Below, piece after piece: positions 1 to 64,000 of a stretch of 64,000 nucleotides of DNA. The DNA comes from an uncultured Staphylococcaceae bacterium. GTDB taxonomy: Bacteria; Bacillota_I; Bacilli_A; ML615J-28; CAG-313. Positions within the stretch are counted from its first letter, which is position 1. The number at the start of each line of letters is the position of its first letter. The notes beneath the pieces are model-generated. The model did no database searches. It had not been told where the DNA came from and saw only the letters and a program-made list of their open reading frames with translations. The stretch lies in assembly GCA_964541525.1 (NCBI GenBank), contig CAZIQF010000002.1, forward strand, positions 1,775 through 65,774. The letters are read 5' to 3'. The translations under genes and the position numbers were made by a program.

Positions 1-199
1 CACCATTTAATTCAATTGTTATTGATAAAAATGTTAGAGATAAACCACAAATCAAGAACATAACTAAATAACGGAATTTCTTTTTCCACATATTTTGGAT
101 TGCAAGTTTTAAACAAATGAAAAGAGGAACTTTAGCTTTTTTAAGCTTTAAAGGTGCTACTAATTCTAATTCTTTATCAGTTAATTGTTTTTTAGCCAT
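1..199 (-). CDS. ABC transporter permease (FtsX-like), N-terminal fragment; gene continues beyond window start
   Basis: Reverse strand carries ATG at 197-199 and translates MAKKQLTDKELELVAPLKLKKAKVPLFICLKLAIQNMWKKKFRYLVMFLICGLSL, with a hydrophobic TM start typical of an FtsX/MacB permease N-terminus. It sits directly downstream of two ABC ATPase genes on the same strand. Confidence 0.4.
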   Translation of the reverse strand, partial: MAKKQLTDKELELVAPLKLKKAKVPLFICLKLAIQNMWKKKFRYLVMFLICGLSLTFLSITIELNG

Positions 200-874
200 T
201 TAGTTCACCTCCCTTAATGAATCACCATCAGGAGAAATTCTAACAATCATATCCGCAAATTCCAGTGCAGATTCTTCATCATGGGTAACTATAATAACTA
301 GTCGATCATCTGCCAGTTTCTTAAATAATTGGAAAATATTATGACTAGTTTCAGAGTCGAGATTACCAGTAGGTTCATCAGCAATAATTAATTTTGGATC
401 TTTAATTAAGGCTCTTGCAATTGCAATTCGTTGTTTTTGCCCACCAGATAGTTGGTGAACTTTTCGCTTTTCAAGTCCAGTTAAATCAACTGCCTCAATA
501 ATTTCTTTAAATTTTTGTCTAATCTTTTTTCTTGAATATCCTTGGATTTCAAGAGGTAGTGTAATATTTTCTTTTAGTGATAGGTCTTTGAGAATGTTGT
601 ATTCTTGGAATACAAAGCCTAAATAGCTATTTAAATAATTTGTACGTTCACTTTTAGAAAAGGTTGAAAGTTCCTTATCTTCAATCCAGATTTCGCCATT
701 ATCGGGTAAATCTAAACCACCTAGCAAATTAAGTAATGTTGATTTGCCACTACCAGAAGGACCTAAAATAAAGATTAAACCGGAATTAGGAAAAGTAACA
801 GATAAATTTCGAACAGCGTGAATTTTTTCGCCACCTGTTTGATAATACTTATTGACATTTTTTAGTATAATCAT
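200..874 (-). CDS. ABC transporter ATP-binding protein (MacB/FtsE-like)
   Basis: Walker [13 protein letters not shown] signature LSGGQKQR and Walker [13 protein letters not shown]. Confidence 0.85.
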
Positions 875-884
875 TTCATCCTCC

Positions 885-3389
885 TTAAGATAGTTTAATT
901 ACATCAATTGGTTTTTTTCGTGATAAGCTAAATAGTGGTGATGCAATAGCGATAACTGGTGTTGCAAATGCAAGTAAGAAGACACCAAATACACCTAAGA
1001 ACGTATTAGTTAAGATTGTGAAGTTAACTACAACTTGGGAGTTAAATGATAAGTCGATGAATAATAGCATTAACGTTGAACCTATAATTCCGATAACCAT
1101 CGCAATCGCACTAATAATTAAAACTTGGAAGAGATAAATTAAAGCTATTTTTAAACCATTCATCCCTAGAGACATATAAATGCCAATATCTCTAGTACTA
1201 TTTTTAATATTAATGATAATAAAGTTAAAGATCATTAGGATGCTGAATAAACAGAAGACAAAGAAAAGTGCTGCGAATAAGTAAATATTATCATTGATAA
1301 AGTCATCAACTAATTGTAATTTTTTAAATGAAGGATTGTTAATTGTAATACCATTATTTAGTAAATTCCGATAAATTTGGCTATTAGTTGCTTGATCGGA
1401 GCTAATTTTTACGGTTAGGAATCCGCCGGCGATATAGGATGCTTTAATATAGTCATTAAATTGTGAAGATTCAGTTACTTTTGGTGAATAAATTATCAAT
1501 TCTTCGCTATCAATAATTCCAGTAATATTAAATTCTAATGATGCTGGGATTCGTTTGATACCACATAAATAGAATGAATAAGCAGTAGAACCGTTAATTG
1601 TTAATCTTGGAACTTGTTTTCCTTCCTCGCCAGTCCAAAGGTAATTTACATTATCGGGATTAAGTTTTAAGACTTCTTCAATAAAACCTTTTGATACAGC
1701 TACTTGCGAAATTTCACCTTTTTGTTTTTCCTTAGGAATTGCTCCTTTGTTATTGTACAAAAGATCAGATGATGTTGCATTAATATAAGTAAATTTAATA
1801 TCATCATATTCTTCAATTTTACCATTATTATCATATAAGATATCATCGTAATAATAAGTGATATTGGCAGAAGAGTAGAAGCCTTCATATGCCGAAGTAT
1901 TGACAAAAATGGAATTATAGATGGATAGATTATCTTCAAAAGCAGCATACCGCTTTTCATCGTTAAATAATCTTGACCCTAATTGATAAAAGTCATAATA
2001 ATTAGTTTGAATAATGCCAATAATTGTAAAACTATTTTTACTACCATCGACTTGAATAGTCTTACCGATTATGTTACTTGGTAAGATTGTTTCACCATAG
2101 TATAAGTAATTATTCAATGAATCAGCCAAGTAATCGGTTATATAGCATTTATAATCAGCTTTAATTGATAAATCTTCGTAGATAATATCAAATGCCTGCT
2201 CAATTTCTGATTTATTATCATAAGTAGTGATGTAATTAATTTCAGGTTGCCAAAAGCTATTTTCTGGTATTGATTCTGAATAATTTCTTGTAATGGGAAT
2301 TGCTACTTGCATACTTTTATAAGAATACATTGGATAACTAGTTTCGATTGTAAAATTCTTTTTGGCTGTTGATAGATTATGGTAGAAGAAGCCAGTAGTT
2401 GCTTTGGTTCCTTTATAATCATATTTATTACTTAGATTAATGACAAAGTTTCCATTTTCTTCTTGAAATTTTGTGTACATTTCAGTTGTATCAGTTAAAT
2501 ATAAGTTAATTACGGCTCCAGCAAAGATTAAACTAATTGAAAATAAGATAATAATTAGAATGAAACGAACTTTGTTTAGTTTGAAACCTTTCCAAGCGAG
2601 ATTAAAAGATACAGTCCATTTTGGTGTAATTTGTTTTAACTCATGATGAGTTGGAACAACATTTTGTAAATTTTCTTGATGAAGAATTATATCATTAGTG
2701 ATCATTCCATCTTTAATTGTGATTTCACGATCACCATAAATATTAGATAAATGTTTATCATGAGTTACAATTAATACTAATTTTTCTTTCGATAGTTCTT
2801 TTAGAATATTCATAACGATATCGCGATTTTTACTATCTAGGTTACCAGTTGGTTCATCGGCGATAATTATTTTTGGATCTTTAATTAGTGCTCTGGCAAT
2901 TGCGACCCTTTGTCGTTCACCACCAGATATTTCGTTGATTCGGCGATTTTCTTTTCCTTTGAGACCAACTCTTTCAATTATATCAAGAATGTCTTGATGA
3001 TGTTCCTGAACGGATATTTGTTGCAATTCTAATGATAAAGCAATATTCTCATAGATTGTTAGTCCTTTAATAACATTAAATTCTTGAAAAATAAAGCCGA
3101 TATAAGTATTTCGGTAGCTATTATAATCGCTTTTACTAAAATTAGCGGTATCTAATGATGTTGTGTTAATAACACCATTGGTATTAGTAGTGTTATCAAT
3201 AATTAATTCACCACTATCATAATTATCAATTCCACCTATAATATTCAGCAAAGTACTTTTGCCACTTCCGGATTTACCAACTATATAAACCATACCTTGA
3301 TCAGGAAGCGTAAGGTTAATGTCTTTTAATGCATGAAATTGACCAGCAGATGATTTATAATATTTATTGATGTTAATTAGTTTTATCAT
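885..3389 (-). CDS. Fused ABC ATP-binding / FtsX-family permease protein (MacB-like, large extracytoplasmic domain)
   Basis: N-terminus has GKSGSGKST, ISGGERQRVAIARAL and [12 protein letters not shown] roughly 450-aa middle region follows one TM. The C-terminus has several TM helices (FtsX-like). Total 834 aa. Confidence 0.75.
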   Translation of the reverse strand: MIKLININKYYKSSAGQFHALKDINLTLPDQGMVYIVGKSGSGKSTLLNIIGGIDNYDSGELIIDNTTNTNGVINTTSLDTANFSKSDYNSYRNTYIGFIFQEFNVIKGLTIYENIALSLELQQISVQEHHQDILDIIERVGLKGKENRRINEISGGERQRVAIARALIKDPKIIIADEPTGNLDSKNRDIVMNILKELSKEKLVLIVTHDKHLSNIYGDREITIKDGMITNDIILHQENLQNVVPTHHELKQITPKWTVSFNLAWKGFKLNKVRFILIIILFSISLIFAGAVINLYLTDTTEMYTKFQEENGNFVINLSNKYDYKGTKATTGFFYHNLSTAKKNFTIETSYPMYSYKSMQVAIPITRNYSESIPENSFWQPEINYITTYDNKSEIEQAFDIIYEDLSIKADYKCYITDYLADSLNNYLYYGETILPSNIIGKTIQVDGSKNSFTIIGIIQTNYYDFYQLGSRLFNDEKRYAAFEDNLSIYNSIFVNTSAYEGFYSSANITYYYDDILYDNNGKIEEYDDIKFTYINATSSDLLYNNKGAIPKEKQKGEISQVAVSKGFIEEVLKLNPDNVNYLWTGEEGKQVPRLTINGSTAYSFYLCGIKRIPASLEFNITGIIDSEELIIYSPKVTESSQFNDYIKASYIAGGFLTVKISSDQATNSQIYRNLLNNGITINNPSFKKLQLVDDFINDNIYLFAALFFVFCLFSILMIFNFIIINIKNSTRDIGIYMSLGMNGLKIALIYLFQVLIISAIAMVIGIIGSTLMLLFIDLSFNSQVVVNFTILTNTFLGVFGVFLLAFATPVIAIASPLFSLSRKKPIDVIKLS

Positions 3390-3398
3390 GTCTACTCC

Positions 3399-5003
3399 TT
3401 AATAAATAATTTTGTCATAAATTGGTTCAATAATAAATGATGCAACGATATCAGTAACGTTACTATCAAGTGTAGGAAGATATTGTTCTTTTGCCTCATA
3501 TTTAACTAAACCATAGCAATTAGAACGTAATATTCTAATAGTATTAACTGGAATATCTGAACCGATATATTTTGAATAAGTAAGTTCATCCATTTCATAT
3601 GGTGATTTAATTGCATTTTCAACGAGTAAAGTTGAAGAAACACCATTTAAATATTTATCATTATAATCAATCATGTACTGAGGAATGATTTTTTCCGCAA
3701 CCCCTGTTTCATCATTAAGTTTTTGTTCAAATAAATCCCAAGAAATATTATATAAATCATATTTGTATTGTGAATTAACGTAATCACTTTTTTCAAAGAA
3801 TCGAACTTGATAACTTGGACTATTAGCGGTATTGCCAGTTTTAAAGGCTAGAACATCACCGATTTTAATAATTTTGTTAATCCAAAACATACTAGGTGAT
3901 TTTGCTTGAAACTCAGAATGTTTTTCATAACCATAACGATAACCTGTAGCGTAGTAAATTGCTTCGGTATATTGAAGACGTCCTTTGGTGCTAATAATTC
4001 GATACTCTTTGAAGAAAGTATCAACAACTTTAGAGTAACGATAATTAGCTACTACAGCATAACCATCATGAAAATTAGAAGCATAGGGAACTACAACTTC
4101 ACTTGTATCGTGCATTGAAGTTGTTTGACCATTATATGAATATTCATAGTAATAGTTTAGATAAAGTGATTCACCATTTTCATTAATATAATGGTATTCA
4201 ATACCTTCAAAAGGGTTATTTGCAGTATAGCTACCAACACTTGGTGCATACATTGTTTTCTTATATCCGACTCTGGCCCATCCATCATAGAAAACATCAG
4301 CAAAATCGTATTCAAATTGTGAAAATAATAATTCATTTGTTACTTTTAAAAAGTTATATTTAATTGTTTCTAACTCTTTAATTTCGGCAATATTATCAGT
4401 TAAATTACCTTCACTATCGATTTCGTAGATGACTTCTGTTTCTTTCTTGCCAACTACAGCATAATCACCACTAAATACACTGGCATAGTCATATGAAATG
4501 TTAGTTAAATTGAATTCACCATCATTATAAACTAAATAGCCATATTTATTAGCTTTGGACACGATCAAATGATTATTAGAAAAATATGATTCTGATATTA
4601 CGCTATCATTAAAAGAATAAATGATATTACCTAAATTATTAATAATATGATATTTACCATCTTTAATTACGACAGCTTTTTCTTCATACATTGGGTATAC
4701 TTTATCATAAATAGGAGCAATAACTTCTTTTCCTGTTCGGTCGATAAAGCCATATTTACCAGCTTTTTTGACACCAATATAATCGTTAAATATATCAATT
4801 ATTTCATCATAATTTGCAAGTGAAAAACGCTCATTATTGGCATTGACCAAATAAGGAATCTCTTTTTCATAACAAATCGCGATTGCGTTTTCAATGTATG
4901 TAGGATCGATATTTTTTTTACAACTATTAATGCCAATACTAATAGTTATAAACAATCCACAGATTAGTAATTTTTTAAATAGCATTTTAATATTTTTCGT
5001 CAT
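3399..5003 (-). CDS. WG-repeat (KWG-like) lipoprotein
   Basis: Signal peptide with lipobox (ISIGINSC). Repeated YGFID..GKEVI..YD / GKY..I motifs characteristic of WG-containing repeats. Confidence 0.55.
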   Translation of the reverse strand: MTKNIKMLFKKLLICGLFITISIGINSCKKNIDPTYIENAIAICYEKEIPYLVNANNERFSLANYDEIIDIFNDYIGVKKAGKYGFIDRTGKEVIAPIYDKVYPMYEEKAVVIKDGKYHIINNLGNIIYSFNDSVISESYFSNNHLIVSKANKYGYLVYNDGEFNLTNISYDYASVFSGDYAVVGKKETEVIYEIDSEGNLTDNIAEIKELETIKYNFLKVTNELLFSQFEYDFADVFYDGWARVGYKKTMYAPSVGSYTANNPFEGIEYHYINENGESLYLNYYYEYSYNGQTTSMHDTSEVVVPYASNFHDGYAVVANYRYSKVVDTFFKEYRIISTKGRLQYTEAIYYATGYRYGYEKHSEFQAKSPSMFWINKIIKIGDVLAFKTGNTANSPSYQVRFFEKSDYVNSQYKYDLYNISWDLFEQKLNDETGVAEKIIPQYMIDYNDKYLNGVSSTLLVENAIKSPYEMDELTYSKYIGSDIPVNTIRILRSNCYGLVKYEAKEQYLPTLDSNVTDIVASFIIEPIYDKIIY

Positions 5004-5088
5004 AGATTGTTTTACCTCTTATAATATATTTTAACAAAAAAGTAAAGCGTTTACAAATGATAAACATTATTTTAGAAAGGATTGACTT

Positions 5089-5412
5089 ATGAAATTAATT
5101 ATTTTAAACATTTCACCAACTGATAGTATCAAAGTCAATAATTATTTGCGAAAATTACCAGTTTATTTTATTAAAGTAGCCAATATTGGTGGGGTTTTGA
5201 CAAGTGGAACATATACTTATTTGATTAAAGTACCTAAAGAAATTAAGGATGAAGTTGTAAAAAATTTAATTTCGATTTGTAAGAGTCGAAAGGTAAAAAT
5301 GTCAATGGTAGGTAATGTCGAAATGGGAATGTTTCATAATGTTCAAACAACGCAAACAGTTGGGGGTGGTTCGCTTTTTGTTATTGATCTAGATCAATTT
5401 ATTAAATTGTAG
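5089..5412 (+). CDS. darA: PII-like c-di-AMP receptor DarA/PstA family (DUF970)
   Basis: 107 aa. Pattern MKLII..I......L...P.Y.IKVA.IGG.L..G...LI.V......V...L....K.R.V........V..GG..LFV..L..F follows B. subtilis YaaQ/DarA along its whole length. Confidence 0.55.
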   Translation: MKLIILNISPTDSIKVNNYLRKLPVYFIKVANIGGVLTSGTYTYLIKVPKEIKDEVVKNLISICKSRKVKMSMVGNVEMGMFHNVQTTQTVGGGSLFVIDLDQFIKL

Positions 5413-5445
5413 AATCACTTTTATAGTTTTTTTACATAAAATAAA

Positions 5446-6030
5446 ATGGATGTGATTATTATGTTTGATCCATATCAATGTGCAGCAATTATTGAACAAC
5501 GTAAAAAGAAGGAGAAAAAGAAAAATGATGCTTTTTTAAATTTGCTTGTTGGGATGATTGTTGCAGTAGCGGGGCTTTATATTGTTGATATTTTTTTTAA
5601 TATCATAATGAAAAAACCTTTTAAAGAAATTTTTAATGTACGTTCAACATGGCAAGCATATTATGCATCAATTATTGCTGGGGGTATTAATGGAATTTTA
5701 GTTGTATATTTGCCTCCTAAACTTTATGGCACTGCTGCGGTTATTATTTTAACAGTTATTTATGAAACAATTGCTAAAATGACTGGACTTTCAACACTAA
5801 ATAACTTAGAGTTAACCCAAGCAATTGTTAGAGATATTTTTTTAATTAATATTATTTTTTATATTTTTGGTAAGTTTAATGATGAAGAAACAGATGATAA
5901 TGCAGAAGAAGAAATTGTATTAGGCGAATTAATCGATGTAACTTTAGTTAGTTCAATAATTATTAATTTGACAATTGTATCGACTAGATATGGGATTAAT
6001 TCTATTTTAGGAATTGGATCAATAAATTAA
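5446..6030 (+). CDS. Hypothetical integral membrane protein
   Basis: 194 aa with 4-5 predicted TM segments and an acidic loop (DDEETDDNAEEE). No recognisable motif. Confidence 0.4.
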   Translation: MDVIIMFDPYQCAAIIEQRKKKEKKKNDAFLNLLVGMIVAVAGLYIVDIFFNIIMKKPFKEIFNVRSTWQAYYASIIAGGINGILVVYLPPKLYGTAAVIILTVIYETIAKMTGLSTLNNLELTQAIVRDIFLINIIFYIFGKFNDEETDDNAEEEIVLGELIDVTLVSSIIINLTIVSTRYGINSILGIGSIN

Positions 6031-6044
6031 AAAATCCAAATAGT

Positions 6045-6581
6045 CTAGCTATTTGGAATATTTTTTAGATTTAGATATAATGAAATTAAAAGTACAGTTT
6101 TCATATCTGTAATTTGATTAGTTTCAATTAATGATAAAACTTCAGCCAATGGTAGGTGGATTAATTCAATAAATTCATCTTCATCTGGATTAAGTTGTTT
6201 TGGAAATAAATCCTCAGCAAGATATAAGTGAACCAATTCATTAGTGAAACCAGGAGATGCATAATAGTTGCCTAGGTAGGTAATATTCGTTGAAGAATAT
6301 CCAGTTTCTTCAGCTAATTCACGCATTGCTGCATCAATCATTTCTTCATTTTCGTCGACAATTCCAGCGGGAAGCTCAATCGAAATTTGATTGGTTCCAG
6401 CTCTAAATTGTTTAACAAACAAAATTTCATCATTAATTATAGGAAGGATGCATATGCCTGGACGATGGTCCACAACTTCTCTAAAGGCTAGATTGCCATT
6501 TGGTAGTTTGACTAAATTGCGATTTAATTTGACAATTTTGCCATTATAAATGGGAATTTTCTTAATAATTAATTCTTTCAT
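6045..6581 (-). CDS. NUDIX hydrolase (ADP-ribose pyrophosphatase-like)
   Basis: Nudix box GIVDENEEMIDAAMRELAEETG (GX5EX7REUXEEXGU). Confidence 0.75.
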   Translation of the reverse strand: MKELIIKKIPIYNGKIVKLNRNLVKLPNGNLAFREVVDHRPGICILPIINDEILFVKQFRAGTNQISIELPAGIVDENEEMIDAAMRELAEETGYSSTNITYLGNYYASPGFTNELVHLYLAEDLFPKQLNPDEDEFIELIHLPLAEVLSLIETNQITDMKTVLLISLYLNLKNIPNS

Positions 6582-7255
6582 ATTATCATGTTAAAGAAAT
6601 AATCAAAAATAATTTTAGATTCTTCAGAATTGAAACGTTCAGGATGCCATTGGACACCTAATAAAGGCAATGATTTATGCTCTATCGCTTCAATGATATC
6701 ACCATTATAAAGTAATGCTTCCCAGTCATTTGATACCTTGATAACAGCTTGATGGTGATAAGAATTAATTAAAAAGTGTTCTGGAAGATATTGATTGAGA
6801 CCAAAATTACTAGCATCAGATTTGGTTACATAGTGGCTATGTTCCTCAACTAAAGGATGACTTAAATGATCAGTCTCGATATCTTGGGATAATTCACAAC
6901 CTAAGAAAGCCGCCATGGCTTGCATTCCACGACAAATTCCAAGTACTGGTTTGTGATGCTTTTTGGCATGCATAATAATGGCATAGTCGATATCATCACA
7001 TAATTTATTAATTCCTTTAGATAGACCTAATTCATTAGACTGTCCATATCTAGTTGGATCGATATCATCACCACCGATTACTAAAAAAGCATCGCACATT
7101 AATAACATATGTTCTAAGTTTGGGGTTTCAACAATTATTAAAGGGATAATATTATCTCTTTGTAACTGTTGAATATAATTGGTACTAACTCTTACAAATT
7201 CTTGAGTATCGCCCTGATGAATTCTAGGACTAATTCCGATAATTTTTTTTTGCAT
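6578..7255 (-). CDS. Class I glutamine amidotransferase-like / gamma-glutamyl hydrolase (peptidase C26 family)
   Basis: Catalytic-Cys motif GICRGMQ and downstream His pair (WHPE). Overlaps the NUDIX gene start by 4 bp, so the two are probably co-transcribed. Confidence 0.65.
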   Translation of the reverse strand: MQKKIIGISPRIHQGDTQEFVRVSTNYIQQLQRDNIIPLIIVETPNLEHMLLMCDAFLVIGGDDIDPTRYGQSNELGLSKGINKLCDDIDYAIIMHAKKHHKPVLGICRGMQAMAAFLGCELSQDIETDHLSHPLVEEHSHYVTKSDASNFGLNQYLPEHFLINSYHHQAVIKVSNDWEALLYNGDIIEAIEHKSLPLLGVQWHPERFNSEESKIIFDYFFNMII

Positions 7256-7408
7256 TTTAACCTCTTTTTTTGATAATTTTATATTATTTTATCATATTTT
7301 TTTTATCTTTGCAAATAAAAAATAAAAATAGATGTTTCACTTGCTTGAAATAAAAAAATATGATAAAATATATAAAAGAAACTAATCTTAATTAATCAAG
7401 GAGGGCAC

Positions 7409-10066
7409 ATGGCAAAGCAAAAACAAACACCAATTGTTATAGAACCTGAACGATTTTCGCCTTCACCCGAACAAGGGTTAACCGAGTCACAAATCAGCCT
7501 AAGAAAAGAACAAGGGCTTACAAATAAAATTATCAAAAAGAATGGTAAATCTTATTTATCAATCATAGTTAGTAATTTTTGTACACTATTTAATTTTATC
7601 TATTTAGTTATTTTTATATTGTTATTTACCAGCCAAAAAATGTATGGTAAGATTTCGATTACGAATTATACCTTCTTGATTATTGTTTTTGTTAATATTT
7701 TAATTGGAACAATTCAAGAGATTAAATCAAAGATTACAATTAGTAAATTACAATTAATTTCGACACCAACTGTTACTGTTGTAAGAGATGGAGTTCATCA
7801 AGATGTTAATATTAGCGATGTTGTATTAGATGATATTATTATTTTAACACCAGGAAAAGAAATTACTACCGATAGTATTTTAGTAAATGGTGAAGTCGAA
7901 GTTAATGAGTCACAGCTTACAGGTGAATCGGTTCCAATCAGAAAACAAGTTGGCGATATTCTATACTCTGGAAGTTTTGTTGTGTCTGGTAATTGTAGTT
8001 GTAAAGTTGAACGTATTGGTGCTGATAATGCGATTGAAAAATTATCGGCTCAAGCTAAGCAATATAAAAAGCCTAATTCCCAAATTTTAAATACTGTTAG
8101 GGGCTTAATCAAAATTATTACAGTTTTTTTAGTGATTACTGGAATATTAATGATTGTCCAAAACTATAATTTTGAAGGATTTAAGGAATCAACTAATTGG
8201 TTTGCAAAAATGATTTATGATCATGTTTATTTAGACTTTCTTGCAAAAGTTTTTAAAGGTGCTAATAACTGGTATGTAACGATTAATTCGACATGTACGG
8301 CACTGATTGGGATGATTCCATCAGGCTTAATTATGATGACATCAGGTGCTTTAGTACTAGGGGTAATTCGTCTTTCTAAACATCAAACCTTAGTTCAAGA
8401 TTTATATTGTGTGGAAATGTTGGCAAGAGTTGATGTATTATGTCTAGATAAAACTGGCACAATTACTGATGGCTCAATGTCTGTTGTCAATTATATTGAT
8501 TTACAAAAGGGAAAATATGATATTAAAACGATTGTTGCGAACTTGAATGCTTGTTTAAAAGAAACTAATTCAACTGCTAAAGCTCTTGAAAGTTATTTTG
8601 GCATTGATGGTTCTAAAGCGGCAACGCATGTTATTCCGTTTTCGTCCGATCGTAAGTACAGTGGTGTTGTTTTTGGTGAAGATACATTCTTAATCGGTGC
8701 TCCAGAATTTGTTTTGAAAACAAGTTTTGAAAGATATGCTGATTTAGTTAATAAGGAAGCAAATAAAGGATACCGGGTATTATGTCTTGCAGTAACAAAA
8801 CAAGATATTGTGAATGGGAAATTATCGCGTGCTCCTAAACCAATTGCTTTCATCTTGATTGAAGATCAAATTAGGCCTGAAGCAGCAGAGACCATTCGTT
8901 ATTTTAGAGAAAGTGGCGTTGAAGTTAAAGTTATTTCTGGGGATAATCCAATAACTGTATCAGAAGTAGCTAAACGAGTAGGAATTGCTAATGCTGAAAA
9001 TTACATTAGCCTAGATGGACTATCTGATGAAGAAGTTTATGAGGTTGCAAATAGTTATACGGTATTTGGACGGGTAAAACCAAATCAAAAACAAATTATT
9101 GTTAAGGCCTTAAAAGATAATAAAAAGACGGTTGCGATGACAGGTGATGGTGTTAATGATATTTTAGCATTAAAAGAAGCTGATTGTAGTATTGCAATGG
9201 CTTCGGGTAGTGATGCGGTTAGAAGTGTAGCTCAACTTGTCCTACTTGATTCATCATTTGCTTCCATGCCTAAAGTTGTAGATGAAGGAAGAAGAGCGAT
9301 TAACAATGTTCAAAAGATTGCAATGTTATTTTTAGTTAAAACTTTCTTTGTATTAACACTAGTTATATTGACTGTATTTGGCTTTTTCAAAAAAACATCT
9401 GGTGATGGATCATTTCCGTTCTCAAATCCAACCCAACTTTTAATGATTGAATTATTTGTTATAGGTATTCCATCAACATTCTTAACGATTCAACCAAATA
9501 AAAATCGAATTTCTGGTAACTTTTTATGGAATGTTTTGCAAAAAACTCTACCTGGTGTTGTTGCAATTGTTGTTGCGGTTATTGTGACATATTCGCTTCA
9601 TTATGTATGTGGCTTTGATATTACTGTGACCAAGACAATTGTTGTATTAACAACGACATTAATCGGTTTGATGATTTTATATCTTGCTTGCCGTCCGTTT
9701 AGTTGGAAAAAAATTATTTTATTTGCAGCAATGTGTTTATGCTGTGGCTTTATTTCTTTAGAATCGATGTATATGTTTCCAAAAATTGTAATTGGAAAGT
9801 TGAATTTAGGAGAAATTATCCATAATGAATTTCAATTATTCGATTTAATTATGAGAACTAGTGATGGCTATGCTAATCTAACGGCTGTTCTACTTACAAT
9901 TTGTTTAGTAGCTGGCTCATTTATCATTATGAGTATTTGTAGTTACATCATCGATATTATTAATCGAATTAATCTGGTTAGGACACTTAATAAATCTAAA
10001 CGAGAAGTACAAATTATTAATCGAATAGAAGACTACATTGATGAAGAAAGTGAGAATGTCATTTAA
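7409..10066 (+). CDS. Cation-transporting P-type ATPase (HAD superfamily; Ca2+/Mg2+ type)
   Basis: Phosphorylation site DKTGTIT, hinge TGDGVNDILALKEAD and 8-10 TM helices. 885 aa. RBS AAGGAGG upstream. Confidence 0.85.
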   Translation: MAKQKQTPIVIEPERFSPSPEQGLTESQISLRKEQGLTNKIIKKNGKSYLSIIVSNFCTLFNFIYLVIFILLFTSQKMYGKISITNYTFLIIVFVNILIGTIQEIKSKITISKLQLISTPTVTVVRDGVHQDVNISDVVLDDIIILTPGKEITTDSILVNGEVEVNESQLTGESVPIRKQVGDILYSGSFVVSGNCSCKVERIGADNAIEKLSAQAKQYKKPNSQILNTVRGLIKIITVFLVITGILMIVQNYNFEGFKESTNWFAKMIYDHVYLDFLAKVFKGANNWYVTINSTCTALIGMIPSGLIMMTSGALVLGVIRLSKHQTLVQDLYCVEMLARVDVLCLDKTGTITDGSMSVVNYIDLQKGKYDIKTIVANLNACLKETNSTAKALESYFGIDGSKAATHVIPFSSDRKYSGVVFGEDTFLIGAPEFVLKTSFERYADLVNKEANKGYRVLCLAVTKQDIVNGKLSRAPKPIAFILIEDQIRPEAAETIRYFRESGVEVKVISGDNPITVSEVAKRVGIANAENYISLDGLSDEEVYEVANSYTVFGRVKPNQKQIIVKALKDNKKTVAMTGDGVNDILALKEADCSIAMASGSDAVRSVAQLVLLDSSFASMPKVVDEGRRAINNVQKIAMLFLVKTFFVLTLVILTVFGFFKKTSGDGSFPFSNPTQLLMIELFVIGIPSTFLTIQPNKNRISGNFLWNVLQKTLPGVVAIVVAVIVTYSLHYVCGFDITVTKTIVVLTTTLIGLMILYLACRPFSWKKIILFAAMCLCCGFISLESMYMFPKIVIGKLNLGEIIHNEFQLFDLIMRTSDGYANLTAVLLTICLVAGSFIIMSICSYIIDIINRINLVRTLNKSKREVQIINRIEDYIDEESENVI

Positions 10067-10163
10067 ACTCTAAAGTGAAAACTTTGGAGTTTTTCATTTA
10101 TTTAGCCCATATTTTTTTTAATATTTATCATAAAATACATTGACGATGAAAGAAGGAAATATA

Positions 10164-10892
10164 ATGTACAATTTAATAATTAATAATATTTCTAAAACTT
10201 ATTATCAAAAAAACAAACCAGTAAAGGTTATTGAAAATCTATCATTAAAGGTGAAAAAGGGAGAAATTCTTGCAATCGTAGGACCAAGTGGTGGTGGAAA
10301 ATCAACCATTTTAAATCTAATATCTGGAATTATCGAACCGGATTCTGGAACAATTACAATTGATGGTAAAATTGGTTATATGTTTCAACATGATTTATTG
10401 TTTGAATGGCGTAATATTTTAGACAATCTTTTAATTGGTTTAGAGATTTCTAAAAAAACAACGAAAGAAGATCAAGAACAGGCATTAAAACTATTAGAAA
10501 AATATGAATTATTAGATTTTAAAAATGCTCATCCGTCAGAATTATCCGGTGGAATGCGTCAACGAATCGCTTTAATCCGAACTCTAATGATGAATCCTTC
10601 AATTTTATTGTTGGATGAACCATTTTCCGCACTAGATGCCCAAACGAGAATCAAGATTAGTAATGATATTTATCAAATGATTAAAGAAGAAAAGCTTACT
10701 GCTATCTTGGTTACACATGACATAGGCGAAGCGATTTCAATGGCAGATCGCATCATTGTTTTATCAAGACGACCAGCGACAATTATTAAAGAATATTCAG
10801 TTGATTTTGATGAATCCACACCACTTAAACGAAGAAGTAATCCTAATTTTAATCATTACTTTGAACAAATTTGGAGTGATTTAAGTGAATGA
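10164..10892 (+). CDS. ABC transporter ATP-binding protein (nitrate/sulfonate/taurine SsuB/TauB-type)
   Basis: GPSGGGKST, LSGGMRQR and LLLDEPFSALD. Start is taken at the ATG preceded by GAAGGA; the ORF track extends to 10140. Confidence 0.8.
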   Translation: MYNLIINNISKTYYQKNKPVKVIENLSLKVKKGEILAIVGPSGGGKSTILNLISGIIEPDSGTITIDGKIGYMFQHDLLFEWRNILDNLLIGLEISKKTTKEDQEQALKLLEKYELLDFKNAHPSELSGGMRQRIALIRTLMMNPSILLLDEPFSALDAQTRIKISNDIYQMIKEEKLTAILVTHDIGEAISMADRIIVLSRRPATIIKEYSVDFDESTPLKRRSNPNFNHYFEQIWSDLSE

Positions 10893-11691
10893 TGATTTAG
10901 GTTATATCAAATATTTGAAGCAATTAAAACTAAAAAGAATTAAAATTGTCATCTTACAAGTACTTATTTTAATGATCTTTTTTGGTATATGGGAAATTCT
11001 TGGTAAAAATGGAATTATCAATACGTTCTTATTTAGCTATCCAAGTGAAATTTTTAAAATTTTTTTGCAGTATTTTAAAACGGGTGAAATCTTTAAACAT
11101 ATTGGTATTTCTGTTTTTGAAACGATTTTAGGATTAATAATCGGAACAATAGTTGGATTGATTGTTGCAGTAATAATTTGGTGGAATGATTTACTTGCAA
11201 AAGTATTAGATCCCTATCTGGTTGTCTTAAATGCCCTTCCTAAAACCGCTCTTGCACCGATTATTATTATTTGGGTTGGAACCGGTATTGATGGAATTGT
11301 AGCAGTTGCGATTTCCATTTCTTTGATTTTAACCATTTTATCAGCATACCAATACTTTAAAAATGTTAGTTCAGAACAAATTCTAATGTTAAAAAGTTTT
11401 AAAGCAAGTAAATGGCAGATTCTAACAAAATTAATCTTACCGAGTAATATTGGTAATTTAATTAATTTGGTAAAAATTAATATTGGAATGAGTTGGGTTG
11501 GTGTTATAGTTGGGGAATTTATTGTATCAAAAAAAGGAATCGGCTATTTAATTATGTATGGTTCGCAAATATTTAAAATGGGACTAGTTATGATGGGAGT
11601 AATTGTCTTAAGCATTCTTTCTTTTATAATGTATGAAATCGTCAATCTAATTGAAAAAATATGGAAGGAAAAAAGCGATAATGATGTTTAG
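10885..11691 (+). CDS. ABC transporter permease (SsuC/TauC-type, BPD_transp_1)
   Basis: Six TM helices with EAA-like loop (KSFKASKWQILTKLILP). Overlaps the upstream ATPase gene. Confidence 0.75.
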   Translation: MNDDLGYIKYLKQLKLKRIKIVILQVLILMIFFGIWEILGKNGIINTFLFSYPSEIFKIFLQYFKTGEIFKHIGISVFETILGLIIGTIVGLIVAVIIWWNDLLAKVLDPYLVVLNALPKTALAPIIIIWVGTGIDGIVAVAISISLILTILSAYQYFKNVSSEQILMLKSFKASKWQILTKLILPSNIGNLINLVKINIGMSWVGVIVGEFIVSKKGIGYLIMYGSQIFKMGLVMMGVIVLSILSFIMYEIVNLIEKIWKEKSDNDV

Positions 11692-12694
11692 AAAAATTAA
11701 GAATTTATTATTAATCTTATTAGTTGGAGTATTTTTAGTAACAAGTACTAGTTGTACTAAAAATAACTTAAAAAAAGTTAAAGTAGCAGAAGTTGCTCAC
11801 AGTGTCTTTTATGCACCTCAATATGTAGCTATTTCACTAGGTTACTTTGAAGATGAGGGGTTAGAAATTGAATTAATTAATGCTAATGGAGCAGATAAAG
11901 TTACTGCATCGTTACTTTCAAAAGATGTCGAAATAGGTTTACAAGGACCTGAACCAACAATTTATTTGTATAAAAATAATTCTAATGACTATTTAATTAA
12001 TTTTGCCCAATTAACCACAACTGATGGTAGTTTTATTTTTGGTCGTGAAAAAATTGATAACTTTGATATTACAATGCTAAAGGGTAAATCAATATTAGGT
12101 GGTAGAGCCGGGGGTATGCCCGAAATGACATTAGAATATGTTATTAAAAAAGCTGGTTTGACCCTTGCTAAAAATGCTGATACTGCCGACGTCAATGTTA
12201 GAACGGATATTGCTTTTGCAGCAATGGCAGGAGCATTCTTAAGTGGTGAAGGAGATTTTACAACTTTATTTGAACCAACTGCATCCGAAATGGTTGCATC
12301 AGGCGAACTTTATTTATTAGAAAGTGTTGGACGTTTAGCCGGAGAAGTAGCATTTACTGCATATTCATGTACAGAATCATATTTAAAAAATAATCAAGAA
12401 ACCTTAGAAAAATTTACTAAAGCAATCTATAGAGGTCAACAATATGTTTGGAGTCATACCGATAGGGAAGTAGCTGAAATTATGAAAGAACACTTCGCTG
12501 ATATTGATGTTGAAACATTAGAATCAGTTGTAAATAGGTACAGAGCTATTGAAGCATGGGCCAAGACACCAGTCTTTAGTGAAACAGCTTTTGATAATCT
12601 TCAATTAATTATGATTGAAGCTGCAGAACTAGATACTAAAGTATCGTTTAAAACATTGGTTGATGTCACAATTGCAAAAAAAGTAACAGCTTAA
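11651..12694 (+). CDS. ABC transporter substrate-binding lipoprotein (NMT1/THI5 / SsuA-like)
   Basis: Signal peptide plus lipobox (VTSTSC). N-terminal HSVFYAPQYVA motif typical of NMT1/SsuA-family binding proteins. Hairpin terminator follows. Confidence 0.65.
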   Translation: MKKYGRKKAIMMFRKIKNLLLILLVGVFLVTSTSCTKNNLKKVKVAEVAHSVFYAPQYVAISLGYFEDEGLEIELINANGADKVTASLLSKDVEIGLQGPEPTIYLYKNNSNDYLINFAQLTTTDGSFIFGREKIDNFDITMLKGKSILGGRAGGMPEMTLEYVIKKAGLTLAKNADTADVNVRTDIAFAAMAGAFLSGEGDFTTLFEPTASEMVASGELYLLESVGRLAGEVAFTAYSCTESYLKNNQETLEKFTKAIYRGQQYVWSHTDREVAEIMKEHFADIDVETLESVVNRYRAIEAWAKTPVFSETAFDNLQLIMIEAAELDTKVSFKTLVDVTIAKKVTA

Positions 12695-12701
12695 TAATCA
12701 A

Positions 12702-12733
12702 TAAGTGTTAAGTCATTCTTAGCACTTATTTTA
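12702..12733 (+). terminator. Rho-independent terminator after ABC importer operon
   Basis: AAGTGTTAAG-loop-CTTAGCACTT followed by a T-run. Confidence 0.5.
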
Positions 12734-12839
12734 ATTTTTAATCATTCTTAAAGCGTTTTCAAAAAAAATGTATAATAATTTGCCAAATAATAAAAAAAAT
12801 GATATAATTTATGTGTAAAAATAGAAAGGTGTTTTATAT

Positions 12840-13961
12840 ATGGCTTATTTAAATTATTCTCGTGATTTATTAGACAAATTTTGTATGGAAGCTTTCCAAA
12901 AATTTGGATTTAGTGAAAAAGAAAGTAGAATTATTACTGATGTATTAATTATGTCAGATGACTTTGGGATTGAATCTCATGGTATGCAACGTTTAGTACG
13001 TTATCATAAAGGTATTGAAAGTGGTTTGATTAAAGTTGATGCAAAGCCAGAAGTTGTTTTTGAAACTCCAATTAGTGCGGTTGTTGATGGTCATTCAGCT
13101 ATGGGTCAACTTATTGGTCATAAAGCAATGGAACTTGCAATTGAAAAAGCAAAAACTGCTGGTGTAGGAATTGTTACAGTTCGTAATTCAAATCACTATG
13201 GAATTGCTGGTTATTATGCTCGTATGGCAATGGATCAAGGTTTAATTGGTTTCTCTTGTACCAATTCAGAAGCAATTATGGTTCCAACATTTGGTAAAAA
13301 AGCAATGCTTGGTTCTAATCCAATCGCATGTTCGGCTCCTGCTGAACCATATCCATTTTTCTTTGATGCTTCGACTACGGTTGTAACTCGTGGAAAACTT
13401 GAAATGTATAATAAAATGAACAAGCCAATTCCAACTGGCTGGGCAGTTAATAAGAGTGGTGAATCTTCTAATAACGCTGCTGAAGTATTAGGTAATATTA
13501 AGGCTCATGAAGGTGGTGGTATTGTTCCACTAGGCGGTGATACAGAACAATTAGGTGGTCATAAAGGTTATGGATATGGAATGCTTTGTGAATTGTTCTC
13601 ATCGATTTTATCATTAGGTATGACTTCCGCTCACACTATGCAAAATGGTTTCTCTGGTATTTGTCATGGCTTTATGGCAATTAATCCTGCCTACTTTGGT
13701 GATGCTGAAGCAATTAAGGCTCACTTTAGCGAATATTTAAATGAACTTCGCCAAAGTCCTAAAGCTGATGGTGCAGAACGTATCTACACTCATGGTGAAA
13801 AAGAAATGGAAGCAATTAAAAAAGTTCAAAAAGATGGTATCAATGTTAATATCAATACAGTTAGAGAAATGGTTGATATGGCTAAATATTTAGGTATGGA
13901 TGTAGAAGCATACTTTGGTGATATTAAATTTGAAGAAGATGGCTTCAAGAGTAGTTATTAA
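12840..13961 (+). CDS. Ldh_2 family (malate/L-lactate/L-sulfolactate dehydrogenase-type) NAD(P)H oxidoreductase
   Basis: 373 aa. N-terminal F..G.S.....I.TDVLI.SD..GIESHGM.RL, then VRNSNHYG and HKGYGYGM motifs of the YjmC/ComC Ldh_2 family. Confidence 0.75.
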   Translation: MAYLNYSRDLLDKFCMEAFQKFGFSEKESRIITDVLIMSDDFGIESHGMQRLVRYHKGIESGLIKVDAKPEVVFETPISAVVDGHSAMGQLIGHKAMELAIEKAKTAGVGIVTVRNSNHYGIAGYYARMAMDQGLIGFSCTNSEAIMVPTFGKKAMLGSNPIACSAPAEPYPFFFDASTTVVTRGKLEMYNKMNKPIPTGWAVNKSGESSNNAAEVLGNIKAHEGGGIVPLGGDTEQLGGHKGYGYGMLCELFSSILSLGMTSAHTMQNGFSGICHGFMAINPAYFGDAEAIKAHFSEYLNELRQSPKADGAERIYTHGEKEMEAIKKVQKDGINVNINTVREMVDMAKYLGMDVEAYFGDIKFEEDGFKSSY

Positions 13962-13980
13962 AATATAAAGAAGAGGTAAA

Positions 13981-15168
13981 ATGAAAATGGCTGAAAAAAC
14001 AGTTTATGAAAAAAGTTTAGAATTACATGAAAAACATGTTGGTAAAGTAGAAGTAGTATCAAAAGTAGAAGTTGAAAATCGTGAACAATTATCAATGGCA
14101 TATAGTCCAGGTGTTGCTGAACCATGTCGTAAAATTCATGCTAATCCCAATGATGTATATAAATATACTTCAAAGGGAAATTTAGTGGCAGTTGTATCTG
14201 ATGGTACTGCTGTCTTAGGTTTAGGTGATATTGGACCACTAGCTGCAATGCCAGTTATGGAAGGTAAAGCAATTTTATTTAAACAATTTGCTAATGTTGA
14301 TGCATTTCCAATTTGTTTAGATACTAAAGATGTCGATGAAATTGTTGAAACAGTTAAAAGACTAGCTCCAACATTTGGTGGAATTAACCTAGAAGATATT
14401 TCTGCTCCTAGATGTTTTGAAATTGAATCAAGACTTAAAAAAGAATTAGATATTCCAGTATTCCACGATGATCAACATGGTACTGCAATCGTTGTATGTG
14501 CTGGCTTAATCAATGCGTTAAAAGTTGTTGGTAAGAAGATGGAAGATATCCGTGTTGTTATTAATGGTGCTGGCTCTGCTGGTATTTCGATTTGTAAATT
14601 GATTTTACAATTTGGTGTTGGAGATGTTGTGTTAGTTGATCGTAATGGTGCTTTATGTCCTGGTGAAGAGTGGATGAATCCTGCTCAAAAAGCGATGGCT
14701 GAAGTGACTAATAAAGATCATCAAAGAGGAAATTTACAAGAAATAATCAAGGGAAAAGACCTATTCATTGGTGTTTCTGCTCCTAACTTAGTAACTGCAG
14801 AAATGGTTCAAACAATGGCTAAAGATCCAATTGTTTTTGCAATGGCTAATCCAACTCCAGAAATTATGCCAGATGTTGCAAAAGCAGGTGGTGCAAGAGT
14901 TGTTGCAACTGGTCGTTCTGATTTCCCTAACCAAATTAATAATGTTTTAGTATTCCCAGGAATCTTTAGGGGTGCTTTAGATGTTAGAGCAAAAGAAATC
15001 ACTGAAGAAATGAAAATTGCTGCTGCTCGCGCCATTGCATCATTAATTACCGAAGAAGAATTGAATGAAGAATATATTATTCCTTCGCCATTTGATAAAC
15101 GTGTTTGTGAAGTTGTTGCAAGAGAAGTTGGTAGAGTTGCAAGAGAACAAGGTATTGCTAGAAATTAA
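13981..15168 (+). CDS. maeA: NAD(P)-dependent malic enzyme (small, YtsJ/MaeA-type)
   Basis: SPGVAEPC, VVSDGTAVLGLGDIGP, dinucleotide fold VINGAGSAGI and ANPTPE. 395 aa. Confidence 0.85.
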   Translation: MKMAEKTVYEKSLELHEKHVGKVEVVSKVEVENREQLSMAYSPGVAEPCRKIHANPNDVYKYTSKGNLVAVVSDGTAVLGLGDIGPLAAMPVMEGKAILFKQFANVDAFPICLDTKDVDEIVETVKRLAPTFGGINLEDISAPRCFEIESRLKKELDIPVFHDDQHGTAIVVCAGLINALKVVGKKMEDIRVVINGAGSAGISICKLILQFGVGDVVLVDRNGALCPGEEWMNPAQKAMAEVTNKDHQRGNLQEIIKGKDLFIGVSAPNLVTAEMVQTMAKDPIVFAMANPTPEIMPDVAKAGGARVVATGRSDFPNQINNVLVFPGIFRGALDVRAKEITEEMKIAAARAIASLITEEELNEEYIIPSPFDKRVCEVVAREVGRVAREQGIARN

Positions 15169-15174
15169 TTATTA

Positions 15175-15202
15175 ATGTGCAAGATATCCTTGCACATTTT
15201 TA
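15175..15202 (+). terminator. Hairpin terminator after malic enzyme gene
   Basis: ATGTGCAAG-atatc-CTTGCACAT followed by a T-run. Confidence 0.5.
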
Positions 15203-15217
15203 AAAGAAAGGAAAAAT

Positions 15218-16489
15218 ATGGCTAAATTAAAATTACCTTATTATAAAGAACATATTGAATATGAAATTCCTGATGAACGCCTTGCAGGAATTCTTGTATC
15301 AAAAACAGAGGATTATTTTCCTACGCTTAGTGAAGAAGAACTCGTAGAAGATGCTTTAAATAATCCAATCGGATCTGCAAAATTATCTGATCTTGCAATC
15401 GGCAAAAACCATATAGTTGTTATTTCTAGTGATCATACACGTCCAGTTCCTTCCCATATAACAATGCCGATTATTTTGAAACATTTACGTAAAAATAATC
15501 CAAATGTAAAAATATCAATTTTAATTGCCACGGGCATGCATCGTGCTTCGACTCATGAAGAATTAGTTCATAAATATGGCGAAAAAATTGTTAATGAAGA
15601 ACGAATTGTAATGCATAATGCATATAAAGATGAAGATATGACTTTTAAAGGAATCTTACCTTCAGGTGGTGAACTTTGGGTTAATAAACTAATCGATGAA
15701 GCGGATTTATTAATTAGTGAAGGTTTTATTGAACCACACTTCTTTGCTGGCTTTTCTGGTGGTAGAAAATCAGTGTTACCAGGAATTGCTTCGAAAAAAA
15801 CGGTTCTTTGGAATCACAATGCAAGATTTATTGCAAGTAAAAATGCGAGAGCTGGTATTATCGATGATAATCCAATTCATAAAGATATGTTATATGCTGC
15901 TAAACAAGCAAAATTAGCATTTATTTTAAATGTCGTAATCAATTCAGAAAAGAAAATTATCAAAGCATTTGCTGGTGATTTAGAACAAGCCCACGCTCAT
16001 GGTTGTAAACTTGTTAATGATATTGCTTGTGTTAAACCAATTCACTCGGATATTGTTATTACAACTAATGGAGGTTATCCTTTAGATCAAAATATTTATC
16101 AAACAGTTAAAGGGATGACTGCAGGGGAAGCTTGTGTTAATGAAGGTGGTGTCATTATTATTCTATCTTCATGTGCTGATGGAACTGGTGGTGATTTCTT
16201 CTATAAATTACTTGCTGATTTTAAAGATGCAAAATCTGCTTATCAAAATTTAAATGATGTTGCTCCCGAAAATACTGAATTTGATCAATGGGAAGCACAA
16301 ATTTTAGCTCGAATTTTATGTAAAGCAAATGTTATTATTGTATCTAAACACTGTGATCCAAAAATTATTAACGCAATGCATATTATGCATGCATATACGC
16401 TAGATGAAGCTCTTGCAAAAGCCGAAGAACTTGTCGGAAAGAAATCAATTACGGTTATTCCTGATGGTATCAGTGTGATAATTAGATAA
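15218..16489 (+). CDS. larA: LarA-family nickel-pincer-dependent hydroxyacid racemase/epimerase homolog (DUF2088)
   Basis: 423 aa. Conserved SSDHTRPVP motif and overall LarA architecture. No larB/larC/larE in the window. Confidence 0.65.
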   Translation: MAKLKLPYYKEHIEYEIPDERLAGILVSKTEDYFPTLSEEELVEDALNNPIGSAKLSDLAIGKNHIVVISSDHTRPVPSHITMPIILKHLRKNNPNVKISILIATGMHRASTHEELVHKYGEKIVNEERIVMHNAYKDEDMTFKGILPSGGELWVNKLIDEADLLISEGFIEPHFFAGFSGGRKSVLPGIASKKTVLWNHNARFIASKNARAGIIDDNPIHKDMLYAAKQAKLAFILNVVINSEKKIIKAFAGDLEQAHAHGCKLVNDIACVKPIHSDIVITTNGGYPLDQNIYQTVKGMTAGEACVNEGGVIIILSSCADGTGGDFFYKLLADFKDAKSAYQNLNDVAPENTEFDQWEAQILARILCKANVIIVSKHCDPKIINAMHIMHAYTLDEALAKAEELVGKKSITVIPDGISVIIR

Positions 16490-16496
16490 AATACTT

Positions 16497-16534
16497 AAGA
16501 TAATTGTCAAAAATTAGACAATTATCTTTTATTT
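16497..16534 (+). terminator. Rho-independent terminator after larA-like gene
   Basis: AAGATAATTGTC-loop-GACAATTATCTT followed by a T-run. Confidence 0.55.
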
Positions 16535-16603
16535 ATGCAAAGCTGTTTAAAAAGATAAGAAAATATGATATAATGGTTTCATATAGAATTTGGAGATAAA
16601 AAC

Positions 16604-17509
16604 ATGAAATATTATTTTATATTTAATCAAGTAGCGGGAAAAGAAGCTAAAAGAAGTGCTTTTTTAGAAAAATTAAAAGACTTTATCAATAATCATCACG
16701 ATGATATTGAATTATATATTACTCAAAATGTTGGCGATGCAACGATTAAGGCTAAAACTATTGCTGAAAATCATCAAGGCGAAGATGTATGCATTTTTGC
16801 TTGTGGTGGTGATGGCACGATGAATGAGGTGGTTAATGGTATTGCTGAATATGACAATGTTATTTTAGGAATAATTCCTACGGGATCATGTAATGATTTC
16901 TTAAAAATTTATCCTGAATATGACTTTATGGATTTAGAGAAACAATTACAAGGTGAAGCTATTCCAATGGATTTAATCAAAGTTAATCATTTCTATTGTT
17001 TAAATGTAACTAACATTGGTTTTGATGCTTGTGTTAATTATGATCAAATTTGCTATCGCCCTCGCTTTAAAACGGTAAAAAAAGCTTATAATTATGCAAT
17101 CTTTAGAAATTTAATTAAACCATTAGGATATCAAGTTCATGTTGAAGTTGATGATCAGAATTTCTTTGATGGGAAAGCATTATTAATGGCATTTGGTAAT
17201 GGTGGATTCTATGGTGGAGGATATCATTGTGCACCAAAAGCATCACCTAATGATGGAATTATTGATGTAACTTTAATTAAGAAAATATCAATTCTTCGTT
17301 TCCTTACGTTAATTAATAAATATAAAACTGGTGAAGTATATGATAACGCTAAATATAAAAAACTTGCGTTATGGGCTAAAGCAAAGAAAATTAAAATTAC
17401 ATCTGATAAAGAACTTACAATTAGTATTGATGGTGAGACTATTCATCGAAAAGAAGTACTAATTGAAAATGTAATGCATAAAATTAGATTTATGCTTCCT
17501 AAAAAATAA
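16604..17509 (+). CDS. Diacylglycerol kinase catalytic-domain lipid kinase (YegS/BmrU family)
   Basis: ACGGDGTMNEV motif and DAGK_cat fold. 301 aa. Confidence 0.7.
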   Translation: MKYYFIFNQVAGKEAKRSAFLEKLKDFINNHHDDIELYITQNVGDATIKAKTIAENHQGEDVCIFACGGDGTMNEVVNGIAEYDNVILGIIPTGSCNDFLKIYPEYDFMDLEKQLQGEAIPMDLIKVNHFYCLNVTNIGFDACVNYDQICYRPRFKTVKKAYNYAIFRNLIKPLGYQVHVEVDDQNFFDGKALLMAFGNGGFYGGGYHCAPKASPNDGIIDVTLIKKISILRFLTLINKYKTGEVYDNAKYKKLALWAKAKKIKITSDKELTISIDGETIHRKEVLIENVMHKIRFMLPKK

Positions 17510-17516
17510 AAATATT

Positions 17517-17567
17517 GATTGTTTTTTATTTGTAAAGACTTTTTACTTTAAAAAACAATCTTTTTTT
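17517..17567 (+). terminator. Putative terminator (long-loop hairpin plus T-run)
   Basis: GATTGTTTTTT ... AAAAAACAATC followed by TTTTTTT. Confidence 0.35.
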
Positions 17568-17622
17568 GTTATAATATAATGTAAAAAGCAATAATATACT
17601 ATGATTAATTAAGGAGTTACAT

Positions 17623-18141
17623 ATGAATTATCAAGATTATATTACAATAATTGAAGATTTTCCTAAGAAAGGAATTTCATTTAAAGACATTACACCACTT
17701 TTACAAAATGGTGAAGCTTTTAAAGCTGTTACCTTAGACTTGATTGAATTTGCAAAAAAAGTTAATGCGACTGTAATCGTTGGTCCTGAATCTAGAGGTT
17801 TTATTTTTGGCTGTCCTGTTGCAACAGCACTTGGGCTTGGTTTTGTTCCGATTAGAAAACCAGGCAAATTGCCTCGAACTACTATTAGTAAAGAATACAG
17901 TTTAGAATATGGAACAAATGAATTATGTATGCATCAAGATGCAGTAAAACCTGGTGATCGGGTATTAATCGTTGATGATTTACTTGCAACAGGTGGTACA
18001 ATCGAAGCTGCAGTGGAATTAATTAGAAGTTTAGGAGCAGAAGTAGTTGGTTGTGCTTTTGTAATTGAACTTACTGAATTAAAAGGTAAAGAAAATTTAG
18101 AGGGAATTGAAGTTTTATCATTGATACAATATCCTTATTAA
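17623..18141 (+). CDS. apt: Adenine phosphoribosyltransferase
   Basis: PRPP-binding motif [13 protein letters not shown]. 172 aa. Conserved apt-relA-dtd synteny. Confidence 0.9.
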
Positions 18142-18177
18142 AATTTATATAACTAGAAAAAGAAAGGTGGGGAAATT

Positions 18178-20367
18178 ATGGATAGACCTAAAACTATAGA
18201 TGACATCATTGCGACCGTTAAATGCTATTTGAATGAAGAAAGTATCAATCTAATTTTGAAGGCTTATAACGTTGCAAAAACAATGCATGAAGGACAATTT
18301 CGTAAATCTGGCGATCCATATATCCAACATCCAGTCGAAGTTGCTTATATTCTTGCGACACTGCACGCCGGGCCTTCAACAATTGCTGCTGGTTTAATGC
18401 ATGATGTTTTAGAAGATACGCAAATGTCAAAAGATGAAATGATTGAAGAGTTTAATGCTGAAGTTGCTGAAATTGTTGATGGTGTTACAAAAATTAGTAA
18501 ACTAAAATATCATACTAAAGAAAAAGCACTAGCTCATAATCATGAAAAATTGCTGATTGCTATGGCAAAAGACGTTCGTGTTATTTTAGTTAAGTTAGTC
18601 GATCGTCTTCATAATATGCGAACAATTGAATTTCAACCCGAGGACAAGCGAAAAAGAATTGCTCAAGAAACCCTTGATTTATATGCTCCCCTTGCTCATC
18701 GACTAGGGATGTACCGAATTAAGGCAGAACTTGAAGATTTGAGCTTTAAAGCAATTGAGCCGGAAATGTATAAAGAAATATCTTCTTTAGTTGCCTCAAA
18801 AAAGAGTGAACGTGAAGAAGATATTGAAATTATGAAAAATAGCATCATTGAAATGTTAAAAAATAATCATATTGATGAGTACGATATTAAAGGTAGAATT
18901 AAAAATATCTATAGTATTTATCGTAAAATGATTACTAAAAATAAAAAAGTTGATGATATTTTTGACCTACTTGCTTTAAGAGTTATTGTTCCAACTGTAG
19001 GTGATTGTTATCACGTGCTTGGATTAATTCATAGTATCTATACGCCATTGCCTAAAAGATTTAAAGACTATATTGCGGTACCTAAACCTAACCTATATCA
19101 ATCATTACATACGACTGTTATCGGTCATGGTGGTAAAATTTTTGAAGTACAAATTAGAACTTATGAAATGGATAATGTAGCAGAGATTGGGATTGCTGCC
19201 CATTGGGCATATAAGGAAGGTGCTGGCTATTCACCACAAAAAGAACAACTGGAAATCACTGAGAAATTAAAATGGTATCGCGACTTAGCTACTTATATGG
19301 AAAATGGTAGTCAAGGAGATCCTCTAGATACAATTAAAGATGATATTTTTAGTGCGAATGTCTATGTATTTACACCAAATGGTGATGTTTATGACTTTCC
19401 GAGTGGTTCAATGCCATTAGATTTTGCCTATCGGATTCATTCTGAAATAGGTAATAGAACTGTTGGTGCGATTGTTAATGGTAAAATTGTACCACTGTCT
19501 TATCAATTGAAAACTGGTGATGTTGTTGAAATTAAGACTAATAAGTCATGCCCTGGTCCGACTGAAGCATGGTTAAAGCTTACAAAAACTAATCACGCAA
19601 AAAATAAGATTAGAACATTTATTAATAAAAAACAACGTGATCGCTATGTTGAGTTGGGCTTTTCTGATTTAGAAAAAATTTGCAAACTTAAAGAATTTGA
19701 TCTTAAAAGGTTTGATGAAAAGTTAATCAAAGAATATTTTTCAAAATTACAAATTAAGACTTTTGAAGATTTATGTTGCGAAGTGGGAAAAGGAACAATT
19801 TCAGCAATTGCGGTGATGAATAAAGTCTTATGTGTGAATGATGGCATTACTGATGATATTATGGCTTTGCAACAATATAGCGAAGCTACAAGTGGTCAAA
19901 GAGTAAAGAAGACGAGCCAAAATGGGTTTGGCATTTATATCGAAGGATTGTCAAAAGCCCAAATCAAACTTGGAAATTGCTGTCAACCTGTTTATGGTGA
20001 TCAAATCTTAGGCTATATTTCTAAAGGTAATGGTATTATCATCCATCGAGTTAAATGTCCTAATGCTGCAAGAGTTGATAGTGATCGTTTTATACAAGTT
20101 GAATGGGATCCTTCATTTAGTGGAAGAATTTTTACTACTACGCTAAAGGCGTTAGCTCAAGATCGAAAAAATATTGTAGCGGATATGATCAATGCTTTAA
20201 ACTATTGTAATGTTACAATTGTATCAGTTACATCAACTAAAAATCAAAATGATGAATGCGTTGCGAAATTTAAACTTCAAGTATCTAATATTGAAGATTT
20301 GAACAAAGCCATTCTTGCGTTAAATAAAATGCCAGAAATGTATTTTGTAGAAAGAATGTTCAAATAA
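18178..20367 (+). CDS. relA: Bifunctional (p)ppGpp synthetase/hydrolase RelA/SpoT (Rel)
   Basis: HD hydrolase domain (HDVLEDT), synthetase domain (RVIVPTVGDCY...YQSLHTTV), and TGS and ACT C-terminal domains. 729 aa. Confidence 0.9.
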   Translation: MDRPKTIDDIIATVKCYLNEESINLILKAYNVAKTMHEGQFRKSGDPYIQHPVEVAYILATLHAGPSTIAAGLMHDVLEDTQMSKDEMIEEFNAEVAEIVDGVTKISKLKYHTKEKALAHNHEKLLIAMAKDVRVILVKLVDRLHNMRTIEFQPEDKRKRIAQETLDLYAPLAHRLGMYRIKAELEDLSFKAIEPEMYKEISSLVASKKSEREEDIEIMKNSIIEMLKNNHIDEYDIKGRIKNIYSIYRKMITKNKKVDDIFDLLALRVIVPTVGDCYHVLGLIHSIYTPLPKRFKDYIAVPKPNLYQSLHTTVIGHGGKIFEVQIRTYEMDNVAEIGIAAHWAYKEGAGYSPQKEQLEITEKLKWYRDLATYMENGSQGDPLDTIKDDIFSANVYVFTPNGDVYDFPSGSMPLDFAYRIHSEIGNRTVGAIVNGKIVPLSYQLKTGDVVEIKTNKSCPGPTEAWLKLTKTNHAKNKIRTFINKKQRDRYVELGFSDLEKICKLKEFDLKRFDEKLIKEYFSKLQIKTFEDLCCEVGKGTISAIAVMNKVLCVNDGITDDIMALQQYSEATSGQRVKKTSQNGFGIYIEGLSKAQIKLGNCCQPVYGDQILGYISKGNGIIIHRVKCPNAARVDSDRFIQVEWDPSFSGRIFTTTLKALAQDRKNIVADMINALNYCNVTIVSVTSTKNQNDECVAKFKLQVSNIEDLNKAILALNKMPEMYFVERMFK

Positions 20368-20369
20368 AT

Positions 20370-20810
20370 ATGAAAGTAATTATCCAAAGAGTAAAACAAG
20401 CAGCATGTATTGTTAATCATCAAATTGTGGGTTCAATCGATCATGGAATGATGCTATTAGTTAGTTTTACCCATACTGATACGATTGAGCAATTACAACA
20501 AACGGCTAAAAAGATTGCTAATTTAAGAATCTTTGAAGATGAAAATCAAAAAATGAATTTAAATATAACTGATGTTGATGGTAGTATTCTGTCAATTTCA
20601 CAATTTACTTTGTATGCTGATACACAAAAAGGCAATCGCCCTAGCTTTGTAAATAGTATGAGATCTGATTTAGCCAAACCATTGTATGAAAAGTTTAATC
20701 ACATTTTAAAAGAAGAATATCATTTAAATGTTGAAGAAGGCATCTTTGGGGCTGATATGAAACTAAACATTGTTTGTGATGGCCCAGTAACGATTGAATT
20801 GGAATATTAA
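20370..20810 (+). CDS. dtd: D-aminoacyl-tRNA deacylase
   Basis: MKVIIQRV...SQFTLYAD motifs. 146 aa. Immediately downstream of relA. Confidence 0.85.
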   Translation: MKVIIQRVKQAACIVNHQIVGSIDHGMMLLVSFTHTDTIEQLQQTAKKIANLRIFEDENQKMNLNITDVDGSILSISQFTLYADTQKGNRPSFVNSMRSDLAKPLYEKFNHILKEEYHLNVEEGIFGADMKLNIVCDGPVTIELEY

Positions 20811-22527
20811 TATGGAAAGAAAAATTATTTTAGATTTTATTGCACAAAACTTTAATCAATTGAGAATGATTGATTTTAAGAAAATGACTATTTATCAATT
20901 CGGTAAAAAATATCAAGAAAATAGTCCGATTCTAAATGGTGAAATCCTTTTTGCTTATGAAGTAAATTTACCAAGAATTAATATTAAGACATTTAGCTTA
21001 GATAAGATGAATGAAGGGATTTTAGAGTTTGCAAGAACAATCGATCAATTAATGGTTTTTAGCCACGATGATATTAATTTTGATATTTGTGAAGTTTATA
21101 GTGGTAAAAACCTTAGAGATATTGATTTTAAATACCTATATTTACAACCAATCTATATTGAAAATCAATTGGTTGGTGTAATCAGTATGTATGCTGATGT
21201 TAATACAAATCCTTTTTGTTTTAATAAAACATCACTTACAGTTCTTTATAATCAATTAGAACAAGTTGATATAAATCATTTAAACCAAGAATTGCTATTT
21301 GCTTTAACTGATATTAATGATTACTATTATATCTTAAAAAATGGTGATGAAAATAAAGTGTATTTGTCGGATTCGTTAAAGTTTAAATTGAATTTAACTA
21401 AATCGGTTTTAGATTTTACAGATGATTTAGTTAAAAAGTTTTTATCTCATCATCTGATTAAAGAAAAGAAACTTAAATTTCCGTATGAAAATTATAAGTT
21501 ATTCTATATTCTAAAAGCCTTATACGATGATCAAATCTCTAACTATTTACATATTAATGCTATAAATAAGTTAGATTTACCAGATGAGTTTACAATGGTT
21601 GTAGTTCTATGGAATGATGAAAAAACTTTTTCAGTTGTTACAAATGATGTTAACTTTGGTGCGAAATATTATTTATGTGCTTATGATCAAGATTATTATC
21701 TCTTAATTATTGGTAGAAAATATGCTGCTAATTTGATTAGTCATCTATTTAAAAAATATGATTGTCAATATTTAGTATTGCATGCTCCAACTGACATTAA
21801 TAACCAAATGGATTTTAATAAAGTTATGGATTATATTAAAACCACAAGATGCGAAAAATTTATATATTCTGATTATGTTTCTTATTATAATGCTTTAAAT
21901 CAAGAGGGATTAAATTTAGTATTAAAAAATAGAAATCGATTAATTATTAATTCTAAAGATGAGTCTGATCAGTTAATATTGTTAAATGGTCTATCAAGTG
22001 ATTTTAAATCTCAATTTAATTTAACTGAATTTGAAAATCAGACTTTTCAAAAAGCTAATCAGTTTATTAAAAAATATAATCAAAATTTTGCTATTTGCAT
22101 AGATAGTTTAAGTTTATTAAAACGAAAATGTGTTGAATTATTAAAAAAATGCCAAACTAAAAACTTGCAATTAAGCTTGATCATTGATTACAATCAATTG
22201 GCTAGTAAAGATGATTTACTTGAAGCAATTACTTTGCTAAAATCATTTGATGTTAAAATTTATGTAACTAGTAGTATCTTTTTAAATTTGAAGTTAATTG
22301 ATACGATGCGATATTTTGATGGTTGTTATGTAACAAAAGAAGAATTTGCAAGTATCCAATCATCACCTAATGAATTTATGAATATGTTTGTTAGTTATTT
22401 CTTTAATGGAAATAAAAAGATTATTTTTGAAGAAACAACTAATATTGCATATAATAAGAGATATGAAGATGAATTAATATTTTTTGTTAAAGAAAGTGAG
22501 AAAATTAATAATGAATGGATTAAATAA
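20794..22527 (+). CDS. Hypothetical cytoplasmic protein (577 aa, N/K/Y-rich)
   Basis: Long ORF overlapping dtd. No recognisable motif. Confidence 0.4.
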   Translation: MNWNINMERKIILDFIAQNFNQLRMIDFKKMTIYQFGKKYQENSPILNGEILFAYEVNLPRINIKTFSLDKMNEGILEFARTIDQLMVFSHDDINFDICEVYSGKNLRDIDFKYLYLQPIYIENQLVGVISMYADVNTNPFCFNKTSLTVLYNQLEQVDINHLNQELLFALTDINDYYYILKNGDENKVYLSDSLKFKLNLTKSVLDFTDDLVKKFLSHHLIKEKKLKFPYENYKLFYILKALYDDQISNYLHINAINKLDLPDEFTMVVVLWNDEKTFSVVTNDVNFGAKYYLCAYDQDYYLLIIGRKYAANLISHLFKKYDCQYLVLHAPTDINNQMDFNKVMDYIKTTRCEKFIYSDYVSYYNALNQEGLNLVLKNRNRLIINSKDESDQLILLNGLSSDFKSQFNLTEFENQTFQKANQFIKKYNQNFAICIDSLSLLKRKCVELLKKCQTKNLQLSLIIDYNQLASKDDLLEAITLLKSFDVKIYVTSSIFLNLKLIDTMRYFDGCYVTKEEFASIQSSPNEFMNMFVSYFFNGNKKIIFEETTNIAYNKRYEDELIFFVKESEKINNEWIK

Positions 22528-23881
22528 AATTTTAGATTTTTTAAAATCGCTATTTTTACCGCGTAAGATGGCAAGACATATGAATATGCCCTTTATTTTG
22601 TCATTAGTAATATTAATGCTTGCTTCATGTTTAAATATTGCAACTTCCAATATCAGAGCACCTAAGGATGCAGAAGCGGCTCTTGATTTTCCAAGTTTGT
22701 TTACAGAAATAGGTGAAGGTTTTAAACTGATGGATACATCAGGCAACACACTTCCACAAATTAGTATTGTTAATAATACCACAGATAAAATGGGAACAAT
22801 TAAAGTTGGAGAAGAAGAAAAAGAAGTACCATGGCCAACATATTACTTTCAATCTGATGCTGATGGTGTTTATCATAATACGTATGAAAAAGATGGTAAA
22901 TACATTGATATGACTGTTGTTACATGTGATGATTTATTTTCAGCTTATGGGACAATTGAAAATCCGCTAAGCGTTCCTCGTTTTGATTTAGAAGGATATT
23001 TAAAACAAGATCAAAAAGAAAATACTGAATATGTTCTTTATGTATTTACACTTGATTCAATTTACTATTTGTTTGGTTTAGATCAAGTCAAAGATGGTAA
23101 AAGTACTAAAGCTGCTTCAAATAATTTATTGTTTGAATGTCATGACAGTGGTGAATTTAAATATTATTTGCCAAAAGATGAAACCGAATTAAAAGTTAAT
23201 GCCTATGGTGATTTTGATACTACATTATGGACAAGTGATGCAATTGTAGAAGATCGTGTTAACTTTTCAGCTACTGAAGAACATTATAATTTATTAGTTA
23301 GTGAAGGATTAACCATTAGTTTTGAACAATATAAACAAATGGTATTAGGAATTACGCCTGCTAATCGCCATCTTAAGAATTTATCAAATGCTTTATATGG
23401 TGGTGCTTATCCATATACTTATTTAATCAGCATTGATTTTGATTTTGAGGTGATTAATCGTTCAATTCCACAATTTCAATCAGGATTTAAAGCAGCGATT
23501 ATCGAGTATAATGCTGGTTTTCAAAAAACAATGTCGTTACTTGTATCAGCATTTATTACGATAATTTTTCCACTATTTTTAGCACTTATTACTTGGGTTA
23601 TGTCTAAAAGTTTCTATATGAGTAAATTTAGACAATATTATGCTATTGCATCGCTATGTTTTGCGATGACAACAATTGTCGCTTTAATCGCTGGATTCTT
23701 TGTTTCTTATACAACTATGGCTTTTCCACTATTAGTAATAGGAGCAGTTTATTATATAATTGCAACGTTTAGAATTAATACAATGGAAAAAAATGATGAT
23801 TCTGATCATAATGATCCAGAAAAACCAAAAGAACCAATTAAGTATAATAAAATTTCAGAAAATACAACTCATATAGGTTAA
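22484..23881 (+). CDS. Hypothetical membrane protein (N-terminal TM/signal, large extracytoplasmic domain, 3 C-terminal TMs)
   Basis: 465 aa. Overlaps the upstream ORF by 44 bp. Hydrophobic segments at the N-terminus and at the C-terminus (FITIIFPLFLALITWV, IVALIAGFFV, LLVIGAVYYII). Confidence 0.4.
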   Translation: MLKKVRKLIMNGLNKILDFLKSLFLPRKMARHMNMPFILSLVILMLASCLNIATSNIRAPKDAEAALDFPSLFTEIGEGFKLMDTSGNTLPQISIVNNTTDKMGTIKVGEEEKEVPWPTYYFQSDADGVYHNTYEKDGKYIDMTVVTCDDLFSAYGTIENPLSVPRFDLEGYLKQDQKENTEYVLYVFTLDSIYYLFGLDQVKDGKSTKAASNNLLFECHDSGEFKYYLPKDETELKVNAYGDFDTTLWTSDAIVEDRVNFSATEEHYNLLVSEGLTISFEQYKQMVLGITPANRHLKNLSNALYGGAYPYTYLISIDFDFEVINRSIPQFQSGFKAAIIEYNAGFQKTMSLLVSAFITIIFPLFLALITWVMSKSFYMSKFRQYYAIASLCFAMTTIVALIAGFFVSYTTMAFPLLVIGAVYYIIATFRINTMEKNDDSDHNDPEKPKEPIKYNKISENTTHIG

Positions 23882-23944
23882 AAAAAATAGTCATATAATC
23901 AACTCCTACTGCATATAATTTACTAAAAGTATGGAGGTAATTAT

Positions 23945-24442
23945 ATGAAAAAGAATCAAATTGCGTTACTTTGTTTAACTGCTGTTATTATGCTTGCAGT
24001 CTGGTATATTAAATCGCCATTAAACAATGTTAATGGTGATTCAGGTCCATCTACGCCTGTATCTGGTGAGCCAACGAGACTTGTAGCATTAACCAATATG
24101 CGTGAAGCACTAAGAAATGAAAGAAATCTAGAAGTAATTGCGTTAGATGCGATTATTGCCAGTGAAACAAGTACGATTGCTGAAAAAAACAATGCAATTA
24201 ATGAAAAACAAGCGATATCTGATTTAACCGAAAAGGAAGTTTTGATGGAATTATCGATTATTAATTTAGGATATACCGATGCTTTTGTTCATAAAACCGA
24301 GGCAGGTGTTGATATTTTGGTAATTGCTGATTTACTTAGTGAAACGGAAGTTGTTGAAATTATGAATCTTGCTTATGCTGCTTTTGATACCGAAACAGTG
24401 ATTGTCACATATAAATCATCAGCATCATTTGCTAATTCTTAA
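23945..24442 (+). CDS. SpoIIIAH-like (YscJ/FliF ring-building-motif) secreted/membrane-anchored protein
   Basis: 165 aa. The N-terminal anchor LTAVIMLAVWYIKSP resembles B. subtilis SpoIIIAH LTMLSLVVVLSVYYIMSP. The C-terminal region (RLVALTNMREALRNERNLEVIALDAI...EVLMELSIINLGYTDAFVHKTEAGVDILV) parallels the SpoIIIAH RBM domain. RBS GGAGG upstream. Confidence 0.4.
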   Translation: MKKNQIALLCLTAVIMLAVWYIKSPLNNVNGDSGPSTPVSGEPTRLVALTNMREALRNERNLEVIALDAIIASETSTIAEKNNAINEKQAISDLTEKEVLMELSIINLGYTDAFVHKTEAGVDILVIADLLSETEVVEIMNLAYAAFDTETVIVTYKSSASFANS

Positions 24443-24477
24443 GTGAAAATAAATTAAACACAAGGGGGATATCCTTT

Positions 24478-25377
24478 GTGTTTTTTAAAGTTAGGAGAAC
24501 TATGAGCTATTTTAAGTACACAATCAAGAAAAATGAAAATAATTTAACTCTAAAAACCTGGATGCAATCATTTTATCTTGCAAAAAATAAGATTAATTAT
24601 TTAATTGATCAAAAATTAGTTATGGTTAACGGCAAATCTTGTTATAATCGTGATTATATTTTGACAGAAAATGATGAAATTTTAGTTGATACAACTAATT
24701 ATGACCGAATTGATTATCCACCTTATCGATATAATTTACAAATTATCTATGAGGATGAATATTTATTAGTTGTTAATAAACCTAAAGGTGTTATTATATA
24801 TCCTGAGAATAAAGAACTAGAAAAAACAATGGCTAATTTTGTTGCATATTATTATATGAAAACGAATCAAAATTATGCAGTAAGGCATATACATCGCCTA
24901 GATACTGATACGACTGGATGCTTAATTTATGCAAAAGATATTTTTACTCATAGTAAATTGTCATATTTTTTTGAAAATAATAAAACCAAAAAAGAGTATT
25001 TTGCAATAGTATATGGTATAATAGAGAAAGAAGGCGTAATTAATCAAAAAATCGGAAGAAATCGTCATGAGAATAAAATGATGATTTCCCCTAGTGGGAG
25101 TGATGCGTTAACTTATTATTATCCTGAAAAACATTTTGATAATAAGACAGTAGTTAAAGTATTACTCAGAACTGGTAGAACCCACCAAATTAGAGTTCAC
25201 CTAGCTGCAATAAAACATCCATTATTAGGAGATTCATTATACGGAGCCAAAGACGAATATGAACGAGTGATGTTACATTGTTATCATCTAGGGCTTGTTC
25301 ATCCAATTAGTGGATTATGGATTGATTTTACTGCTGATATTCCAAACGATATGGAAAAAATTATTAATAGGGAGTAA
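24478..25377 (+). CDS. RluA-family 23S rRNA pseudouridine synthase (RluD-like, with S4 domain)
   Basis: Catalytic motif HRLDTDTTGCLIYAK and conserved RTGRTHQIRVHL. Confidence 0.8.
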   Translation: MFFKVRRTMSYFKYTIKKNENNLTLKTWMQSFYLAKNKINYLIDQKLVMVNGKSCYNRDYILTENDEILVDTTNYDRIDYPPYRYNLQIIYEDEYLLVVNKPKGVIIYPENKELEKTMANFVAYYYMKTNQNYAVRHIHRLDTDTTGCLIYAKDIFTHSKLSYFFENNKTKKEYFAIVYGIIEKEGVINQKIGRNRHENKMMISPSGSDALTYYYPEKHFDNKTVVKVLLRTGRTHQIRVHLAAIKHPLLGDSLYGAKDEYERVMLHCYHLGLVHPISGLWIDFTADIPNDMEKIINRE

Positions 25378-25382
25378 GTAAT

Positions 25383-26885
25383 ATGTTGATGAAAAAAATA
25401 ATTAAAACTAATTTATTGGCTTTTGCAATTTTGCTTATTTGTTTAATTGCTAGTTGTAATGGTACAGGATTAGGAAATCAATTGGCAACACCTGAAACTA
25501 GAGTTGTATTAGCAGCAGATGGTTTCTTTGTTTATGTCGATGAAGTTCAAAATGCTGATGGATACGTTGTGAGAGTTTATGATGAAACAAAAACTTCGGT
25601 AATTAATTCATTTAGAATATCACTAGATGAATCAATTACAGGCTTTAAAATATTAAAAACAGTAGGTACATATTATGTTACTGCGTATGCTACTGATTCA
25701 AGTATGACTTATCTTGATTCAAATGAGTCCGAATTTAAAGAAGTAAATATTGTTGCAAGTGTTAAGAATAAATATTCGATTACTTACGTATTAAATGGTG
25801 GAACAATTCCTAACAATGCTCCTAGCAGTTATACCGAAGGTGTCGGAGTTAGTTTACCAAAAGCCACTAAAACTGGTTCAAGATTTATTGGCTGGTACTT
25901 AAATTCTGACTTTACTGGTAATATCATGACTGTAATTGATTCGCAAATGACTGGTGAAGTGACTTTATATGCTTATTTTGAAGTTGAATCAATTGTCGAA
26001 ACTTATACAATAACTTATGTATTAAATGGTGGAACATTAAGTAGTGATGCACCTACAACATATAAAGTTGGTGAAACTATTATTCTAAAAGCACCGACAA
26101 AGGCTAATGCAACATTTGCTGGTTGGTACTTAAATTCAGATTTTAGCGGTGAAAGAATTACCACCATTTCGAATCAAACAACTGGTAATCTTACACTATA
26201 TGCAAAATGGAACGAGAATGCGAGTGAATATACTGGCTATTATCAAGATGCTAATAATTTAACTGGTACGGCTCTAAAACTGGCTCTTAGAAAAATTATT
26301 TCAACTGGTGTAAAAACTGTTACATATGATGATTTAAAAACTGATTTAAAGTATACTGATGCTGATCCTAATGATTCATCTAGAATTTTGCTTGTTTATT
26401 CACATATTAGTGTAAGTAATACTTGGAATCCAAACAGCAATTGGAACCGTGAACATATGTGGCCTCAAAGTAAGGGCTGGTTTAGTACATCGGGTGCAGG
26501 TTCAGATATTCATCATTTAAGGCCTGAAAATCCAACTGTTAATAGTACTCGTGGCAATAGACCGTATGGCAAAGTGACAAATGGTAAAGCGCTTACAATG
26601 AACGGCCAAGTTGTTGGTCATTATGGAACATATTTTGAACCACTCGATGAATTTAAAGGTGATGTTGCGAGAATCATCTTATATATGCTAGTTAGGTATT
26701 CTCAAACCGATTCGAGTTATCCTGTGACTAATGCATTCCAATCTCTTGATTTGTTATTAGAGTGGCACGAATTAGATCCGGTATGTGAATTTGAACGGGT
26801 GCGTAATGAACGTTCTTACTCAATCCAAAAGAATCGTAATCCATTTATTGATTATCCTGAATTTGCTGATTTAATTTGGGGCTAA
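25383..26885 (+). CDS. Surface lipoprotein with Listeria-Bacteroides (Flg_new) repeats and C-terminal endonuclease I-family nuclease domain
   Basis: Lipobox LIASC. Two repeats Y(S/T)ITYVLNGGT...F.GWYLNSDF(T/S)G. The C-terminus has NREHMWPQS ... DIHHLRPE ... NSTRGN, matching the endonuclease I/Bsn extracellular nuclease family. Confidence 0.6.
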   Translation: MLMKKIIKTNLLAFAILLICLIASCNGTGLGNQLATPETRVVLAADGFFVYVDEVQNADGYVVRVYDETKTSVINSFRISLDESITGFKILKTVGTYYVTAYATDSSMTYLDSNESEFKEVNIVASVKNKYSITYVLNGGTIPNNAPSSYTEGVGVSLPKATKTGSRFIGWYLNSDFTGNIMTVIDSQMTGEVTLYAYFEVESIVETYTITYVLNGGTLSSDAPTTYKVGETIILKAPTKANATFAGWYLNSDFSGERITTISNQTTGNLTLYAKWNENASEYTGYYQDANNLTGTALKLALRKIISTGVKTVTYDDLKTDLKYTDADPNDSSRILLVYSHISVSNTWNPNSNWNREHMWPQSKGWFSTSGAGSDIHHLRPENPTVNSTRGNRPYGKVTNGKALTMNGQVVGHYGTYFEPLDEFKGDVARIILYMLVRYSQTDSSYPVTNAFQSLDLLLEWHELDPVCEFERVRNERSYSIQKNRNPFIDYPEFADLIWG

Positions 26886-26889
26886 AATA

Positions 26890-26926
26890 AAAAATAACCA
26901 CTTGAAGTTTTATTCAAGTGGTTTTA
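26890..26926. terminator. Bidirectional rho-independent terminator between nuclease gene (+) and htpG (-)
   Basis: CCACTTGAAG-tttta-TTCAAGTGG with A-run on one side and T-run on the other. Confidence 0.6.
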
Positions 26927-26939
26927 ACATTTATAGATT

Positions 26940-28871
26940 CTATTTCTCAATATCTAAAGCTGATGCTTCGACCATAATATTACACATTTTTGTAATAAAT
27001 TCATTAGGATTATCAACCTTGAAACCTTCTAAAATCAAAGCTTGGTTAAGAAGAACTACGGCGTAGTCTTGTAATTTAGTTTCATCATTTTGAATCTTCT
27101 CTAATACTTTGAAAATCATATGATTTGGATTAATTTCTAAGATTCTCTCAGCTTTGATGTTTGAACCATTTGGTAAATTATTAATTACTTTTTCCATTTC
27201 AAAACTGATACCATCACCACTAACTAAGCAAACAGGTGAATCGGTTAATCTAGTTGATAATATTACATCTTTTACCTTATTATTCAATGCTTCTTTGATT
27301 TTTTCAAGAAGAGGTTTCTTTTCTTCGGTTAACTTTTGGGCTTGATCTTTTTCTTCATCAGTTAGGATGTCTAAATCACCTTGATTAACTGATTTGAATT
27401 CATGATCATTATATTTTTGTAAAATTTGGAATACAAACTCATCAACATCATCACTCAAAATCAAAACATCGTATTCTTTCTTTTTTAATGCATCCATTTG
27501 TGGCATTGAAAGTAATTCATCCTTAGAAGCTGCAGAGGCATAATAAATGTATTTTTGTCCTTCTTTCATATTTAGAACATAATCTTTAAGTGAAATTAGC
27601 GAGTCATTTAATAGTGATTTATACATTAATAAATCTTGAAGTAATTCTTTCTTTTCACCATAGTTGTTGTAAATACCCCATTTTAAATTGATTCCTAAAG
27701 CTTCAAAGAATTCTTTATAAACTTCTGGATTGTCATTTTGTAATTCTTCTAGATGCTTGATGACTTTCTTTTCAAGATTAGTTGCGATTTTAGTTAATTG
27801 GCGATCATGTTGTAACATTTCACGGCTGATGTTAAGTGATAAATCGCTAGAATCAACGATACCTTTAACGAATCGTAAATAGTCAGGTAGTAATTCTTTG
27901 CATTTATCCATGATAAAGACACCTTTTGTATATAATTGAAGGCCTTTTTCGTATTTTTCAGAATAAAGATCGTATGGAGCTTTTTTAGGAATGAAAAGAA
28001 GAGCAGTATAACTGATATTACCTTCAACAGTATAAAGATAAGAATCAAGAGGTTCTTGATAATCAAAGAATTTACTCTTATAGAATTCATCTTTTTCTTC
28101 TTTAGTTACATCATTTTTATTCTTTTTCCAAATTGGTGTCATTGAATTAAGAACTTCGACACTTTTGATTTCAATGTATTCTTCTGTAGGTTTACCTTCT
28201 TCATCGAGTTTTGGTTCTTCCTTGGTACATTCCATTTCAATTGGATAACGGATAAAATCTGAATATTTTTTAACTAAAGATTTAATTGTATATTCTTCTA
28301 GGTATTCATCATAATCATTATCTTCATCATTTTGGCGAAGATATACTGTAATTTTAGTTCCAATTGTTTGTTTATTACTTTCTTCAATTGAATATTCTTC
28401 AATTCCGTCGGATGTGAATTTATAAGCTTGATCACTATATGGAGAAAGAGTTTCGACAACAACTTTTTCACCAACTAAGTAAGAAGAATAGAAACCAACA
28501 CCGAATTGACCGATGATTTCTCTTTCATCTTCAGGTTGTACCTTATCATTTTCCATCTTTTCAACAAATTCTTTTGAGCCTGATTTTGCAATTGTTCCTA
28601 AGTGCTCAATAATTTCATCTTTAGTCATACCAATACCATTATCGGTAATTGTAATTGTTCTTTCATCTTTATTTAATGCGATTTCAATTTTGTAATCATT
28701 TCTTTTTGTTAATTTTTCATCTGTAAGTGATAAATAATGGTATTTATCAATCGCATCTGAAGCATTAGCGATTAATTCTCTTAAAAAGATTTCACGATTT
28801 GTGTAGATTGAATTAATCATTAAATTTAATAATCTTTTTGTTTCTGTTTTAAATTGTTTTATTTCACTCAT
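26940..28871 (-). CDS. htpG: Molecular chaperone HtpG (Hsp90)
   Basis: HATPase N-domain motifs (ELIANASDA, ITITDNGIGMT, GQFGVGFYS). 643 aa. Confidence 0.9.
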   Translation of the reverse strand: MSEIKQFKTETKRLLNLMINSIYTNREIFLRELIANASDAIDKYHYLSLTDEKLTKRNDYKIEIALNKDERTITITDNGIGMTKDEIIEHLGTIAKSGSKEFVEKMENDKVQPEDEREIIGQFGVGFYSSYLVGEKVVVETLSPYSDQAYKFTSDGIEEYSIEESNKQTIGTKITVYLRQNDEDNDYDEYLEEYTIKSLVKKYSDFIRYPIEMECTKEEPKLDEEGKPTEEYIEIKSVEVLNSMTPIWKKNKNDVTKEEKDEFYKSKFFDYQEPLDSYLYTVEGNISYTALLFIPKKAPYDLYSEKYEKGLQLYTKGVFIMDKCKELLPDYLRFVKGIVDSSDLSLNISREMLQHDRQLTKIATNLEKKVIKHLEELQNDNPEVYKEFFEALGINLKWGIYNNYGEKKELLQDLLMYKSLLNDSLISLKDYVLNMKEGQKYIYYASAASKDELLSMPQMDALKKKEYDVLILSDDVDEFVFQILQKYNDHEFKSVNQGDLDILTDEEKDQAQKLTEEKKPLLEKIKEALNNKVKDVILSTRLTDSPVCLVSGDGISFEMEKVINNLPNGSNIKAERILEINPNHMIFKVLEKIQNDETKLQDYAVVLLNQALILEGFKVDNPNEFITKMCNIMVEASALDIEK

Positions 28872-28889
28872 TATATATCCTTTCTTTTT

Positions 28890-28916
28890 TTAGCACTTGT
28901 AATATGAGAGTGCTAA
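28890..28916. promoter_or_regulatory. CIRCE operator (HrcA binding site) in htpG leader
   Basis: TTAGCACTT-N9-GAGTGCTAA between the -10 and the RBS of htpG. Confidence 0.75.
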
Positions 28917-28929
28917 AAACTATACTTAT

Positions 28930-28957
28930 ATTATACACGATTATTTTTGATTGTCAA
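28930..28957 (-). promoter_or_regulatory. SigA-type promoter of htpG
   Basis: Minus strand reads TTGACA-N16/17-TATAAT. Confidence 0.5.
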
Positions 28958-28975
28958 GTATAATAATCAAAAAAA

Positions 28976-29002
28976 TTAGCACTTTTTTATAAAGAGTGCT
29001 AA
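28976..29002. promoter_or_regulatory. Second CIRCE operator upstream of htpG -35
   Basis: TTAGCACTT-N9-GAGTGCTAA. Confidence 0.7.
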
Positions 29003-29043
29003 TTTTTTAAAACTTAATTTAAAATTAATAACAAAAGGGATAA

Positions 29044-29940
29044 TTATAAACTGAAAATCACAATAACAGCAATGCCTAGAACAAGTAGTAGTAGACCTAA
29101 AATCGACTTTTTAGAAAATTTTTCTTTTAAAATTACTGCTGAAAAGAGCATTGTTAACAAAATTGAAATTTTTCCAATTGAATTTACAGCAACTGGATTA
29201 GCACCAATATAATTTAACGCAATATATTCAAAAAGCCAAGCAAGACCAGTAACAATACCAGATAGGGTTAAAAAGACCCATGACTTTTTCTTAATCAATT
29301 TTACACTTTTATGCTCTTTATTGATGAAGACAATAGAACCAGCAAAAATAAAGACGATAATTGTTCTAAGTAATGTTCCTAAATCACTTGATATGCCCTT
29401 AAGTCCGATTTTTACAAATAATGATACGATTGAAGCGAAAATTGATGATAAAATTGCATAGAAGAGCCATTTTTTGTCAACAGTTGTTTCTTCTTTCTTT
29501 TTAGAAATCATTAATAATGTTCCAAAAAGCATCAAGATCATTGATAAAAATAGCATTAAAATTGTTAATAAATTACCATTATTGGTTGTATCTTCATAAA
29601 AGAAGATGAGAAAAAGGATTGTTGTTAAAATAAAACTTGATTTATCGATCGGTGCGACTCGATTAACACTACCAAGTTGTAGGGCTTTGTAATAACAAAG
29701 CCAAGAACAACCAGTTGCGATTCCTGATAAGAACAAGAATAAATAGTTTTTTGGACTTAAATCAAAAATATGTTTAATGCTACCACTAATAGTGCATAAA
29801 ATTATACTTAAGATAATTACTATTCCTGTTCGATAGAAAGTGGCAAAATTTGTTTTCACATCTTTTATCCCGATTTTTACAAAAATTGTGGTTAAAGATG
29901 TAAAGATTGCTCCTAATAATGCAAAACCAATCCATATCAT
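29044..29940 (-). CDS. EamA/DMT-family transporter
   Basis: 10 TM helices in two EamA repeats. 298 aa. Confidence 0.75.
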   Translation of the reverse strand: MIWIGFALLGAIFTSLTTIFVKIGIKDVKTNFATFYRTGIVIILSIILCTISGSIKHIFDLSPKNYLFLFLSGIATGCSWLCYYKALQLGSVNRVAPIDKSSFILTTILFLIFFYEDTTNNGNLLTILMLFLSMILMLFGTLLMISKKKEETTVDKKWLFYAILSSIFASIVSLFVKIGLKGISSDLGTLLRTIIVFIFAGSIVFINKEHKSVKLIKKKSWVFLTLSGIVTGLAWLFEYIALNYIGANPVAVNSIGKISILLTMLFSAVILKEKFSKKSILGLLLLVLGIAVIVIFSL

Positions 29941-30074
29941 TATACATTACCTCATAAAATGTTTTCGATTATTTTTATAATTAAGATTTACGATTATTAT
30001 ATCACCAGCAAAAGAAGATATCAAGATAAACGAAATAAATCTTAGTAATAAATTTAATTAGAAAAAGTAATAAA

Positions 30075-30103
30075 TAAAAGGATGTAAGCTATACATCCTT
30101 TTA
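30075..30103 (-). terminator. Terminator downstream of clpB
   Basis: AAAGGATGTA-agcta-TACATCCTTT flanked by A/T runs. Confidence 0.5.
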
Positions 30104-30112
30104 TGAAATGAA

Positions 30113-32232
30113 TTATTTTTGAATAATAACAAATTCATTGTCTTGATAATCTGCTAGATATTCTACATTAGGTACAATTTTTGAACTAATGATGTTATGG
30201 GCGATTAAAGTTTCGATATTCTTTTGAATATAACGTTTAATTGGTCTTGCACCATAAGTAGTGTTATAACTTTCTTCGAGAATATGCTTTGCAAGTTGAT
30301 TAGTAAAACTCATCTTGATGTTATTTGTTGCAAGTCTTGTTTTTAAGTCGTTTAATAATTTATCGACGATTTTCATTTGGACATCCTTTGTTAGTGGATT
30401 GAACATAATAATTTCATCGATTCGATTTAAAAACTCTGGTTTAAATGACATTCTCAATAATTCGTTAACTTTTTCCTTGGAATTTTCATTAACACCATTA
30501 ATCAAGTATTCGCTACCAAGATTAGAAGTCATAATGATAATTGTGTTTTTAAAATCAACAGTTCGACCTTGACCATCTGTGATTCGACCGTCATCAAGAA
30601 TTTGAAGAAGAACATTGAAAATATCATGGTGAGCTTTTTCGATTTCGTCAAATAAGACAATTGAATAAGGTTTGCGACGAACTGCTTCAGTTAATTGACC
30701 GCCTTCATCATATCCTACATATCCTGGAGGAGCCCCAATTAAACGTGCGACTGAATGAGATTCCATGTATTCGCTCATATCAAAACGAACGATATGATGT
30801 TCACTATCAAATAGAGCTTCAGCAAGGCTACGACATACTTCGGTTTTACCGACACCAGTTGGACCTAAGAATAAGAAACTACCAATTGGCCGATTTTCAT
30901 CCTTAATTCCTGCTCTTTGTCGAATAATTGCATCACTGACGAGTTGTAATGCTTCATCTTGACCGATAACTCGCTTTGCCATTGTATCTTTTAGTGTTAA
31001 TAGTTTTTCGCGATCACCTTTTACTAATTTCGATACAGGAATATTTGTAGCTTTAGATACTATTAAGGCGATGTCTTCTTCAGTTACAATTTCGGAAATC
31101 ATTTTGTCTTCTTTAGTTTCTTCTTGATAAATTGCCAATTCTTTTTCAAGTCTTGGAATTACCCCATATTGAAGTTCAGCAGCACTATTTAAATCACCAC
31201 GATTAGTAGCTTGCTCATACTCAAATCGAGCTTTTTCTAATTGCTTTTGCTTATTTTTAATTTCTTCTAATGCTTTCTTTTCACCATGCCATTTATCAGT
31301 CATTTCCTTTTCTTGTTTATGCATTGTGATAAGTTCTGATTCAATTTTATTAAGCCGTTCCTTGCTTAAACTATCGGTTTCGTTTTTAAGTGCAGCTTTT
31401 TCAATTTCAAGTTGCATAATGTGTCGTTTCAAAGTATCTAATTCAGTTGGCATTGAATCCATTTCTGTACGAATTGAAGCACAGGCTTCATCAACTAAGT
31501 CGATTGCTTTGTCAGGTAAGAAACGGTCTGTAATATAACGATTAGATAAAACTGCACTAGCGACAATTGCATTATCGCTGATACGAACACCATGATGAAC
31601 CTCAAATCGTTCTTTGAGTCCACGTAAAATACTGATTGTATCTTCAACCGTTGGTTCATTAATCATTACTTTTTGAAATCTTCGTTCCAAGGCACTATCT
31701 TTTTCGATATATTTACGATATTCATTAAGTGTTGTGGCTCCGATACAATGAAGTTCACCACGTGCAAGCATTGGTTTTAACATATTACCTGCATCTAGAG
31801 CTCCTTCAGCATTGCCTGCTCCAACAATCAAGTGAATTTCATCGATAAACAGAATAATTTGACCATTGCTTTCTTTGATTTTATTTAAAACTGCTTTTAG
31901 TCTTTCTTCAAATTCACCACGATATTTTGCACCAGCAATTAAAGCCCCCATATCAAGTTCATAAACATGACATTTTTTTAGACTTGTTGGTACATCCTCT
32001 TTTACAATTCTCGCTGCAAGCCCTTCAATAATAGCTGTTTTACCGACACCTGGTTGACCAATTAAAATTGGATTATTTTTTGTTTTTCGAGCTAGAATTT
32101 TAATAATTCTTAAAATTTCATCTTCACGCCCAATTACCGGGTCAACTTTTCCTTCTTTAACAGCATCTGTTACATCTCGCCCAAACTTTTCTAAGACCTT
32201 AGGATCTTTAGAATAATCTTGTTGCATTTCCA
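30113..32232 (-). CDS. clpB: ATP-dependent chaperone ClpB lacking the N-terminal domain
   Basis: Two AAA+ modules (GQPGVGKT...; GPTGVGKT...) with coiled-coil M-domain between them. Start is taken at the ATG (MEMQQD...) preceded by AAGGAGG; the ORF track extends to 32254 through a GTG. Confidence 0.85.
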
Positions 32233-32246
32233 TAATATTGACCTCC

Positions 32247-32273
32247 TTTAGCACTCTAATATTATGAGTGCTA
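32247..32273. promoter_or_regulatory. CIRCE operator (HrcA site) immediately upstream of clpB RBS
   Basis: Perfect consensus TTAGCACTC-N9-GAGTGCTAA, preceded on the minus strand by TTGACA-N16-TATTAAT. Confidence 0.8.
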
Positions 32274-32399
32274 ATTAATTATAACACTTTTTAAAAATTT
32301 GTCAATACCATTTTGAAAAAATTTTAATATTTTGAAAAAATTTTAATATTTTTTATAATTTTTTAATATTTTAATCATTACCAGCGAAATAATGATGGA

Positions 32400-33160
32400 C
32401 TGCATAATCAGATTCTTGTTCAAATTTATCTATTTCTTGCTTCGAAAGATCCATAGATGAAAAAGCATATCAAAAGCATGAACATTACAATCATCGACAT
32501 CTAGTTTTGCGTCAACAACAGCTTTTTTAAGATTATTAATCTAGATTAATATTTCATCATAAAAAGGTTAATTTTTGGCCACAAAAGTATATGTAGGTGG
32601 TAAATTATGATAGTTAGTTTGTCTTGTAGGAGTAGTGTAAGGTATAACCTGTGATTTTGATCTTTTTCTTAAATACATTTTTCAACCAAAATGGTTTTTT
32701 AGTGTTCCACCTTTTCCATGATTGTTGACAGAAGAAGTTGTATCAAGATTATCAATCATAGGGTATAAAGGCATTAAGCAAGATATATTAATTTCTTTTC
32801 AATCTCTAGCCAACATTGATAAAGTCATTGATAGACCACCACTGGTGCTTCCGCCTCCTACCATGATTTGATTAGTTCAAAATCTTAGGACATCAGTATT
32901 CTTCAGCATATATTATAATACTTCATAGAATTCATTTAAAGCACGAGGATAGGGATGAGATCCAGATAAACTATACCCAGGAGATACTGTTACTGATTAA
33001 ATCTTTTTACAAGACTATTAGCCTTAATATATAAACCATTTCTTTCATTCTGGTAAAATAACCACCACCATTAATCGATAAAATACTAGGAGTTAATTTA
33101 TTTTGGTCTTCATTAGATAAAATAATCGCTAACAATTTTTTTCTAAAATGGCTTTAATCT
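32400..33160 (-). pseudogene. Decayed alpha/beta-hydrolase fold-3 esterase/lipase pseudogene
   Basis: Minus-strand frames, interrupted by several stops and frameshifts, encode PSILSINGGGYFTRM (HGGG oxyanion motif), IMVGGGSTSGGLSMTLSMLARD (GDSAGG...ARD nucleophile region), YPMIDNLDTTSS and AVVDAKLDVDDCNVHAFDMLFH (C-terminal His region). Confidence 0.45.
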
Positions 33161-33448
33161 TTAATTTTTGTTTAAATATGCATTTATCAAGTTTAAATGA
33201 AATTATTAAATCGCATCATTATTAATTATAATATACTATATTTTCTAAAGGCAAACTAATACTTAAATCTAACATATTAAATTAAATTTTCAGAGTTCTT
33301 ATGCAACATCATAATGAAATATTGTGAAAATAGGCTTGATATCTAAACAAAGATGGTTATAGTATCAAGCCTCATTAGTGTTTATATTAAATGTAGTAAT
33401 TACATTGAAAAATTTTGTAGATGTATTAAGCCATAAGCTGATTACTAT

Positions 33449-33694
33449 CTATAAATCCATCATATAATTACAAAAATATACTGGAAATAATTGATTAGCA
33501 ACTGCTGTTCCCATCCCATTATTATTAAAAAAAGAAGTGTAAATTGTAGAAATATGTAGTCCAAAGCATAAACCTGCAACAATAAAAAGGAATAATTTTT
33601 TATATTTTTCATTCTTAATTTTTTTAGCAATTAATAAAATTGTTAAAATAAAGAAAAATGAACAAATGATATAGATAATTTGATCATGTGTCAT
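33449..33694 (-). pseudogene. N-terminal remnant of a YwaF/TMEM164-like membrane protein
   Basis: The 81-aa ORF resembles the N-terminus of the intact paralog at 51346-52116 (H..II.......AV.L.K....KKL...VA.L.F) and is followed by about 300 bp of non-coding DNA. Confidence 0.3.
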
Positions 33695-33924
33695 ATATAA
33701 CTCCTATTCTTAATAAAATTTTAAATATTTTTCCCATATTTAAGTATATATTTGTTACTATAATAATAAGTATGTTAGATGAATGTGAATAAATCTACAT
33801 AATTGTGAAAAAGAGTAATTTCATTCTAATTATATCATTATTTTTATTTATTATAAAATTTGGATGTTAAAATTTTAATAAAAGAACATTAAAATACCAA
33901 AAATCGTTTTTGCCTACAAATAAC

Positions 33925-33975
33925 AAAAAGGTTTGGTATTTGTGTACCCAACCTTTTGTTCAAATATGTGTTTGC
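33925..33975 (-). repeat. REP-like intergenic element (hairpin terminator plus conserved tail), copy 1
   Basis: AAAAA-GGTTTGGTA-tttgtg-TACCCAACC-ttttgttcaaatatgtgt. On the minus strand it is a stem-loop plus U-run downstream of the cupin gene. Confidence 0.55.
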
Positions 33976-34100
33976 AATAACATGTTAACATAACATTGCA
34001 CTTCTATGATTTTATCTTAATCATTGTCTTTAATATAGTTCAAGGTAAACTATAAATGATGTTTCTATGTACCATTCTAAAAAGAGGAATTATACATACA

Positions 34101-34460
34101 TTAGAATGATACAATTAGTTGCATTTTAAACTTTTCTTCACCATAAACTGCATGCGGAATATCTTTTGGCATAATGAGAGTATCACCAGCTTCTAAATAA
34201 AAAACATCAGATCCTACAGTAAATCGACCTTTTCCCTCTAACACGGTCACCATAGCATCACCAGCAGCGGCATGAGTTGAAATCTCTTCGCCTTTATCAA
34301 AAGAAAAAATAGTAATACTTACTAATTCATTTTGAACAATTGTTTTACTCACAACTTGACCATTTAGATATTGAACTTGTTCTTTCAGTTGTAGTTTTGT
34401 TTGTTTTTTAATGTTTTTATACATAATATTTTTCACCTTTCCTAAACACAAATATTTCAA
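34101..34460 (-). CDS. Cupin-domain protein
   Basis: 119 aa. Cupin motifs G.H.H......VLEG and GD.L..P...PH. Confidence 0.6.
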   Translation of the reverse strand: MKYLCLGKVKNIMYKNIKKQTKLQLKEQVQYLNGQVVSKTIVQNELVSITIFSFDKGEEISTHAAAGDAMVTVLEGKGRFTVGSDVFYLEAGDTLIMPKDIPHAVYGEEKFKMQLIVSF

Positions 34461-34730
34461 TCAATAGAAATTGTAGTATAATCTCCTTGAATTGCTTTAT
34501 TATATTTATCATTATATCATTTTTTTATTATAATGTCTATTTATTCAAATATTTAATCTCATTAATGTGTCAATATTTTTTTCAAAAAACACTTTTCTTT
34601 TTTGAAAATATTCATCTGCAAGAAAAAAATCTGAGTTTTAAGCAACTTATATCTCAAAAGCTCAGGAATTTGTGTTAATATAGTTTATTAAATTATCGCT
34701 TACGGGTCTTAAACAATTTTATTTTGGTAT

Positions 34731-34777
34731 AAAAAAGGTTTAGTGATTGTGTCAAACCTATTCATTCAATATGTGTT
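34731..34777 (-). repeat. REP-like terminator element, copy 2
   Basis: AAAAAA-GGTTTAGTGAttgtGTCAAACC-tattcattcaatatgtgtt. Confidence 0.5.
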
Positions 34778-34840
34778 ATTAGGGAATTTTAATAAAATTA
34801 GGAATAATCTTTTTTCCAACATTCTTTTTTGATTTTTATA

Positions 34841-35500
34841 TTATTTTGAATTTTCAATTTGATTATTTAGTCTATTATAAAATTCACTCATAAAATCAAT
34901 TCTTTCTTCCCACATTTTTTGAGAAGTTTTAGTTTCAAACTTTAATGATCTAAGCTTAGGAAGTTTAGATATAATCTTATCCACGTATGCTTTTTGTTCT
35001 GCAATTGATAAATTCATATAGTCAATATTTTGCAATCCCTCGTATAATCTATATGCATCAAATCTATCAATATTATCCGCATCTCCTATAATTCCTGCAA
35101 GTAAAGTTCTTTTATGCTCATAGTCAGCCTTATCATCTACATGAATAGCTATACCATAGCACATTTCTTCAACTTCATCTTTTGTATAGCCTAATTCTAA
35201 TAAAAAAGGTCTAGCAATTTTTGCACCTAATCTACCATGATTTTTATAATCATCATAAGAATCATAATCTAGTGAATATCCTATATCATGAAGCAAGCCA
35301 CCAACATATGCCAGTTCAACATTTAAATTCTCTTTAGTAGCTATTTCTTTACAAATATTAGCAACTCTAAATGAGTGTTCAATTCTATACTCAGCCATTC
35401 TTAAATTATTATCCTTATAATCTTTAAGCTTCATAAGTTCAGTTTTAACGAAATCTTTAACCTTAATAATTATTTCTTCTCTCATAAATACCTCCTGCAC
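34841..35500 (-). CDS. HD-domain (HDIG) phosphohydrolase
   Basis: H...VANI and GGLLHDIGYS motifs. 219 aa. Confidence 0.65.
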   Translation of the reverse strand: MQEVFMREEIIIKVKDFVKTELMKLKDYKDNNLRMAEYRIEHSFRVANICKEIATKENLNVELAYVGGLLHDIGYSLDYDSYDDYKNHGRLGAKIARPFLLELGYTKDEVEEMCYGIAIHVDDKADYEHKRTLLAGIIGDADNIDRFDAYRLYEGLQNIDYMNLSIAEQKAYVDKIISKLPKLRSLKFETKTSQKMWEERIDFMSEFYNRLNNQIENSK

Positions 35501-35653
35501 ACAGAGTGTCTATTAAAATCATTTTCTTCAAACTTTCGGTTGATGGAAATGATGATTTTCACAAAATGAATCCACCTTGATATTGGATTTATGTCAATCA
35601 AGGCTGTGTTTTCAATTGCTCAATGAAGGCTTGAATGTAAAAACCGACATTAT

Positions 35654-35713
35654 AAAAAGAGGCTTGATACTTTATTTTTATTGTATCAAACCTATACTTT
35701 CAAAATGTATCAT
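35654..35713 (-). repeat. REP-like terminator element, copy 3
   Basis: AAAAAGA-GGCTTGATAC-tttatttttatt-GTATCAAACC-tatactttcaaaatgtatcat. Confidence 0.55.
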
Positions 35714-35782
35714 TACTACAAAATATTTCACAATACAGCTTTTAGTAGTAATATAAAAATAATTTTTTTGAATAAGGATTTT

Positions 35783-36286
35783 TTACGATTCTAATAATTG
35801 TTTCTTTTTTGCATCAAACTCTTCCTGAGTAATTATACCATCATCTAGTAGTTGCTTAAATTTTCTTAATTCATCAGCACTAGAAACCGACTGAAATTGG
35901 TTTATAATTGTCGACATATTTTTTTTATTTTCTTCAATAAGCGTATGTATATGATTATATACATTTTCTGCTAATTCATTTTGTTTTGGGAAAAATACAA
36001 TAGATCTTAAATCTTTAGCCGCACCCCTTATACCATTACTATTCTTAATTTCTCCTTTAACTCCCAAAGATAAATAACCATTTTTCCAAATAGATGCCTT
36101 TGAAAATTCTACGCTTTCAATATCAACCTTATCTATAACCTTCTCGTCAGTCAAAAACTTAAATATTATTTTATCTTCGTAAACAAATAAATTGTTCATA
36201 TTTCCTCGTAGTTCAAATAATAAGTTTCCCATAAAGTCTCCTTTCGCACCTAAAATTATACCACAATTTATAATATATTTCAACAA
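35783..36286 (-). CDS. SHOCT-domain protein with N-terminal PH-like domain
   Basis: C-terminal LLDDGIITQEEFDAKKKQLL matches the SHOCT motif. 167 aa. Confidence 0.5.
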   Translation of the reverse strand: MLKYIINCGIILGAKGDFMGNLLFELRGNMNNLFVYEDKIIFKFLTDEKVIDKVDIESVEFSKASIWKNGYLSLGVKGEIKNSNGIRGAAKDLRSIVFFPKQNELAENVYNHIHTLIEENKKNMSTIINQFQSVSSADELRKFKQLLDDGIITQEEFDAKKKQLLES

Positions 36287-36296
36287 TTATATCTTA

Positions 36297-36344
36297 TAGG
36301 TTCGATATCCGTAAGTAAATGGTTCGAGTCCGTGGACAGTCTCC
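36297..36344 (+). other. tRNA/tmRNA-like 3-prime fragment with an internal short duplication
   Basis: GGTTCGAtaTCCGT ... GGTTCGAgTCCGTGGACAGTCTCC resembles a T-arm plus acceptor 3-prime strand, but no complete cloverleaf can be drawn. Confidence 0.25.
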
Positions 36345-36472
36345 TTAGGTGTTAAAATCTAAATGTTTCATAAAAGCATAAAAAAATAAGGTATTCTAAC
36401 CATTATTGGCTAAAATACCATATAAAATGCAAAAAAATAAGCCTTACTAGAAGACTTATAGATTTCAAAAAA

Positions 36473-36546
36473 TGGAGGTCCCGATCGGATTTGAACCGAT
36501 GATCAGGGTGTTGCAGACCCACGCCTTACCGCTTGGCTACAGGACC
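36473..36546 (-). tRNA. tRNA-Cys (anticodon GCA)
   Basis: Minus strand reads GGTCCTGTAGCCAAGCGGTAAGGCG-TGGGT-CTGCAAC-ACCCT-GATCATCGGTTCAAATCCGATCGGGACCTCCA. The 7-bp acceptor stem, D-arm, anticodon loop CT-GCA-AC, T-loop GTTCAAATC and encoded CCA are all present. Confidence 0.8.
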
Positions 36547-36673
36547 ATCTTCTAAGCATTAATATTATATCAAAAAAAGCAATTTAAGTCAAATAATTAA
36601 CTATTTTTATATAATATTATATGAAAAGAAAATTAAAATATGATATAATACACTTGTGAATGAGGTAGATATA

Positions 36674-38464
36674 ATGAAAATAATTTATAAAATTGGTTTA
36701 ATCTTTGTTATTATTTTGCTTAGTTTGACATCTTGTAAGAGGAAGGATACAAAATATACTATTAGTTTTGATGTAGATGGAACTATTACTAGTGTTGAAC
36801 TAAAAAAAGGAGAACAAGTTGCTTTTCCACCAGCTTTTAAAGATAATTATACTTTTGTTGGTTGGATGCTAGATGGTGATATTGTCACAGAATATGTTGT
36901 TGAAACGTCTGACGTGACTTTTGTAGCCACATTTTACAGTAATGATTTGATTGAATTAGAACAAGCATTCAAGCGTTATACGTTTGATGATACAATTAAT
37001 GGCAATAAATTATCATTGAAGACTAATTTTTATTACCAAGGGAAGAAAATTAGTGGTTCATGGGAATCTTCTGATTCTAGTCTAATTGACAATCATGGAT
37101 ATATTGTTTCATATCCAGAAACCGAAACAATTGTAACTTTAACGTTAACATTAAAATATAATGATAGTACTTTATGTGATGAGTATTATGTAACACTTAT
37201 GCCAAAAACTTTAGAAGAGCTTCTTGATCTGGGATTGGAAACAATTGAAGTACCAACTATGATTACTGACTCATTAAAAGTTGAACTCCCAGTAGAGTTT
37301 GAATATAATATTGTAGGTAGTTGGATTAGTAGTGATGAAACGATTTTAACATCAGATGGTGTAGTTAAGGTTTTTAATGAAAGAAAAGATGTTGTTATGA
37401 CTTTGAACTATAAAAAGGAGGGAGATGAGGAAATGAAAAGTAGAGATTTCACTTTTACAGTAGATGTAAATACGGCAATGCATATTATAAGAGCTGATAA
37501 CTTTGAACTAAATAATATGGAAAATGTTAAATTATCAAATGGCAAATTAGTTTTAAAAGATGATGCAATTTATGGTAGTTATGAATCCCCAATTTTGGAA
37601 ACAATTGATTTTTCTAGTTTGGTTGCTTCTTGGTCAGCTGTTTCTTCTAAAGAAGCAACAGTTGAATTATTAGTGAGTGTTCGTGTTGATGGTAAATTTA
37701 GTGATTACATTACCTACTGTGAAGGTGGATGGGGACTTGGCTTACAGAATGCATCAAAAAATCAAATTAAAGATACGATTGAACTGAATACGGATGAAAT
37801 AAATGTCTTAAACAATAAAGCTGGCGATGCAGTAAAATTTAAATTGATTTTAAGAAGAACTAATAGTAGTGTACTTACTCCTAAAGTTTCGCTTGTTGCA
37901 TTTGCATTAGAAGGAACTGATTTCACAGGCTTAAAGTACCAATTAGATGATTTGTCCGGTAATATTAAATATGATGTTCCACGACTTTATCAAGGAGCAG
38001 TACCTACAATTGGAAATAGTATTTGTAGTGCCACATCTTCAACCATGTTACTTAAATATAAAGGTATGGATTTTTCAGATTATGATTCGCAATATGAACA
38101 TCGCTATATTGCTGGAATAGTAAAGGATTATGGTAATAATATTTATGGTAATTGGGTTTACAATACGGTAGCCATCGGTGGTTATGGCTTTGATGCTTAT
38201 GTTGCTAGATTATATTCAATTAATGAACTAGTAAATCATCTAGAATCTATTGGTCCTGTTGCAATAAGTGTGAAAGGACAAATGACTTCTGATAAAAAAG
38301 ATTATTATACAGCTGGTCATTTACTTTGCATTATTGGCTATATTTATCAAGATGGTGAATTAACTTTTATTGCCAATGATCCGAATGTTCCTGATGTTGA
38401 ATGTACATATTCACAGTCAGTTATTTCGAGAACATGGAGAAATATAATTTATGTAGTTGAATAA
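36674..38464 (+). CDS. Lipoprotein with C-terminal papain-like C39-type cysteine peptidase domain
   Basis: Lipobox LTSC. C-terminus has GNSICSATSSTMLLKYKGMDFS (Cys), AGHLLCIIGY (His) and ANDPN. The upstream domains are beta-rich and unannotatable. Confidence 0.5.
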   Translation: MKIIYKIGLIFVIILLSLTSCKRKDTKYTISFDVDGTITSVELKKGEQVAFPPAFKDNYTFVGWMLDGDIVTEYVVETSDVTFVATFYSNDLIELEQAFKRYTFDDTINGNKLSLKTNFYYQGKKISGSWESSDSSLIDNHGYIVSYPETETIVTLTLTLKYNDSTLCDEYYVTLMPKTLEELLDLGLETIEVPTMITDSLKVELPVEFEYNIVGSWISSDETILTSDGVVKVFNERKDVVMTLNYKKEGDEEMKSRDFTFTVDVNTAMHIIRADNFELNNMENVKLSNGKLVLKDDAIYGSYESPILETIDFSSLVASWSAVSSKEATVELLVSVRVDGKFSDYITYCEGGWGLGLQNASKNQIKDTIELNTDEINVLNNKAGDAVKFKLILRRTNSSVLTPKVSLVAFALEGTDFTGLKYQLDDLSGNIKYDVPRLYQGAVPTIGNSICSATSSTMLLKYKGMDFSDYDSQYEHRYIAGIVKDYGNNIYGNWVYNTVAIGGYGFDAYVARLYSINELVNHLESIGPVAISVKGQMTSDKKDYYTAGHLLCIIGYIYQDGELTFIANDPNVPDVECTYSQSVISRTWRNIIYVVE

Positions 38465-38465
38465 A

Positions 38466-38516
38466 AGAACCTATCACTAATAGTTATAATTAACTATAGT
38501 GATAAGTTCTTTTTTT
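38466..38516. terminator. Bidirectional terminator between lipoprotein gene (+) and amidohydrolase gene (-)
   Basis: AGAACCTATCACTA-loop-TAGTGATAAGTTCT followed by TTTTTTT. Confidence 0.6.
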
Positions 38517-39771
38517 AATATACTTTTTTACCATTGCTGTAAACGGCTTTTAAATAATTTGGTTGACGTTCATAGATTAAACGTTCGAATCGTTCCGTTG
38601 TTGATAAACGATTAGAACCAATTAATTCGTCATCATTTACAATCATTATATTTAAACTATTACCTGGAACAATTCCGGCTTTTTCACCAAAGAATTCATT
38701 AGTAGCAGAGGTTGCAAGATACCATGCTTCATTAATTGACAAACATTGAGGATGATTTTCATCTGTTACTGATTTCATTTTTGATACATTAATTGTTGTA
38801 CGAATAATATCAAATACATTTAGGGAATCACCACCAGAAATATCACTTCCCAACACAACTTTAATTCCTTCACTTAGCATTTGTCTAATTGGAGCAAGAC
38901 CAGAACATAAATTAAGATTAGAATTGGCACAATGGACTACATAAACACCAGCATCTCTTATTGCTTGTCGTTCAAATTTATTAGACCAAACACAATGAGC
39001 CATTAATGTTCGATTGTTCCATAAACTAAATTGTTTATATGTTTGATAATATTCACTGCAATTAGGATGCATTTGTTTAACCATGTTAATTTCATTCAAA
39101 TTTTCAGATAGATGTGACTGAATTGGCAAATTGTATTTTTTAGCTGTTTCACCTAAGAATTTAAGTAACTCATTACTACAAGAGATGGTAAAACGTGGTG
39201 TTATAATCGGTTTAATCAGTTTAAATTTCTTAGTCGCATCTAGCCATTTGTTTGTATTAATTATTGAATCAGAAGTAGTCTCATTTAAAATTGAAGGACC
39301 TAAATCCATATTAACTTTTCCAACGTAACCAGTGAGCCCAGCTTTTTCTAGTTCATCCATTAAAATCAAAGTTGCATCTTTATGTAGTGAGGAAAACATG
39401 CAAAATCTAGTAGTCCCATTTTCGATTAGTTTTCTCGCTAATCGATGATAAATTGTTCTAGCGTAATCTAAATCATTAAATTTAGCTTCAGTTTTATAAG
39501 TGTAATTATTTAACCATTCCAGCAATTCTAAATCATATCCCATTCCTAACATTGGTAATTGGGGCGCATGTAGATGCATATCACTAAATGTTTGTAAAAT
39601 TAGATGGTTAGAATAGTCAATATAAGCTTTTCCTAAGTATTTTTTAGGTAGTTCTTGATATGTACCTACTATTTTTCCATCCTCACTAACTAAATAACCA
39701 TTTTCAATTATTTCTAATTCTATTAGACTTTTTGCGTACACAATTGTTCCTTTTAATATTATTAATTCCAT
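38515..39771 (-). CDS. Amidohydrolase-superfamily guanine deaminase-like protein
   Basis: Metal-binding FSDMHLHAPQLP (HxHxxQ signature of the guanine/8-oxoguanine deaminase subgroup), HLSEN and GSDISGG. Confidence 0.55.
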   Translation of the reverse strand: MELIILKGTIVYAKSLIELEIIENGYLVSEDGKIVGTYQELPKKYLGKAYIDYSNHLILQTFSDMHLHAPQLPMLGMGYDLELLEWLNNYTYKTEAKFNDLDYARTIYHRLARKLIENGTTRFCMFSSLHKDATLILMDELEKAGLTGYVGKVNMDLGPSILNETTSDSIINTNKWLDATKKFKLIKPIITPRFTISCSNELLKFLGETAKKYNLPIQSHLSENLNEINMVKQMHPNCSEYYQTYKQFSLWNNRTLMAHCVWSNKFERQAIRDAGVYVVHCANSNLNLCSGLAPIRQMLSEGIKVVLGSDISGGDSLNVFDIIRTTINVSKMKSVTDENHPQCLSINEAWYLATSATNEFFGEKAGIVPGNSLNIMIVNDDELIGSNRLSTTERFERLIYERQPNYLKAVYSNGKKVY

Positions 39772-39903
39772 AACAACCTCTAATTATTAGTAATCCGTTA
39801 TATAGTATATCAAACTTTCCCGTTTATAGCAATTAATCTATAAATTTAATTTATAAATTAAAAGGAAGCTTCTACTATTTAGTAGAAAAACTTCCTTCAA
39901 TAA

Positions 39904-40704
39904 TTAACTATTTTTTCTTACTGGAAATTGGATTTCAGTTAGATAATCATTTTCATTCTCCTTGTTCCAACATCCATCGATATAGCATTCTCTAGCATTA
40001 TCAATGATTTCATAATTATTATCTTCAATATATTTTAGGACAATTTGATATGAATCTCTTAAATTGTTGTAAGCACCTCGATGATAAATACAAACAGCAG
40101 TGATTTCAGGTGTAGTCGTGAATTTAATTTCATTCGTTTCATTACCAATAGTTTCAACTGCTTGGGCATATCTGATTTTAATATTCGTTTCTTTGTATTC
40201 ACCATCTAAATAACTAATATAACAGTAATCAGGATCAATACACTTTAAATTAGGATTAGCATGGGCACACATACTTCCGGTAATAAATGCAAACTCACTA
40301 ATTTTACTGAAATCTTCAATAACTCCATCACGATAATAGATAGTGTAACTAGGAATTTTTTTAACAATAATTTCGTTTTTCAATTTGTTTTCCTCCAATA
40401 GATAATTAATTTTGGATAACTCTATATGAAAATCATTAATGTTTTTTTCTATTTCTTGTTTTCTTTTAACTAAAATGTTATGCATATCAGCGCCATTTAG
40501 AATATTTTTAATGTCTTTAATTGATAGACCCATTTCTTTAAGCGATATGATTTTTGAGACATCAAGAAGTTGACTTGCTTCATAATATCTGTAACTAGTA
40601 TATGGATTTATGTAACAAGGTGCTAATAAACCTTCTTTCTCATAATAGCGTAAAGTCTTAATCGTTAGTTTTGACATTTTAGAAAAATCACCAATTTTGA
40701 TCAT
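39904..40704 (-). CDS. MerR-family transcriptional regulator with GyrI-like effector-binding domain (BmrR/Mta-like)
   Basis: N-terminal HTH MIKIGDFSKMSKLTIKTLRYYEKEGLL, coiled-coil linker and C-terminal GyrI-like domain. Confidence 0.75.
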   Translation of the reverse strand: MIKIGDFSKMSKLTIKTLRYYEKEGLLAPCYINPYTSYRYYEASQLLDVSKIISLKEMGLSIKDIKNILNGADMHNILVKRKQEIEKNINDFHIELSKINYLLEENKLKNEIIVKKIPSYTIYYRDGVIEDFSKISEFAFITGSMCAHANPNLKCIDPDYCYISYLDGEYKETNIKIRYAQAVETIGNETNEIKFTTTPEITAVCIYHRGAYNNLRDSYQIVLKYIEDNNYEIIDNARECYIDGCWNKENENDYLTEIQFPVRKNS

Positions 40705-40764
40705 ATAAATAGCCTCCTATTATATTTATACACTATCCTTTAAGGGGAGAGTCAAGTAAAAAGA

Positions 40765-41313
40765 TTAAAAATCATTTATTATTTCTAATATTTTTTTCAT
40801 TGTATTAGCAGTTCTGATTGTAATTTGATTGCAAATCGCTTTGTTTGCAGTTTTTATCCACCAATTTGATTTACGATAGTTATTGATATCATAAGACCAA
40901 AAAATAATATTATTATATTCAGCAATTTGATCAATATGTATTTTAGGTTCACCGACAATTTTAATCACTTCAGATGATGTTGTTGGCGAAATCGGAAAAA
41001 TAATATTATCGTAGATTTCTTTGTTACAAGTTCCCCACCAAACTGGATGATGATCAATGATATTTTCAAGTTCAGAAGCAGTTAGAACATAAATTGGTAG
41101 GTCTAAATGGAATTGTTCAGCAATTAACGAACGAATATTGGTTATAATTAGTGATTTATCAAAAGTATCACTTTCAAAAATAATATTTCCACTATTTAGA
41201 TGGGTTTTGATGTTTTCATAATTAAATCTTTTTAATGCATTTTTTAATTCATTCATAGCTATTTTATTTTTGCCACTAATATTAATTCCTCTTAATAATG
41301 CAATGTATTTCAT
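40765..41313 (-). CDS. DUF1697-family protein
   Basis: N-terminus MKYIALLRGINISGKNKI matches the conserved DUF1697 start. Confidence 0.6.
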   Translation of the reverse strand: MKYIALLRGINISGKNKIAMNELKNALKRFNYENIKTHLNSGNIIFESDTFDKSLIITNIRSLIAEQFHLDLPIYVLTASELENIIDHHPVWWGTCNKEIYDNIIFPISPTTSSEVIKIVGEPKIHIDQIAEYNNIIFWSYDINNYRKSNWWIKTANKAICNQITIRTANTMKKILEIINDF

Positions 41314-41440
41314 ATTTTCACCTTATAAATAAATTATTTGTTTAATTTTTATAAAATAAAAGGGCTTTAATCAACAAATACTTCAATATAACTTATTGTT
41401 TTCGTTTGATCAACATCTGTTACTCCATAATAGGAACCTT

Positions 41441-41730
41441 TGTACCAAAGAATAAAACTTTTATCGTTACTTTCTATCCGTTATAAAATTTGAAGATTAT
41501 TCTCTATTTATTTTTATCATAGTAAGCTTTATGAATAGTGATTAGCATGAGGCATCACTCTCGAATAGTTCTACTGGTTTTTATTTTCAATCAAAATCTA
41601 AAAACTGCATCACGTTTGAATCCTTGATTTGTGATGAAAAAACCTCAATCATGCTTGTTTTCCTTCATAATCAACAAAAAAGGCCTGAATGTGGCATCAA
41701 AACTATCGTTTCAATATGTATTGCACTAAT
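41441..41730 (-). repeat. Copy 1 of a duplicated roughly 150-300-bp segment carrying a gene 3-prime remnant plus a degenerate REP-like element
   Basis: Minus strand encodes ...KPVELFESDASC*SLFI... with stops. About 75% identical to 42180-42320. Confidence 0.45.
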
Positions 41731-41803
41731 ATTCTAATACAAAACTACCCCCTAGATAAATGAAGACACCCTTGATTTTGACTAGCACATTATAAATTGG
41801 AGT

Positions 41804-42109
41804 TTATTTCATTTTGTATTCATCTAAATTAACTTTATAATTGATAACAGTTATTCCGTCTTTTTCTAACTTTTCTTTTTGCTTTTCTATACCTCCAAAT
41901 GCAAATTTCTTTGATAAATTCCCTTTGCAATCGACTACTTTATAGCACGGATATTTTGTTTCATCTGGATTATTATGAAGAATATTGCCAACAACTCTTG
42001 CTAACTTTTTATTTCCCAAATATTCTGCAATTTGTCCGTAAGTTACCAATTTACATTTTGGAATTGTTTTCAAAAAATCATATACTTTTTCTTTCATCAT
42101 ATCCCTCAT
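41804..42109 (-). CDS. MGMT-family (6-O-methylguanine-DNA methyltransferase DNA-binding domain) protein
   Basis: 101 aa. PCYKVV motif (active-site PCHRV equivalent) and an HTH region. Confidence 0.65.
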   Translation of the reverse strand: MRDMMKEKVYDFLKTIPKCKLVTYGQIAEYLGNKKLARVVGNILHNNPDETKYPCYKVVDCKGNLSKKFAFGGIEKQKEKLEKDGITVINYKVNLDEYKMK

Positions 42110-42169
42110 AAATTCTAATTTTCTTTAGATAGATTATACCACGATATGCTTATAATAGCAAAAGAAGAA

Positions 42170-42640
42170 CCCTACTTTATTCAGCTTCTATCGTTACTTT
42201 ATATCCGTTATAAAATTTGAAGGTTATGCTCTTATCTTTATTTAATATAACGACTTCTACAAATAGCGACCAGCAGGTATCATCCCACTCAGATAATTCT
42301 ACTGGTTTTTCTTTTAACCCTTTAACTTGTATTTAAAGAACTTTGAATTTGGATATTCTATTATTTTTATTACTTGAAAATAATAATTAATTATAATTTA
42401 GAAAACGCATTTATTATCCGCCTCACGTTTGAAGTTGCAAAAGCCGAATCGTTTTCTAGTTCTAGTAATCGTTTTTTGTTATATGAGCAATTCCTGCTTA
42501 AAATAAATAACAAGAACCTTTGAAACCTTTAATTTCTATAAAAAAGTATCAAAAATTCTTATTTTTCTCTATAAATAGCAAAAAAGGACTGATATTTTTT
42601 GTATCAATCCTATTGTTTCAATATGTGTGGAAATACCTAT
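42170..42640 (-). repeat. Copy 2 of the duplicated segment, with an about 46-codon start-less C-terminal ORF remnant and a REP-like terminator
   Basis: Minus strand encodes KEKPVELSEWDDTCWSLFVEVVILNKDKSITFKFYNGYKVTIEAE* with no start codon. Ends in hairpin GGACTGATA-ttttttg-TATCAATCC and tail tattgtttcaatatgtgtgg. Confidence 0.45.
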
Positions 42641-42652
42641 TTTGATACAATT

Positions 42653-42700
42653 TGCGTACACCTATTAAAAAGTGCGTACAGTTGCGAAAAAATGCGTACA
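42653..42700. repeat. 3 x TGCGTACA direct repeats with exact 20-bp period
   Basis: tTGCGTACAcc, gTGCGTACAGtt and aTGCGTACAGtt begin at 42653, 42673 and 42693. They lie between the chrA stop and its terminator hairpin. Confidence 0.6.
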
Positions 42701-42732
42701 GTTAAACTCACCGATAAATTGAAATTTGTTTA

Positions 42733-43314
42733 TCAAAATCTTAATAATGAATACATCAGCATACCAAGACCTGCCGATATTAGTATCATCAGTATCGGAG
42801 TTGGTTTTTTCTTAAATGCAAGCTTTGCTACGATACTGATTAATATCAATATGGCGAATATGATAATGCCATTAAAATCTATGGCAAGTGTATCTCCTAT
42901 ACCACTGAATCCGATTGCCGTACTCATAAACATCGTGATTGCCGTTGCGAGTATCAAGCCAACAACACACGGACGGATACCGCTGAGAAACGCTTTTACT
43001 CCCGCATATTTCATAAAGTTGCGTATCAGGGCTGCAATTATGAGAATGATAATAAATGACGGCAATACCACACCCAGCGTAGCAAGGATCGCACCGAGAA
43101 AACCGCCTTGTGACGAGCCAACGAAGGTCGCCATATTAACCGCGATCGGTCCGGGAGTGGATTCAGCTACGGCAAGCATATTGAGCATTTCTTCCTCGGT
43201 AAGCCAACCGTACATCAAAACTTTTTCTCGTATCAGCGAAATCATTCCGTATCCGCCGCCAAAGGAGAATGCACCGATCTGAAGGAAGGTTAAGAACAAT
43301 TCAAGATAGATCAT
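42733..43314 (-). CDS. chrA: Chromate transporter ChrA, short-chain half (C-terminal partner)
   Basis: 193 aa with 5-6 TMs. FGGGYGMISL motif of CHR family. Overlaps the partner gene. Confidence 0.75.
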   Translation of the reverse strand: MIYLELFLTFLQIGAFSFGGGYGMISLIREKVLMYGWLTEEEMLNMLAVAESTPGPIAVNMATFVGSSQGGFLGAILATLGVVLPSFIIILIIAALIRNFMKYAGVKAFLSGIRPCVVGLILATAITMFMSTAIGFSGIGDTLAIDFNGIIIFAILILISIVAKLAFKKKPTPILMILISAGLGMLMYSLLRF

Positions 43315-43900
43315 GTTTTTTCTCCTTCCTGATCTTGCCGAGGAGATATACCACTACGCCGCAGATCCCACTAATCAGTATGTAAAATATTGTTGAAAAC
43401 TTCACCGCGAACAACGAAAACACGATCATACAGATAAGTGTTATCGAAATAATGATCATGTTAAATGTGGTTTTCTTCATCTGCTTCAGCATCTTCAGTC
43501 CTGCTGTAAGGATTAGATATACCACACATATCTGAATCCCTTTGAAAGCGTACGCAACCAATGTAAATGAAAGAAAGGCATCAAAAAACAGCGATATAGC
43601 ATAGATAATAACAAAAGACGGAATACAAATGCCAAGCGTAGCAATCATTGAGCCGATCATTCCAGAATTTTTGTATCCTATGTAAGTTGCTGCATTAATG
43701 GCAATAGGACCGGGCGTGGATTCGGCAATCGCCGCAACATTCAAAAATTCATCTTTTTCAAGCCATTTCTTTTTTTCTACGAACTCATTTTCAAGCAGAG
43801 CGATCATGGCATATCCACCGCCAAAGGTGAACAATCCTATTTTCAGCATTGTCAAAAAGAGTGAGAGGTAGCCTTTTACTTTCTTCATAAGAGTCTCCAT
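43301..43900 (-). CDS. chrA: Chromate transporter ChrA, short-chain half (N-terminal partner)
   Basis: 199 aa. FTFGGGYAMIALL and ESTPGPIAINAATYIGY motifs. Confidence 0.75.
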   Translation of the reverse strand: METLMKKVKGYLSLFLTMLKIGLFTFGGGYAMIALLENEFVEKKKWLEKDEFLNVAAIAESTPGPIAINAATYIGYKNSGMIGSMIATLGICIPSFVIIYAISLFFDAFLSFTLVAYAFKGIQICVVYLILTAGLKMLKQMKKTTFNMIIISITLICMIVFSLFAVKFSTIFYILISGICGVVVYLLGKIRKEKKHDLS

Positions 43901-43996
43901 TTATCTAACTTACAAATTCTAATTTATCGTTTAGTTTATTATAGCACAAAAAACACATTTTTTCATTATATTCACCTGCCATATAACGAAAAAACT

Positions 43997-44046
43997 TTTC
44001 GTTCCGTTAATAAGGCTTTCGTTCCGCAGTACTACCTTTCGTTCCG
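43997..44046. repeat. 3 x TTTCGTTCCG direct repeats with 20-bp period upstream of chrA pair
   Basis: cTTTTCGTTCCGttaa, gCTTTCGTTCCGcagt and cCTTTCGTTCCGtaga begin at 43997, 44017 and 44037. They lie 100-150 bp upstream of the chrA start (minus strand). Confidence 0.6.
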
Positions 44047-44152
44047 TAGATATAACATATAAAGAAAAAGAGCCCTTCAAAAGTGCTGTTTAACACTCTC
44101 ACAAGGCTCTGCTGTTTACTTACAAAAAGGAACTAACTCCCTTTATGCAAAG

Positions 44153-44183
44153 AAAAAAAGGTTCAATACTTTTGTATCAAACC
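44153..44183 (-). terminator. REP-like hairpin terminator downstream of NUDIX gene
   Basis: AAAAAAA-GGTTCAATAC-ttt-TGTATCAAACC. Confidence 0.55.
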
Positions 44184-44189
44184 TTTGCT

Positions 44190-44340
44190 TTTCTTATGGC
44201 AACGTTACACAAATTTAATACAATTGCATACCCCTGCACTAAATCTGCATACCCTTAGGTTATTTTTGCATACCCTAAGAGCAAAAATGCATACCCTAGA
44301 GGCGTTTTGCATACCCCTATTTCTAAACGATAAATAGGAA
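44190..44340. repeat. 3-prime module A (ATGGCAACGTTAC box plus 5 x TGCATACCC at 21-bp period)
   Basis: ttatGGCAACGTTACacaaatttaatacaaTTGCATACCCC, then TGCATACCC copies at 44246, 44267, 44288 and 44308. Confidence 0.6.
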
Positions 44341-44345
44341 TTTAT

Positions 44346-44819
44346 TTATCTTAATATTCCTAATTTAATTTTGTTATCTAATTCCCATAATGCGGTCTTA
44401 TTGCTATCGTATCTAAGTCTTTTTAATGCGGTTTCATAATCAACCCATTCATATTCTGTATGTTCATGAGACAATTTTAGAATTTTGTTATCTATCTTAA
44501 CAGCAAATGAGTATTCTGGAATCACCAAACAATCTTCACCCCATATTTGTCTTGCTTCTTTAAAGCAGTATGTTGGTATGCTACTTTGAGTATCAAGAGA
44601 AACATATTTACAGTCCTTATCTATATTTGCTTCTTCATATGCTTCTCGTTTTGCGGAAGTTAACACTGTCTCATCTTCATCTTCACCACCACCCGCAATA
44701 AATTGCCAAGCATCCATATCACTTCTTTTAAAAATACAATATTTTATATTTTTCTTTTCGACATAATATGGAATAACTAATACTTGATATTTTGCTCTTG
44801 CCATTTTGTTTCCTCCCAA
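44346..44819 (-). CDS. NUDIX hydrolase
   Basis: Nudix box GGGEDEDETVLTSAKREAYEEANI. 157 aa. Confidence 0.6.
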   Translation of the reverse strand: MGGNKMARAKYQVLVIPYYVEKKNIKYCIFKRSDMDAWQFIAGGGEDEDETVLTSAKREAYEEANIDKDCKYVSLDTQSSIPTYCFKEARQIWGEDCLVIPEYSFAVKIDNKILKLSHEHTEYEWVDYETALKRLRYDSNKTALWELDNKIKLGILR

Positions 44820-44827
44820 ACTCTAAT

Positions 44828-46153
44828 TTATTTATTAACCTTCCAATATCCTCGAGTACCACCAATTCTCTCAATAATTCCTTTTTTCTTTAATTCAGCT
44901 ATAATTCTTTGAACAGATCTTGAACTTTTATTTATCAATTTACTTATTGTTTCTGATGAATAATTAGGATTAGCTTTAATAATATTTATGACCATTTCTT
45001 CATCTACTGATAAATTGACATTTACGACACTATTTGCGACACTATTTATGACATTTCTCTTAAATATAAAGGTAAAACCTTCTCTACCAGTTACATAATT
45101 AATATTAATTTTATTTTTTTCACATTCACTATATACTCTTTTTAGACCACTGCTATAAGACTCTACATCTTCTGATAAGAATAAAGTCTTTAAAATTAAC
45201 GGATTTCTCACTTTAGAAGGAATATTTTCATATACAAAGTCTTCGGGTTTATATCCTATTGGAAATTCTCCAGGATTATAAATTCTAATCATACTCGGAT
45301 GAATAGTTATTTCATGTTCAGTATTTGAATTATATCTAGCATGAGCAAAACTATTACAAATGATTTCTCGCAAAGCTTTTAATGGAATTTCGGGAGTTTC
45401 AACTCTATCAAATCCAGCAATTTCTGCTTTCCATAAAATATTTCTTTTAATGTATGTGTATGCTTCGTCAATTAAATCAAATATGTTTCCACTTATCCTA
45501 TTTATATCTAAAAATGTCAGTTTCTCATCAGTAGCAAAAACAGCCATTTTTAAAACTATTGGCTCATTTTTTGAAAATAAATAATATCCAGCATTAGTTA
45601 ACTTACCATTTTTAAATAAACCAATTTTTGAAAGCAATCTTTTTGGTTCAAAATCATCATCTTTTATTCTCCCACATGATATTGATCTTTTATAAAACCT
45701 TTCTAAAGATTTAATGTCTATATCATCTATACTGTGGTTTGATAATTGAGAATCCCAACTTTCTTGTTTATTATATTCAAACAATTGTCTAAGTTCATGA
45801 GGCTCAAGAATTCTATCCTCATCAGCTATACGAATATAATACACTCCCTTTGCTGAATATGGTCTATCACTACCTTTAAAAGATACTTCAATTATTTCCT
45901 TATCATCTATTATTCTTTTTTCTATAGTGGGGACAATTTGAGGAACAATTGTTTCATAAATCTTTCTTGAAATATCTCTTAATGTTGATTCAGTAATCAT
46001 TTGCCCTTTTGGCTCTCCATTTGGTAAAACACCAAAATAAATAGTACCATACCCGTGTTTATTAAGCATTGCACAAATTGATTGTATAGCTTCATTAATT
46101 TCTCCAGTTGTTTTTTTGAATTCCAATGTCTCATCTTCAATACCAAAGTTCAT
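44828..46153 (-). CDS. Schlafen-like AlbA_2 domain / divergent ATPase / C-terminal wHTH protein (COG2865 family)
   Basis: N-terminus E.LEFK....GEINEAIQSICAMLNKHGYGTIYFGV.PNGEPKG (AlbA_2/Schlafen core). Central HATPase_c_4-like region. C-terminal HTH ISKLINKSSRSVQRIIAELKKKGIIERIGGTRGYWKV. Confidence 0.6.
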   Translation of the reverse strand: MNFGIEDETLEFKKTTGEINEAIQSICAMLNKHGYGTIYFGVLPNGEPKGQMITESTLRDISRKIYETIVPQIVPTIEKRIIDDKEIIEVSFKGSDRPYSAKGVYYIRIADEDRILEPHELRQLFEYNKQESWDSQLSNHSIDDIDIKSLERFYKRSISCGRIKDDDFEPKRLLSKIGLFKNGKLTNAGYYLFSKNEPIVLKMAVFATDEKLTFLDINRISGNIFDLIDEAYTYIKRNILWKAEIAGFDRVETPEIPLKALREIICNSFAHARYNSNTEHEITIHPSMIRIYNPGEFPIGYKPEDFVYENIPSKVRNPLILKTLFLSEDVESYSSGLKRVYSECEKNKININYVTGREGFTFIFKRNVINSVANSVVNVNLSVDEEMVINIIKANPNYSSETISKLINKSSRSVQRIIAELKKKGIIERIGGTRGYWKVNK

Positions 46154-46212
46154 AAACTGACCTCCTAATCTATAACTATTATATCAAAATTAATAATATA
46201 TGTCAAGGATTA

Positions 46213-46243
46213 TGTCGTAAATATAATGTCGTATATTGTCGTA
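46213..46243. repeat. 3 x TGTCGTA direct repeats upstream of the Schlafen-like gene
   Basis: aTGTCGTAaatataaTGTCGTAtatTGTCGTAtaaa, located 60-90 bp upstream of the start at 46153 (minus strand). Confidence 0.45.
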
Positions 46244-46470
46244 TAAAGGTTGAAATAATCACAAAAAATACCTAACGTTTTTTTATACCCCTATCTTTTT
46301 TTAGAAGCACCTTTCATTTTTTAATGGATCTTTCGTTTTTGAGAAAATTTATCTATAGAAAAAAATCCTAAGATTGAAGTTTTAATTTTGCCTAATAGCT
46401 CAGGATTTTGTGTTAATATGGTTCATTTAATTATCAATTACGGGACTTCAACCCCCCATATCAAGATATA

Positions 46471-46508
46471 AAAAAGCTTTGAAACAGCATTTCTACTGTA
46501 TCAAAGCA
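46471..46508 (-). terminator. REP-like hairpin terminator
   Basis: AAAAAA-GCTTTGAAACAGCAtttctaCTGTATCAAAGC. Confidence 0.5.
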
Positions 46509-46630
46509 CTTTCTTCTTTAATGGCAACGTTACTCAATTTTAATACAATTGCATACCCTTAGCCTTGTAATCGTTAAAAAGTTAAATATTTTGCATATCC
46601 TAAAGGCGTTTTGCATACCCTAATATTAAT
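46509..46630. repeat. 3-prime module B (ATGGCAACGTTAC box, TTGCATACCCTTAGCCTTGTAATCGTTAAA, 2 more TGCATA(C/T)CC)
   Basis: About 85% identical to module C at 48951-49053. Confidence 0.6.
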
Positions 46631-47245
46631 TTAAATTGAATTACCGAAAACTTCATTATTAACTTCAATATCATTTTTTATCACAGAAGCTAATAATTCC
46701 CAATTGTAACAATATTTACTATCTATTTGTTGTCCTTTTCTGATATATGTTTGATTATTAGAGAATTCTTTTGTTATTGTTATATACCAATCTTGACGTT
46801 GTACTAAATTCATAAAATTAATACAAATATTTTCATTATAAAAAGAATAGCAATTAAATGGGCCATAGAACCATAATTTACCATTTTCATCTTTCATGTC
46901 TCCAATTTCTACTTTATCAAACTTAAATCCATAATCTTTAACTAAAAAACTAAAATGTTCCATTATAGAATATGATTCATCACAAATTATTTTTTTAGTT
47001 ATATTTTCACCCCAAACATAAGTATCAAAACCATCAACCCAAAATGTTTTGTCTAATAACTTTGGCTTTACAAAACTAAAAAACTTTTTAACAAAAAAAC
47101 CGTTTTTTGTATCTATAAATCCATCTTTAAGTTCTAATTCTTTAATAGCTTTATTTGCATTTTCTAAAGAACTATAGATTCCAATATCCTTTTTTTCAAT
47201 GTGATCAATAAGTTTATATTTATGTGTAACTTTATAATAAAACAT
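46631..47245 (-). CDS. Hypothetical cytoplasmic protein (204 aa)
   Basis: No TM and no known motif. Immediately downstream of the 478-aa gene (16-bp gap), so probably co-transcribed. Confidence 0.35.
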   Translation of the reverse strand: MFYYKVTHKYKLIDHIEKKDIGIYSSLENANKAIKELELKDGFIDTKNGFFVKKFFSFVKPKLLDKTFWVDGFDTYVWGENITKKIICDESYSIMEHFSFLVKDYGFKFDKVEIGDMKDENGKLWFYGPFNCYSFYNENICINFMNLVQRQDWYITITKEFSNNQTYIRKGQQIDSKYCYNWELLASVIKNDIEVNNEVFGNSI

Positions 47246-47260
47246 ACATATTTTCTCCTT

Positions 47261-48697
47261 TTAATTTAATTTCTCCTTTATCAATTCATAGATTTTCTTA
47301 TCATTTTTTGATTTATGTAAAGTATATTTTTTATTATTTACATAGAAAGAAATTTTATCATCAAATGATAAATTAGAAATGCCTTCAAAATTAGTTTCTA
47401 TAGAACGATAGCCGTTAACATATAATATTCCTTTTTCTCTAATCTCAAAACAAGAATCGAATGAAGAATTTTTTGATAATAATTCTTTTATAATTACAAT
47501 CAATGTGATAAGTAAAGTGACTACTGGGATTCCTATACCAAATATTAAATAGAATGCCCATTTCATTTCAGGATTTAATAGTTGAATAATTAGACATAAA
47601 ATATTCCATCCAAGTGCTGCAATCATTATATATTTAATCATATTTAGTAAACAATAAATTCTACTATATTTCTGACTAAATACTAATTCTCCTAATCTTT
47701 CTTCAATCGGAACTCCAAAATAATCACACCAATGGAAATCATCAAAATATAAATTATGTAGTTCACATTTATTTTTAAACTCATTGACTTTATTAAGCAA
47801 TAAAGTTATTTTTTTATTTTCTTTATTAGATATATTATACGAGTAAAAACTTAAAACATAATTTTCTAATAAGATAAAGCATTTTATCATATCATTATCG
47901 TTATCAATATATCCAATAACATTTCTTTCTTTTAAATCTAAAAAATCATTATGAATATCTCTATAAGAAATAGAATAATCAATATTATTTAATTTTAAAT
48001 CTATCCCGTCATCATTAATACTGTAATCAAAATTTTTTAATACTGTTTGTTTTTCAAAAAGGAAATTTAATGACATTTTATTAACTTTTAAAATTCTTTC
48101 TTCATTATATTTAGGTGAATCAAAATTAAATTCTATATATTGTTCTTTTTCATCAATTCTCATGTCACAATGAAAAAAAGTATCACCAACACTTAATGTA
48201 TTTTCTATTATTCCACTACATTTTAAAATAACAAGTGATCCCCATGTTGTATCAACCAATATTTCAAGTATATTACCATTTTGTTTCATTGCTAAAATAT
48301 ATGCATCGTGAAATGAGCTTGTATTAAATTCTAAAACTTCTAAACTTTTAGTTGTTTTAATATCAATATATTTAGAATCGTTAAAATTATTCGCAATATT
48401 TATTGTTTCATTTAACATGTCTAAAGTATATTTTTTACTCTTTACAATTTTAAAAATGTTTCGTTTATTCCAATATGATTTAAAATTATTTTCTACTATT
48501 GCAAAGTTGCCATGACTATAATCTATTAATAAAAATTGATTACTTGAATTACTCTTATACAAATCAATAACTATTAGTTTAGAATAATCAGCATTTAAAA
48601 CTACAGCTTTACTGCTCCATCCAGACAATGAAAGAGCCATAACTGGAGAAATATATACTTCATTTTCTGTCATTATTTTAGCAAACATAATAATCAC
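47261..48697 (-). CDS. Hypothetical protein, N-terminal soluble domain plus C-terminal 2-TM / bacterial PH (DUF304-like) module
   Basis: 478 aa. C-terminus MIAALGWNILCLIIQLL ... AFYLIFGIGIPVVTLLITLIVII followed by a PH-like segment (ILYVNGYRSIETNFEGISNLSFDD). Confidence 0.35.
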   Translation of the reverse strand: MIIMFAKIMTENEVYISPVMALSLSGWSSKAVVLNADYSKLIVIDLYKSNSSNQFLLIDYSHGNFAIVENNFKSYWNKRNIFKIVKSKKYTLDMLNETINIANNFNDSKYIDIKTTKSLEVLEFNTSSFHDAYILAMKQNGNILEILVDTTWGSLVILKCSGIIENTLSVGDTFFHCDMRIDEKEQYIEFNFDSPKYNEERILKVNKMSLNFLFEKQTVLKNFDYSINDDGIDLKLNNIDYSISYRDIHNDFLDLKERNVIGYIDNDNDMIKCFILLENYVLSFYSYNISNKENKKITLLLNKVNEFKNKCELHNLYFDDFHWCDYFGVPIEERLGELVFSQKYSRIYCLLNMIKYIMIAALGWNILCLIIQLLNPEMKWAFYLIFGIGIPVVTLLITLIVIIKELLSKNSSFDSCFEIREKGILYVNGYRSIETNFEGISNLSFDDKISFYVNNKKYTLHKSKNDKKIYELIKEKLN

Positions 48698-48737
48698 AAC
48701 TCCTTTGTAATATTATACCATACATTGTTAATTATTC

Positions 48738-48835
48738 ATAATAATTAGTAATCGTTAAATTGTTTAGTAATCGTTAAAAGGTTAAATCTTGCATACCCTT
48801 TTAATGTAATCGTTAAAAGGTTGATACTTCGCACG
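48738..48835. repeat. 5-prime module D (3 x AACGATTAC/TAATCGTTAAA boxes plus one TTGCATACCC) upstream of the 478-aa gene
   Basis: ttagTAATCGTTAAAttgtttagTAATCGTTAAAaggttaaatcTTGCATACCCttttaatgTAATCGTTAAAaggttgatacttcgcacg. Confidence 0.6.
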
Positions 48836-48923
48836 TGTTCTCTTACGCCTAGAAAAAGAAAAAAGCCCACTGAAGGACTAATAATTGCTTAACGGTGAGA
48901 CTTGTACCCTAGCAAAATAAAGA

Positions 48924-48950
48924 AAAAAGCCGATACTTCATTGTATCGAC
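48924..48950 (-). terminator. REP-like hairpin terminator
   Basis: AAAAAA-GCCGATAC-ttcattg-TATCGAC. Confidence 0.4.
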
Positions 48951-49053
48951 TATCATTAACGATAATGGCAACGTTACGCAATTTTAATACAATTGCATAC
49001 CCTTAGCCTTGTAATCGTTAAATTGTTGCTTTTTGCATACCCTAAAATATCTA
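48951..49053. repeat. 3-prime module C (ATGGCAACGTTAC box plus TTGCATACCC x 2)
   Basis: taATGGCAACGTTACgcaattttaatacaaTTGCATACCCTTAGCCTTGTAATCGTTAAAttgttgctttTTGCATACCCTAAAA. Confidence 0.6.
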
Positions 49054-49503
49054 TTATTTTATCACTTTGGAATAGTTATCATAATATAAAATATTTGCTT
49101 TTAAATTTTCTATAATATATTCTTCTATCTCTTTAGAATAAGATATTAAATTATGTATATTTTTTCTTTTTATTATTATATTGTTAGCTTTAAATTTATT
49201 TTTTAAAGCTTTTTGTGAAGGAATTAAAATTTCATTAATTTCAGATAATTCAATAACTATATTATTGCTTTTATGATTTATTAGAATAATTTGATCTGAT
49301 TTAAATTCTATAAAAGAATTTTTTAAAGTATAAGAAATATAAAAATATAAAGGGATTATAAAAGCTGATACAGAACCAAATTGAATTGATAATACCTCAT
49401 TCGTAAAAAGGTAAATTACAAGAAAGATAATAAATAATACCAAAAAAAATATTGCCGCAATCTTAAATATTTTTTCATCTTTTGCATTTCTTCTAAACTT
49501 CAT
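49054..49503 (-). CDS. Membrane-anchored bacterial PH-domain protein (YdbS/DUF304-like)
   Basis: 149 aa. Two N-terminal TM helices followed by a PH-like domain. Confidence 0.4.
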   Translation of the reverse strand: MKFRRNAKDEKIFKIAAIFFLVLFIIFLVIYLFTNEVLSIQFGSVSAFIIPLYFYISYTLKNSFIEFKSDQIILINHKSNNIVIELSEINEILIPSQKALKNKFKANNIIIKRKNIHNLISYSKEIEEYIIENLKANILYYDNYSKVIK

Positions 49504-49536
49504 TTTTTTCTCCTTACTTTTTTATAAAATTCTAAT

Positions 49537-49872
49537 TTATTTGACACTAACTTCGATGCCAACTACACCATATTTTTTTATATTTTCATCACTATAATAA
49601 GTTAACATATCGATAGGATTTGCTATTTCATTTTCGCTATACCCAATTGAAATCTTATTATGATGTTTATATAGTTCGTAAAAATTCTCATATTTATATA
49701 AATTAATAACCACACATTTCAATATTTCACTAGTTTTTGTATTGACAAATTCAATAACATCACCAATTGAAATTAATGAACGCTTTTCATCACATAATCT
49801 CATTTCAATTGTTTTTGTTTTATTCTTAATTTTTAGAAAAGAATCATTCCAAAGATTCATTTTATGAGTCAT
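49537..49872 (-). CDS. ASCH-domain (PUA-like) protein
   Basis: 111 aa. N-terminal SFLKIKNKTKTIEMRLCDEKRSLISIGDVIEF follows the ASCH pattern (beta-barrel, conserved K/R and GD). Confidence 0.5.
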   Translation of the reverse strand: MTHKMNLWNDSFLKIKNKTKTIEMRLCDEKRSLISIGDVIEFVNTKTSEILKCVVINLYKYENFYELYKHHNKISIGYSENEIANPIDMLTYYSDENIKKYGVVGIEVSVK

Positions 49873-49974
49873 TTCATCATCACTTCCTACATTACAAATT
49901 CTAATTTATTGTTTATTTAATTTTACCACAAAACGACCAAAAAGTATATTTATATGGTTATTTAAATTGGAGAT

Positions 49975-50075
49975 TTCTAGTAATCGTTAAATTGTTAGGT
50001 AATCGTTAAAAGGTTCATAAATTTGCATACCCTAAACCTTATAATCGTTAAAAGGTTCAAGCTTCGCTCACGTTC
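49975..50075. repeat. 5-prime module E (same architecture as module D) upstream of ASCH gene
   Basis: tagTAATCGTTAAAttgttaggTAATCGTTAAAaggttcataaatTTGCATACCCTAAAccttaTAATCGTTAAAaggttcaagcttcgctcacg. Confidence 0.6.
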
Positions 50076-50142
50076 GCCTATTAATTAATGGTTGAAAAAG
50101 TATCCTTATAAAATAAAAAACGCCCACACAGGGCAAATAAAA

Positions 50143-50168
50143 GGCATAACGGCGGGACTTGAACCCAT
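50143..50168 (-). other. tRNA 3-prime-end-like fragment (T-arm GGGTTCAAGTCCC plus acceptor strand)
   Basis: Minus strand reads GGGTTCAAGTCCCGCCGTTATGCC. It is not part of a complete tRNA. Confidence 0.25.
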
Positions 50169-50175
50169 ATAATAA

Positions 50176-50206
50176 TAAAAAATCTCGATACTTTTATTGT
50201 ATCAAG
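50176..50206 (-). terminator. Terminator of tRNA-Lys (REP-like hairpin)
   Basis: Minus strand CTTGATAC-aataaaa-GTATCGAG-ATTTTTT directly after the tRNA. Confidence 0.55.
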
Positions 50207-50221
50207 ATTAATCATCTCAAA

Positions 50222-50297
50222 TGGTACACCCTTAGGGACTCGAACCCTAGACCCACTGATTAAGAGTCAGTTGCTCTACCAACTGAGCTAAGGGTGC
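50222..50297 (-). tRNA. tRNA-Lys (anticodon CTT)
   Basis: Minus strand reads GCACCCTTAGCTCAGTTGGTAGAGCA-ACTGA-CTCTTAA-TCAGT-GGGTCTAGGGTTCGAGTCCCTAAGGGTGTACCA with a canonical cloverleaf and encoded CCA. Confidence 0.85.
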
Positions 50298-50404
50298 ATA
50301 ATTTTAGCAATATTATTATATCAAAAAAGTCAGATAAAGTAAAGTGTTTTGATTTTTTAGTATGAAAAATTAATTATGATAGGTAGTTAAAGTTTAAGAA
50401 GAAG

Positions 50405-50447
50405 TAAAAAAGAAATACTTTATCATAATCTTAAAGTATTTCTTTTT
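50405..50447 (-). terminator. Terminator downstream of dedA-family gene
   Basis: AAAGAAATACTTTA-loop-TAAAGTATTTCTTT flanked by A/T runs. Confidence 0.5.
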
Positions 50448-50464
50448 GGATTATTTGGGTTTAA

Positions 50465-51199
50465 TTATGATTTTTCTTTATGCTTCTTTTTTGTAAAAAG
50501 ATTTGTGAACCAATCTTGAATTTGATCTGCATATTTGTAAGAATAAATAAAGGCTATAATTCCTAAAATACTGATTGCAATGATTACTGGAATTCCCCAA
50601 TCATGGTAAGGGATTAATTCTCCTGATAAAAAGATTAAGGTAGCTCCTATTGAGGTTATTCTAGTGATAATTTGCATAATAATGTATGTTTTCCAAGAAA
50701 TTGATGTGATGCCGGCAATCATACATAGTAAGTCATCAGGAAAAAATGGAAATAAGAACATAAAGAATAAGATAACGGTTTCTTTACCTTTCATTTTAGT
50801 TAGATAGTCCTCAACTTTTTGTTTATCGCCTGCTACCCAATATACAAATTTTTTTCCTAAAATTCGTCCTAAAAAGAAGGCAAATAGTCCACCTAAAAAC
50901 ATTCCAATCAATGAATATATAAATGATTCAATGAATCCAAATAAATAACTTCCAGCAAGAATTGTAATTGATCCAGGAATGGGAATAATTGTTACTTGTA
51001 AGAAGGAAATAATGATAAAGATAATCGGCGCCCAAACTCCTGTTTGATTGATATATTCTTGTAATGCTTCTCTAGATATGTTAGTTAATCCTAGAGCACG
51101 AAAAATCAAATATCCAATGATAATAATTAAAATTAAAATGATTAGTGATACACTTAATTTAGTTAGTGTTTTTTTAGATTCAGTTGTTAATTTTTTCAT
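50465..51199 (-). CDS. DedA/TVP38/TMEM64-family membrane protein (SNARE_assoc)
   Basis: 244 aa. G..YLFG and F.PFFP motifs of DedA/TVP38. Confidence 0.75.
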   Translation of the reverse strand: MKKLTTESKKTLTKLSVSLIILILIIIIGYLIFRALGLTNISREALQEYINQTGVWAPIIFIIISFLQVTIIPIPGSITILAGSYLFGFIESFIYSLIGMFLGGLFAFFLGRILGKKFVYWVAGDKQKVEDYLTKMKGKETVILFFMFLFPFFPDDLLCMIAGITSISWKTYIIMQIITRITSIGATLIFLSGELIPYHDWGIPVIIAISILGIIAFIYSYKYADQIQDWFTNLFTKKKHKEKS

Positions 51200-51345
51200 C
51201 TTGATAATTCACCCCATTTTTGTTGTTAGGATACAAAACAAATATTAATTAAACATTAATTATTGATAATTAAAAATACATTTAGTGGGTAAAATCAATA
51301 ATAATTTGGTATAATAAACTAAAATATGAAGAAAGGTAAGATAAC

Positions 51346-52116
51346 ATGTGGTCAAATAATTTTCCAGAAGAAGATATTATCGGTATTTTTAATTTTAAGC
51401 ACTATTTAATTATTGTCGTATATTTATTATTAGCAGTTTATTTAGCAGTTAAACTAAGAAAAATGCCACATTTGAAAATTAAGCGATTATTAGCTATAGT
51501 TGCTATTTCATTAACATTTGCAGAAATGGTTAAAGATGCAGATATTATATTACATCACGGTCACGTTCGCAGTTGGTTACAGCTTGCTTATTGTAGTTTA
51601 TTTCTACCTGCATCGTGGATGGCTTTGAGTAAAAATAAGTTGATTAATAAACTTGGATCTGCATATTTAGTTATTGGCGGTATTGTGGGTGGAACGTTAT
51701 ATATTTTTGTTCCTAATGGTTCGATTACGACTTATCCATTATATCATATAAAAGCTATTCATGCGATTTTGTATCATTTTTTCATGGTATTTTTAGGCTT
51801 ATTATGTTTGTGTAGTAAGTATTATGAACTTAAAAAAAGTGATTTTAAATATTATTTTATTTATATGAGTTTTTTTACGATTCTTGCTTTAGGATTAAAT
51901 GAATTATTTGATTGCCATGCGCTTTTTTTAAATGATCCTAGTGGTATAAGTTTTCTTATTTCAATTTATGAAGCAAGCCCTATAATTTATGCCATACTTG
52001 TATATCTTTTTGAAGCAGTTTTTGCTTTCTTTGGAGTTTATTATGGTTATATCTTAGTTAAAAAGGTACTTAAATATTTTCAATTAAAACGTCAAACAAT
52101 TGAAGAGTATAATTAA
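51346..52116 (+). CDS. YwaF/TMEM164-like polytopic membrane protein
   Basis: 256 aa with 7-8 TM segments. The family assignment is weak. Confidence 0.35.
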   Translation: MWSNNFPEEDIIGIFNFKHYLIIVVYLLLAVYLAVKLRKMPHLKIKRLLAIVAISLTFAEMVKDADIILHHGHVRSWLQLAYCSLFLPASWMALSKNKLINKLGSAYLVIGGIVGGTLYIFVPNGSITTYPLYHIKAIHAILYHFFMVFLGLLCLCSKYYELKKSDFKYYFIYMSFFTILALGLNELFDCHALFLNDPSGISFLISIYEASPIIYAILVYLFEAVFAFFGVYYGYILVKKVLKYFQLKRQTIEEYN

Positions 52117-52170
52117 TAAAAAAGTTCTTTCGAGTGAAAGAACTTTTTTTGATTAAAAGGGATCTAGGAA

Positions 52171-53550
52171 TTATTTGTTTGTTGAATATTCGTTTAATTG
52201 ATCAATTAATTGTTGTTTATAAGCCTTTAGTTGATTGTAACCACTAGTTATATCTTCTTGATAACTAGTTTCAAAATATTCTAGCATTTTAGCTTTTTCT
52301 TCATTAACTTTTTGACTAATTTGATTTGCATTATTAGTCATCAAAGTATTTAATTCTTCATTGCTGATGATAAATGAATTAAGTGCTTCCATACATGAAC
52401 TAAATGATGTAGTGACGATGTTTAATCCAGTTTCTGCAGCTAGTTTTGCTGCTTCAAGTGCCGATTGAGCTGATAATAATGCTGTTTCTTTAAGTGATAG
52501 GATTGTTTGCTTTTGTGATTTTTCAAGACCATCTTCAAGTGCTTCAACTTCAGTACGTAATCTTAATACTTCGGCCTTTAATTCTAAGATACGATTATAT
52601 GCTTGTTGATAATTTGAATCTTCAGCAATAAATGCATCGTAATATGCAGTTTTTAATGAAGATAAAGCTTCGTTGCCATTAATGTATAAATTATTATAGG
52701 TATTAATAATTGTTGTATTAATTGAAGAAGAAGTAGATAGAATTGCTTTAAAGAAAGTACTTTCAGCAAGATTTAGTTCATATTCTTTAAATTGATTATA
52801 CATGTTTTCTAGTTCTTTTGTTGGTAATTCATTTAATTCTAGATATGAAGCAGTGATTTTTGCAAGTAATTGTTTATTTGATAATTCATTTGCGGCTTCA
52901 ATTGTTAATGTAGGATCTAAACTAACGGCAATATTAACTAATTGTTCTTTTGTGTTATTTTTAACAATTGCTAATTTTTCATTAACATTGACATTTAATT
53001 CATTTAATTTAGTTGTAACATTAGTTTTTAGTTCTTCAACCATTGCATTAAGTTCATTGGTATTTAATTCACAATCAACGGTTATTTTTAAATTATTGTA
53101 TTGTTCTTCATCGGTGTTTTGAACAAAATAACCACAATTTACTTCTATTTCTAGAATTTTATTGATTGCAAGTTTTGCTTCTTGACCAATAATTTGATTT
53201 TCTTCATCAAGTAATATCATTTTTCCTTCATCATTATTACCATAAACACTTGTAACAATTCCTTTTTCATCAATTGTTAAGGAGATACTTGGATTTATTT
53301 CCATAGTAATAACACTATCTTTGACTGCAACATTGGCTTTATCTTTGTTCAAAGAACAGCCTAACACAATTACTGCAGCAATTAGGATTAATGAGCATGT
53401 GCTTAAAATAAATAATTTTTTAGTTTTCATAGATAAATTCCTTTCTTTTTTGGGTAGAATATTTAATTTTTGTTTTAATTCATCGAGATTGTTTTCGTGT
53501 TCATATGCTTGATGATAGGTAGAATTAATTTTTTGTTTTAAGTTATTCAT
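52171..53550 (-). CDS. Putative anti-sigma factor (single TM, long extracytoplasmic coiled-coil domain)
   Basis: Overlaps the upstream ECF sigma gene by 8 bp. Cytoplasmic N-terminus, then TM (LFILSTCSLILIAAVIVLGC), then a roughly 380-aa helical domain. Confidence 0.45.
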   Translation of the reverse strand: MNNLKQKINSTYHQAYEHENNLDELKQKLNILPKKERNLSMKTKKLFILSTCSLILIAAVIVLGCSLNKDKANVAVKDSVITMEINPSISLTIDEKGIVTSVYGNNDEGKMILLDEENQIIGQEAKLAINKILEIEVNCGYFVQNTDEEQYNNLKITVDCELNTNELNAMVEELKTNVTTKLNELNVNVNEKLAIVKNNTKEQLVNIAVSLDPTLTIEAANELSNKQLLAKITASYLELNELPTKELENMYNQFKEYELNLAESTFFKAILSTSSSINTTIINTYNNLYINGNEALSSLKTAYYDAFIAEDSNYQQAYNRILELKAEVLRLRTEVEALEDGLEKSQKQTILSLKETALLSAQSALEAAKLAAETGLNIVTTSFSSCMEALNSFIISNEELNTLMTNNANQISQKVNEEKAKMLEYFETSYQEDITSGYNQLKAYKQQLIDQLNEYSTNK

Positions 53551-54055
53551 TAGTATCTACCTCCTTTTTTAAAGTTTTAATGGCTTGATAGTATTTTGCT
53601 TGAGTAATACCAATGGAAATGTTTTTAAATTCAGCTATTTCTTTAAATTTTAAATTATGGACAATTTTTAAAATCACGATTTCAGCACTTTCCTCATCTA
53701 AAGATTCGTTAATAAATATCATCATTTTTTTGAGATTATTTTCATCCTTTTGCAGATTGATTTGTTCTTCATCATAAATTGGTTGTTTGTTAAGATCACG
53801 GGTTACATAGTTTTTACTTAAATTTCTTGCAATCATCATTATATATTGTTTGAATTTTCCCGTTTCTTGATAATTATCCAATGAAGTGATTAATTTGATA
53901 AAGGTTTCTTGAACCAAATTTTCACTGGCATAACGATCTTTTGTAATTTGATAACAAATATAATAGATTAATTTTTCATATTCATAATAGATTTGTTCAA
54001 AAGTTGCCTCATCTTTTGCTTTTAATTTTTCAATTGTACGTTTTGTAATCAGCAT
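53543..54055 (-). CDS. ECF-type sigma-70 family RNA polymerase sigma factor
   Basis: Region 2 (YYICYQITKDRYASENLVQETFIKL) and region 4 HTH (KFKEIAEFKNISIGITQAKYYQAIKTLKK). 170 aa. Confidence 0.7.
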   Translation of the reverse strand: MLITKRTIEKLKAKDEATFEQIYYEYEKLIYYICYQITKDRYASENLVQETFIKLITSLDNYQETGKFKQYIMMIARNLSKNYVTRDLNKQPIYDEEQINLQKDENNLKKMMIFINESLDEESAEIVILKIVHNLKFKEIAEFKNISIGITQAKYYQAIKTLKKEVDTNE

Positions 54056-54228
54056 ATGATTAAATTCTACCTTTCATTATTCATAACACAAAAAATTGTA
54101 TTTTTATTTTAAAAATTTATTTTTTTTTAAAAAATTGTATCATATTTTAAAAAAAATGACAATAAAAAAATATGTAAAAAGCGTGTAAATCGATTAAAAA
54201 TATGGTATTTTAATGTTAAATATAATTA

Positions 54229-54546
54229 ATGAAAGGATTTAATATGTTAAAAATTACTAAAGAAAATTTTAAAGAAATAATTGATAATCATGAAGTCGTT
54301 ATAATTGACTTTTGGGCTGATTGGTGTAACCCGTGTCTTGCATTAGGTCCAATTTTAGAAAATGTTGCGAAACACTATCCTCATATTGCTTGTGGTAAAG
54401 TTAATATCGATGAGGAAGAAGAACTAGCAATGGGATTTGAAATTACATCAATTCCATATGTGGTAAAAATTGTTAATGGTAAAATTGATAGTTCATTTGT
54501 TGGATTAAGACCTGAAGGATTTGTTGATGAGTTTTTTAGAAAATAA
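54229..54546 (+). CDS. trxA: Thioredoxin (variant active site WCNPC)
   Basis: 105 aa thioredoxin fold. The CxxC motif reads WCNPC rather than the canonical WCGPC. Confidence 0.7.
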   Translation: MKGFNMLKITKENFKEIIDNHEVVIIDFWADWCNPCLALGPILENVAKHYPHIACGKVNIDEEEELAMGFEITSIPYVVKIVNGKIDSSFVGLRPEGFVDEFFRK

Positions 54547-55408
54547 AGTATATGATTGCATTGTGATTGGTAATGGTCCATCAGGAGTTAGTGCGGCAAT
54601 TTATTTAAAACGCTTCAATTTAGATGTCTTGATTATTGGTAAAGATAATGGAAGCCTAATGGCAAATACGCCAATCGAAAATTACTATGGTATTGAATCG
54701 ATTTTAGGAAATGATTTGATTGAAAAAGGCATTATGCAAGCTAGAAGATTGAATATTGAAGTAGTAAAAGATGAAGTTATCAGTATTGAAACTGGTAGTG
54801 AATTTAAAATTATGACGCCTAATCATCAATATGCTTCGAAGAGTGTTTATCTTGCATGTGGTAAAAGTCGAAATAAATTAAAAATTGATCATTTAGATGA
54901 ATATGTGGGTAGGGGCATTTCCTATTGTGCTATTTGTGATGGTTTTCTTTACCGTAAAAAACGGATTGGTATCATTGGTGCTGGTGAATATATGAAAAGT
55001 GAATTAGCCATCCTTAGACGTTTTTCTGATGATATTACGATTTTCACTAATGGTGAGATTATGCAAAGTGAAAATCATGTTGTCACTGAAAAAATTGTTC
55101 GTTTTTTTGGTGAAAATAAATTAGAAGGGATAATAACTGAAACCAACACATATCATCTTGATGCCTGTTTTATTGCGAATGGCAGTGCTAGTGGTGTAAG
55201 TTTTGCAAAACATTTAGGAATTTTATTAGATGATAATGATGAAATTATTGTGAATGAATATCAAACTAATATTGAAGGAATCTTTGCTGGTGGCGATATC
55301 ATTAAAGGATTAAAACAAATTGCAAAAGCAGTTAGTGATGGTGCTTGTGCAGCGATTGAAATTAATAAATATTTGAGGAGATGTGATGATGAGAAATCTA
55401 ATTCTTAA
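54521..55408 (+). CDS. trxB: Thioredoxin-disulfide reductase-like flavoprotein
   Basis: FAD motif IGNGPSGVSAAIY, redox CAICDG and NAD(P) motif GIIGAGEY. 295 aa. Confidence 0.7.
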   Translation: MLMSFLENKVYDCIVIGNGPSGVSAAIYLKRFNLDVLIIGKDNGSLMANTPIENYYGIESILGNDLIEKGIMQARRLNIEVVKDEVISIETGSEFKIMTPNHQYASKSVYLACGKSRNKLKIDHLDEYVGRGISYCAICDGFLYRKKRIGIIGAGEYMKSELAILRRFSDDITIFTNGEIMQSENHVVTEKIVRFFGENKLEGIITETNTYHLDACFIANGSASGVSFAKHLGILLDDNDEIIVNEYQTNIEGIFAGGDIIKGLKQIAKAVSDGACAAIEINKYLRRCDDEKSNS

Positions 55409-56396
55409 AGAAAATTATCAATCAAAATTAGATTTGATTGAAACAGAAGTTGCAATTAAATTTATTAAAGATAACTTTGAAAAGTTTTTGGCAAGTGAGT
55501 TAAACTTAATTAGAATTTCAGCACCACTATTTGTAACAAACGATAGTGGGTTAAATGATCATCTAAATGGTGTAGAACGTCCAGTTGCTTTTGATATCCT
55601 AAATTTGGACAAAAAGGCGGAAATCGTGCAATCTCTTGCAAAATGGAAGCGTTATGCGTTAAAAAAATATCATTTTGATGTTAATATGGGGATTTATACC
55701 GATATGAATGCTATCAGACGTGACGAAGAACTAGATAGTCTTCATTCAATCTATGTCGATCAATGGGATTGGGAAAAAGTAATTAGAAAAGAGGATCGAA
55801 ATTTTGAGTTTTTAAAAACAACAGTAAAAAAGATCTATCAAGCGCTATTAAAGGTTGAAACATTACTTTTAGAAAAATATCCAATGCTGAATAAAAAGTT
55901 AGCTAGTGAAATTACATTTATATCATCTAATGAATTAGCCGAATTATATCCTAATTGTACTAGTAAAGAACGTGAGAACTTAATTTGTCAAAAATATGGT
56001 TCAGTATTTATTTATCAAATTGGTTGGCCACTTAAAGATGGCCTACCACATGATTTAAGAGCTAGTGATTATGATGATTGGAACTTAAATGGTGATATCT
56101 TTGTATGGTATGATGAATTAAAGATTGCGTTGGAATTGTCAAGTATGGGAATTAGAGTGGATAAGGATTCACTTGTTAAACAAGTTACGTTTAAAAATGA
56201 AGTTGGTAAATTAAGTAATCCCTATTCACTAAGTGTCTTGAATGAAGAACTACCATTTACGATTGGTGGTGGGATTGGTCAATCAAGAATTTGTATGTTC
56301 TTTTTAGAAAAAGCTCATATTGGTGAGGTTCAAGCCTCGCTTTGGAGTGATGAAGATATCAAATTATTAAAAAAATATCATATTAATTTATTATAG
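55383..56396 (+). CDS. asnA: Aspartate--ammonia ligase (asparagine synthetase A)
   Basis: SLAKWKR, LHSIYVDQWDWEKV, SSMGIRVD and GGGIGQSR match AsnA along its length. Confidence 0.8.
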   Translation: MMMRNLILKENYQSKLDLIETEVAIKFIKDNFEKFLASELNLIRISAPLFVTNDSGLNDHLNGVERPVAFDILNLDKKAEIVQSLAKWKRYALKKYHFDVNMGIYTDMNAIRRDEELDSLHSIYVDQWDWEKVIRKEDRNFEFLKTTVKKIYQALLKVETLLLEKYPMLNKKLASEITFISSNELAELYPNCTSKERENLICQKYGSVFIYQIGWPLKDGLPHDLRASDYDDWNLNGDIFVWYDELKIALELSSMGIRVDKDSLVKQVTFKNEVGKLSNPYSLSVLNEELPFTIGGGIGQSRICMFFLEKAHIGEVQASLWSDEDIKLLKKYHINLL

Positions 56397-56398
56397 AG

Positions 56399-56929
56399 GT
56401 GTCGATGAAAAAATTATTAATTGTTGTTGATTTTCAAAATGATTTTGTTACAGGTAGTCTAGGTAATGAAAATGCAGTAAAAATTATTGATAACATTAAA
56501 ACCAAAATTGAAACATATTTAACTAATAGTTATGATATTATTTATACACTAGATACACATAATGAAGATTATCTAAATACATTAGAAGGCAAATTATTGC
56601 CAGTAGTTCATTGTATCGATCATACTTTTGGTCATAAAGTTGTTGATGGTTGCGATTACTTAGATCAAGCAGTTAAAGTATTTAAAAAGCCAACATTTCC
56701 ATCTTTAGAACTTGCTGAATATTTAAAAGAGCATCCATATGATGTTGTTGAATTATGTGGTGTTGTTTCCAATATTTGTGTATTAAGCAATGCGGTTATG
56801 GTAAAATCGGTATTACCTAACGCACGGATTATGATTGATGTTAACTGTACTGCATCAAATGATTTAGAAATGCAGGAGAAAGCATTTGATTTATTAGAAA
56901 ATATTCATATTGAATTAATAAATCGGTAG
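56399..56929 (+). CDS. Isochorismatase-family cysteine hydrolase (PncA-like)
   Basis: LIVVDFQNDF N-terminal motif, catalytic Cys in ELCGVVSNICV. 176 aa. Confidence 0.65.
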   Translation: MSMKKLLIVVDFQNDFVTGSLGNENAVKIIDNIKTKIETYLTNSYDIIYTLDTHNEDYLNTLEGKLLPVVHCIDHTFGHKVVDGCDYLDQAVKVFKKPTFPSLELAEYLKEHPYDVVELCGVVSNICVLSNAVMVKSVLPNARIMIDVNCTASNDLEMQEKAFDLLENIHIELINR

Positions 56930-57011
56930 TATATTAGTCATAGAAACTAATCAATGTTTTTATGACTTTTTATTATAAATACGATTGGTTTTATTGATAA
57001 AAAGATAATAA

Positions 57012-58214
57012 TTGTGTATAATGATAGTGAATAATTTTGATGAGGTAGCTATGAATAATCAAGAACGAATTGAAGCAATTAAAAAACTACTTATTAAAGG
57101 GCATGAAACTAATGTTTTACCTAAAACATTTAAGGTATTTGGTTATCAATATAATTATTATACAACTATATTTGGTGATTTAAATCTTTACTGGTTTGCT
57201 GATCATGAAGTAAAAGAAGCGATTATTCCCTTAAATCAAGATAGTAAGAATAATAATCGACCAGGAACTAAAAAACAATCAATATTATATGTTTGTGTCC
57301 ATGATACTGCAAGTTCAGCTCCTACGGCTGGAGCTTTAGCTCATAGTAATTATTTACATGCTGGTGGTGGCGGTACAAGTTGGCATTATAGTTGTGGTGA
57401 TGATGTAGTATATCATCAAATTCCTGATGATGAAATTGCATATCACGCTGGAGATGGATTACAAATCCAAGCAGAGTATACTAATACTAATGTTCATGCA
57501 ACAACTTTAAAACCACTTATTGAAATTAATGATGGCTATTATTATTTTAATGGTCAAAAATCAACGATTAAAGTTCCAGATTTAACGCTTGTAGATAATC
57601 TAGATGGTACATATAGTTTAACTTCAATGGGAGTTGTGCAAAAAACCTTTGATCATTTTCCTAATCGTGATTTTAATGTTGTGCTTACAACTAAACATAT
57701 AAATGATCAAGGATTAAAGACAATCATTAAAGAAGATGGTAATTATTATTTGGCTCCGACATACTATAATTATACTTATGGGTATATCGCTAATCGTTTA
57801 GGAAATTTATATAGCATTGGTATTGAAACTATGGTGAATGAAGGTTCTAATCTTTTAAAGACTTATCATCGGTGTGCTAAATTATGTGCTCATTTAATTA
57901 AAAAGTATCATTTAACGGTAGATGACGTTGTCCCCCATCATTACTTTAGTGGTAAACCTTGTCCGCAAACAATGCGTTACAATCAAATGTGGGATACATT
58001 TAAAGCGATGGTAGAAATCGAATATGAGATTTTAATGTTATTGGGTGATGATGGAAAAATTGGTTTTGAATGTAATAATACTAATGTTGATTTAGGAATT
58101 ATTAATAATGATTTAGAAATAAGCCAAAAAATATCATATACTGTTGAAATTAAAATTGGGTTATTAAGTGAAAAAATTACTTTAGAAAGCAAATATTCAA
58201 ACATTAACATTTGA
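57012..58214 (+). CDS. Putative N-acetylmuramoyl-L-alanine amidase (Amidase_2/PGRP-like domain)
   Basis: YVCVHDTASS ... HYS..D. ... GIETMVNEGS ... VVPHHYFSGKPCPQ resembles the zinc-amidase fold. The assignment is uncertain. Confidence 0.45.
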   Translation: MCIMIVNNFDEVAMNNQERIEAIKKLLIKGHETNVLPKTFKVFGYQYNYYTTIFGDLNLYWFADHEVKEAIIPLNQDSKNNNRPGTKKQSILYVCVHDTASSAPTAGALAHSNYLHAGGGGTSWHYSCGDDVVYHQIPDDEIAYHAGDGLQIQAEYTNTNVHATTLKPLIEINDGYYYFNGQKSTIKVPDLTLVDNLDGTYSLTSMGVVQKTFDHFPNRDFNVVLTTKHINDQGLKTIIKEDGNYYLAPTYYNYTYGYIANRLGNLYSIGIETMVNEGSNLLKTYHRCAKLCAHLIKKYHLTVDDVVPHHYFSGKPCPQTMRYNQMWDTFKAMVEIEYEILMLLGDDGKIGFECNNTNVDLGIINNDLEISQKISYTVEIKIGLLSEKITLESKYSNINI

Positions 58215-58256
58215 AATATTTGGTGAGATATGGTATAATCAATCTATTATAGGAGT

Positions 58257-59747
58257 ATGAAAATGAAAATTAAGATTAAACAAATATTTAACATTATAAT
58301 TTGTCTGCTAATTGTTTTTACATTATACGGATGTAAAAAAAACAATAACGATAATGATGGAAATCGAAAGATTAATGAATTATATATTTACTCAATTAAT
58401 GACTTTCATGGTAATTTAGAAAGTACCGATAATGAAAAAGGCATTGCAAGAATTGCGGGATATATCAAAAGCCAAATTGAAGATAAAAATGCTCCAAGTT
58501 TAATTCTTTCTGCTGGTGATATGTTTCAAGGTACAGGTATTTCCAATTATACTAAAGGACAAAGCGTGGTTGAAATTATGAATGAAATTGGCTTTAATGC
58601 GATGACATTAGGAAATCATGAATTTGACTGGGGAATTGAAACAGTCCTTGCTTATCAAGATGGTGATGAAACTAATGGTGAAGCTGATTTTCCATTTTTA
58701 GGATGCAATGTTGTATTAAAAGATACAAATACGATTATTCCTAGCGTTGATCCATATACGATTATTGAACAAGATGGTTTAAAAATAGGTATAATTGGTT
58801 ATATGGGGTATGGGTTAGAAGAAGATATTGCAACGGCAATGATTGAACCTTATGAATTTTTAGATCCAACTTCATGTGTTGAAACTTATGCAAGAAAATT
58901 AAGAGGTGAAAATGATTGTGATATCGTTATTGCTGTTGGTCATGATGGTGAAACGATTACTAATCGTAAATTATCTAAATTAACTGGTGATGCGAGAATA
59001 GATGCAATTATTAATGGCCATACACATGCTAGTTATATTGAAGAATATCGAAGAGAAGATGGCGTTACAATTCCTTGCATCCAATCAGGTACTGCTGGTA
59101 ATTATGTAGGAGTTATTAAATTATCAATTAATGAAGAAACTAAAGAAGTAACTGGCGGAACTGCCTATAATAAACAAATGAATAGTAAAGTTGCCGAAGA
59201 TGAAACTATCAAAATGATGGTAAATCAAATTGTTGAAGACACTGCTCCAATTTTTAAACGTGTGTTATGTACTGCTGGTGAAACAATTAATCAATTAAGA
59301 GGTTGTTATTGGGCTGCGAGTGCACTTCAAGAAGCAATGGATGTAGATGTGGCAATTATCAATACCGGTGGCATTAGAAACAGTGCTTTTCCAATTAATA
59401 GTGGTGATCAAGTGGATGTTGCGAAAGTATATGAAATAATGCCTTTTGATAATACGATTAAAACCGTTACGTTAAAAGGATCACAAATTCGGGTATTATT
59501 TGGTAGTGGTGAATTATGTTACAGTTCAAATGTTACAGGTAATAATAGTTCCGGTTATTATATAAATGGCATATTGCTTGATGATGAGGCGTATTATCGT
59601 GTTGCTGCAGTTGATTATATTTTTGATCAAAGTAAATATCCATTTCAAAGTGGTACTAACATTGTTGCAACCGGAATTTTATTTAGAGATATTTTAATTA
59701 ATGATTTAGAACAAATTGGTCAAAGTGGATCAAAATGGGTCGGATAG
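58257..59747 (+). CDS. Lipoprotein 5-prime-nucleotidase / metallophosphoesterase (UshA/YfkN-like)
   Basis: Lipobox LYGC. Metallophosphatase motifs DFHG, GDMFQG, GNHEFD, GHDG and GHTH. C-terminal 5-prime-nucleotidase substrate domain. Confidence 0.7.
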   Translation: MKMKIKIKQIFNIIICLLIVFTLYGCKKNNNDNDGNRKINELYIYSINDFHGNLESTDNEKGIARIAGYIKSQIEDKNAPSLILSAGDMFQGTGISNYTKGQSVVEIMNEIGFNAMTLGNHEFDWGIETVLAYQDGDETNGEADFPFLGCNVVLKDTNTIIPSVDPYTIIEQDGLKIGIIGYMGYGLEEDIATAMIEPYEFLDPTSCVETYARKLRGENDCDIVIAVGHDGETITNRKLSKLTGDARIDAIINGHTHASYIEEYRREDGVTIPCIQSGTAGNYVGVIKLSINEETKEVTGGTAYNKQMNSKVAEDETIKMMVNQIVEDTAPIFKRVLCTAGETINQLRGCYWAASALQEAMDVDVAIINTGGIRNSAFPINSGDQVDVAKVYEIMPFDNTIKTVTLKGSQIRVLFGSGELCYSSNVTGNNSSGYYINGILLDDEAYYRVAAVDYIFDQSKYPFQSGTNIVATGILFRDILINDLEQIGQSGSKWVG

Positions 59748-60655
59748 GAGTAAAAATGAACAAAGTAATTATATGTACTGATAGTACTTGTGATTTATCA
59801 GAAGAATTGGTAAAACAATATGATATTAAAATTATCCCACTTCACATTACTTTTGATGATAAATCATATGATGATCGAATTGATATTAATCTAGAAGAAT
59901 TATATGAACGTGTTGAAACCACAGGTGAGATGCCAAAAACTGCAGCATGTTCACCTAGTGAATTCATTAAATTCTTAAAACCTTATATTGAGGAAGGATA
60001 TGACATTTTCTATACCGGTATTAGTAGTAATTTATCTACTACTTATCAAAGTTTGTGTATTGCAATGGAAGAATTCCCGGAAGGAAGAATTTACGCATCA
60101 GATAGTAAAAATTTATCAACAGGGATAGCACTTTTATTATTAAAAGCATGTAAATATCGTGATCGGGGGTTATCGGCTAAAGAAATTAAAGAACGAATTG
60201 ATGCAATTGTTCCGCATGTTAAAGTGCAATTTGTAATTAAAACTTTAGATTACCTTTATAAAGGTGGTAGATGTTCATCACTTACTAAAATATTTGGTAC
60301 AATGCTTAGAATTCGTCCAATGATTGTTGTAAGAGAAGGAAAACTAAAAGTAGGTAAAAAAGTTATTGGTTTAATGAAAAAAGCAGTATCGGTTATGACT
60401 GAAATGTTTATTAACGATTTACCAAATATTGATTTAGAAAATGTTTTTATTACCAATACAACTAGTAGTGATGTGAGCTATCAAGAAATAGATCAAAGAT
60501 TCAAAGAATGTGGTGTCTATGATAAAGTAAAAAATATTTACCACACAACAGCAGGTTGTGTTATTGGTTCACATTGTGGTGCTGGTACAATAGGAATTCT
60601 TTATATTATGAAGGGTGACTTAAAAGATGAAGAATTCGATGATGATAAATTATAA
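59735..60655 (+). CDS. DegV-family fatty-acid-binding protein
   Basis: N-terminus VIICTDSTCDL...IKIIPL is typical of DegV. Confidence 0.8.
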   Translation: MGRIGVKMNKVIICTDSTCDLSEELVKQYDIKIIPLHITFDDKSYDDRIDINLEELYERVETTGEMPKTAACSPSEFIKFLKPYIEEGYDIFYTGISSNLSTTYQSLCIAMEEFPEGRIYASDSKNLSTGIALLLLKACKYRDRGLSAKEIKERIDAIVPHVKVQFVIKTLDYLYKGGRCSSLTKIFGTMLRIRPMIVVREGKLKVGKKVIGLMKKAVSVMTEMFINDLPNIDLENVFITNTTSSDVSYQEIDQRFKECGVYDKVKNIYHTTAGCVIGSHCGAGTIGILYIMKGDLKDEEFDDDKL

Positions 60656-60694
60656 AAAAGCCATCTCTTGGCTTTTTTTTAAAAGAAAAAGGAA

Positions 60695-62935
60695 ATGAAT
60701 ATGAATAAAATTGAATTATTAGCACCAGTTGGAAATAAGGATTCATTGATTGCAGCAATCAAAGCAGGTGCTGATGCGGTTTATTTGAGTGGTAAGACAT
60801 TTGGTGCGAGATCGTATGCCGATAATTTTTCCAATGAAGAATTAGAACAAGCAATCAATTATGCTCATTTGAATTATGTAAAAGTATATGTAACAATTAA
60901 CACTTTAATTTTTGATGATGAATTTGAGCGATTAAATGAATTTTTAAACTTCTTAGTCAAGATTAAAGTAGATGCAGTAATAGTTCAAGATTTGGGCGTA
61001 ATTAAATTAATTAAAACTACATATCCAACACTAGAAATTCATGCTTCAACGCAAATGAATATTTTTAATGAAGAAGGTGCAAAAAACCTCTTAAAGATGG
61101 GAGTTAAACGCGTCGTTGTTGCGAGAGAAACAACTTTAGCGGATCTAAAAGCGATTATAAATACTGGAATTGAAGTTGAAGTCTTTTGTCATGGTGCTTT
61201 ATGTTTTTCTTCATCTGGTAATTGTCTTGCTTCTTCATTTATTGGTAAAAGAAGTGGTAATCGTGGTAAGTGTGCTCAACCATGTCGAAAAAGTTATTCA
61301 TTAATGGAAGATGGAAAGATTGTAGAATCAAATAAATCATTTCTTTCTACTAAAGATTTAATGACTATAGATTATCTTGGTGAATTAAAGCAAATAGGAA
61401 TAACTTCTTTAAAAATCGAAGGACGAATGAAAAGTCCTGACTATGTATATACTGTAACTAAAAATTATCGTAAGCATCTTGATCAAACAATTGATTTAAC
61501 TAAAGAAGAACTTAATGACCTTCTGGTTGTTTTTAATCGTAAATTCACAAAAGGTTATTTATTTGCTGCTGATAATTGTGATATAACTAATCTTGATAGT
61601 GTCAATCATCAAGGAATACCAATTGGTAAAATTGTTAATCGAACACCTAAATGGATCGAAATTAAACTAACTGAAAGTTTATCAATTCACGATGGATTAC
61701 GCATTGTAACGAAATCAGAACTAGGATTATTAGTTACTTGTATGTATGTAAATGGCAATATTGTTAAACAAGCTTTTCCTAATCAAGTTGTGCGAATTAA
61801 TATCTTAAATCAAGTATCAATCGGAGATAGAGTGCTAAAAACAGTTTCAAATAAACTTCATCAAGCAGTATTACAAGGATTAAAAAATCAAAATAAAAAA
61901 ATTGGATTAAATTTAACAATTGACATTTATCAAAATGAACCACTAAAGTTAAGTTGCAAATGGAATGAAGGCTCACCAATTAACTTAATCGGAAACACAT
62001 TAATTGCCGGTGATCATATTTTAAGTAATGAACGGGTCAAAGAACAATTATCTAAATTATCTAATACGATATATTATATTGATAATCTAGTTATTAACAC
62101 TGATGGAAAAGCTTTTTTACCAGTCAGTGTGCTAAATGATCTTAGAAGAAGACTAATTGAAAAACTAAATGAACAATTATTAAGTCAAAATATTGATGAT
62201 TCGTTGCAATATGAATTAATTCACCAGTATAATGATTTAGATAAGTCAATTGAAATCGAATGCGTTTGTCATAATGAAGAACAGACTAAAGTATGTGAGG
62301 ATTTAGGGATAACTACGATTTATAATTTAGGTTCAGCTTATAGTGGTCGAATTATCAGTGACCATAAACTAATGATTCATAATTTAGGTCAATTAAATCA
62401 ATCAGTTCAAGTGTTATCCCCTTATTTTAATTTAGTAAATCGTTACGCTTTAGAGGCTGTGAGGAACTTTGGAATTAAAAAATGCTATTTGAGTTTAGAA
62501 ATGGATTTGAATCATCTTAAACAATTAAATTTAACAAATATTGACTTAGAAGTAGGAGTTTGTTGTTATGGAAAGGTTGATATGATGGTTAGTAAACATT
62601 GTATAGTTGGTAAATATCAAGGTTATGAAAATAAAAAATGTGGTGCTTGTTTAAAACACCAGTATCATTTAATTGATGAATTAGGTAATAAATACCCATT
62701 GTTATTAGAAAAAAACAATGACTGTAGTATGCGCATTTTAAATTACCAAAGTCTTAATTTAGTTAATTACTTAACTGAACTAAAAACATCAGGTATTTCA
62801 AAATATTTGTTAGTTTTTACGGATGAAAGTAAGGAACAAGTAGAAACAATTATTAAATTATATCAAGATGGTTTAAATGGTAAAAAAATCAATCAAAAAT
62901 TTTATACGGGGTTTATTGAACATCCAGTTATTTAA
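60695..62935 (+). CDS. Peptidase U32-family protein (collagenase-like, extended C-terminus)
   Basis: ELLAPVGNKDSLIAAIKAGADAVYLSGK ... E.FCHGALC motifs of the U32 family. 746 aa. Confidence 0.8.
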   Translation: MNMNKIELLAPVGNKDSLIAAIKAGADAVYLSGKTFGARSYADNFSNEELEQAINYAHLNYVKVYVTINTLIFDDEFERLNEFLNFLVKIKVDAVIVQDLGVIKLIKTTYPTLEIHASTQMNIFNEEGAKNLLKMGVKRVVVARETTLADLKAIINTGIEVEVFCHGALCFSSSGNCLASSFIGKRSGNRGKCAQPCRKSYSLMEDGKIVESNKSFLSTKDLMTIDYLGELKQIGITSLKIEGRMKSPDYVYTVTKNYRKHLDQTIDLTKEELNDLLVVFNRKFTKGYLFAADNCDITNLDSVNHQGIPIGKIVNRTPKWIEIKLTESLSIHDGLRIVTKSELGLLVTCMYVNGNIVKQAFPNQVVRINILNQVSIGDRVLKTVSNKLHQAVLQGLKNQNKKIGLNLTIDIYQNEPLKLSCKWNEGSPINLIGNTLIAGDHILSNERVKEQLSKLSNTIYYIDNLVINTDGKAFLPVSVLNDLRRRLIEKLNEQLLSQNIDDSLQYELIHQYNDLDKSIEIECVCHNEEQTKVCEDLGITTIYNLGSAYSGRIISDHKLMIHNLGQLNQSVQVLSPYFNLVNRYALEAVRNFGIKKCYLSLEMDLNHLKQLNLTNIDLEVGVCCYGKVDMMVSKHCIVGKYQGYENKKCGACLKHQYHLIDELGNKYPLLLEKNNDCSMRILNYQSLNLVNYLTELKTSGISKYLLVFTDESKEQVETIIKLYQDGLNGKKINQKFYTGFIEHPVI

Positions 62936-62966
62936 AATGCCACTAGAATATCTCTAGTGACATTTT

Positions 62967-63989
62967 TTACTTTTGATGATATTTTTTTGTTTCTTTAAAG
63001 AAAACAAATATAATTGCTGCGATTAGCATTGCAATAAATGCATAAATGAATAATACGCTATAATGACCTTGAACTGTGATTAAGAAACCAACTAAAACAG
63101 GAGTAATACTTTGGGCAATCATTGAGAAAGTATAATATAACCCTGTGTATTTACCCATATTTTCTTTATTTGCTACATCAACGAGCATAGGATAGGAATT
63201 AGCATTAATTAAGGCCCAACCTATACCACAGACAATAATTGCAATAATAAAGATTAAAGCATTATAGGCAGTAAATCCTTGAATTACAACGATTAAGAAA
63301 CCAAGAATTAAGCATCCTAGGCCGATTAGAACGGTATTTTTACGACCAATTTTAGCAGGTAGATTTACTGTACATATAAAAGTAATAATTGATGAAAGTG
63401 GAAGGCCTGCCATTACAATGGTTCCAACAAATCCTTGGTTAGGAAAAGCGTTTTTACAAAAAATACTATAGAATGATTCAACAGCATTAAAACTTACAAA
63501 CCAAAATAGAACAGAAAATAGTAGAATAAAGGTATTAATCTTTTCACGTTTAGTAAGTTTACCTTCGATTTTGACTTCTTCATTAGATTTAGCCATTTCC
63601 TCACCAAGTTGCATTTCTGGTTCCATTTCTTTAACAATCTTTGGTTCATTAATTTTTAAAATTAAGATGATAATAGCTATAATCATAAAGAATGAAGCAA
63701 CTAAGAAAGCAGCAATACCTTGAATTTGTAAATTATCTTTAAAAATCATGCCAATTACTAATGCTATACCGCCACCCAAAACTGCACCAACATAACCAAC
63801 AAAGTTGATAATTCCATTAGCTTGTGAACGAAGAGGTTTAGGCGTTACATCGGGCATTAATGCTACAGCAGGATTACGATAAAAATTCATAACCAATAGA
63901 ATTAATCCCATCATAACAATAACACCTACAAGACTATTCAAATAGTACATTACAGCAATAAATGGAAAAATAATCGCTGAAAGTGTCAT
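62967..63989 (-). CDS. MFS transporter (C-terminal part; N-terminus probably beyond window end)
   Basis: About 10 TM helices plus a cytoplasmic loop. The ORF is still open at the window edge, and the listed Met may be internal. Confidence 0.6.
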   Translation of the reverse strand: MTLSAIIFPFIAVMYYLNSLVGVIVMMGLILLVMNFYRNPAVALMPDVTPKPLRSQANGIINFVGYVGAVLGGGIALVIGMIFKDNLQIQGIAAFLVASFFMIIAIIILILKINEPKIVKEMEPEMQLGEEMAKSNEEVKIEGKLTKREKINTFILLFSVLFWFVSFNAVESFYSIFCKNAFPNQGFVGTIVMAGLPLSSIITFICTVNLPAKIGRKNTVLIGLGCLILGFLIVVIQGFTAYNALIFIIAIIVCGIGWALINANSYPMLVDVANKENMGKYTGLYYTFSMIAQSITPVLVGFLITVQGHYSVLFIYAFIAMLIAAIIFVFFKETKKYHQK

Positions 63990-64000
63990 TCCAATTATCA

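What the first reader, a model, noticed from the sequence alone, without database searches (positions are those of the whole stretch)
10164..16489. SsuABC-type importer, Ldh_2 dehydrogenase, NAD-malic enzyme and a stand-alone LarA homolog: putative D-malate or hydroxy-acid racemisation pathway
The order is ABC ATPase, permease, NMT1-type binding lipoprotein, Ldh_2-family oxidoreductase, small malic enzyme, then a LarA-family protein. All are on one strand with short gaps. Characterised LarA homologs include lactate racemase and 2-hydroxyacid racemases/epimerases such as malate racemase. Pairing with a malic enzyme suggests import of a D-hydroxy-dicarboxylate, racemisation to L-malate, and oxidative decarboxylation to pyruvate. 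LarA needs the nickel-pincer cofactor made by LarB, LarC and LarE, and none of these is in the window.
Basis: partly seen in the sequence, partly recalled or inferred. Interest (0 to 1): 0.65.

Follow-up and report, generated by a model that had tools for sequence, protein, structure and literature searches.

The report
Lactate–malate transhydrogenase, malic enzyme, racemase operon
Three adjacent genes in an uncultured gut bacterium most likely let it use both mirror-image forms of lactate, by passing lactate's electrons to oxaloacetate and then decarboxylating the malate formed; the ABC importer next door is only a neighbour, and the proposed D-malate racemisation is not supported.

Summary
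The gene order is exactly as described: ABC ATPase, permease, NMT1 binding protein, Ldh_2, small malic enzyme (ME), LarA. The interpretation needs revising.

1. The importer is separated from Ldh_2 by a strong hairpin with a U-run and the best promoter-like site in the region. It flanks the other genes only in the three most syntenic relatives.
2. Ldh_2, ME and LarA form a conserved module. Of 59 informative related loci, 46 carry all three. They come from gut Bacilli, Clostridia and Oscillospiraceae MAGs, with rearranged order and unrelated flanks.
3. LarA is lactate-racemase type. NCBIfam scores it 620 bits (cutoff 460), and both malate-racemase models fall below cutoff. All catalytic and cofactor residues are present, as is the hydrophobic F175/F176/V297/W358 pocket, in all 53 LarAs.
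4. Ldh_2 is 70% identical, without gaps, to Veillonella Vpar_1595. That protein is the recently identified malate-lactate transhydrogenase (MLTH: L-lactate + oxaloacetate ⇌ pyruvate + L-malate), and it nests inside this orthogroup.

Best model: LarA converts D- to L-lactate, the MLTH-like enzyme transfers its electrons to oxaloacetate, and ME decarboxylates the malate to pyruvate with NAD(P)H. Enzyme activities, direction and oxaloacetate source are inferred. No larB, larC or larE lies in the window; the rest of the genome could not be searched.

The parts
10164..10892 (+). ABC transporter ATP-binding protein (neighbour, not part of the conserved module)
   Evidence: PF00005, 115 bits. Best NCBIfam hits are SaoA, sulfate and taurine-type ATPases, all below cutoff. 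It is co-located with the trio only in L013, L015 and L026.
10885..11691 (+). ABC transporter permease (neighbour)
   Evidence: PF00528. SaoP, SsuC and TauC models all score far below cutoff.
11681..12694 (+). NMT1/THI5-like substrate-binding protein, substrate unknown (neighbour)
   Evidence: PF09084 and PF13379. SsuA_fam scores 42 bits against a cutoff of 163.5. It has only weak PDB relatives, such as the 4NMY binding protein and THI5. No riboswitch was found upstream.
12700..12730 (+). Terminator-like hairpin followed by a U-run, ending the transporter unit
   Evidence: 13-bp stem found in the scan. RNA fold gives -14.0 kcal/mol, z = -7.7, and 0 of 200 shuffles fold as well.
12780..12808 (+). 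Promoter-like site for the Ldh_2-ME-LarA unit
   Evidence: TTGCCA-17-TATAAT with TG extension, 11 of 12 matches. This is the best site in 9800-18300. An AGAAAGGTG ribosome-binding site lies before the ATG at 12840.
12840..13961 (+). Ldh_2-family (S)-2-hydroxyacid oxidoreductase, predicted malate-lactate transhydrogenase (MLTH-like)
   Evidence: - PF02615, 380 bits.
- 70% identity (250/356), 0 gaps, 518 bits to Veillonella parvula Vpar_1595. That protein is the experimentally identified MLTH (PMC13034625).
- Only 43% identity to the best PDB relative, 1V9N, which is uncharacterised.
- Veillonella MLTH nests inside this orthogroup in an NJ tree.
13981..15168 (+). Small malic enzyme, NAD(P)-dependent (external gene callers start it at 13987)
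   Evidence: - PF00390 and PF03949.
- 542 bits to PDB entry 5CEE, deposited as 'NAD-dependent malic enzyme'.
- The malolactic-enzyme model scores 96 bits against a cutoff of 850, so it is not a malolactic enzyme.
- Cofactor preference was not determined.
15174..15198 (+). Conserved hairpin (AATGTGCAAG-loop-CTTGCACATT) plus U-run between ME and LarA; possible partial terminator or attenuator
   Evidence: - RNA fold gives -14.4 kcal/mol, z = -4.0.
- The motif TGTGCA-N4-14-TGCACA occurs once in the window, against 0.02 expected.
- It occurs once, at the same place, in each of 19 related Bacilli loci (L002-L026; plus L001 and L083, which carry the window's own genes), and once in L080 at a different position.
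- No Rfam match.
15218..16489 (+). LarA, nickel-pincer-nucleotide (NPN)-dependent lactate racemase (group 1 type)
   Evidence: - NF033504 scores 620.6 bits against a cutoff of 460; the Mar models fall below cutoff.
- 487 bits to L. plantarum and T. thermosaccharolyticum LarA structures, at 57% and 54% identity.
- Residues D72, R75, H108, H174, F175, F176, K184, H200, Y294, Q295, V297, K298 and W358 are all present.
16497..16528 (+). Terminator-like hairpin ending the unit
   Evidence: 12-bp stem followed by a T-run. The next gene (lipid kinase, 16604) has its own promoter-like site at 16546-16574.

Best explanation
The region holds two units.

**Unit 1 (10164-12694).** An ABC importer of unknown substrate. 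It is unrelated to the rest.

**Unit 2 (12840-16489).** A conserved three-gene module working at the lactate/pyruvate/malate/oxaloacetate node. The proposed steps are:

1. LarA, an NPN-dependent lactate racemase, interconverts D- and L-lactate.
2. The Ldh_2 protein, a close relative of Veillonella malate-lactate transhydrogenase, moves the hydride of L-lactate onto oxaloacetate through tightly bound NAD. This gives pyruvate and L-malate.
3. Malic enzyme oxidatively decarboxylates L-malate to pyruvate + CO2 + NAD(P)H.

Net reaction: DL-lactate + oxaloacetate + NAD(P)+ -> 2 pyruvate + CO2 + NAD(P)H.

Direct oxidation of lactate by NAD+ is strongly uphill. Standard potentials are about -190 mV for pyruvate/lactate and -320 mV for NAD+/NADH, while oxaloacetate/malate is about -172 mV (textbook values). 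Routing the electrons through oxaloacetate/malate and pulling the sequence with a decarboxylation makes it feasible. It works like a malate shunt fed by lactate instead of NADH.

**Shown:** gene content, orthology, active-site residues, and conservation of the linkage.

**Inferred:** MLTH activity of this orthologue, the direction of flux, NAD versus NADP use by ME, and the oxaloacetate source (PEP carboxykinase, pyruvate carboxylase, aspartate or citrate), which is encoded elsewhere.
For: 1. **Conserved linkage.** Of 59 informative loci from GTDB species genomes holding a 68-89% identical Ldh_2, 46 have ME and LarA within 5.5 kb.
   - Six have ME only, four LarA only, and three neither.
   - Gene order differs between lineages: Ldh2-ME-LarA versus Ldh2-LarA-ME.
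   - Flanking genes share no conserved family.
2. **Ldh_2 identity.** It is 70% identical to Vpar_1595 with no gaps.
   - Vpar_1595 was purified as native MLTH.
   - The recombinant protein was active only with both L-malate and pyruvate present.
   - Veillonella MLTH falls inside the radiation of trio-linked Ldh_2 proteins. Identity within the group is at least 64%, against 40-43% to the outgroup.
3. **Contexts elsewhere.** Across taxa the same orthogroup sits next to genes for both substrate pairs.
   - In Veillonella it is followed by a lactate permease.
   - In Lactobacillus pasteurii it lies among citrate lyase, fumarase, a fumarate-reductase flavoprotein and a dicarboxylate/citrate carrier.
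   - Here it sits with a lactate racemase and a malic enzyme.
   - One enzyme using L-lactate/pyruvate and L-malate/oxaloacetate explains all three contexts. A plain LDH or a plain MDH leaves one partner unexplained.
4. **LarA type.** All 53 LarAs next to this Ldh_2 carry the complete catalytic and NPN-binding set and the lactate-type pocket.
   - All eight that were tested pass the lactate-racemase HMM and fail the Mar HMMs.
   - They form two lineages that are only 47-53% identical to each other. That is as far apart as the two characterised lactate racemases are from each other. The pairing is therefore either ancient or arose twice.
   - L. plantarum LarA does not racemise malate (Table 1 of PMC7583248).
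5. **Transcription signals.** A promoter-like site lies before Ldh_2 and a terminator after LarA. The internal gaps are short.
Against: - No enzyme activity was measured. 70% identity to a single characterised MLTH does not prove that the NAD is tightly bound or that the enzyme uses both substrate pairs.
- No oxaloacetate-forming enzyme and no lactate or dicarboxylate transporter is linked to the trio in the window or in any locus. The source of oxaloacetate and the direction of flux are therefore guesses.
- If oxaloacetate must be made from pyruvate with ATP, the energetic gain is small.
- A conserved hairpin with a U-run between ME and LarA in this lineage could uncouple LarA expression from the other two genes.
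- larB, larC and larE were not found in the window, and the genome could not be searched.
- The NJ tree has no support values.
- Some relatives carry Ldh_2 alone or with only one partner.
Confidence: 0.55

Rival explanations
1. Two-step 'malolactic' route with an ordinary, freely NAD(H)-exchanging Ldh_2. ME converts L-malate to pyruvate + CO2 + NADH. Ldh_2 acts as an L-lactate dehydrogenase that re-oxidises the NADH, and LarA equilibrates the L-lactate to DL-lactate. The same enzymes could also run in reverse, from lactate to malate.
For: - The Ldh_2 family contains NAD(H)-dependent (S)-2-hydroxyacid dehydrogenases.
- Pyruvate is a metabolite shared with ME, and lactate is shared with LarA, so this also explains the linkage.
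- The ME is closest to PDB entry 5CEE, deposited as an NAD-dependent malic enzyme.
Against: - The closest characterised relative by far is MLTH (70% identity), not an NAD-exchanging LDH.
- Characterised NAD(H)-exchanging relatives (ComC) prefer sulfopyruvate and oxaloacetate.
- Racemising a waste product gives no obvious benefit.
- The citrate-lyase/fumarase context of the L. pasteurii orthologue points to oxaloacetate/malate use.
Confidence: 0.2
2. A D-hydroxy-dicarboxylate (D-malate, or sulfolactate) is imported by the ABC system and racemised by LarA to the L-form. It is then oxidised by Ldh_2 (acting as MDH) or decarboxylated by ME.
For: - In the literature, malic enzyme next to a LarA homologue was used to predict malate racemase Mar2 (PMC7583248).
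- The Ldh_2 clade includes enzymes acting on malate and sulfolactate.
Against: - LarA fails both Mar HMM cutoffs and passes the lactate-racemase cutoff.
- It has F175/F176/V297/W358 rather than the Tyr-Lys/Gln/Lys residues that bind malate's second carboxylate. This holds in all 53 sequences.
- L. plantarum LarA is inactive on malate.
- The ME association reported in the literature is for LarAH group 6, not group 1.
- The importer is separated by a terminator and promoter and is not conserved with the trio.
Confidence: 0.05
3. Adjacent but functionally separate. Ldh_2 acting as NADH-MDH together with ME forms a classical malate shunt (oxaloacetate -> malate -> pyruvate, moving reducing power from NADH to NADPH). 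LarA independently supplies D-lactate, for example for the cell envelope.
For: - MDH + ME malate shunts are established, for example in Clostridium thermocellum and Entamoeba (general knowledge). An Entamoeba Ldh_2-type 'MDH' and an Entamoeba ME are both among the PDB relatives.
- Six loci have Ldh_2 + ME without LarA.
- The hairpin between ME and LarA could separate their expression.
Against: - LarA stays next to this Ldh_2 through gene-order changes and across two divergent LarA lineages.
- Four loci have Ldh_2 + LarA without ME.
- The nearest characterised enzyme uses lactate as the hydride donor.
Confidence: 0.12

Closest known systems
Veillonella malate-lactate transhydrogenase (MLTH, EC 1.1.99.7; Vpar_1595; PMC13034625)
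   Same: - Same Pfam family (Ldh_2) and the same size (373 versus 379 aa, about 40 kDa).
- 70% identity without gaps.
- The Veillonella clade nests inside this orthogroup.
   Different: - The host is not Veillonella. It is an uncultured low-GC gut Bacilli lineage, and there are Clostridia relatives.
- The gene is linked to malic enzyme and lactate racemase rather than to a lactate permease.
- Here malate would be decarboxylated. In Veillonella it is reduced to succinate and propionate (general knowledge).
- Activity is untested here.
LarA lactate racemase of Lactiplantibacillus plantarum (larABCDE operon) and Thermoanaerobacterium thermosaccharolyticum
   Same: - 57% and 54% identity.
- Identical catalytic, NPN-binding and substrate-pocket residues.
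- Passes the NCBIfam equivalog model.
   Different: - No larB, larC, larE, larD or larR next to it.
- It is embedded with Ldh_2 and ME, a context not listed for LarA group 1 in the published neighbourhood survey.
Anaerobic lactate-utilisation clusters pairing LarA with a stereospecific lactate dehydrogenase/Etf complex and a lactate permease (group-1 LarA context in PMC7583248 Table S1; a racemase requirement for full DL-lactate use is shown in bioRxiv 10.64898/2026.09.09.750506)
   Same: - A racemase feeds a stereospecific lactate-oxidising enzyme.
- The cluster addresses the unfavourable redox potential of lactate oxidation.
   Different: - Here the acceptor would be oxaloacetate via an Ldh_2 transhydrogenase, followed by decarboxylation.
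- It does not use flavin-based electron confurcation with Etf.
- No permease is linked.
Malate shunt (PEP carboxykinase - malate dehydrogenase - malic enzyme), e.g. Clostridium thermocellum, Entamoeba histolytica
   Same: The sequence oxaloacetate -> L-malate -> pyruvate + CO2 + NAD(P)H, with a small malic enzyme.
   Different: - The reductant for oxaloacetate would be L-lactate rather than NADH.
- The dehydrogenase is Ldh_2-type.
- This comparison rests on general knowledge and was not tested here.
Malate racemase Mar2 (LarAH6) with adjacent malic enzyme
   Same: A LarA-superfamily enzyme next to a malic enzyme.
   Different: - Different LarA group. The HMM score is below cutoff, and the match to Mar2 is 206 bits against 487 bits for the lactate racemases.
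- The pocket residues are hydrophobic rather than cationic.

Membership tests
LarA lactate racemase (LarA group 1) | Scores above the curated cutoff of the NCBIfam equivalog NF033504 | tested here: met
   620.6 bits against a cutoff of 460. Eight partner LarAs from related loci score 578-632 bits.
LarA lactate racemase (LarA group 1) | Catalytic His108/His174 (with Asp72 and Lys298), and NPN-binding Arg75, Lys184 (covalent tether) and His200 (Ni ligand) | tested here: met
   All are present in the window protein and invariant in 53 of 53 sequences. The residue list is from PMC7583248.
LarA lactate racemase (LarA group 1) | Lactate-type substrate pocket: Phe175-Phe176 loop, Val297 and Trp358 | tested here: met
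   F175, F176, V297 and W358 are invariant in 53 of 53 sequences. The only deviation from L. plantarum is P355F and T359E, and E359 is also found in the T. thermosaccharolyticum enzyme.
LarA lactate racemase (LarA group 1) | NPN cofactor biosynthesis genes larB, larC and larE present in the genome | not testable with these tools
   - None is in the 64-kb window.
- Only about 10 kb around related loci could be read.
- One related MAG locus (L032) carries a genuine, stand-alone LarE about 7 kb from its Ldh_2-LarA pair (TIGR00268, 344 bits against a cutoff of 150). These genes can therefore be scattered.
- The source genome itself could not be searched.
LarA lactate racemase (LarA group 1) | Lactate racemisation activity | not testable with these tools
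   Needs an enzyme assay.
Malate racemase (LarAH5 / LarAH6, Mar) | Scores above the cutoff of NF052593 or NF052595 | tested here: not met
   363.4 bits against 500, and 292.8 bits against 462. The same holds for eight partner LarAs.
Malate racemase (LarAH5 / LarAH6, Mar) | Cationic or polar pocket: Tyr-Lys loop after the catalytic His, Gln before the catalytic Lys, and Lys in helix 14 | tested here: not met
   The window protein has Phe-Phe, Val and Trp at these positions.
Malate-lactate transhydrogenase (MLTH, EC 1.1.99.7) | Ldh_2 (PF02615/COG2055) protein of about 40 kDa | tested here: met
   PF02615, 380 bits, 373 aa. Vpar_1595 is 379 aa and carries the same domains.
Malate-lactate transhydrogenase (MLTH, EC 1.1.99.7) | The threshold the authors used to call putative MLTHs: at least 70% identity and at least 90% coverage to Vpar_1595 | tested here: inconclusive
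   BLASTP gives 70% identity over 356 of 373 residues, about 95% coverage. The global MAFFT alignment gives 68%. This sits right at the threshold, which the authors applied only within Veillonellales.
Malate-lactate transhydrogenase (MLTH, EC 1.1.99.7) | Groups with Vpar_1595 rather than with other characterised Ldh_2 enzymes | tested here: met
   - The Veillonella clade nests within the trio-linked orthogroup, and a long branch separates the group from P. horikoshii 1V9N (43% identity). The tree is NJ without bootstrap.
- PDB relatives score 296 bits (1V9N), 231 bits (3I0P) and 211 bits (ComC, 2X06) by phmmer. The match to Vpar_1595 is 518 bits by BLASTP.
Malate-lactate transhydrogenase (MLTH, EC 1.1.99.7) | Tightly bound NAD, ping-pong kinetics, and activity only when both a donor and an acceptor are present | not testable with these tools
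   This is a biochemical property, and no sequence signature for it is known.
Malic enzyme (small prokaryotic type) | malic N-terminal domain plus Malic_M NAD(P)-binding domain, and close similarity to solved malic enzymes | tested here: met
   - PF00390 (122 bits) and PF03949 (107 bits).
- 542 bits to 5CEE and 447 bits to 2A9F.
- The malolactic-enzyme model scores 96 bits against a cutoff of 850, so that family is not met.
SsuABC / TauABC aliphatic sulfonate importer | Binding protein, permease and ATPase reach the SsuA/SsuC/SsuB (or Tau) model cutoffs | tested here: not met
   - SsuA_fam: 42.4 bits against 163.5.
- SsuC: 84.8 bits against 347.
- SsuB-type PRK11247: 154 bits against 395.
- Only the broad NMT1/BPD_transp_1/ABC_tran folds are shared.
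Single operon spanning importer to LarA | No terminator or promoter between the importer and Ldh_2, and the importer conserved alongside the metabolic genes | tested here: not met
   - A hairpin with a U-run lies at 12700-12730 (z = -7.7).
- An 11-of-12 promoter-like site lies at 12780-12808.
- The importer is present next to the trio in only 3 of about 50 trio loci.

The most novel reading that the evidence does not exclude
The Ldh_2-ME-LarA trio may be a previously unrecognised route for anaerobic oxidation of DL-lactate, widespread in gut Firmicutes. A racemase funnels both enantiomers to an MLTH, an enzyme so far thought unique to Veillonella. The MLTH reduces oxaloacetate, and malic enzyme then releases CO2 and NAD(P)H. 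This 'lactate-fed malate shunt' would overcome the thermodynamic barrier of lactate oxidation without electron-confurcating LDH/Etf complexes. The conserved hairpin before larA may tune how much racemase is made.
Probability: 0.35. Interest if true: 0.75.

Novelty: new variant of a known kind. Interest (0 to 1): 0.6.

Why it matters
Lactate turnover is a key cross-feeding step in the gut, and D-lactate accumulation is harmful. The anaerobic routes for lactate use I am aware of are LDH/Etf confurcation and, in Veillonella, MLTH feeding the succinate-propionate pathway.

The gene for MLTH was identified only in 2026 and was described as unique to Veillonella. Here, 64-89% identical orthologues occur in at least 80 species-level genomes of uncultured gut Bacilli, Oscillospiraceae and other Clostridia. 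They are usually welded to a lactate racemase and a malic enzyme.

If the predicted chemistry holds, it would have three consequences:

1. It extends MLTH well beyond Veillonella.
2. It defines a new, compact lactate-oxidation module that can be recognised in metagenomes.
3. It corrects the tempting annotation shortcut 'LarA next to malic enzyme = malate racemase'.

Tried and rejected
- **Riboswitch or leader upstream of the importer or of Ldh_2.** Rfam found nothing at gathering threshold over the whole window, and nothing relevant at E<=1 over 9900-13000 and 12650-16650.
- **Source genome.**
  - Exact-protein look-ups returned only short metagenome contigs identical to the window, or nothing. 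The contig could not be extended or named.
  - The 103-kb NCBI contig listed for P0001 was not returned.
- **larB/C/E.**
This is weak evidence.
It found none in the window.
  - A PurE probe for LarB found nothing.
  - No LarC probe was available.
- **Conserved accessory genes around the trio** (transporter, regulator, oxaloacetate-forming enzyme). ORF clustering of 80 loci found none. Probes for lactate permease, fumarase, fumarate reductase, a DASS carrier and citrate lyase found nothing linked to the trio.
- **Lactate-utilisation (Etf) genes next to the Anaerostipes sp. 992a and Lachnospiraceae Ldh_2 (L065, L068).** Rejected on reading the sequences.
- **Residue-level substrate prediction for Ldh_2.**
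  - The structural paper on ComC is not held.
  - The AllD paper shows that the closest PDB entries (1V9N, 3I0P) are structural-genomics proteins with no known activity.
  - This line was therefore dropped.
- **The ME-LarA hairpin as a fixed-spacing protein operator (for example LarR/Crp-type).** Rejected because half-site spacing varies from 5 to 12 nt. A literature search for a Lar box gave nothing usable.
- **Literature search for a described LarA + malic enzyme + Ldh_2 cluster.** Nothing was found. Table S1 of PMC7583248 lists neither COG2055 nor malic enzyme for LarA group 1.

Full report
**Observation.**

The window is about 30% G+C. Its closest relatives are faecal metagenome-assembled genomes labelled Bacilli, 'Mollicutes', Acholeplasmatales or Erysipelotrichaceae.

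They belong to the stated families:

| Gene | Coordinates | Family |
|---|---|---|
| ABC ATPase | 10164-10892 | PF00005 |
| Permease | 10885-11691 | PF00528 |
| NMT1-type binding protein | 11681-12694 | PF09084/PF13379 |
| Ldh_2 | 12840-13961 | PF02615 |
| Small malic enzyme | 13981/13987-15168 | PF00390 + PF03949 |
| LarA | 15218-16489 | PF09861 + PF21113 |

Gene calls on independent metagenome contigs that carry identical proteins agree. No larB, larC or larE is present among the window's ORFs.

**The importer is a neighbour, not part of the pathway.**

- Between the binding-protein gene and Ldh_2 lies a 13-bp hairpin followed by a U-run (12700-12730; -14.0 kcal/mol, z = -7.7).
- After it comes the best sigma-70-like site of the whole 8.5-kb region (TTGCCA-17-TGnTATAAT, 12780-12808), then a good ribosome-binding site.
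- Among 80 loci from other species genomes that encode a 68-89% identical Ldh_2, the importer accompanies the metabolic genes only in L013, L015 and L026. Those three also share the P-type ATPase upstream and the lipid kinase downstream, so this is plain local synteny.
- The transporter proteins do not reach the cutoffs of the Ssu or Tau models; SsuA_fam scores 42 against 163.5.
- The binding protein has only remote solved relatives.
- No riboswitch was found.
- The substrate of the importer is unknown.

**Ldh_2, malic enzyme and LarA form a conserved module.**

- Of 59 related loci with enough downstream sequence, 46 have both ME and LarA within 5.5 kb of Ldh_2. Six have ME only, four have LarA only, and three have neither.
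- The module occurs in gut Bacilli MAGs and several Clostridia lineages in the order Ldh2-ME-LarA.
- In Faecousia/Oscillospiraceae the order is Ldh2-LarA-ME.
- Clustering of all flanking ORFs found no other conserved neighbour: no transporter, no regulator and no lar biosynthesis gene.
- Linkage that survives rearrangement and relocation across such distances indicates functional coupling.

**LarA is a lactate racemase by every test available.**

- It scores 620.6 bits on the NCBIfam lactate-racemase equivalog (cutoff 460). It falls below the cutoffs of both malate-racemase models and of the LarAH10 model.
- It is 57% identical to the L. plantarum lactate racemase and 54% to the T. thermosaccharolyticum one (487 bits each). 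It scores 206 bits against malate racemase Mar2.
- Desguin et al. (PMC7583248) define the signature positions. The window protein has the catalytic and cofactor-binding set D72, R75, H108, H174, K184, H200 and K298.
- It also has the lactate-type hydrophobic pocket F175, F176, V297 and W358. Mar2 has Tyr-Lys, Gln and Lys there to bind the second carboxylate.
- These residues are invariant in all 53 LarAs found next to this Ldh_2.
- Those LarAs fall into two lineages that are only 47-53% identical to each other. That is as far apart as the two characterised lactate racemases are from one another. All eight that were tested pass the lactate-racemase model.
- L. plantarum LarA does not racemise malate (Table 1 of PMC7583248).
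- The published neighbourhood survey links malic enzyme to LarAH group 6 (Mar2), not to group 1. It lists no Ldh_2 (COG2055) for group 1.

**What the Ldh_2 protein is.**

- Its best solved relatives are P. horikoshii 1V9N (296 bits, 43% identity), Entamoeba 3I0P and the archaeal sulfolactate dehydrogenase ComC.
- The first two are structural-genomics entries of unknown activity. ComC prefers sulfopyruvate and oxaloacetate.
- A literature search for an enzyme acting on both lactate and malate led to a 2026 paper (PMC13034625).
  - It identifies Veillonella parvula Vpar_1595, an Ldh_2-family protein, as malate-lactate transhydrogenase (EC 1.1.99.7).
  - The reaction is L-lactate + oxaloacetate ⇌ pyruvate + L-malate, through tightly bound NAD.
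  - The enzyme was described there as unique to Veillonella.
- The sequence, taken from the paper's supplement, is 70% identical to the window protein over 356 residues with no gap (518 bits).
- Searching with Vpar_1595 returns many of the same Oscillospiraceae and Lachnospiraceae proteins that the window protein returns, at 70-76% identity.
- In a neighbour-joining tree the Veillonella clade nests inside the trio-linked proteins, far from the outgroup. The tree has no support values.

The genomic contexts of this orthogroup elsewhere touch both substrate pairs:

- In two Veillonella lineages the gene is followed by a lactate permease.
- In Lactobacillus pasteurii it sits between fumarase, a fumarate-reductase flavoprotein, an RraA-like protein and a dicarboxylate/citrate carrier on one side, and the citrate lyase genes on the other.

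An enzyme using L-lactate/pyruvate and L-malate/oxaloacetate explains these contexts. It also explains why, in the window, one gene is tied both to a lactate racemase and to a malic enzyme. A plain LDH or a plain MDH leaves one partner unexplained.

**Proposed mechanism.**

1. LarA equilibrates D- and L-lactate.
2. The MLTH-like enzyme oxidises L-lactate while reducing oxaloacetate to L-malate.
3. Malic enzyme converts L-malate to pyruvate, CO2 and NAD(P)H.

From standard potentials (general knowledge), direct lactate oxidation by NAD+ is strongly endergonic. The values are about -190 mV for pyruvate/lactate, -172 mV for oxaloacetate/malate and -320 mV for NAD. The transhydrogenation is near equilibrium, and the decarboxylation pulls the sequence forward.

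If oxaloacetate comes from PEP via PEP carboxykinase, the scheme is a malate shunt in which lactate replaces NADH as the reductant.

- Shown: the genes, their orthology, the active-site residues and the conserved linkage.
- Inferred: MLTH activity in this orthologue, the direction of flux, the cofactor preference of ME and the source of oxaloacetate.

The malic enzyme is a standard small type (542 bits to PDB entry 5CEE, deposited as an NAD-dependent malic enzyme). It is not a malolactic enzyme.

**Transcription.**

- A promoter-like site precedes Ldh_2, and a hairpin with a T-run follows LarA (16497-16528).
- The Ldh_2-ME gap is 19-25 nt.
- The 49-nt ME-LarA spacer holds a stable hairpin, AATGTGCAAG-ATATC-CTTGCACATT, followed by UUUUU (-14.4 kcal/mol, z = -4.0).
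- The core TGTGCA-N4-14-TGCACA occurs once in the window against 0.02 expected. It also occurs once, always at this position, in each of 19 related Bacilli loci.
- Its stem sequence is conserved while the loop varies, and L019 shows covariation in the outer stem. Half-site spacing of 5-12 nt argues against a fixed-spacing operator.
- It is absent where ME and LarA abut in Clostridia, and it has no Rfam match.
- It may be a partial terminator that lowers or regulates racemase expression. This is unexplained, and it slightly weakens the simple single-operon picture.

**Cofactor genes.**

- LarA needs the nickel-pincer nucleotide made by LarB, LarC and LarE. None is in the window.
- The source genome could not be reached with the tools.
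- One related Clostridia MAG locus (L032) carries a genuine, stand-alone LarE about 7 kb from its Ldh_2-LarA pair (344 bits against a cutoff of 150). Such genomes do encode NPN synthesis, and the genes can be scattered.
- Strict conservation of the cofactor-binding residues in 53 sequences argues that these LarAs are functional.
- The question remains open for this particular genome.

**Rivals.**

- **Ordinary NAD(H)-exchanging L-lactate dehydrogenase.** This gives a two-step malolactic route plus racemisation. It uses the same parts and cannot be excluded without biochemistry (confidence about 0.2).
- **Independent functions** (MDH + ME malate shunt, with LarA acting separately). This is disfavoured by the persistence of the LarA linkage across two LarA lineages and by the loci that have Ldh_2 + LarA only (about 0.12).
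This is contradicted by the LarA typing and by the transporter analysis (about 0.05).

**Novelty and verdict.**

Each component belongs to a known family. The literature available here describes neither MLTH orthologues outside Veillonella nor their conserved fusion into a module with lactate racemase and malic enzyme.

I rate this a new variant of a known kind, of moderate-to-high interest. It turns an annotation that looks like 'malate racemase pathway' into a testable hypothesis for a compact, widespread route of DL-lactate oxidation in uncultured gut Firmicutes.

Noticed in passing
window 15174-15198 (also L002-L026 at the ME-LarA spacer): A sequence-conserved hairpin (ATGTGCAAT...ATTGCACAT plus a U-run) occurs once per locus, always between the malic enzyme and LarA genes. 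It is found in the Bacilli lineage only. The loop is variable and the stem is invariant. There is no Rfam match, and its function (attenuator, processing site or stability element) is unknown.
   Followed up: partly
L032 1856-2668 (-): A stand-alone LarE (TIGR00268, 344 bits) lies about 7 kb from an Ldh_2-LarA pair in a Clostridia MAG. It sits next to an amino-acid ABC transporter, with no larB or larC beside it. NPN biosynthesis genes are therefore scattered in these genomes.
   Followed up: partly
L088/L089 (Lactobacillus pasteurii) 1765-13653: An MLTH-type Ldh_2 (71% identical to Vpar_1595) is embedded between fumarase, a fumarate-reductase flavoprotein, an RraA-like protein and a DASS/CitMHS carrier on one side, and citrate lyase citCDEFX on the other. 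This suggests lactate-driven oxaloacetate reduction in a citrate-to-succinate route in a lactobacillus.
   Followed up: no
L086/L087 and L090/L091 (Veillonella) 8001-11176: In Veillonella the MLTH gene is followed directly by a lactate permease gene (PF02652). This context is not discussed in the parts of the MLTH identification paper that were read.
   Followed up: no
window 32254-34100: About 1.8 kb downstream of the ClpB-like gene has no ORF longer than 81 aa, only short membrane-like fragments. It may be a decayed gene or a non-coding stretch.
   Followed up: no
window 20794-23881: Two large overlapping-end ORFs (577 and 465 aa) downstream of dtd have no Pfam match. The second has predicted membrane segments at its C-terminus. 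Both are conserved on an independent metagenome contig (L083).
   Followed up: no
window 44828-48697 (-): A Schlafen/AlbA_2 + HATPase_c_4 protein (441 aa) lies next to two ORFs (204 and 478 aa) without any Pfam match. The segment has very low G+C (about 24%). It may be a mobile or defence-related island.
   Followed up: no
window 885-5003 (-): An 834-aa fused ABC ATPase-FtsX permease and a separate ABC ATPase lie next to a 534-aa WG-repeat protein. This is an unusual fused exporter architecture.
   Followed up: no
window 55383-56396 (+): An aspartate-ammonia ligase (AsnA) is present, so the organism uses aspartate and hence oxaloacetate-derived carbon. This bears on where the oxaloacetate for the proposed pathway could come from or go to.
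   Followed up: no

What the first reader, a model, noticed from the sequence alone, without database searches (positions are those of the whole stretch)
44150..50300. tRNA-Lys-proximal island of three two-gene cassettes, each bracketed by the same conserved 5-prime and 3-prime non-coding modules
Three consecutive minus-strand gene pairs have unrelated coding content: Schlafen-like ATPase plus NUDIX, a 478-aa plus 204-aa unknown pair, and ASCH plus a membrane PH protein.

The flanks are nonetheless homologous.
- The 5-prime flank of the two tRNA-proximal cassettes (the 478/204-aa pair and ASCH/PH; modules D and E at 48738-48835 and 49975-50075) has three TAATCGTTAAA boxes plus one TTGCATACCC.
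- The 3-prime flank (modules A, B, C at 44190-44340, 46509-46630 and 48951-49053) has ATGGCAACGTTACNCAATTTTAATACAATTGCATACCCTTAG and further TGCATACCC copies.
- Each 3-prime flank ends with a hairpin terminator.

The array sits directly beside tRNA-Lys, a classic integration hotspot, and I found no integrase. Conserved flanks around variable cargo suggest a cassette-exchange (integron- or shufflon-like) or hypervariable defence/accessory locus rather than ordinary operons.
Basis: seen in the sequence. Interest (0 to 1): 0.8.

Follow-up and report, generated by a model that had tools for sequence, protein, structure and literature searches.

The report
tRNA-anchored array of recombinase-site-bounded gene cassettes
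The conserved flanks are real and look like the two halves of a phage-type serine-recombinase attachment site, so this island is probably a stack of small recombinase-less mobile gene cassettes inserted one after another exactly at the 3' end of a tRNA gene, a way of collecting accessory genes I found in no paper I searched.

Summary
All 11 exact TGCATACCC copies in the 64-kb window lie in 44.2-50.0 kb (0.19 expected).

The flanks are not ordinary promoters or terminators. In about 49 distinct junctions from the window and about 40 public loci, an almost invariant 57-nt block, ...TTTAACGATTAC..GGGTATGCAATTGTATTAAAATTGNGTAACGTTGCCA, ends abruptly at CA. A new unit then begins with about 17 nt, TGATACAAT, a hairpin and a T-run.

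The same left end directly follows the CCA of at least 10 different tRNA genes and the tmRNA gene. The 478/204-aa cassette is 95.7% identical in Acholeplasma oculi, where it sits at tRNA-Ser.

Right end plus left end form a 54-bp dyad, ATTGTATYAAAAT-N13-CA-N13-ATTTTRATACAAT. That intact site lies next to tandem large-serine-recombinase (LSR) genes in 6 of 10 viral contigs. One prophage with such genes abuts tRNA-Pro in one sample and tRNA-Met in another. A GenBank Anaeroplasmataceae phage has the same box-rich arms. The window's array holds two LSR pseudogene remnants.

Best reading: an array of at least 5-6 LSR-att-bounded cassettes (about 41.7-50.2 kb), similar in logic to SCC elements and integrons but a member of neither. 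A second array follows tRNA-Cys. The recombinase link is inferred, not shown.

The parts
50222..50297 (-). tRNA-Lys(CTT). Its 3'-terminal CCA (window 50222-50224) is the anchor, or attB left half, of the array.
   Evidence: ARAGORN and Rfam tRNA at 71.2 bits. The left end of cassette 1 starts at the next base.
48966..50221 (-). Cassette 1 (ASCH 49537-49872 plus 149-aa membrane protein 49054-49503). Read on the minus strand it contains, in order:
- the left end (P' half-site), with ATCTTGATACAAT at 50196-50208 inside a hairpin and T-run at 50177-50215;
- a GGGTTCAAGTCC box at 50152-50170;
- a second terminator at about 50112-50135;
- the 5' module E at 49975-50075;
- an extended -10 (TGGTAAAAT) at 49920-49928;
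- the two genes;
- the right-end block at 48966-49053, ending in GTAACGTTGCCA.
   Evidence: The same left end follows a pseudo-CCA in L030. The ASCH gene occurs at >=90% identity at tmRNA and in other arrays.
46522..48965 (-). Cassette 2 (478-aa 47261-48697 plus 204-aa 46631-47245). Its features:
- left-end hairpin at 48925-48955;
- 5' module D at 48738-48835;
- extended -10 at 48712-48720;
- right-end block at 46522-46630, with the core ATTGTATTAAAAT at 46537-46549.
   Evidence: It is 95.7% identical over 2455 nt to Acholeplasma oculi L012:2415-4843, where it lies next to tRNA-Ser(GGA). Homology stops at TGGC/GCCA on both sides.
44197..46521 (-). Cassette 3 (Schlafen-AlbA_2/HATPase_c_4/wHTH 44828-46153 plus NUDIX 44346-44819). 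Its features:
- left-end hairpin at 46465-46510;
- three TGTCGTA boxes at about 46205-46245;
- right-end block at 44197-44340 with five TGCATACCC at 21-bp spacing, core at 44212-44224.
   Evidence: A homologous Schlafen cassette with five TTTACGACA boxes follows tRNA-Ser(GCT) in L068.
42624..44196 (-). Cassette 4, outside the finding (split chromate transporter genes 43301-43900 and 42733-43314). Its features:
- left-end hairpin at 44150-44190;
- three CTTTCGTTCCG boxes at 43985-44050;
- a variant right end at 42624-42730, ATTGTATCAAAAT-AGGTATTTCCACA-CA, with three TGCGTACA boxes.
   Evidence: Its 5' region is 84% identical to L025:479-793, where it precedes a different gene. The same right-end family is present in L017, L021, L058 and L059.
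41717..42623 (-). Cassette 5, outside the finding (MGMT-like 101-aa gene 41804-42109). Its features:
- left-end hairpin at 42570-42610;
- an LSR C-terminal pseudogene remnant at 42195-42350;
- a degenerate right end at about 41717-41745 (TTTGTATTAGAAT...CAATACA).
   Evidence: The remnant matches L059 LSR2 at 36.5% over 52 aa (tblastn E 3e-7) and the L036 LSR at 51.5% over 33 aa (E 4e-9).
40765..41716 (-). Probable cassette 6, whose distal end is not defined. Its features:
- left-end-like hairpin at about 41650-41716;
- a second, more decayed LSR remnant at 41460-41552;
- the DUF1697-like 182-aa gene at 40765-41313.
   Evidence: E 0.011, with in-frame stops. No right end was recognisable further left.
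33950..36546 (-). Second array, downstream of tRNA-Cys (36473-36546). It holds the SHOCT-domain gene, the HD-domain gene and the cupin gene. They are separated by left-end-type hairpins (TTGATACA at 35689, TTGACACA at 34755) and right-end-like ends (about 35715, about 34770, about 33965).
   Evidence: Left-end-type hairpins occur nowhere else in intergenic DNA of the window.

Best explanation
**What it is.** The island is a tandem array of small gene cassettes of 0.9-2.4 kb that carry no recombinase.
- Each cassette is bounded by the two halves of a serine-recombinase attachment site.
- The array was built by repeated site-specific insertion exactly after the CCA of tRNA-Lys.

**Anatomy of one cassette, read in the tRNA's direction.**
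1. The left end is the P' half: 13 nt, then (ATTTT)GATACAAT embedded in a hairpin with a T-run that also terminates the upstream tRNA or cassette transcript.
2. Next come a GGGTNCAAG box and a second terminator.
3. Then comes an arm with TTTAACGATTA and GGGTATGCA boxes.
4. Then come the cassette's own extended -10 promoter and 1-2 (elsewhere up to 4) cargo genes.
5. The right end is the P half: more boxes, ATTGTATYAAAAT, 13 nt, then CA.

**The site.** Right end plus left end give a 54-bp dyad centred on an invariant CA dinucleotide. This is the architecture of a large-serine-recombinase (LSR) attP.

**Proposed enzyme and reaction (inferred).**
- The enzyme is a tandem pair or triplet of LSR genes carried by temperate gut phages (Ca. 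Heliusvirales) and by small elements.
- It would recombine attP with the 3' end of essentially any tRNA or tmRNA gene, crossing over at the CA of CCA.
- Only the tRNA side of the target is conserved, so tRNA-CCA|left-end remains a usable target. New units would therefore stack next to the tRNA and push older ones outward.
- Cassettes keep both arms but have lost, or never had, the recombinase. They would be moved in trans.

**Shown.**
- The boundaries, the dyad and the many tRNA targets.
- The horizontal spread of cassettes.
- The LSR-attP adjacency in phages.
- The LSR remnants in this array.

**Inferred.**
- That the LSRs catalyse the reaction and that the crossover is at CA.
- That the boxes are accessory protein-binding sites.
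- That cassettes move as circles, and the order of insertion.
For: 1. **Sharp boundary.** In 49 unique junctions, conservation runs from -57 to -1 and collapses at +1. CA is invariant. TGATAC sits at exactly +18 in 31 of 49 junctions.
2. **Same left end after different tRNAs.**
   - One left end directly follows the CCA of tRNA-Ser(GGA) in A. oculi, of tRNA-Leu(GAG) in L005, and a cassette right end in L019.
   - Another follows tRNA-His (L026) and tRNA-Leu(CAA) (L039).
   - The left end beside the window's tRNA-Lys follows a right end in L030.
   - Other anchors are tRNA-Ser(GCT), Leu(CAG), Arg(ACG) and tmRNA.
3. **No target duplication.** In L014 the distal right end is followed by the native tRNA-Arg trailer. 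The window's tRNA-Cys trailer follows distal right ends in L007, L020, L043 and L056.
4. **Mobility.**
   - Cassette 2 is 95.7% identical over 2455 nt in A. oculi.
   - Cargo protein clusters at 90% identity hold 8-45 members on many contigs, against 1-2 members for this genome's housekeeping proteins.
5. **Intact attP in phages.** Ten viral contigs carry GTATYAAAAT-N13-CA-N13-ATTTTRATAC. In 6 of them, homologues of the L059 LSR pair (51-57% identity) end 200-350 bp away. L080 has three tandem LSRs.
6. **One prophage at two tRNAs.** A prophage with identical LSR-B ends in ...ATTGTATCAAAATTGGTGTCCAGTTA|TGG. It abuts tRNA-Pro(CGG) in L076 and tRNA-Met(CAT) in L077 at the same coordinate. Its end equals the P' half of the attP in L086.
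7. **A deposited phage with the same arms.** GenBank PV036447.1 (Anaeroplasmataceae phage) starts CACCA|left-end followed by three TAGAACGATTAC boxes. It ends with an LSR pair, three GGGGTGTCG boxes, then CTTGTATTAAAAT-N13-CA.
8. **LSR genes inside arrays.**
   - L059 has an intact SHOCT_2-LSR-LSR module ending in a right end.
   - L036 has a truncated LSR.
   - The window has two LSR remnants.
Against: - No intact LSR is present in the 64-kb window, and the rest of this genome could not be inspected.
- No excised circle or empty tRNA-Lys site was observed.
- Canonical LSRs need two specific attB half-sites and no accessory sites. Here the trailer half of attB is not conserved, and the arms are full of repeated boxes whose role is unknown.
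- Canonical LSR rules (attP x attB, attL x attR) do not readily explain excision of an internal cassette flanked by attP-like junctions.
- The orientation of LSR genes relative to P/P' differs between element types. In L074-L086 they sit next to P'. In L059, PV036447.1 and the window remnants they sit next to P.
- Some cassette shuffling has breakpoints inside the modules or between genes (L009 against L016), so homologous recombination also contributes.
- The LSR family is very large, with thousands of members at about 58% identity. Its relatives at about 50% identity in Streptococcus phages include one named for integration at comEC, so the tRNA-CCA specificity of this subgroup is inferred from junctions only.
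Confidence: 0.72

Rival explanations
1. Classical tRNA-targeting island. Elements were integrated by a tyrosine integrase that crosses over inside the tRNA (T-loop or anticodon loop). The palindrome CAATT-GTATTAA-AATTG in the right end would serve as the core site, and the TGCATACCC and TAATCGTTAAA boxes as arm-type sites. The cassettes would be decayed remnants, as with tycheposon-like or CIME-like accretion.
For: - The right end contains a 5-6-bp inverted repeat with a 7-nt spacer followed by an acceptor-plus-CCA-like tail.
- Repeated boxes on both sides recall arm-type sites.
- A prophage carrying a tyrosine integrase lies distal to a one-gene cassette at tRNA-Leu(CAG) in L034.
- L014 has a 24-nt duplicate of the tRNA-Arg 3' end.
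Against: - No partial-tRNA direct repeats bound the cassettes.
- The homology break lies at CCA|, 13 nt beyond the palindrome. It is the same after tRNAs with unrelated acceptor stems, so an overlap region of 6-8 identical bp cannot exist.
- The palindrome is absent next to the tRNAs.
- In about 60 loci the only tyrosine recombinases seen near arrays were the L034 prophage integrase and a Xer-like gene beside a restriction gene in L068. Neither is linked to the conserved ends.
- Relatives of the L034 integrase were not found in viral contigs.
Confidence: 0.07
2. No dedicated recombinase is involved. The conserved flanks act as portable homology arms, and cassettes are exchanged between arrays by RecA-dependent homologous recombination after DNA uptake. 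This resembles Neisseria minimal mobile elements or capsule-locus switching.
For: - The flanks are 57-130 nt long and 85-97% identical between genomes, enough for homologous recombination.
- L009 and L016 share a gene with breakpoints inside the 3' module and between genes.
- The 478-aa gene is paired with different partners, and the ASCH gene with four different second genes.
Against: - Homologous recombination cannot place the same left end directly after the CCA of unrelated tRNAs and tmRNA.
- It does not explain the abrupt, base-precise end of conservation at CA.
- It does not explain the 54-bp dyad shared with phage attP sites next to LSR genes.
- It is best seen as a secondary process acting on the arrays.
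Confidence: 0.1
3. The modules are primarily regulatory. They would be shared operator arrays (TGCATACCC and TAATCGTTAAA boxes), promoters and terminators of a regulon of accessory operons, conserved because one trans-acting regulator controls them. Location beside the tRNA would be incidental.
For: - The 5' boxes lie 40-130 nt upstream of good extended -10 promoters.
- The left-end hairpins are bona fide terminator-like structures.
- The TTTACGACA boxes travel with the Schlafen-wHTH gene in two genomes, which suggests autoregulation.
Against: - The same box-rich arms flank phage attP sites.
- The boxes also occur downstream of genes.
- Nucleotide-level conservation across several bacterial families, together with horizontal transfer and base-precise insertion at CCA, is not expected of a regulon.
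- A regulatory role of some boxes may coexist with the recombination role.
Confidence: 0.06
4. Single-strand (HUH) transposition of the IS200/IS605-PATE or IS91/Helitron kind. The element would insert 3' of a short target (CCA), has subterminal hairpins at both ends, makes no target duplication and has no terminal inverted repeats.
For: - There are hairpins about 15 nt inside the left end and 13 nt inside the right end.
- Insertion is precise with no duplication, and the right end recreates the target (..CCA).
Against: - No Y1 or Y2 HUH transposase was seen in any locus.
- A 3-nt target could not give tRNA specificity.
- The two hairpins are unlike each other.
- The intact site occurs in dsDNA phage genomes beside LSR genes.
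Confidence: 0.03

Closest known systems
Temperate phage integration by large serine recombinases (phiC31/Bxb1/A118 type). The nearest sequence relatives are the tandem LSRs of Ca. Heliusvirales gut phages (for example GenBank PV036447.1) and, at about 50% identity, Streptococcus phages such as phi1207.3 and the Javan prophages.
   Same: - The attP-like site is about 54 bp, dyad-symmetric and centred on a single asymmetric dinucleotide.
- The LSR genes lie 200-350 bp from it.
- The hybrid junctions show no target duplication.
- Integration has a single orientation.
   Different: - The target is the CCA end of many different tRNA and tmRNA genes, not one specific gene.
- Only one attB half looks conserved.
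- There are 2-3 paralogous LSRs plus SHOCT_2 and HTH genes.
- The arms carry repeated boxes.
- The sites also bound tiny cargo-only units stacked in arrays.
- None of this appears in the Heliusvirales papers or in the main text of the LSR atlas that I could search.
Staphylococcal cassette chromosome (SCC/SCCmec) elements and their composite islands at rlmH (orfX), moved by the CcrAB or CcrC serine recombinases.
   Same: - Large-serine-recombinase genes, often a pair, are involved.
- Insertion is at the 3' end of a conserved housekeeping gene.
- Arrays are tandem and include recombinase-less pseudo-SCC units separated by repeated att sequences.
- Cargo consists of accessory and resistance genes.

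The SCC properties listed here are from my own knowledge of the SCC literature. The best NCBIfam match of the L059 LSRs is CcrB.
   Different: - The scores are far below the Ccr family cut-offs (142 and 124 bits against 900), so these are not Ccr proteins.
- There are many tRNA targets instead of one protein gene.
- Units are 1-2.5 kb rather than 20-60 kb.
- The hosts are Acholeplasmatales, Erysipelotrichales and Clostridia.
Integrons, including sedentary chromosomal integrons and CALINs.
   Same: - Arrays of small, same-orientation cassettes with very diverse cargo.
- The cargo is often GNAT, glyoxalase/bleomycin-resistance, NUDIX, toxin-antitoxin or unknown.
- Each cassette carries one recombination site at its 3' end, and insertion is at a fixed anchor.
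   Different: - There is no IntI tyrosine recombinase, no attI and no attC (a folded bottom-strand site with R/L boxes).
- Cassettes carry their own promoter and terminators.
- The anchor is a tRNA 3' end.
- The recombination site looks like a serine-recombinase site.
Tycheposons and other tRNA-anchored island builders (Hackl et al., bioRxiv 10.1101/2020.12.28.424599).
   Same: - Islands grow next to tRNA and tmRNA genes by successive integrations that push older material outward.
- Many different tRNAs are used.
- Degenerate remnants accumulate.
   Different: - Tycheposons are 10-20 kb, encode their own (mostly tyrosine) integrase, and are flanked by partial-tRNA repeats of about 40 nt.
- Here there is no tRNA fragment repeat.
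- The units are 1-2.5 kb without a recombinase.
- One and the same element type uses many tRNAs.
Acinetobacter pdif modules and IMEX elements, which are cassettes bounded by sites for a recombinase encoded elsewhere.
   Same: These are gene modules without their own recombinase, delimited by short recombinase sites and exchanged between replicons. This description is from my own knowledge.
   Different: - Those use XerC/XerD tyrosine recombinases and dif-like 28-bp sites in inverted pairs.
- Here the sites are direct, serine-type and anchored at a tRNA.

Membership tests
Large-serine-recombinase (LSR) site-specific integration system | An LSR gene (Resolvase + Recombinase + Zn_ribbon_recom domains) is encoded by the element, close to its attachment site. 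| tested here: inconclusive
   - Met in related elements: the L059 pair, the L080 triplet, L081-L086, the L074-79 prophage and PV036447.1.
- Not met by the window's cassettes. Only two C-terminal pseudogene remnants are present, at 42195-42350 and 41460-41552.
Large-serine-recombinase (LSR) site-specific integration system | attP is about 40-55 bp with imperfect dyad symmetry around a central crossover dinucleotide. | tested here: met
   The site motif13-N13-CA-N13-motif13 (54 bp) is found three ways:
- reconstructed from 49 junctions;
- intact in 10 viral contigs;
- at each inter-cassette junction of the window.
Large-serine-recombinase (LSR) site-specific integration system | Integrated form is bounded by hybrid attL/attR with no target-site duplication, the break of homology falling at the central dinucleotide. 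| tested here: met
   - Junctions read tRNA-CCA|left-end and right-end-CA|native trailer (L014).
- The same prophage end lies at tRNA-Pro and at tRNA-Met.
- The prophage end equals the P' half of the free attP.
Large-serine-recombinase (LSR) site-specific integration system | Catalysis by the serine recombinase, with a 2-nt staggered cut at the core and directionality controlled by an RDF. | not testable with these tools
   This needs in vitro or in vivo recombination assays.
Integron | An intI tyrosine integrase with an adjacent attI and Pc promoter. | tested here: not met
   - No tyrosine recombinase was seen in the window's ORF translations (only some proteins were scanned with Pfam).
- None lies next to the anchor in any locus.
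Integron | Promoterless cassettes, each ending in an attC site (imperfect palindrome with R''-L''/L'-R' boxes and a GTTRRRY crossover). | tested here: not met
   - Each cassette has its own extended -10 promoter and terminators.
- The right end has only a 5-bp stem and no GTTRRRY core.
- The crossover is at CA.
Shufflon | An Rci recombinase acts on inverted sfx repeats and inverts segments within a gene's 3' end. | tested here: not met
   All boxes and ends are in direct orientation on one strand. There is no Rci and no segmented gene.
Tyrosine-integrase tRNA islands, including tycheposons | The element is flanked by a direct repeat of the tRNA 3' part (att core within the tRNA) and carries a tyrosine integrase. 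| tested here: not met
   - Only CCA is shared between the tRNA and the cassette ends.
- The same left end follows unrelated acceptor stems.
- No integrase lies within the cassettes.
SCC (Ccr-mediated) elements | CcrA/CcrB or CcrC recombinases and insertion at the rlmH 3' end with ISS repeats. | tested here: not met
   NCBIfam CcrB scores are 142 and 124 bits against a cut-off of 900. The targets are tRNA and tmRNA genes.
Known anti-phage defence system (defence island reading) | A complete set of proteins matching a described defence system. | tested here: not met
   PADLOC gives only partial-domain hits for the Schlafen/wHTH protein (best 6e-9 to part of an Aga SIR2 fusion) and nothing for four of the six proteins.
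Curated RNA family (riboswitch, sRNA, tRNA-like element) | A match to an Rfam covariance model. | tested here: not met
   Only the two tRNAs reach the gathering threshold. The permissive scan of 41-50.4 kb gives nothing on the modules.

The most novel reading that the evidence does not exclude
A family of tandem large serine recombinases, carried by widespread gut phages (Ca. Heliusvirales) and by small elements, recognises the generic 3' end of tRNA and tmRNA genes rather than one specific gene.

It would drive a previously undescribed, integron-like gene-capture system in low-GC Gram-positive bacteria and wall-less relatives (Acholeplasmatales, Erysipelotrichales, Clostridia). Promoter-bearing mini-cassettes that keep only the two att arms would be inserted, stacked and exchanged at the CCA of many tRNAs in trans.
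Probability: 0.5. Interest if true: 0.85.

Novelty: new variant of a known kind. Interest (0 to 1): 0.74.

Why it matters
If the model holds, three things follow.

1. **A general route for accessory genes.** It would identify how accessory genes (GNAT, glyoxalase/bleomycin-type, NUDIX, Fic, arsenic resistance, restriction-modification and Abi components) accumulate and move in gut and rumen Bacillota and Mollicutes-like bacteria. By my own knowledge, these are lineages in which integrons are essentially absent.
2. **An unusual target rule for a serine integrase.** The rule would be 'insert after the CCA of any tRNA'. That bears on how LSRs read DNA. It also bears on genome engineering, because such a target is conserved, multi-copy and safe-harbour-like.
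3. **Practical consequences.** It explains why assemblies break at these loci. It also gives annotators a simple signature, ATTGTATYAAAAT-N13-CA followed by N17-TGATACAAT, with which to delimit the units.

Tried and rejected
- **Rfam.** Gathering threshold on the whole window and E-value mode on 41-50.4 kb. No family matches the modules.
- **DNA search of the C/D inter-cassette region** against the phage and plasmid collections. No match at blastn sensitivity. The link to phages appeared only through the short dyad pattern and the proteins.
- **Short ORF in modules A-C.** MATL(H/L/R)(K/N)FNTIAYP has no Shine-Dalgarno sequence, and its variable base is a second codon position. I judged it coincidental.
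- **T-arm-like GGGTTCAAGTCCCGCC as a displaced tRNA fragment.**
  - Its acceptor part fits no tRNA here.
  - Similar GGGTGCA-type boxes flank phage attP.
  - I treat it as one of the arm boxes. This remains unresolved.
- **Tyrosine-recombinase core at CAATT-GTATTAA-AATTG.** Rejected because the homology break is 13 nt further on and the palindrome is absent at the tRNAs.
- **Xer/dif-like reading of GCCA|TTATAGTTAAT.** Only some left ends resemble a XerD arm. Rejected.
- **IS200/IS605 or Helitron-like reading.** No HUH transposase was found.
- **L034 tyrosine-integrase prophage.** It probably sits independently at the same tRNA. No relatives turned up in viral contigs.
- **Strain-level variation at this exact locus.** Only contigs 100% or 99.96% identical to the window were found, and all are broken inside the island. 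No empty or alternative tRNA-Lys site was seen.
- **Literature searches.** I searched the box sequence, Acholeplasma plus cassettes or integrons, cassette arrays at tRNAs, and LSRs at tRNA genes. No description of this system was found.

Full report
**1.

Between the split chromate-transporter genes and tRNA-Lys(CTT) (50222-50297, minus strand) lie three minus-strand gene pairs. Pfam gives:
- SLFN_AlbA_2 + HATPase_c_4 + wHTH for the 441-aa protein;
- NUDIX for the 157-aa protein;
- borderline ASCH for the 111-aa protein;
- nothing for the 478-, 204- and 149-aa proteins.

The box counts are far beyond chance.
- TGCATACCC occurs 11 times in the 64-kb window, always on the + strand and only in 44225-50032 (0.19 expected).
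- TAATCGTTAAA occurs 9 times exactly, 8 of them in 46568-50052.

The 5' modules (D, E) and 3' modules (B, C) are also homologous to each other, sharing a core TGCATACCC-N8/9-TAATCGTTAAA. No Rfam family matches any of this.

**2. The modules are a widespread, nearly invariant element with a base-precise end**

- A scan of one genome per species with TGCATACCC-N7-11-TAATCGTTAAA gave 27 loci. A scan of metagenomes gave 24.
- About two thirds of these are AT-rich loci carrying several boxes in the same architecture.
- They are labelled Acholeplasma oculi, Anaeroplasmataceae, Erysipelotrichaceae, 'Bacilli', Clostridiales and others. Some are short contigs binned elsewhere.
- Read in the sense of the genes, about 45 instances share TTTAACGATTACAAGGCTTAGGGTATGCAATTGTATTAAAATTG(T/C/A)GTAACGTTGCCA. 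After ...GCCA the sequences become unrelated.
- A position profile of 49 non-identical junctions shows high information from -57 to -1 and an invariant CA at -2/-1, with a collapse at +1. TGATAC then reappears at exactly +18 in 31 of 49 junctions, and a T-run at +39 to +46.

I call the conserved block the right end (RE). I call the following 'trailer + TGATACAAT hairpin + T-run' the left end (LE) of the next unit.

**3. The left end starts immediately after the CCA of tRNA genes**

- In all loci that include the anchor except L027, the boxes have the same orientation relative to a tRNA whose 3' end faces the array.
- The identical left end TTATAGT(T/A)AATGATTCTCGATACAATAAAAGTATCGAGATTTTTTT...GGGTACAAGTCTC follows three different things:
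  - the CCA of tRNA-Ser(GGA) in A. oculi;
  - the CCA of tRNA-Leu(GAG) in a Bacillota MAG;
  - a cassette right end in L019.
- Another left end follows tRNA-His in L026 and tRNA-Leu(CAA) in L039. These have different acceptor stems and identical sequence from the base after CCA.
- The left end beside the window's tRNA-Lys follows a right end in L030.
- Further anchors are tRNA-Lys(CTT), Ser(GCT), Leu(CAG), Arg(ACG) and the tmRNA gene downstream of smpB.
- In L014 the last right end is followed by a copy of the native tRNA-Arg trailer, so the array sits exactly between CCA and trailer with no duplication.
- The trailer of the window's own tRNA-Cys (TTTTTTGAAATCTATAAGTCTTC...) is what follows distal right ends in L007, L020, L043 and L056. 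Homology continues into the window's 36255-36475.

A unit therefore runs from the base after a CCA (tRNA or preceding right end) to its own ...CA.

**4. The units move and recombine**

- Window 46521-48969 is 95.7% identical over 2455 nt to A. oculi L012:2415-4843, where it lies next to tRNA-Ser and a PTS enzyme I gene. This span is the whole 478/204-aa unit including left end, 5' module, promoter and right end. Homology ends at TGGC on both sides.
- Other shared units also end at the right-end boundary (L024/L030, L040/L056).
- Cargo proteins of the window belong to 90%-identity clusters with 8-45 members on many contigs. Its housekeeping proteins have 1-2 members.
- The ASCH gene recurs in four settings:
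  - after tmRNA, paired with a Trypsin_2 gene;
  - after an AAA_14 cassette, paired with a 303-aa gene;
  - after a Schlafen gene;
  - next to an IS110.
- Some exchanges have breakpoints inside the modules or between genes (L009/L016), so homologous recombination acts on top of the site-specific process.
- Cargo elsewhere is typical accessory material. It includes GNAT acetyltransferases, glyoxalase/bleomycin-type proteins, NUDIX, Fic, XRE regulators, HsdS, beta-lactamase fold, GDSL lipase, ArsR/ArsC, AbiEii and TetR.

**5. The ends form a serine-recombinase-type attachment site**

- The right end is ATTGTATYAAAAT (-28 to -16), then 13 nt, then CA.
- The left end is 13 nt, then (ATTTT)GATACAAT (+14 to +26), the reverse complement of the right-end motif.
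- A right-end|left-end junction is thus a 54-bp dyad whose axis passes through the invariant CA.
- A second right-end family (chrA cassette, L017, L021, L058, L059) has different boxes and spacer but the same motif, the same 28-nt length and the same terminal CA.

This is the layout of a large-serine-recombinase attP: outer inverted motifs, a central asymmetric dinucleotide that fixes orientation, and a homology break at that dinucleotide. That description of LSR sites comes from established knowledge of LSR sites.

**6. The site is tied to tandem LSR genes in phages**

1. **L059/L060.** A module HTH, SHOCT_2, LSR (438 aa), LSR (526 aa) is followed by five CTCGGAACG boxes. Then comes ATTGTATTAAAAT-TAGCGTTCTTTGC-CA|TTTAAGATGATTAATCTTGATACAAT, and then an array of cassettes including ASCH.
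2. **A prophage homologue.**
   - A 59%-identical LSR-B lies in a SHOCT_2-LSR-LSR module at the end of a prophage, with tail, holin and amidase genes upstream.
   - The prophage ends ...CATTGTATCAAAATTGGTGTCCAGTTA|TGG.
   - It abuts the 3' end of tRNA-Pro(CGG) in one sample and tRNA-Met(CAT) in another at the same coordinate.
   - It also abuts a third tRNA-like 3' end that is partly masked in the stored sequence, and in L075 a right-end-like end of another element.
3. **Viral contigs.**
   - Ten viral contigs carry the intact dyad GTATYAAAAT-N13-CA-N13-ATTTTRATAC.
   - In six, homologues of both L059 LSRs (51-57% identity) end 200-350 bp from it.
   - One contig has three tandem LSRs.
   - The P' half of the attP in L086 (TAACTGGACACCAATTTTGATACAAT) is exactly the prophage end found at tRNA-Pro and tRNA-Met.
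4. **GenBank PV036447.1** (Anaeroplasmataceae phage NatCom_34063, Ca. Heliusvirales).
   - It begins CACCA|TTAGAGTACATTAGTCTTGATAC..., with TGATAC at +18. Three TAGAACGATTAC boxes and CCGACACCCC follow.
   - It ends with an LSR pair, three GGGGTGTCG boxes, and CTTGTATTAAAAT-AGTTGTGTAAATA-CA.
   - This is the same modular architecture as the window's 5' and 3' modules, with sequence-variant boxes.
5. **The window itself.** It contains two LSR C-terminal pseudogene remnants in the leftward part of the array. One is at 42195-42350 (E 3e-7 to L059 LSR2, 4e-9 to the truncated LSR of L036). A more decayed one is at 41460-41552.

**7. Anatomy in the window**

Junctions lie at 50222 (the tRNA), 48966, 46522, 44197, 42624 and about 41717. 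This defines five cassettes and a probable sixth, and the distal limit near 40.7 kb is not defined.

Each unit carries:
- its left-end hairpin, which is also an intrinsic-terminator-like structure for what lies upstream;
- a second terminator;
- a box arm;
- an extended -10 promoter;
- its genes and its right end.

Left-end-type hairpins occur only here and downstream of tRNA-Cys, where a second array with more diverged ends runs from 36.5 to about 33.95 kb. I saw no intact recombinase in the ORF translations of the window, and tblastn with the two LSRs found only the remnants.

**8. Mechanism proposed, and its weak points**

- **Shown:** the boundaries, the dyad, the many tRNA targets, the horizontal spread, the LSR-attP adjacency and the LSR remnants.
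- **Inferred:**
  - The LSRs recombine attP with the tRNA 3' end at the CA of CCA.
  - Because only the tRNA half of the target is conserved, tRNA-CCA|left-end stays targetable, so units stack with the newest next to the tRNA.
  - Cassettes are mobilised in trans.
  - The boxes are accessory binding sites, perhaps for one LSR paralogue or for the HTH or SHOCT_2 proteins.
- **Weak points:**
  - No intact LSR was seen in this genome fragment.
  - No circles or empty tRNA-Lys site were observed.
  - Canonical LSR rules do not easily excise internal cassettes.
  - Box-rich arms are atypical for LSRs.
  - LSR genes lie next to P' in some elements and next to P in others.

**9. Comparison and novelty**

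- It works like LSR phage integration and, at the array level, like SCC composite islands and integrons.
- It is not a Ccr system: NCBIfam scores are 142 and 124 bits against a cut-off of 900.
- It is not an integron (no IntI or attC, and each cassette has its own promoter).
- It is not a shufflon.
- It is not a tyrosine-integrase tRNA island such as a tycheposon, because no partial-tRNA repeats are present.
- The Heliusvirales papers available to me never mention integrase, recombinase, tRNA or attachment sites.
- The main text of the LSR atlas does not mention tRNA.
- Several targeted searches found no description of such cassette arrays.

These searches cover only open-access literature, so prior description cannot be excluded. 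I rate it a new variant of a known kind: site-specific-recombinase cassette arrays. Two features look new. One is a generic tRNA-CCA target for a serine recombinase. The other is mini-cassettes that consist of little more than the two att arms plus cargo.

Noticed in passing
window 43914-43927, 44815-44828, 49528-49541, 49897-49910, 42112-42125 (minus-strand sense ATAAATTAGAATTT); also L013 and L059:5728-5745: A conserved motif, (G)ATAAATTAGAA(T/A)TT, sits 15-30 nt upstream of the ribosome-binding site of many cassette genes. It also occurs between the two genes of a pair. It may be a 5'-UTR or translational or processing signal that travels with the cassettes.
   Followed up: no
window 33950-36546: A second, more diverged cassette array lies downstream of tRNA-Cys and holds SHOCT-domain, HD-domain and cupin genes. 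It has left-end-type hairpins at 35689 and 34755 and right-end-like ends near 35715, 34770 and 33965. Both tRNAs in the window anchor arrays.
   Followed up: partly
window 42195-42350 and 41460-41552 (minus strand): Two pseudogene remnants of the C-terminus of a large serine recombinase (..KDKSITFKFYNG..) lie between a left end and the cargo gene of cassettes 5 and 6. The surrounding approximately 150-nt segments are repeats of each other.
   Followed up: yes
window 46205-46245; L068:9880-9950: There are three TGTCGTA boxes upstream of the Schlafen/wHTH gene here (TACGACA in gene sense) and five TTTACGACA boxes upstream of its homologue in L068. These boxes travel with the gene and may be its own operator.
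   Followed up: partly
window 43985-44050; L059:5330-5455; L025:479-793: The box CGGAACGAAA (CTTTCGTTCCG on the + strand) occurs three times upstream of the chrA pair. It occurs five times in the right end behind the intact LSR pair of L059. Box types are therefore interchangeable modules between arms and elements.
   Followed up: partly
L014:4770-5120: A complete tRNA-Arg(ACG) with its native trailer is followed about 190 nt later by a 24-nt duplicate of the tRNA 3' end, after which the cassette array starts. This looks like the scar of a separate, classical integrase-type event at the same tRNA.
   Followed up: no
L001, L002, L031-L033 (contigs 99.96-100% identical to the window, taken as same-strain): Independent assemblies of the same strain all break inside the island, at window 50265, 50158, 44644 and 44194. 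L032 ends within 3 nt of a right-end junction. The repeats fragment short-read assemblies, and short pieces are mis-binned to unrelated taxa (for example hits labelled 'Alphaproteobacteria' and 'Gastranaerophilaceae').
   Followed up: partly
L042:3018-5534; L065:1589-2824; L080:6228-7478: Insertion sequences have landed in or beside cassettes or attP. An IS3-family element lies beside an ArsR/ArsC cassette, an IS110 lies next to ASCH, and a DDE_Tnp_1 gene lies beside a phage attP.
   Followed up: no
L075, L078 (downstream of the prophage LSR pair): In some samples the same prophage end is followed by defence genes instead of a tRNA. L075 has Hachiman HamA with a helicase and a type I restriction enzyme, reached across a right-end-like junction of another element. 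L078 has methyltransferases, RE_AlwI and TIR/ThsB. Larger defence-carrying units may use the same sites.
   Followed up: no
window 44197-44255, 46522-46563, 48966-49007 (+ strand): Each right end, read on the + strand, opens a tiny ORF (MATLLNFNTIAYP* and variants) with no ribosome-binding site. The TGCATACCCTTAGC box also resembles the 5' end of tRNA-Lys in the opposite orientation (repeat finder I12/I13). Both are probably coincidental.
   Followed up: partly

What the first reader, a model, noticed from the sequence alone, without database searches (positions are those of the whole stretch)
44225..44318. Five TGCATACCC copies phased at exactly 21 bp (two helical turns) in a 3-prime UTR-like position
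Copies begin at 44225, 44246, 44267, 44288 and 44308. The same 9-mer recurs once or twice in each of the other cassette modules (46540-46620, 48780-48800, 49000-49045, 50020-50035). Strict helical phasing of a short motif is the hallmark of iterons or multimeric regulator binding, with all sites on one face of the DNA. It could equally be a periodic RNA motif (GGGUAUGCA) in the transcript 3-prime end.
Basis: seen in the sequence. Interest (0 to 1): 0.55.

Follow-up and report, generated by a model that had tools for sequence, protein, structure and literature searches.

The report
Recombination-site repeats of tRNA-targeted gene cassettes
The five evenly spaced TGCATACCC copies are real and conserved across many low-GC bacteria; they sit beside the crossover point of small mobile gene cassettes that insert at the CCA end of tRNA genes, cassettes that lack a recombinase and probably borrow one from related prophages.

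Summary
TGCATACCC occurs 5 times at 21/21/21/20 bp. All 11 window copies lie on one strand within 6 kb (0.19 expected).

The array is not a local oddity. About 35 low-GC genomes (Acholeplasma oculi, Anaeroplasmataceae, Erysipelotrichaceae, RF39-like MAGs) carry the same module, always just after the last gene of a small cassette, with spacing held at 20-21 bp (or 42).

The last repeat abuts a 52-bp imperfect palindrome, TTGTATY-N18-CA-N18-GATACAA. Its central CA is where homology between cassettes breaks. It coincides with the terminal CA of whichever tRNA gene heads the array (11 of 11).

Autonomous relatives (Heliusvirales-type prophages) carry two tandem large serine recombinase genes followed by the same layout: iterons, then TTGTAT-N18-CA. 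The window keeps a decayed 3' remnant of such a recombinase gene at 42332-42180.

Best reading: the array is a set of phased "arm-type" protein-binding sites on the P arm of a serine-recombinase attachment site, here on recombinase-less cassettes stacked after tRNA-Lys. The binding protein and its exact role are inferred, not shown.

Plasmid-type replication iterons and a 3'-UTR RNA motif are poorly supported.

The parts
44225..44316 (-). The finding: five iterons (GGGTATGCA read in gene direction) at 21/21/21/20 bp. This is the P-arm repeat array ('D-block') of cassette C.
44316..44338 (-). Conserved hairpin CCTATTTATCGTTTAGAAATAGG directly after the NUDIX stop codon. It forms the distal edge of the D-block and recurs after unrelated genes in other genomes.
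44172..44223 (-). att-like core TTGTATT-N18-CA-N18-GATACAA (central CA at 44198-44197). Junction between cassette C and the chrA cassette.
44157..44186 (-). Intrinsic terminator hairpin. Its 5' arm holds the GATACAA outer motif of the P' arm.
44197..46521 (-). Cassette C: own promoter (46206-46178), Schlafen/AlbA_2-wHTH gene (46153-44828), NUDIX gene (44804-44346), D-block.
46497..46548 (-). att-like core at the junction of cassettes B and C (CA at 46523-46522).
46550..46620 (-). D-block of cassette B: iterons at 46550, 46592 (one mismatch) and 46612, plus one TTTAACGATTA at 46568-46578.
46522..48965 (-). Cassette B (478-aa and 204-aa genes, no Pfam match). It is 95.6% identical to a cassette that sits behind tRNA-Ser in Acholeplasma oculi ATCC 27350.
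48746..48817 (-). U-block of cassette B: TTTAACGATTA three times plus one iteron (48790), upstream of the cassette promoter.
48941..48992 (-). att-like core at the junction of cassettes A and B (CA at 48967-48966).
48994..49042 (-). D-block of cassette A: iterons at 48994 and 49034, plus TTTAACGATTA at 49012.
48966..50221 (-). Cassette A (ASCH-domain gene 49872-49537 and 149-aa gene 49503-49054).
49978..50052 (-). U-block of cassette A: TTTAACGATTA three times plus one iteron (50024).
50197..50223 (-). attL-type junction: terminal CA of tRNA-Lys, then N18, then GATACAA.
50222..50297 (-). tRNA-Lys(CTT), the integration target that heads the array.
42624..44196 (-). chrA cassette: CGGAACGAAA three times at 20-bp spacing (44046-43997), promoter, two chromate-transporter half genes, and its own D-block.
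42653..42700 (-). Variant iteron array TGTACGCA, three copies at 20-bp spacing, abutting TTGTATC.
42599..42650 (-). att-like core after the chrA cassette (CA at 42625-42624).
42180..42332 (-). Decayed 3' end (51 codons) of a large serine recombinase gene of the LSR2 type.

Best explanation
**What it is.** The array is the repeat-bearing P arm of the attachment site of a small mobile gene cassette.

**Cassette layout (read on the minus strand).** Each cassette runs from one central CA to the next:
1. CA, N18, GATACAA, and a terminator hairpin.
2. A tRNA-T-arm-like fragment and a second terminator.
3. A 'U-block' (TTTAACGATTAC-type repeats, with or without one iteron).
4. A promoter and one or two cargo genes.
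5. A 'D-block' (2-5 GGGTATGCA iterons phased at about 21 bp).
6. TTGTATY, N18, CA.

**How cassettes move (inferred).** The 52-bp imperfect palindrome centred on CA is the crossover site of a large-serine-recombinase (LSR) system. The chromosomal partner is the terminal CA of a tRNA gene's encoded CCA. Cassettes therefore stack head-to-tail behind a tRNA. Here the order is tRNA-Lys, then cassettes A, B, C and chrA, then a decayed recombinase element. The window's cassettes encode no recombinase. They would be moved in trans by the two-recombinase module of related prophages.

**What the iterons do (inferred).** They are accessory 'arm-type' sites bound by several copies of one protein on one face of the helix, directly next to the recombinase's outer half-site motif. 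They would help build or control the recombination complex (site identity or directionality). Because copies also lie upstream of cassette promoters, they may couple this to cassette expression.

**Likely binder (inferred).** The best candidate is the small HTH/Cys-rich protein (phrog_2308) encoded just upstream of the recombinase pair in autonomous elements. One of the two recombinases is the alternative.

**Shown versus inferred.**
- Shown: the architecture, its conservation, the breakpoints, and the linkage to LSR genes.
- Inferred: protein binding, the identity of the binder, and any effect on recombination.
For: 1. **Phasing and orientation are conserved across genera.** 54 of 69 close spacings are 20-21 bp, and 7 more are exactly 42 bp. 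The flanks show an extended consensus T-W-R-GGGTATGCA-A-W.
2. **Position is fixed.** In all 10 related loci inspected, the D-block lies 12-60 bp after the last cassette gene, whatever the cargo. No neighbouring protein is conserved. Cargo is accessory in type: GNAT, HTH_3, AbiEii, Fic, R-M subunits.
3. **The core site is regular.** 30 of 31 D-block ends have CA exactly 18 nt after TTGTATY. GATACAA follows 18 nt later wherever another cassette comes next.
4. **Breakpoints fall at that CA.** Window cassette B (46521-48969) is 95.6% identical to an A. oculi segment that lies behind tRNA-Ser rather than tRNA-Lys, and homology stops at CCA|TT.
5. **tRNA junctions match.** 11 of 11 tRNAs that head cassette arrays read ...CCA-N18-GATACA[AG]. 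None of 4 other tRNAs with readable downstream sequence in the same loci does.
6. **Recombinase linkage.** Two tandem LSR genes are followed by iterons and then TTGTAT-N18-CA in four loci:
   - L124: GGGTATGCA, 3 copies.
   - L228: GGGGTGTGCA, 2 copies at about 21 bp.
   - L229: CGTGAACA, 3 copies at 20 bp.
   - Anaeroplasmataceae phage PV036447: GGGGTGTCG, 3 copies. Its other end begins CACCA-N18-GATACTT and then carries TAGAACGATTAC three times plus a promoter.

7. **Remnants.** L060 and L097 keep the last 110-180 bp of the LSR2 gene beside the D-block. The window has its own LSR2 C-terminal remnant (hhalign probability 97.9%, E 3.9e-13).
8. **Enrichment near distant recombinases.** Among LSR2 homologues of 45-54% identity, 28 of 105 have phased 8-mers within 330 bp downstream, against 42 of 939 control windows. 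Most are TGCACACC(C). In L252 and L244 the layout is tRNA-CCA|N18|GATACAA|hairpin|TTTAACG x2|GGGTGTGCA x2-3, with LSR2 converging.
9. **Candidate binder.** L228 and L229 have unrelated iterons although their LSR1 (73%) and LSR2 (70%) are similar. Their phrog_2308 proteins are only 41% identical.
Against: - No binding or recombination was tested, and cannot be with these tools.
- Characterised large serine integrases use simple 40-50 bp sites without accessory repeats (general knowledge). The proposed role therefore has no experimental precedent in this enzyme family.
- Only 28 of 105 LSR2-homologue loci show phased repeats downstream. Streptococcus phage phi1207.3, a studied two-LSR element, has the TTGTATC motif at its right end but no phased array. 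The iterons are thus not essential to the whole family.
- No intact recombinase or phrog_2308 gene lies in the 64-kb window. Present-day mobility in this genome is unproven.
- No viral contig carries GGGTATGCA next to TTGTAT in a non-coding context. A cognate helper for exactly this iteron type was found only once (L124).
- The link between iteron type and phrog_2308 rests on very few loci.
Confidence: 0.6

Rival explanations
1. **Transcriptional operator array.** The repeats would chiefly be binding sites for a repressor or activator, host- or helper-encoded. This regulator would control cassette promoters, or an antisense promoter at the cassette's 3' end. Their nearness to the crossover site would be incidental.
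For: - Copies of GGGTATGCA, together with TTTAACGATTAC-type repeats, lie about 40-100 bp upstream of conserved extended -10 cassette promoters in the window and in L020, L058, L070, L104 and L116.
- A promoter-like ATGGCA-N17-TACAAT on the + strand fires into the array at all three D-blocks.
- Other cassettes have their own triple repeats upstream of promoters: CGGAACGAAA three times, ATACGACA three times.
Against: - The largest arrays sit downstream of genes, not at promoters.
- The last iteron always abuts TTGTATY at 0-4 nt, in every lineage, including those with different iteron sequences.
- The + strand '-10' TACAAT is simply the reverse complement of the conserved TTGTAT half-site motif.
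- This reading is not exclusive of the main one.
Confidence: 0.2
2. **Replication iterons.** The array would be the origin of an excised circular cassette or of the parental phage, bound by a Rep-type initiator supplied in trans.
For: - Five direct repeats at about 21-22 bp is the classic geometry of iteron origins (general knowledge).
- Iteron sequence differs between related elements, as Rep/iteron pairs do.
- Some viral contigs have non-coding GGGTATGCA-like arrays (L008, L015).
Against: - No Rep-family gene was seen in the three array-bearing window cassettes, in the LSR elements inspected, or among the 25 most frequent Pfam families of 150 neighbouring ORFs.
- No AT-rich unwinding element or DnaA boxes were noted next to the arrays.
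- Array position is tied to the crossover site and to recombinase genes, not to replication genes.
Confidence: 0.07
3. **Periodic RNA motif.** GGGUAUGCA in the 3' UTR would be bound by an RNA-binding protein or would shape mRNA 3' end stability.
For: - In D-blocks the array is transcribed, lying between a stop codon and a terminator.
- The region folds more stably than shuffles (z = -5.8).
Against: - The stable fold is mainly the terminator plus pairings between non-conserved spacers.
- The same motif also occurs upstream of promoters. In distant LSR loci it reads in the opposite sense relative to the recombinase gene upstream of it.
- One copy is inverted in phage PV036447.
- Conserved helical spacing of 20-21 and 42 bp fits duplex DNA.
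- No Rfam family matches.
Confidence: 0.05

Closest known systems
SCC elements of staphylococci (SCCmec, CcrA/CcrB)
   Same: - Autonomous members carry two tandem large serine recombinase genes, about 440 and 527 aa.
- Insertion is at one precise point at the 3' end of a conserved gene.
- Elements accumulate head-to-tail, including ones without recombinase genes that must be moved in trans (general knowledge for SCC; for the window).
   Different: - The target is the CCA end of many different tRNA genes, not rlmH.
- Units are 1.3-2.4 kb cassettes with their own promoter.
- The att region carries phased iterons and a second repeat family, which are not a described feature of SCC.
- In complete elements the recombinase genes sit at the element's edge, and the elements look like tailed prophages.
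Attachment sites of phage large serine integrases (Bxb1, phiC31, A118/LI, TP901-1)
   Same: - An imperfect inverted repeat of about 50 bp surrounds a central dinucleotide where strands are exchanged, with outer and inner half-site motifs.
- The integrase gene lies next to attP (general knowledge).
   Different: - Known sites are minimal and need no accessory DNA.
- Here 2-5 phased iterons abut the outer motif on the P arm, and further repeats lie on the P' arm.
- There are two recombinases instead of one.
Arm-type and Xis/Cox sites of tyrosine-integrase attP (lambda, L5, P2)
   Same: Short direct repeats in the arms flank a core, are bound by several protein copies, set directionality, and differ between related elements (general knowledge).
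   Different: - The associated enzymes are serine, not tyrosine, recombinases.
- The period is about 21 bp rather than about 10-11 bp.
- No integrase of the tyrosine family was seen near any array-bearing locus among the most frequent Pfam families.
res sites of small serine resolvases (Tn3/gamma-delta, Sin)
   Same: A crossover site lies at one end and accessory binding sites extend about 100 bp to one side. These are used to build a regulatory synapse (general knowledge).
   Different: - Resolvase accessory sites are inverted-repeat dimer sites of the same enzyme.
- Here the sites are 9-bp direct repeats, and the enzymes are large serine recombinases with zinc-ribbon domains.
Integron gene cassettes and attC (including CALINs)
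   Same: - Arrays of small cassettes, each with one or two genes.
- Fixed gene orientation, with a recombination site of about 130 bp at the 3' end of each cassette.
- Accessory or defence-type cargo.
- Arrays without a nearby recombinase.
   Different: - No IntI, attI or Pc.
- The sites are not folded attC palindromes, and Rfam finds none.
- Cassettes carry their own promoters and terminators.
- The target is a tRNA CCA end.
CIMEs and accretion at tRNA-Lys in streptococci
   Same: Recombinase-less elements bounded by att sites accumulate in tandem at the 3' end of tRNA-Lys(CTT) and are mobilised in cis or trans by a related element (general knowledge).
   Different: Those systems use tyrosine integrases and a duplicated stretch of the tRNA 3' end. 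Here the exchange point is the terminal CA and the enzyme family is serine.
Plasmid replication iterons (P1, F, R6K, RK2)
   Same: Number, length and roughly two-turn spacing of the direct repeats.
   Different: No Rep gene or origin features. The context is a recombination site.

Membership tests
Large-serine-recombinase attachment site | Imperfect inverted repeat of about 40-52 bp around a central dinucleotide | tested here: met
   TTGTATY-N18-CA-N18-GATACAA. 30 of 31 D-block ends have CA at exactly +18. There are four full sites and one attL-type site in the window.
Large-serine-recombinase attachment site | Element boundaries (homology breakpoints) fall at the central dinucleotide | tested here: met
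   The same cassette lies behind tRNA-Lys in the window and behind tRNA-Ser in A. oculi, with identity ending at CCA|TT. 11 of 11 heading tRNAs read CCA-N18-GATACA[AG].
Large-serine-recombinase attachment site | Cognate large serine recombinase gene adjacent in autonomous elements | tested here: met
   L124, L228, L229, PV036447, L252 and L244 all show Resolvase + Recombinase + Zn_ribbon_recom. The window has only a 51-codon remnant.
Large-serine-recombinase attachment site | Recombination between the sites is catalysed by the enzyme | not testable with these tools
   Needs an in vitro or in vivo assay.
Plasmid-type replication iterons | Tandem direct repeats at roughly two helical turns | tested here: met
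   Spacing of 21/21/21/20 bp, conserved in relatives.
Plasmid-type replication iterons | Linked initiator (rep) gene on the same replicon | tested here: not met
   No Rep family in the three array-bearing window cassettes. None among the 25 most frequent Pfam families of 150 neighbouring ORFs. None in the LSR elements inspected.
Plasmid-type replication iterons | Adjacent AT-rich unwinding element and DnaA boxes | not tested
   Not searched for formally. None was noted while reading the flanks.
Integron cassette / attC | IntI tyrosine recombinase with attI and Pc at the head of the array | tested here: not met
   The head of the array is a tRNA gene, and the neighbour beyond it is a VTT/DedA-type membrane protein. 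No recombinase was found in the 30 ORFs scanned between window positions 26.9 and 63 kb.
Integron cassette / attC | attC: imperfect palindrome with R''-L''/L'-R' boxes that folds as single-stranded DNA | tested here: not met
   The D-block consists of direct repeats plus a 52-bp site. There is no Rfam attC match in the window.
SCC-type elements (CcrAB) | Two tandem large serine recombinase genes | tested here: met
   Present in autonomous relatives, not in the window.
SCC-type elements (CcrAB) | Integration at the 3' end of rlmH (orfX) | tested here: not met
   Targets are tRNA genes: Lys, Ser, Leu, His, Trp, Arg, Pro, Met.
Tyrosine-integrase attP with arm-type sites | Tyrosine recombinase encoded by the element | tested here: not met
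   The associated recombinases are of the serine type. Phage_integrase is not among the frequent neighbour families.
Structured or periodic RNA motif | Fixed sense relative to transcription, and a known or covarying structure | tested here: not met
   The motif also lies upstream of promoters. In distant LSR loci it reads in the opposite sense relative to the recombinase gene upstream of it. There is no Rfam hit. The fold is dominated by the terminator. Covariation was not formally tested.

The most novel reading that the evidence does not exclude
A widespread and so far undescribed cassette system in wall-less and low-GC Bacilli (Acholeplasmatales, Anaeroplasmataceae, RF39-like, Erysipelotrichaceae).

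- Promoter-bearing mini-cassettes of 1-2.5 kb parasitise the two-serine-recombinase integration module of Heliusvirales-type prophages.
- They insert at the terminal CA of almost any tRNA gene and stack into integron-like arrays.
- Their attachment sites are unlike every characterised serine-integrase site. They are lambda-like composite sites whose arms carry phased iterons (GGGTRTGCA family) and a second repeat family (AACGA core). A dedicated small HTH/zinc-finger protein or the second recombinase would read these repeats to set site identity and directionality.
Probability: 0.35. Interest if true: 0.8.

Novelty: new variant of a known kind. Interest (0 to 1): 0.66.

Why it matters
**For serine-integrase biology.** Large serine integrases are valued as genome-engineering tools because their sites are thought to be short and self-sufficient. 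A large natural family whose sites carry conserved, phased accessory repeats, together with two recombinases and a conserved small DNA-binding protein, would point to an unstudied layer of control over site choice or directionality.

**For genome plasticity.** The same data reveal an integron-like way of building variable gene arrays (defence, detoxification, acetyltransferases). It operates behind tRNA genes in Acholeplasma-like and gut Bacilli lineages, where little is known about mobile elements. It also links these arrays to one of the most prevalent gut prophage lineages.

**For annotation.** The rule 'tRNA-CCA + N18 + GATACAA' and the D-block signature allow such cassettes to be annotated automatically. 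They also explain why assemblies break at these loci.

Tried and rejected
- **Whole island against phage and plasmid collections**. Only the tRNA and one cargo gene matched, so the island is not a known element.
- **Exact D-block end pattern in viral contigs.** One search gave no hits. The two hits were coding sequence by chance.
- **Phased-pair pattern in viral and genome collections**. Many hits were peptide-coding repeats in high-GC or cyanobacterial DNA and were discarded after reading them.
- **Conserved neighbour protein around the arrays.** None was found.
- **Close-strain variation through exact-protein look-ups**.
- **Association between arrays and LSR2 homologues at 45-49% identity in viral contigs, using the exact 9-mer.** None was found. 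The link appeared only after allowing other iteron sequences.
- **Coding peptide repeat.** Rejected, because spacings of 20, 22 and 24 bp break any frame.
- **Transposon end repeats of the Tn7/Mu type.** Rejected, because all copies are direct and there are no inverted ends.
- **tRNA-mimic reading of the D-block end.** A 5-bp stem with a 7-nt loop exists in variant 1, but it is not conserved in the other variants, so the idea was dropped.
- **Inverted repeat between the 5' leader motif AAATTAGAATTT and the D-block hairpin**. Not pursued, because the leader motif precedes many ordinary genes.
- **Literature searches for the motif and for the architecture.** Nothing relevant was found.
Full report
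**1. The observation**

TGCATACCC occurs at 44225, 44246, 44267, 44288 and 44308 on the + strand, with spacing 21, 21, 21 and 20 bp.
- The window holds 11 exact copies. All are on the + strand and all lie within 44225-50032. Shuffles give a mean of 0.19 and never more than 3.
- A twelfth copy with one mismatch lies at 46592.
- Genes in this region run on the minus strand. In gene direction the motif therefore reads GGGTATGCA.
- The array lies between the stop codon of a NUDIX gene (44348-44346) and an intrinsic terminator at 44186-44157.

**2. Local anatomy**

Read on the minus strand, the region behind tRNA-Lys(CTT) (50297-50222) is a head-to-tail series of units.

Each unit has, in order:
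1. a terminator hairpin containing GATACAA;
2. a fragment resembling a tRNA T-arm and acceptor strand;
3. a second terminator;
4. a "U-block" of TTTAACGATTAC-type repeats, with or without one GGGTATGCA;
5. a promoter;
6. one or two genes;
7. a "D-block" made of a small hairpin, 2-5 GGGTATGCA iterons, and the sequence TTGTATTAAAATTGnGTAACGTTGCCA.

| Cassette | Cargo |
|---|---|
| A | ASCH-domain gene plus a 149-aa gene |
| B | 478-aa and 204-aa genes with no Pfam family |
| C | Schlafen/AlbA_2-wHTH gene plus a NUDIX gene |
| chrA | two chromate-transporter half genes |

The chrA unit has its own D-block with a different iteron: TGTACGCA, three copies at exactly 20-bp spacing, again abutting TTGTATC. 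No recombinase gene was found in the 30 ORFs scanned between 26.9 and 63 kb of the window.

**3. Related sequences**

A scan of one genome per species for two phased copies returned many irrelevant peptide-coding repeats. It also returned about 35 low-GC loci (25-37% G+C) with the same non-coding architecture. Sources include:
- Acholeplasma oculi;
- Anaeroplasmataceae;
- Erysipelotrichaceae;
- "Bacilli bacterium", "Mollicutes" and CAG MAGs.

Across these loci:
- Unit spacing is 21 bp (38 times), 20 (16), 22 (5), 19 (4), 24 (5) or 42 (7).
- The unit consensus extends to T-W-R-GGGTATGCA-A-W.
- In all 10 loci inspected for gene orientation, the array lies 12-60 bp after the 3' end of the last gene, in fixed orientation.
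- No protein is conserved next to it.
- The cargo is typical accessory material: GNAT acetyltransferases, HTH_3, AbiEii, Fic, R-M subunits, Sel1 proteins.
- Several loci have several arrays 0.6-2.5 kb apart.

**4. Where the cassettes begin and end**

- Window 46521-48969 (cassette B) is 95.6% identical to A. oculi ATCC 27350 L063 2415-4843. There the cassette follows tRNA-Ser(GGA), not tRNA-Lys.
- Identity stops right after the tRNA's CCA in A. oculi and right after "...GTTGCCA" of the preceding D-block in the window.
- Aligning 31 D-block ends gives TTGTATY-N18-CA in 30 cases. Wherever another cassette follows, N18-GATACAA comes next.
- All 11 tRNA genes that head arrays (Lys, Ser, Leu, His, Trp, Arg) read ...CCA-N18-GATACA[AG]. 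None of the 4 other tRNAs with readable downstream sequence in the same loci does.

The window has one tRNA-type junction and four full sites, listed here by their minus-strand coordinates:

| Junction | Coordinates |
|---|---|
| tRNA-Lys / cassette A | 50223-50197 |
| A / B | 48992-48941 |
| B / C | 46548-46497 |
| C / chrA | 44223-44172 |
| chrA / next element | 42650-42599 |

The cassette boundary is thus the central CA of a 52-bp imperfect palindrome. The chromosomal target is the last two bases of an encoded tRNA CCA.

**5. The enzyme family**

*Tandem recombinases next to the module.* In L124, two tandem large serine recombinase genes (Resolvase + Recombinase + Zn_ribbon_recom; 440 and 527 aa) are followed within 56 bp by GGGTATGCA three times and GTGTATC-N18-CA.

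*Remnants.* L060 and L097 keep only the last 110-180 bp of that recombinase gene next to the same D-block. The window has a 51-codon remnant of the same C-terminus at 42332-42180, beyond the chrA cassette. Support for this:
- tblastn E 6.6e-7;
- phrog_18012;
- hhalign probability 97.9%, E 3.9e-13;
- a hit from the LSR2 of a second element.

*Closer homologues of LSR2* sit at the end of prophage-like elements, in a conserved four-gene module: phrog_2308, phrog_2996, LSR1, LSR2. Each is followed by the same layout with a different iteron:
- L228: GGGGTGTGCA twice at about 21 bp;
- L229: CGTGAACA three times at 20 bp.

*A deposited complete phage.* Anaeroplasmataceae phage NatCom_34063 (PV036447, Ca. 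Heliusvirales) shows both arms.
- The right end is LSR2, GGGGTGTCG three times, then TTGTATT-N18-CA.
- The left end is CACCA-N18-GATACTT, a hairpin, TAGAACGATTAC three times, one inverted iteron and a promoter.
- This is the D-block/core/U-block arrangement of the window's cassettes.

*More distant gut-Firmicute homologues (45-54% identity).*
- 28 of 105 have phased 8-mers within 330 bp downstream, against 42 of 939 control windows. Most are TGCACACC(C).
- In L252 and L244 the order is tRNA-Pro or tRNA-Met CCA | N18 | GATACAA | hairpin | TTTAACG twice | GGGTGTGCA two or three times, with LSR2 converging.

*A studied relative.* The family includes the two-recombinase Streptococcus phage phi1207.3. 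Its right end carries TTGTATC but no phased array.

**6. Mechanism**

*Shown:*
- The array is one component of a conserved composite recombination region.
- The region's core has the form expected of a large-serine-recombinase site.
- Its boundaries are at the central dinucleotide.
- Autonomous relatives encode two such recombinases beside it.

*Inferred:*
- The cassettes in the window are recombinase-less derivatives, moved in trans and stacked behind tRNA-Lys. This is comparable to ccr-less SCC elements or streptococcal CIMEs.
- The iterons are accessory sites bound by several copies of one protein on one helical face, next to the outer half-site motif. They would influence assembly, site identity or directionality, and possibly cassette promoter activity, because copies also lie upstream of promoters.

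*Who binds:*
- L228 and L229 have similar LSR1 (73%) and LSR2 (70%) but unrelated iterons. Their phrog_2308 proteins, which have an N-terminal HTH and Cys-rich repeats, are only 41% identical. That small protein is the leading candidate.
- The GGGTRTGCA type is conserved across LSR2 proteins that are only about 47% identical. The iteron core nnGT(A/G)(T/C)nCA also resembles the TTGTATY half-site motif. Both points keep a recombinase subunit in play.

I put 0.85 on "part of an LSR-type cassette attachment site". I put about 0.6 on the full statement, including the accessory binding role.

**7. Rivals**

- *Pure transcriptional operator (0.2).* It fits the promoter-proximal copies and the + strand promoter-like match. 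It does not explain the invariant abutment to TTGTATY, and the "-10" of that promoter match is the half-site motif itself.
- *Replication iterons (0.07).* The geometry fits, but no Rep gene and no origin context were seen.
- *RNA motif (0.05).* The motif is transcribed in D-blocks. However, it also occurs in non-transcribed positions, reads in the opposite sense relative to the upstream recombinase gene in distant LSR loci, and occurs once in inverted orientation. Its spacing follows DNA helical logic, no Rfam family matches, and the stable fold is mostly the terminator.

**8. Comparison with known systems and novelty**

It works most like an SCC/CcrAB-type or serine-integrase system in enzyme and core site. 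It works like lambda-type attP or resolvase res in having accessory repeats. It resembles integron arrays in its product.

It fails the defining tests for integron attC, plasmid iterons, tyrosine-integrase attP and SCC (see the membership table).

I found no description of this architecture in the searchable literature. That is absence of evidence only. I rate it a new variant of a known kind.

**9. Limits**

- No experiment was possible.
- The organism is only inferred to be Acholeplasma-like: 29% G+C, a cassette shared with A. oculi, and no name retrievable.
- The cognate helper for exactly this iteron and core variant was not found.
- The protein-iteron covariation rests on a handful of loci.

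Noticed in passing
window 50166-50143, 48909-48886, 46455-46435 (minus strand): Each cassette carries, between its two terminators, a fragment resembling the T-arm plus 3' acceptor strand of a tRNA (e.g. GGGTTCAAGTCCCGCCGTTATGCC). It is not the 3' end of tRNA-Lys. Similar fragments occur in L020, L049, L062, L063, L068 and L110. Origin and function are unknown; it may be a relic of an older target or a secondary site.
   Followed up: partly
window 44046-43997; 46244-46215 and 45053-45020; 42475-42447: Other phased short repeats lie upstream of cassette promoters: CGGAACGAAA three times at exactly 20 bp (before chrA); (T)ATACGACA three times before the Schlafen/AlbA_2-wHTH gene, with inverted TTTACGACA/TTTGCGACA copies inside that gene; and AAAACGATT twice at 20 bp. 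They share an AACGA or ACGAC core with TTTAACGATTAC and with TAGAACGATTAC of phage PV036447. This looks like a second family of protein sites with variable specificity.
   Followed up: partly
window 43951-43905 vs 49933-49887: The promoter and leader of the chrA cassette and of cassette A are 85% identical although the genes differ. A leader motif AAATTAGAATTT precedes several ribosome-binding sites in the island (also before 42109, 44804 and 49503). The D-block hairpin contains its near reverse complement (inverted repeat 43914-43934 / 44323-44343, 90%).
   Followed up: no
window 42332-42180 and 42598-42340: Beyond the last full att site lies a degraded element: U-block-like repeats, no intact genes, then only the last 51 codons of a large serine recombinase. 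This is followed by an MGMT-like DNA-binding gene (42109-41804) with the same leader motif. The far end of the island was not located.
   Followed up: partly
window 36473-36546 (tRNA-Cys) to 35680: Downstream of tRNA-Cys there are two terminators, antisense T-arm-like fragments (about 36335-36300) and a SHOCT-domain gene. After that gene lies a half site CA-N18-GATACAA (35707-35681). There are no iterons and no GATACAA at +18 from the tRNA. It may be an old, degenerate cassette of the same kind. Region 36255-36475 matches cassette borders in L104 and L116.
   Followed up: partly
L228 8131-11584; L229 4647-8115; L230 8219-11581; L311 (PV036447) 1099-4582: A conserved four-gene module sits at the edge of prophage-like elements: phrog_2308 (HTH plus Cys-rich repeats, 91-132 aa), phrog_2996 (67-88 aa), LSR1 (about 435 aa) and LSR2 (about 527 aa). 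Neither small protein has an assigned function. They are candidates for directionality factors or iteron binders.
   Followed up: partly
L228 11774-11825: A second complete TTGTATT-N18-CA-N18-GATACAA site lies 100 bp after the first, without iterons or cargo. It looks like an empty tandem att site next to a prophage end.
   Followed up: no
L313 (phi1207.3, AY657002) 5915-5992: The right end of the studied Streptococcus element phi1207.3 (two tandem serine recombinases) ends with TTGTATC followed by about 18 nt. This is the same outer motif as in the Acholeplasma-type sites, so the motif may be a family-wide half-site signature.
   Followed up: partly
window 45235-46155 (query 1336-2255): The Schlafen/AlbA_2-HATPase_c_4-wHTH cargo gene is about 70% identical at DNA level to genes on two small Mycoplasmopsis arginini records in the plasmid collection (NZ_LR215045/46). 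This points to exchange of this cargo among Mollicutes.
   Followed up: no
L008 1640-1745; L015 270-335; L016 200-290 (viral contigs): Non-coding or gene-end arrays of GGGTATGC(A)-like units at 21-23 bp spacing occur in three unrelated viral contigs of 27-44% G+C. Their context was not analysed.
   Followed up: no
L139, L140-L147 (metagenome contigs of the same strain): Short-read assemblies of this organism consistently break at the tRNA-Lys end and at cassette borders. The repeated att modules therefore cause assembly gaps, and such arrays are probably under-represented in MAGs.
   Followed up: no
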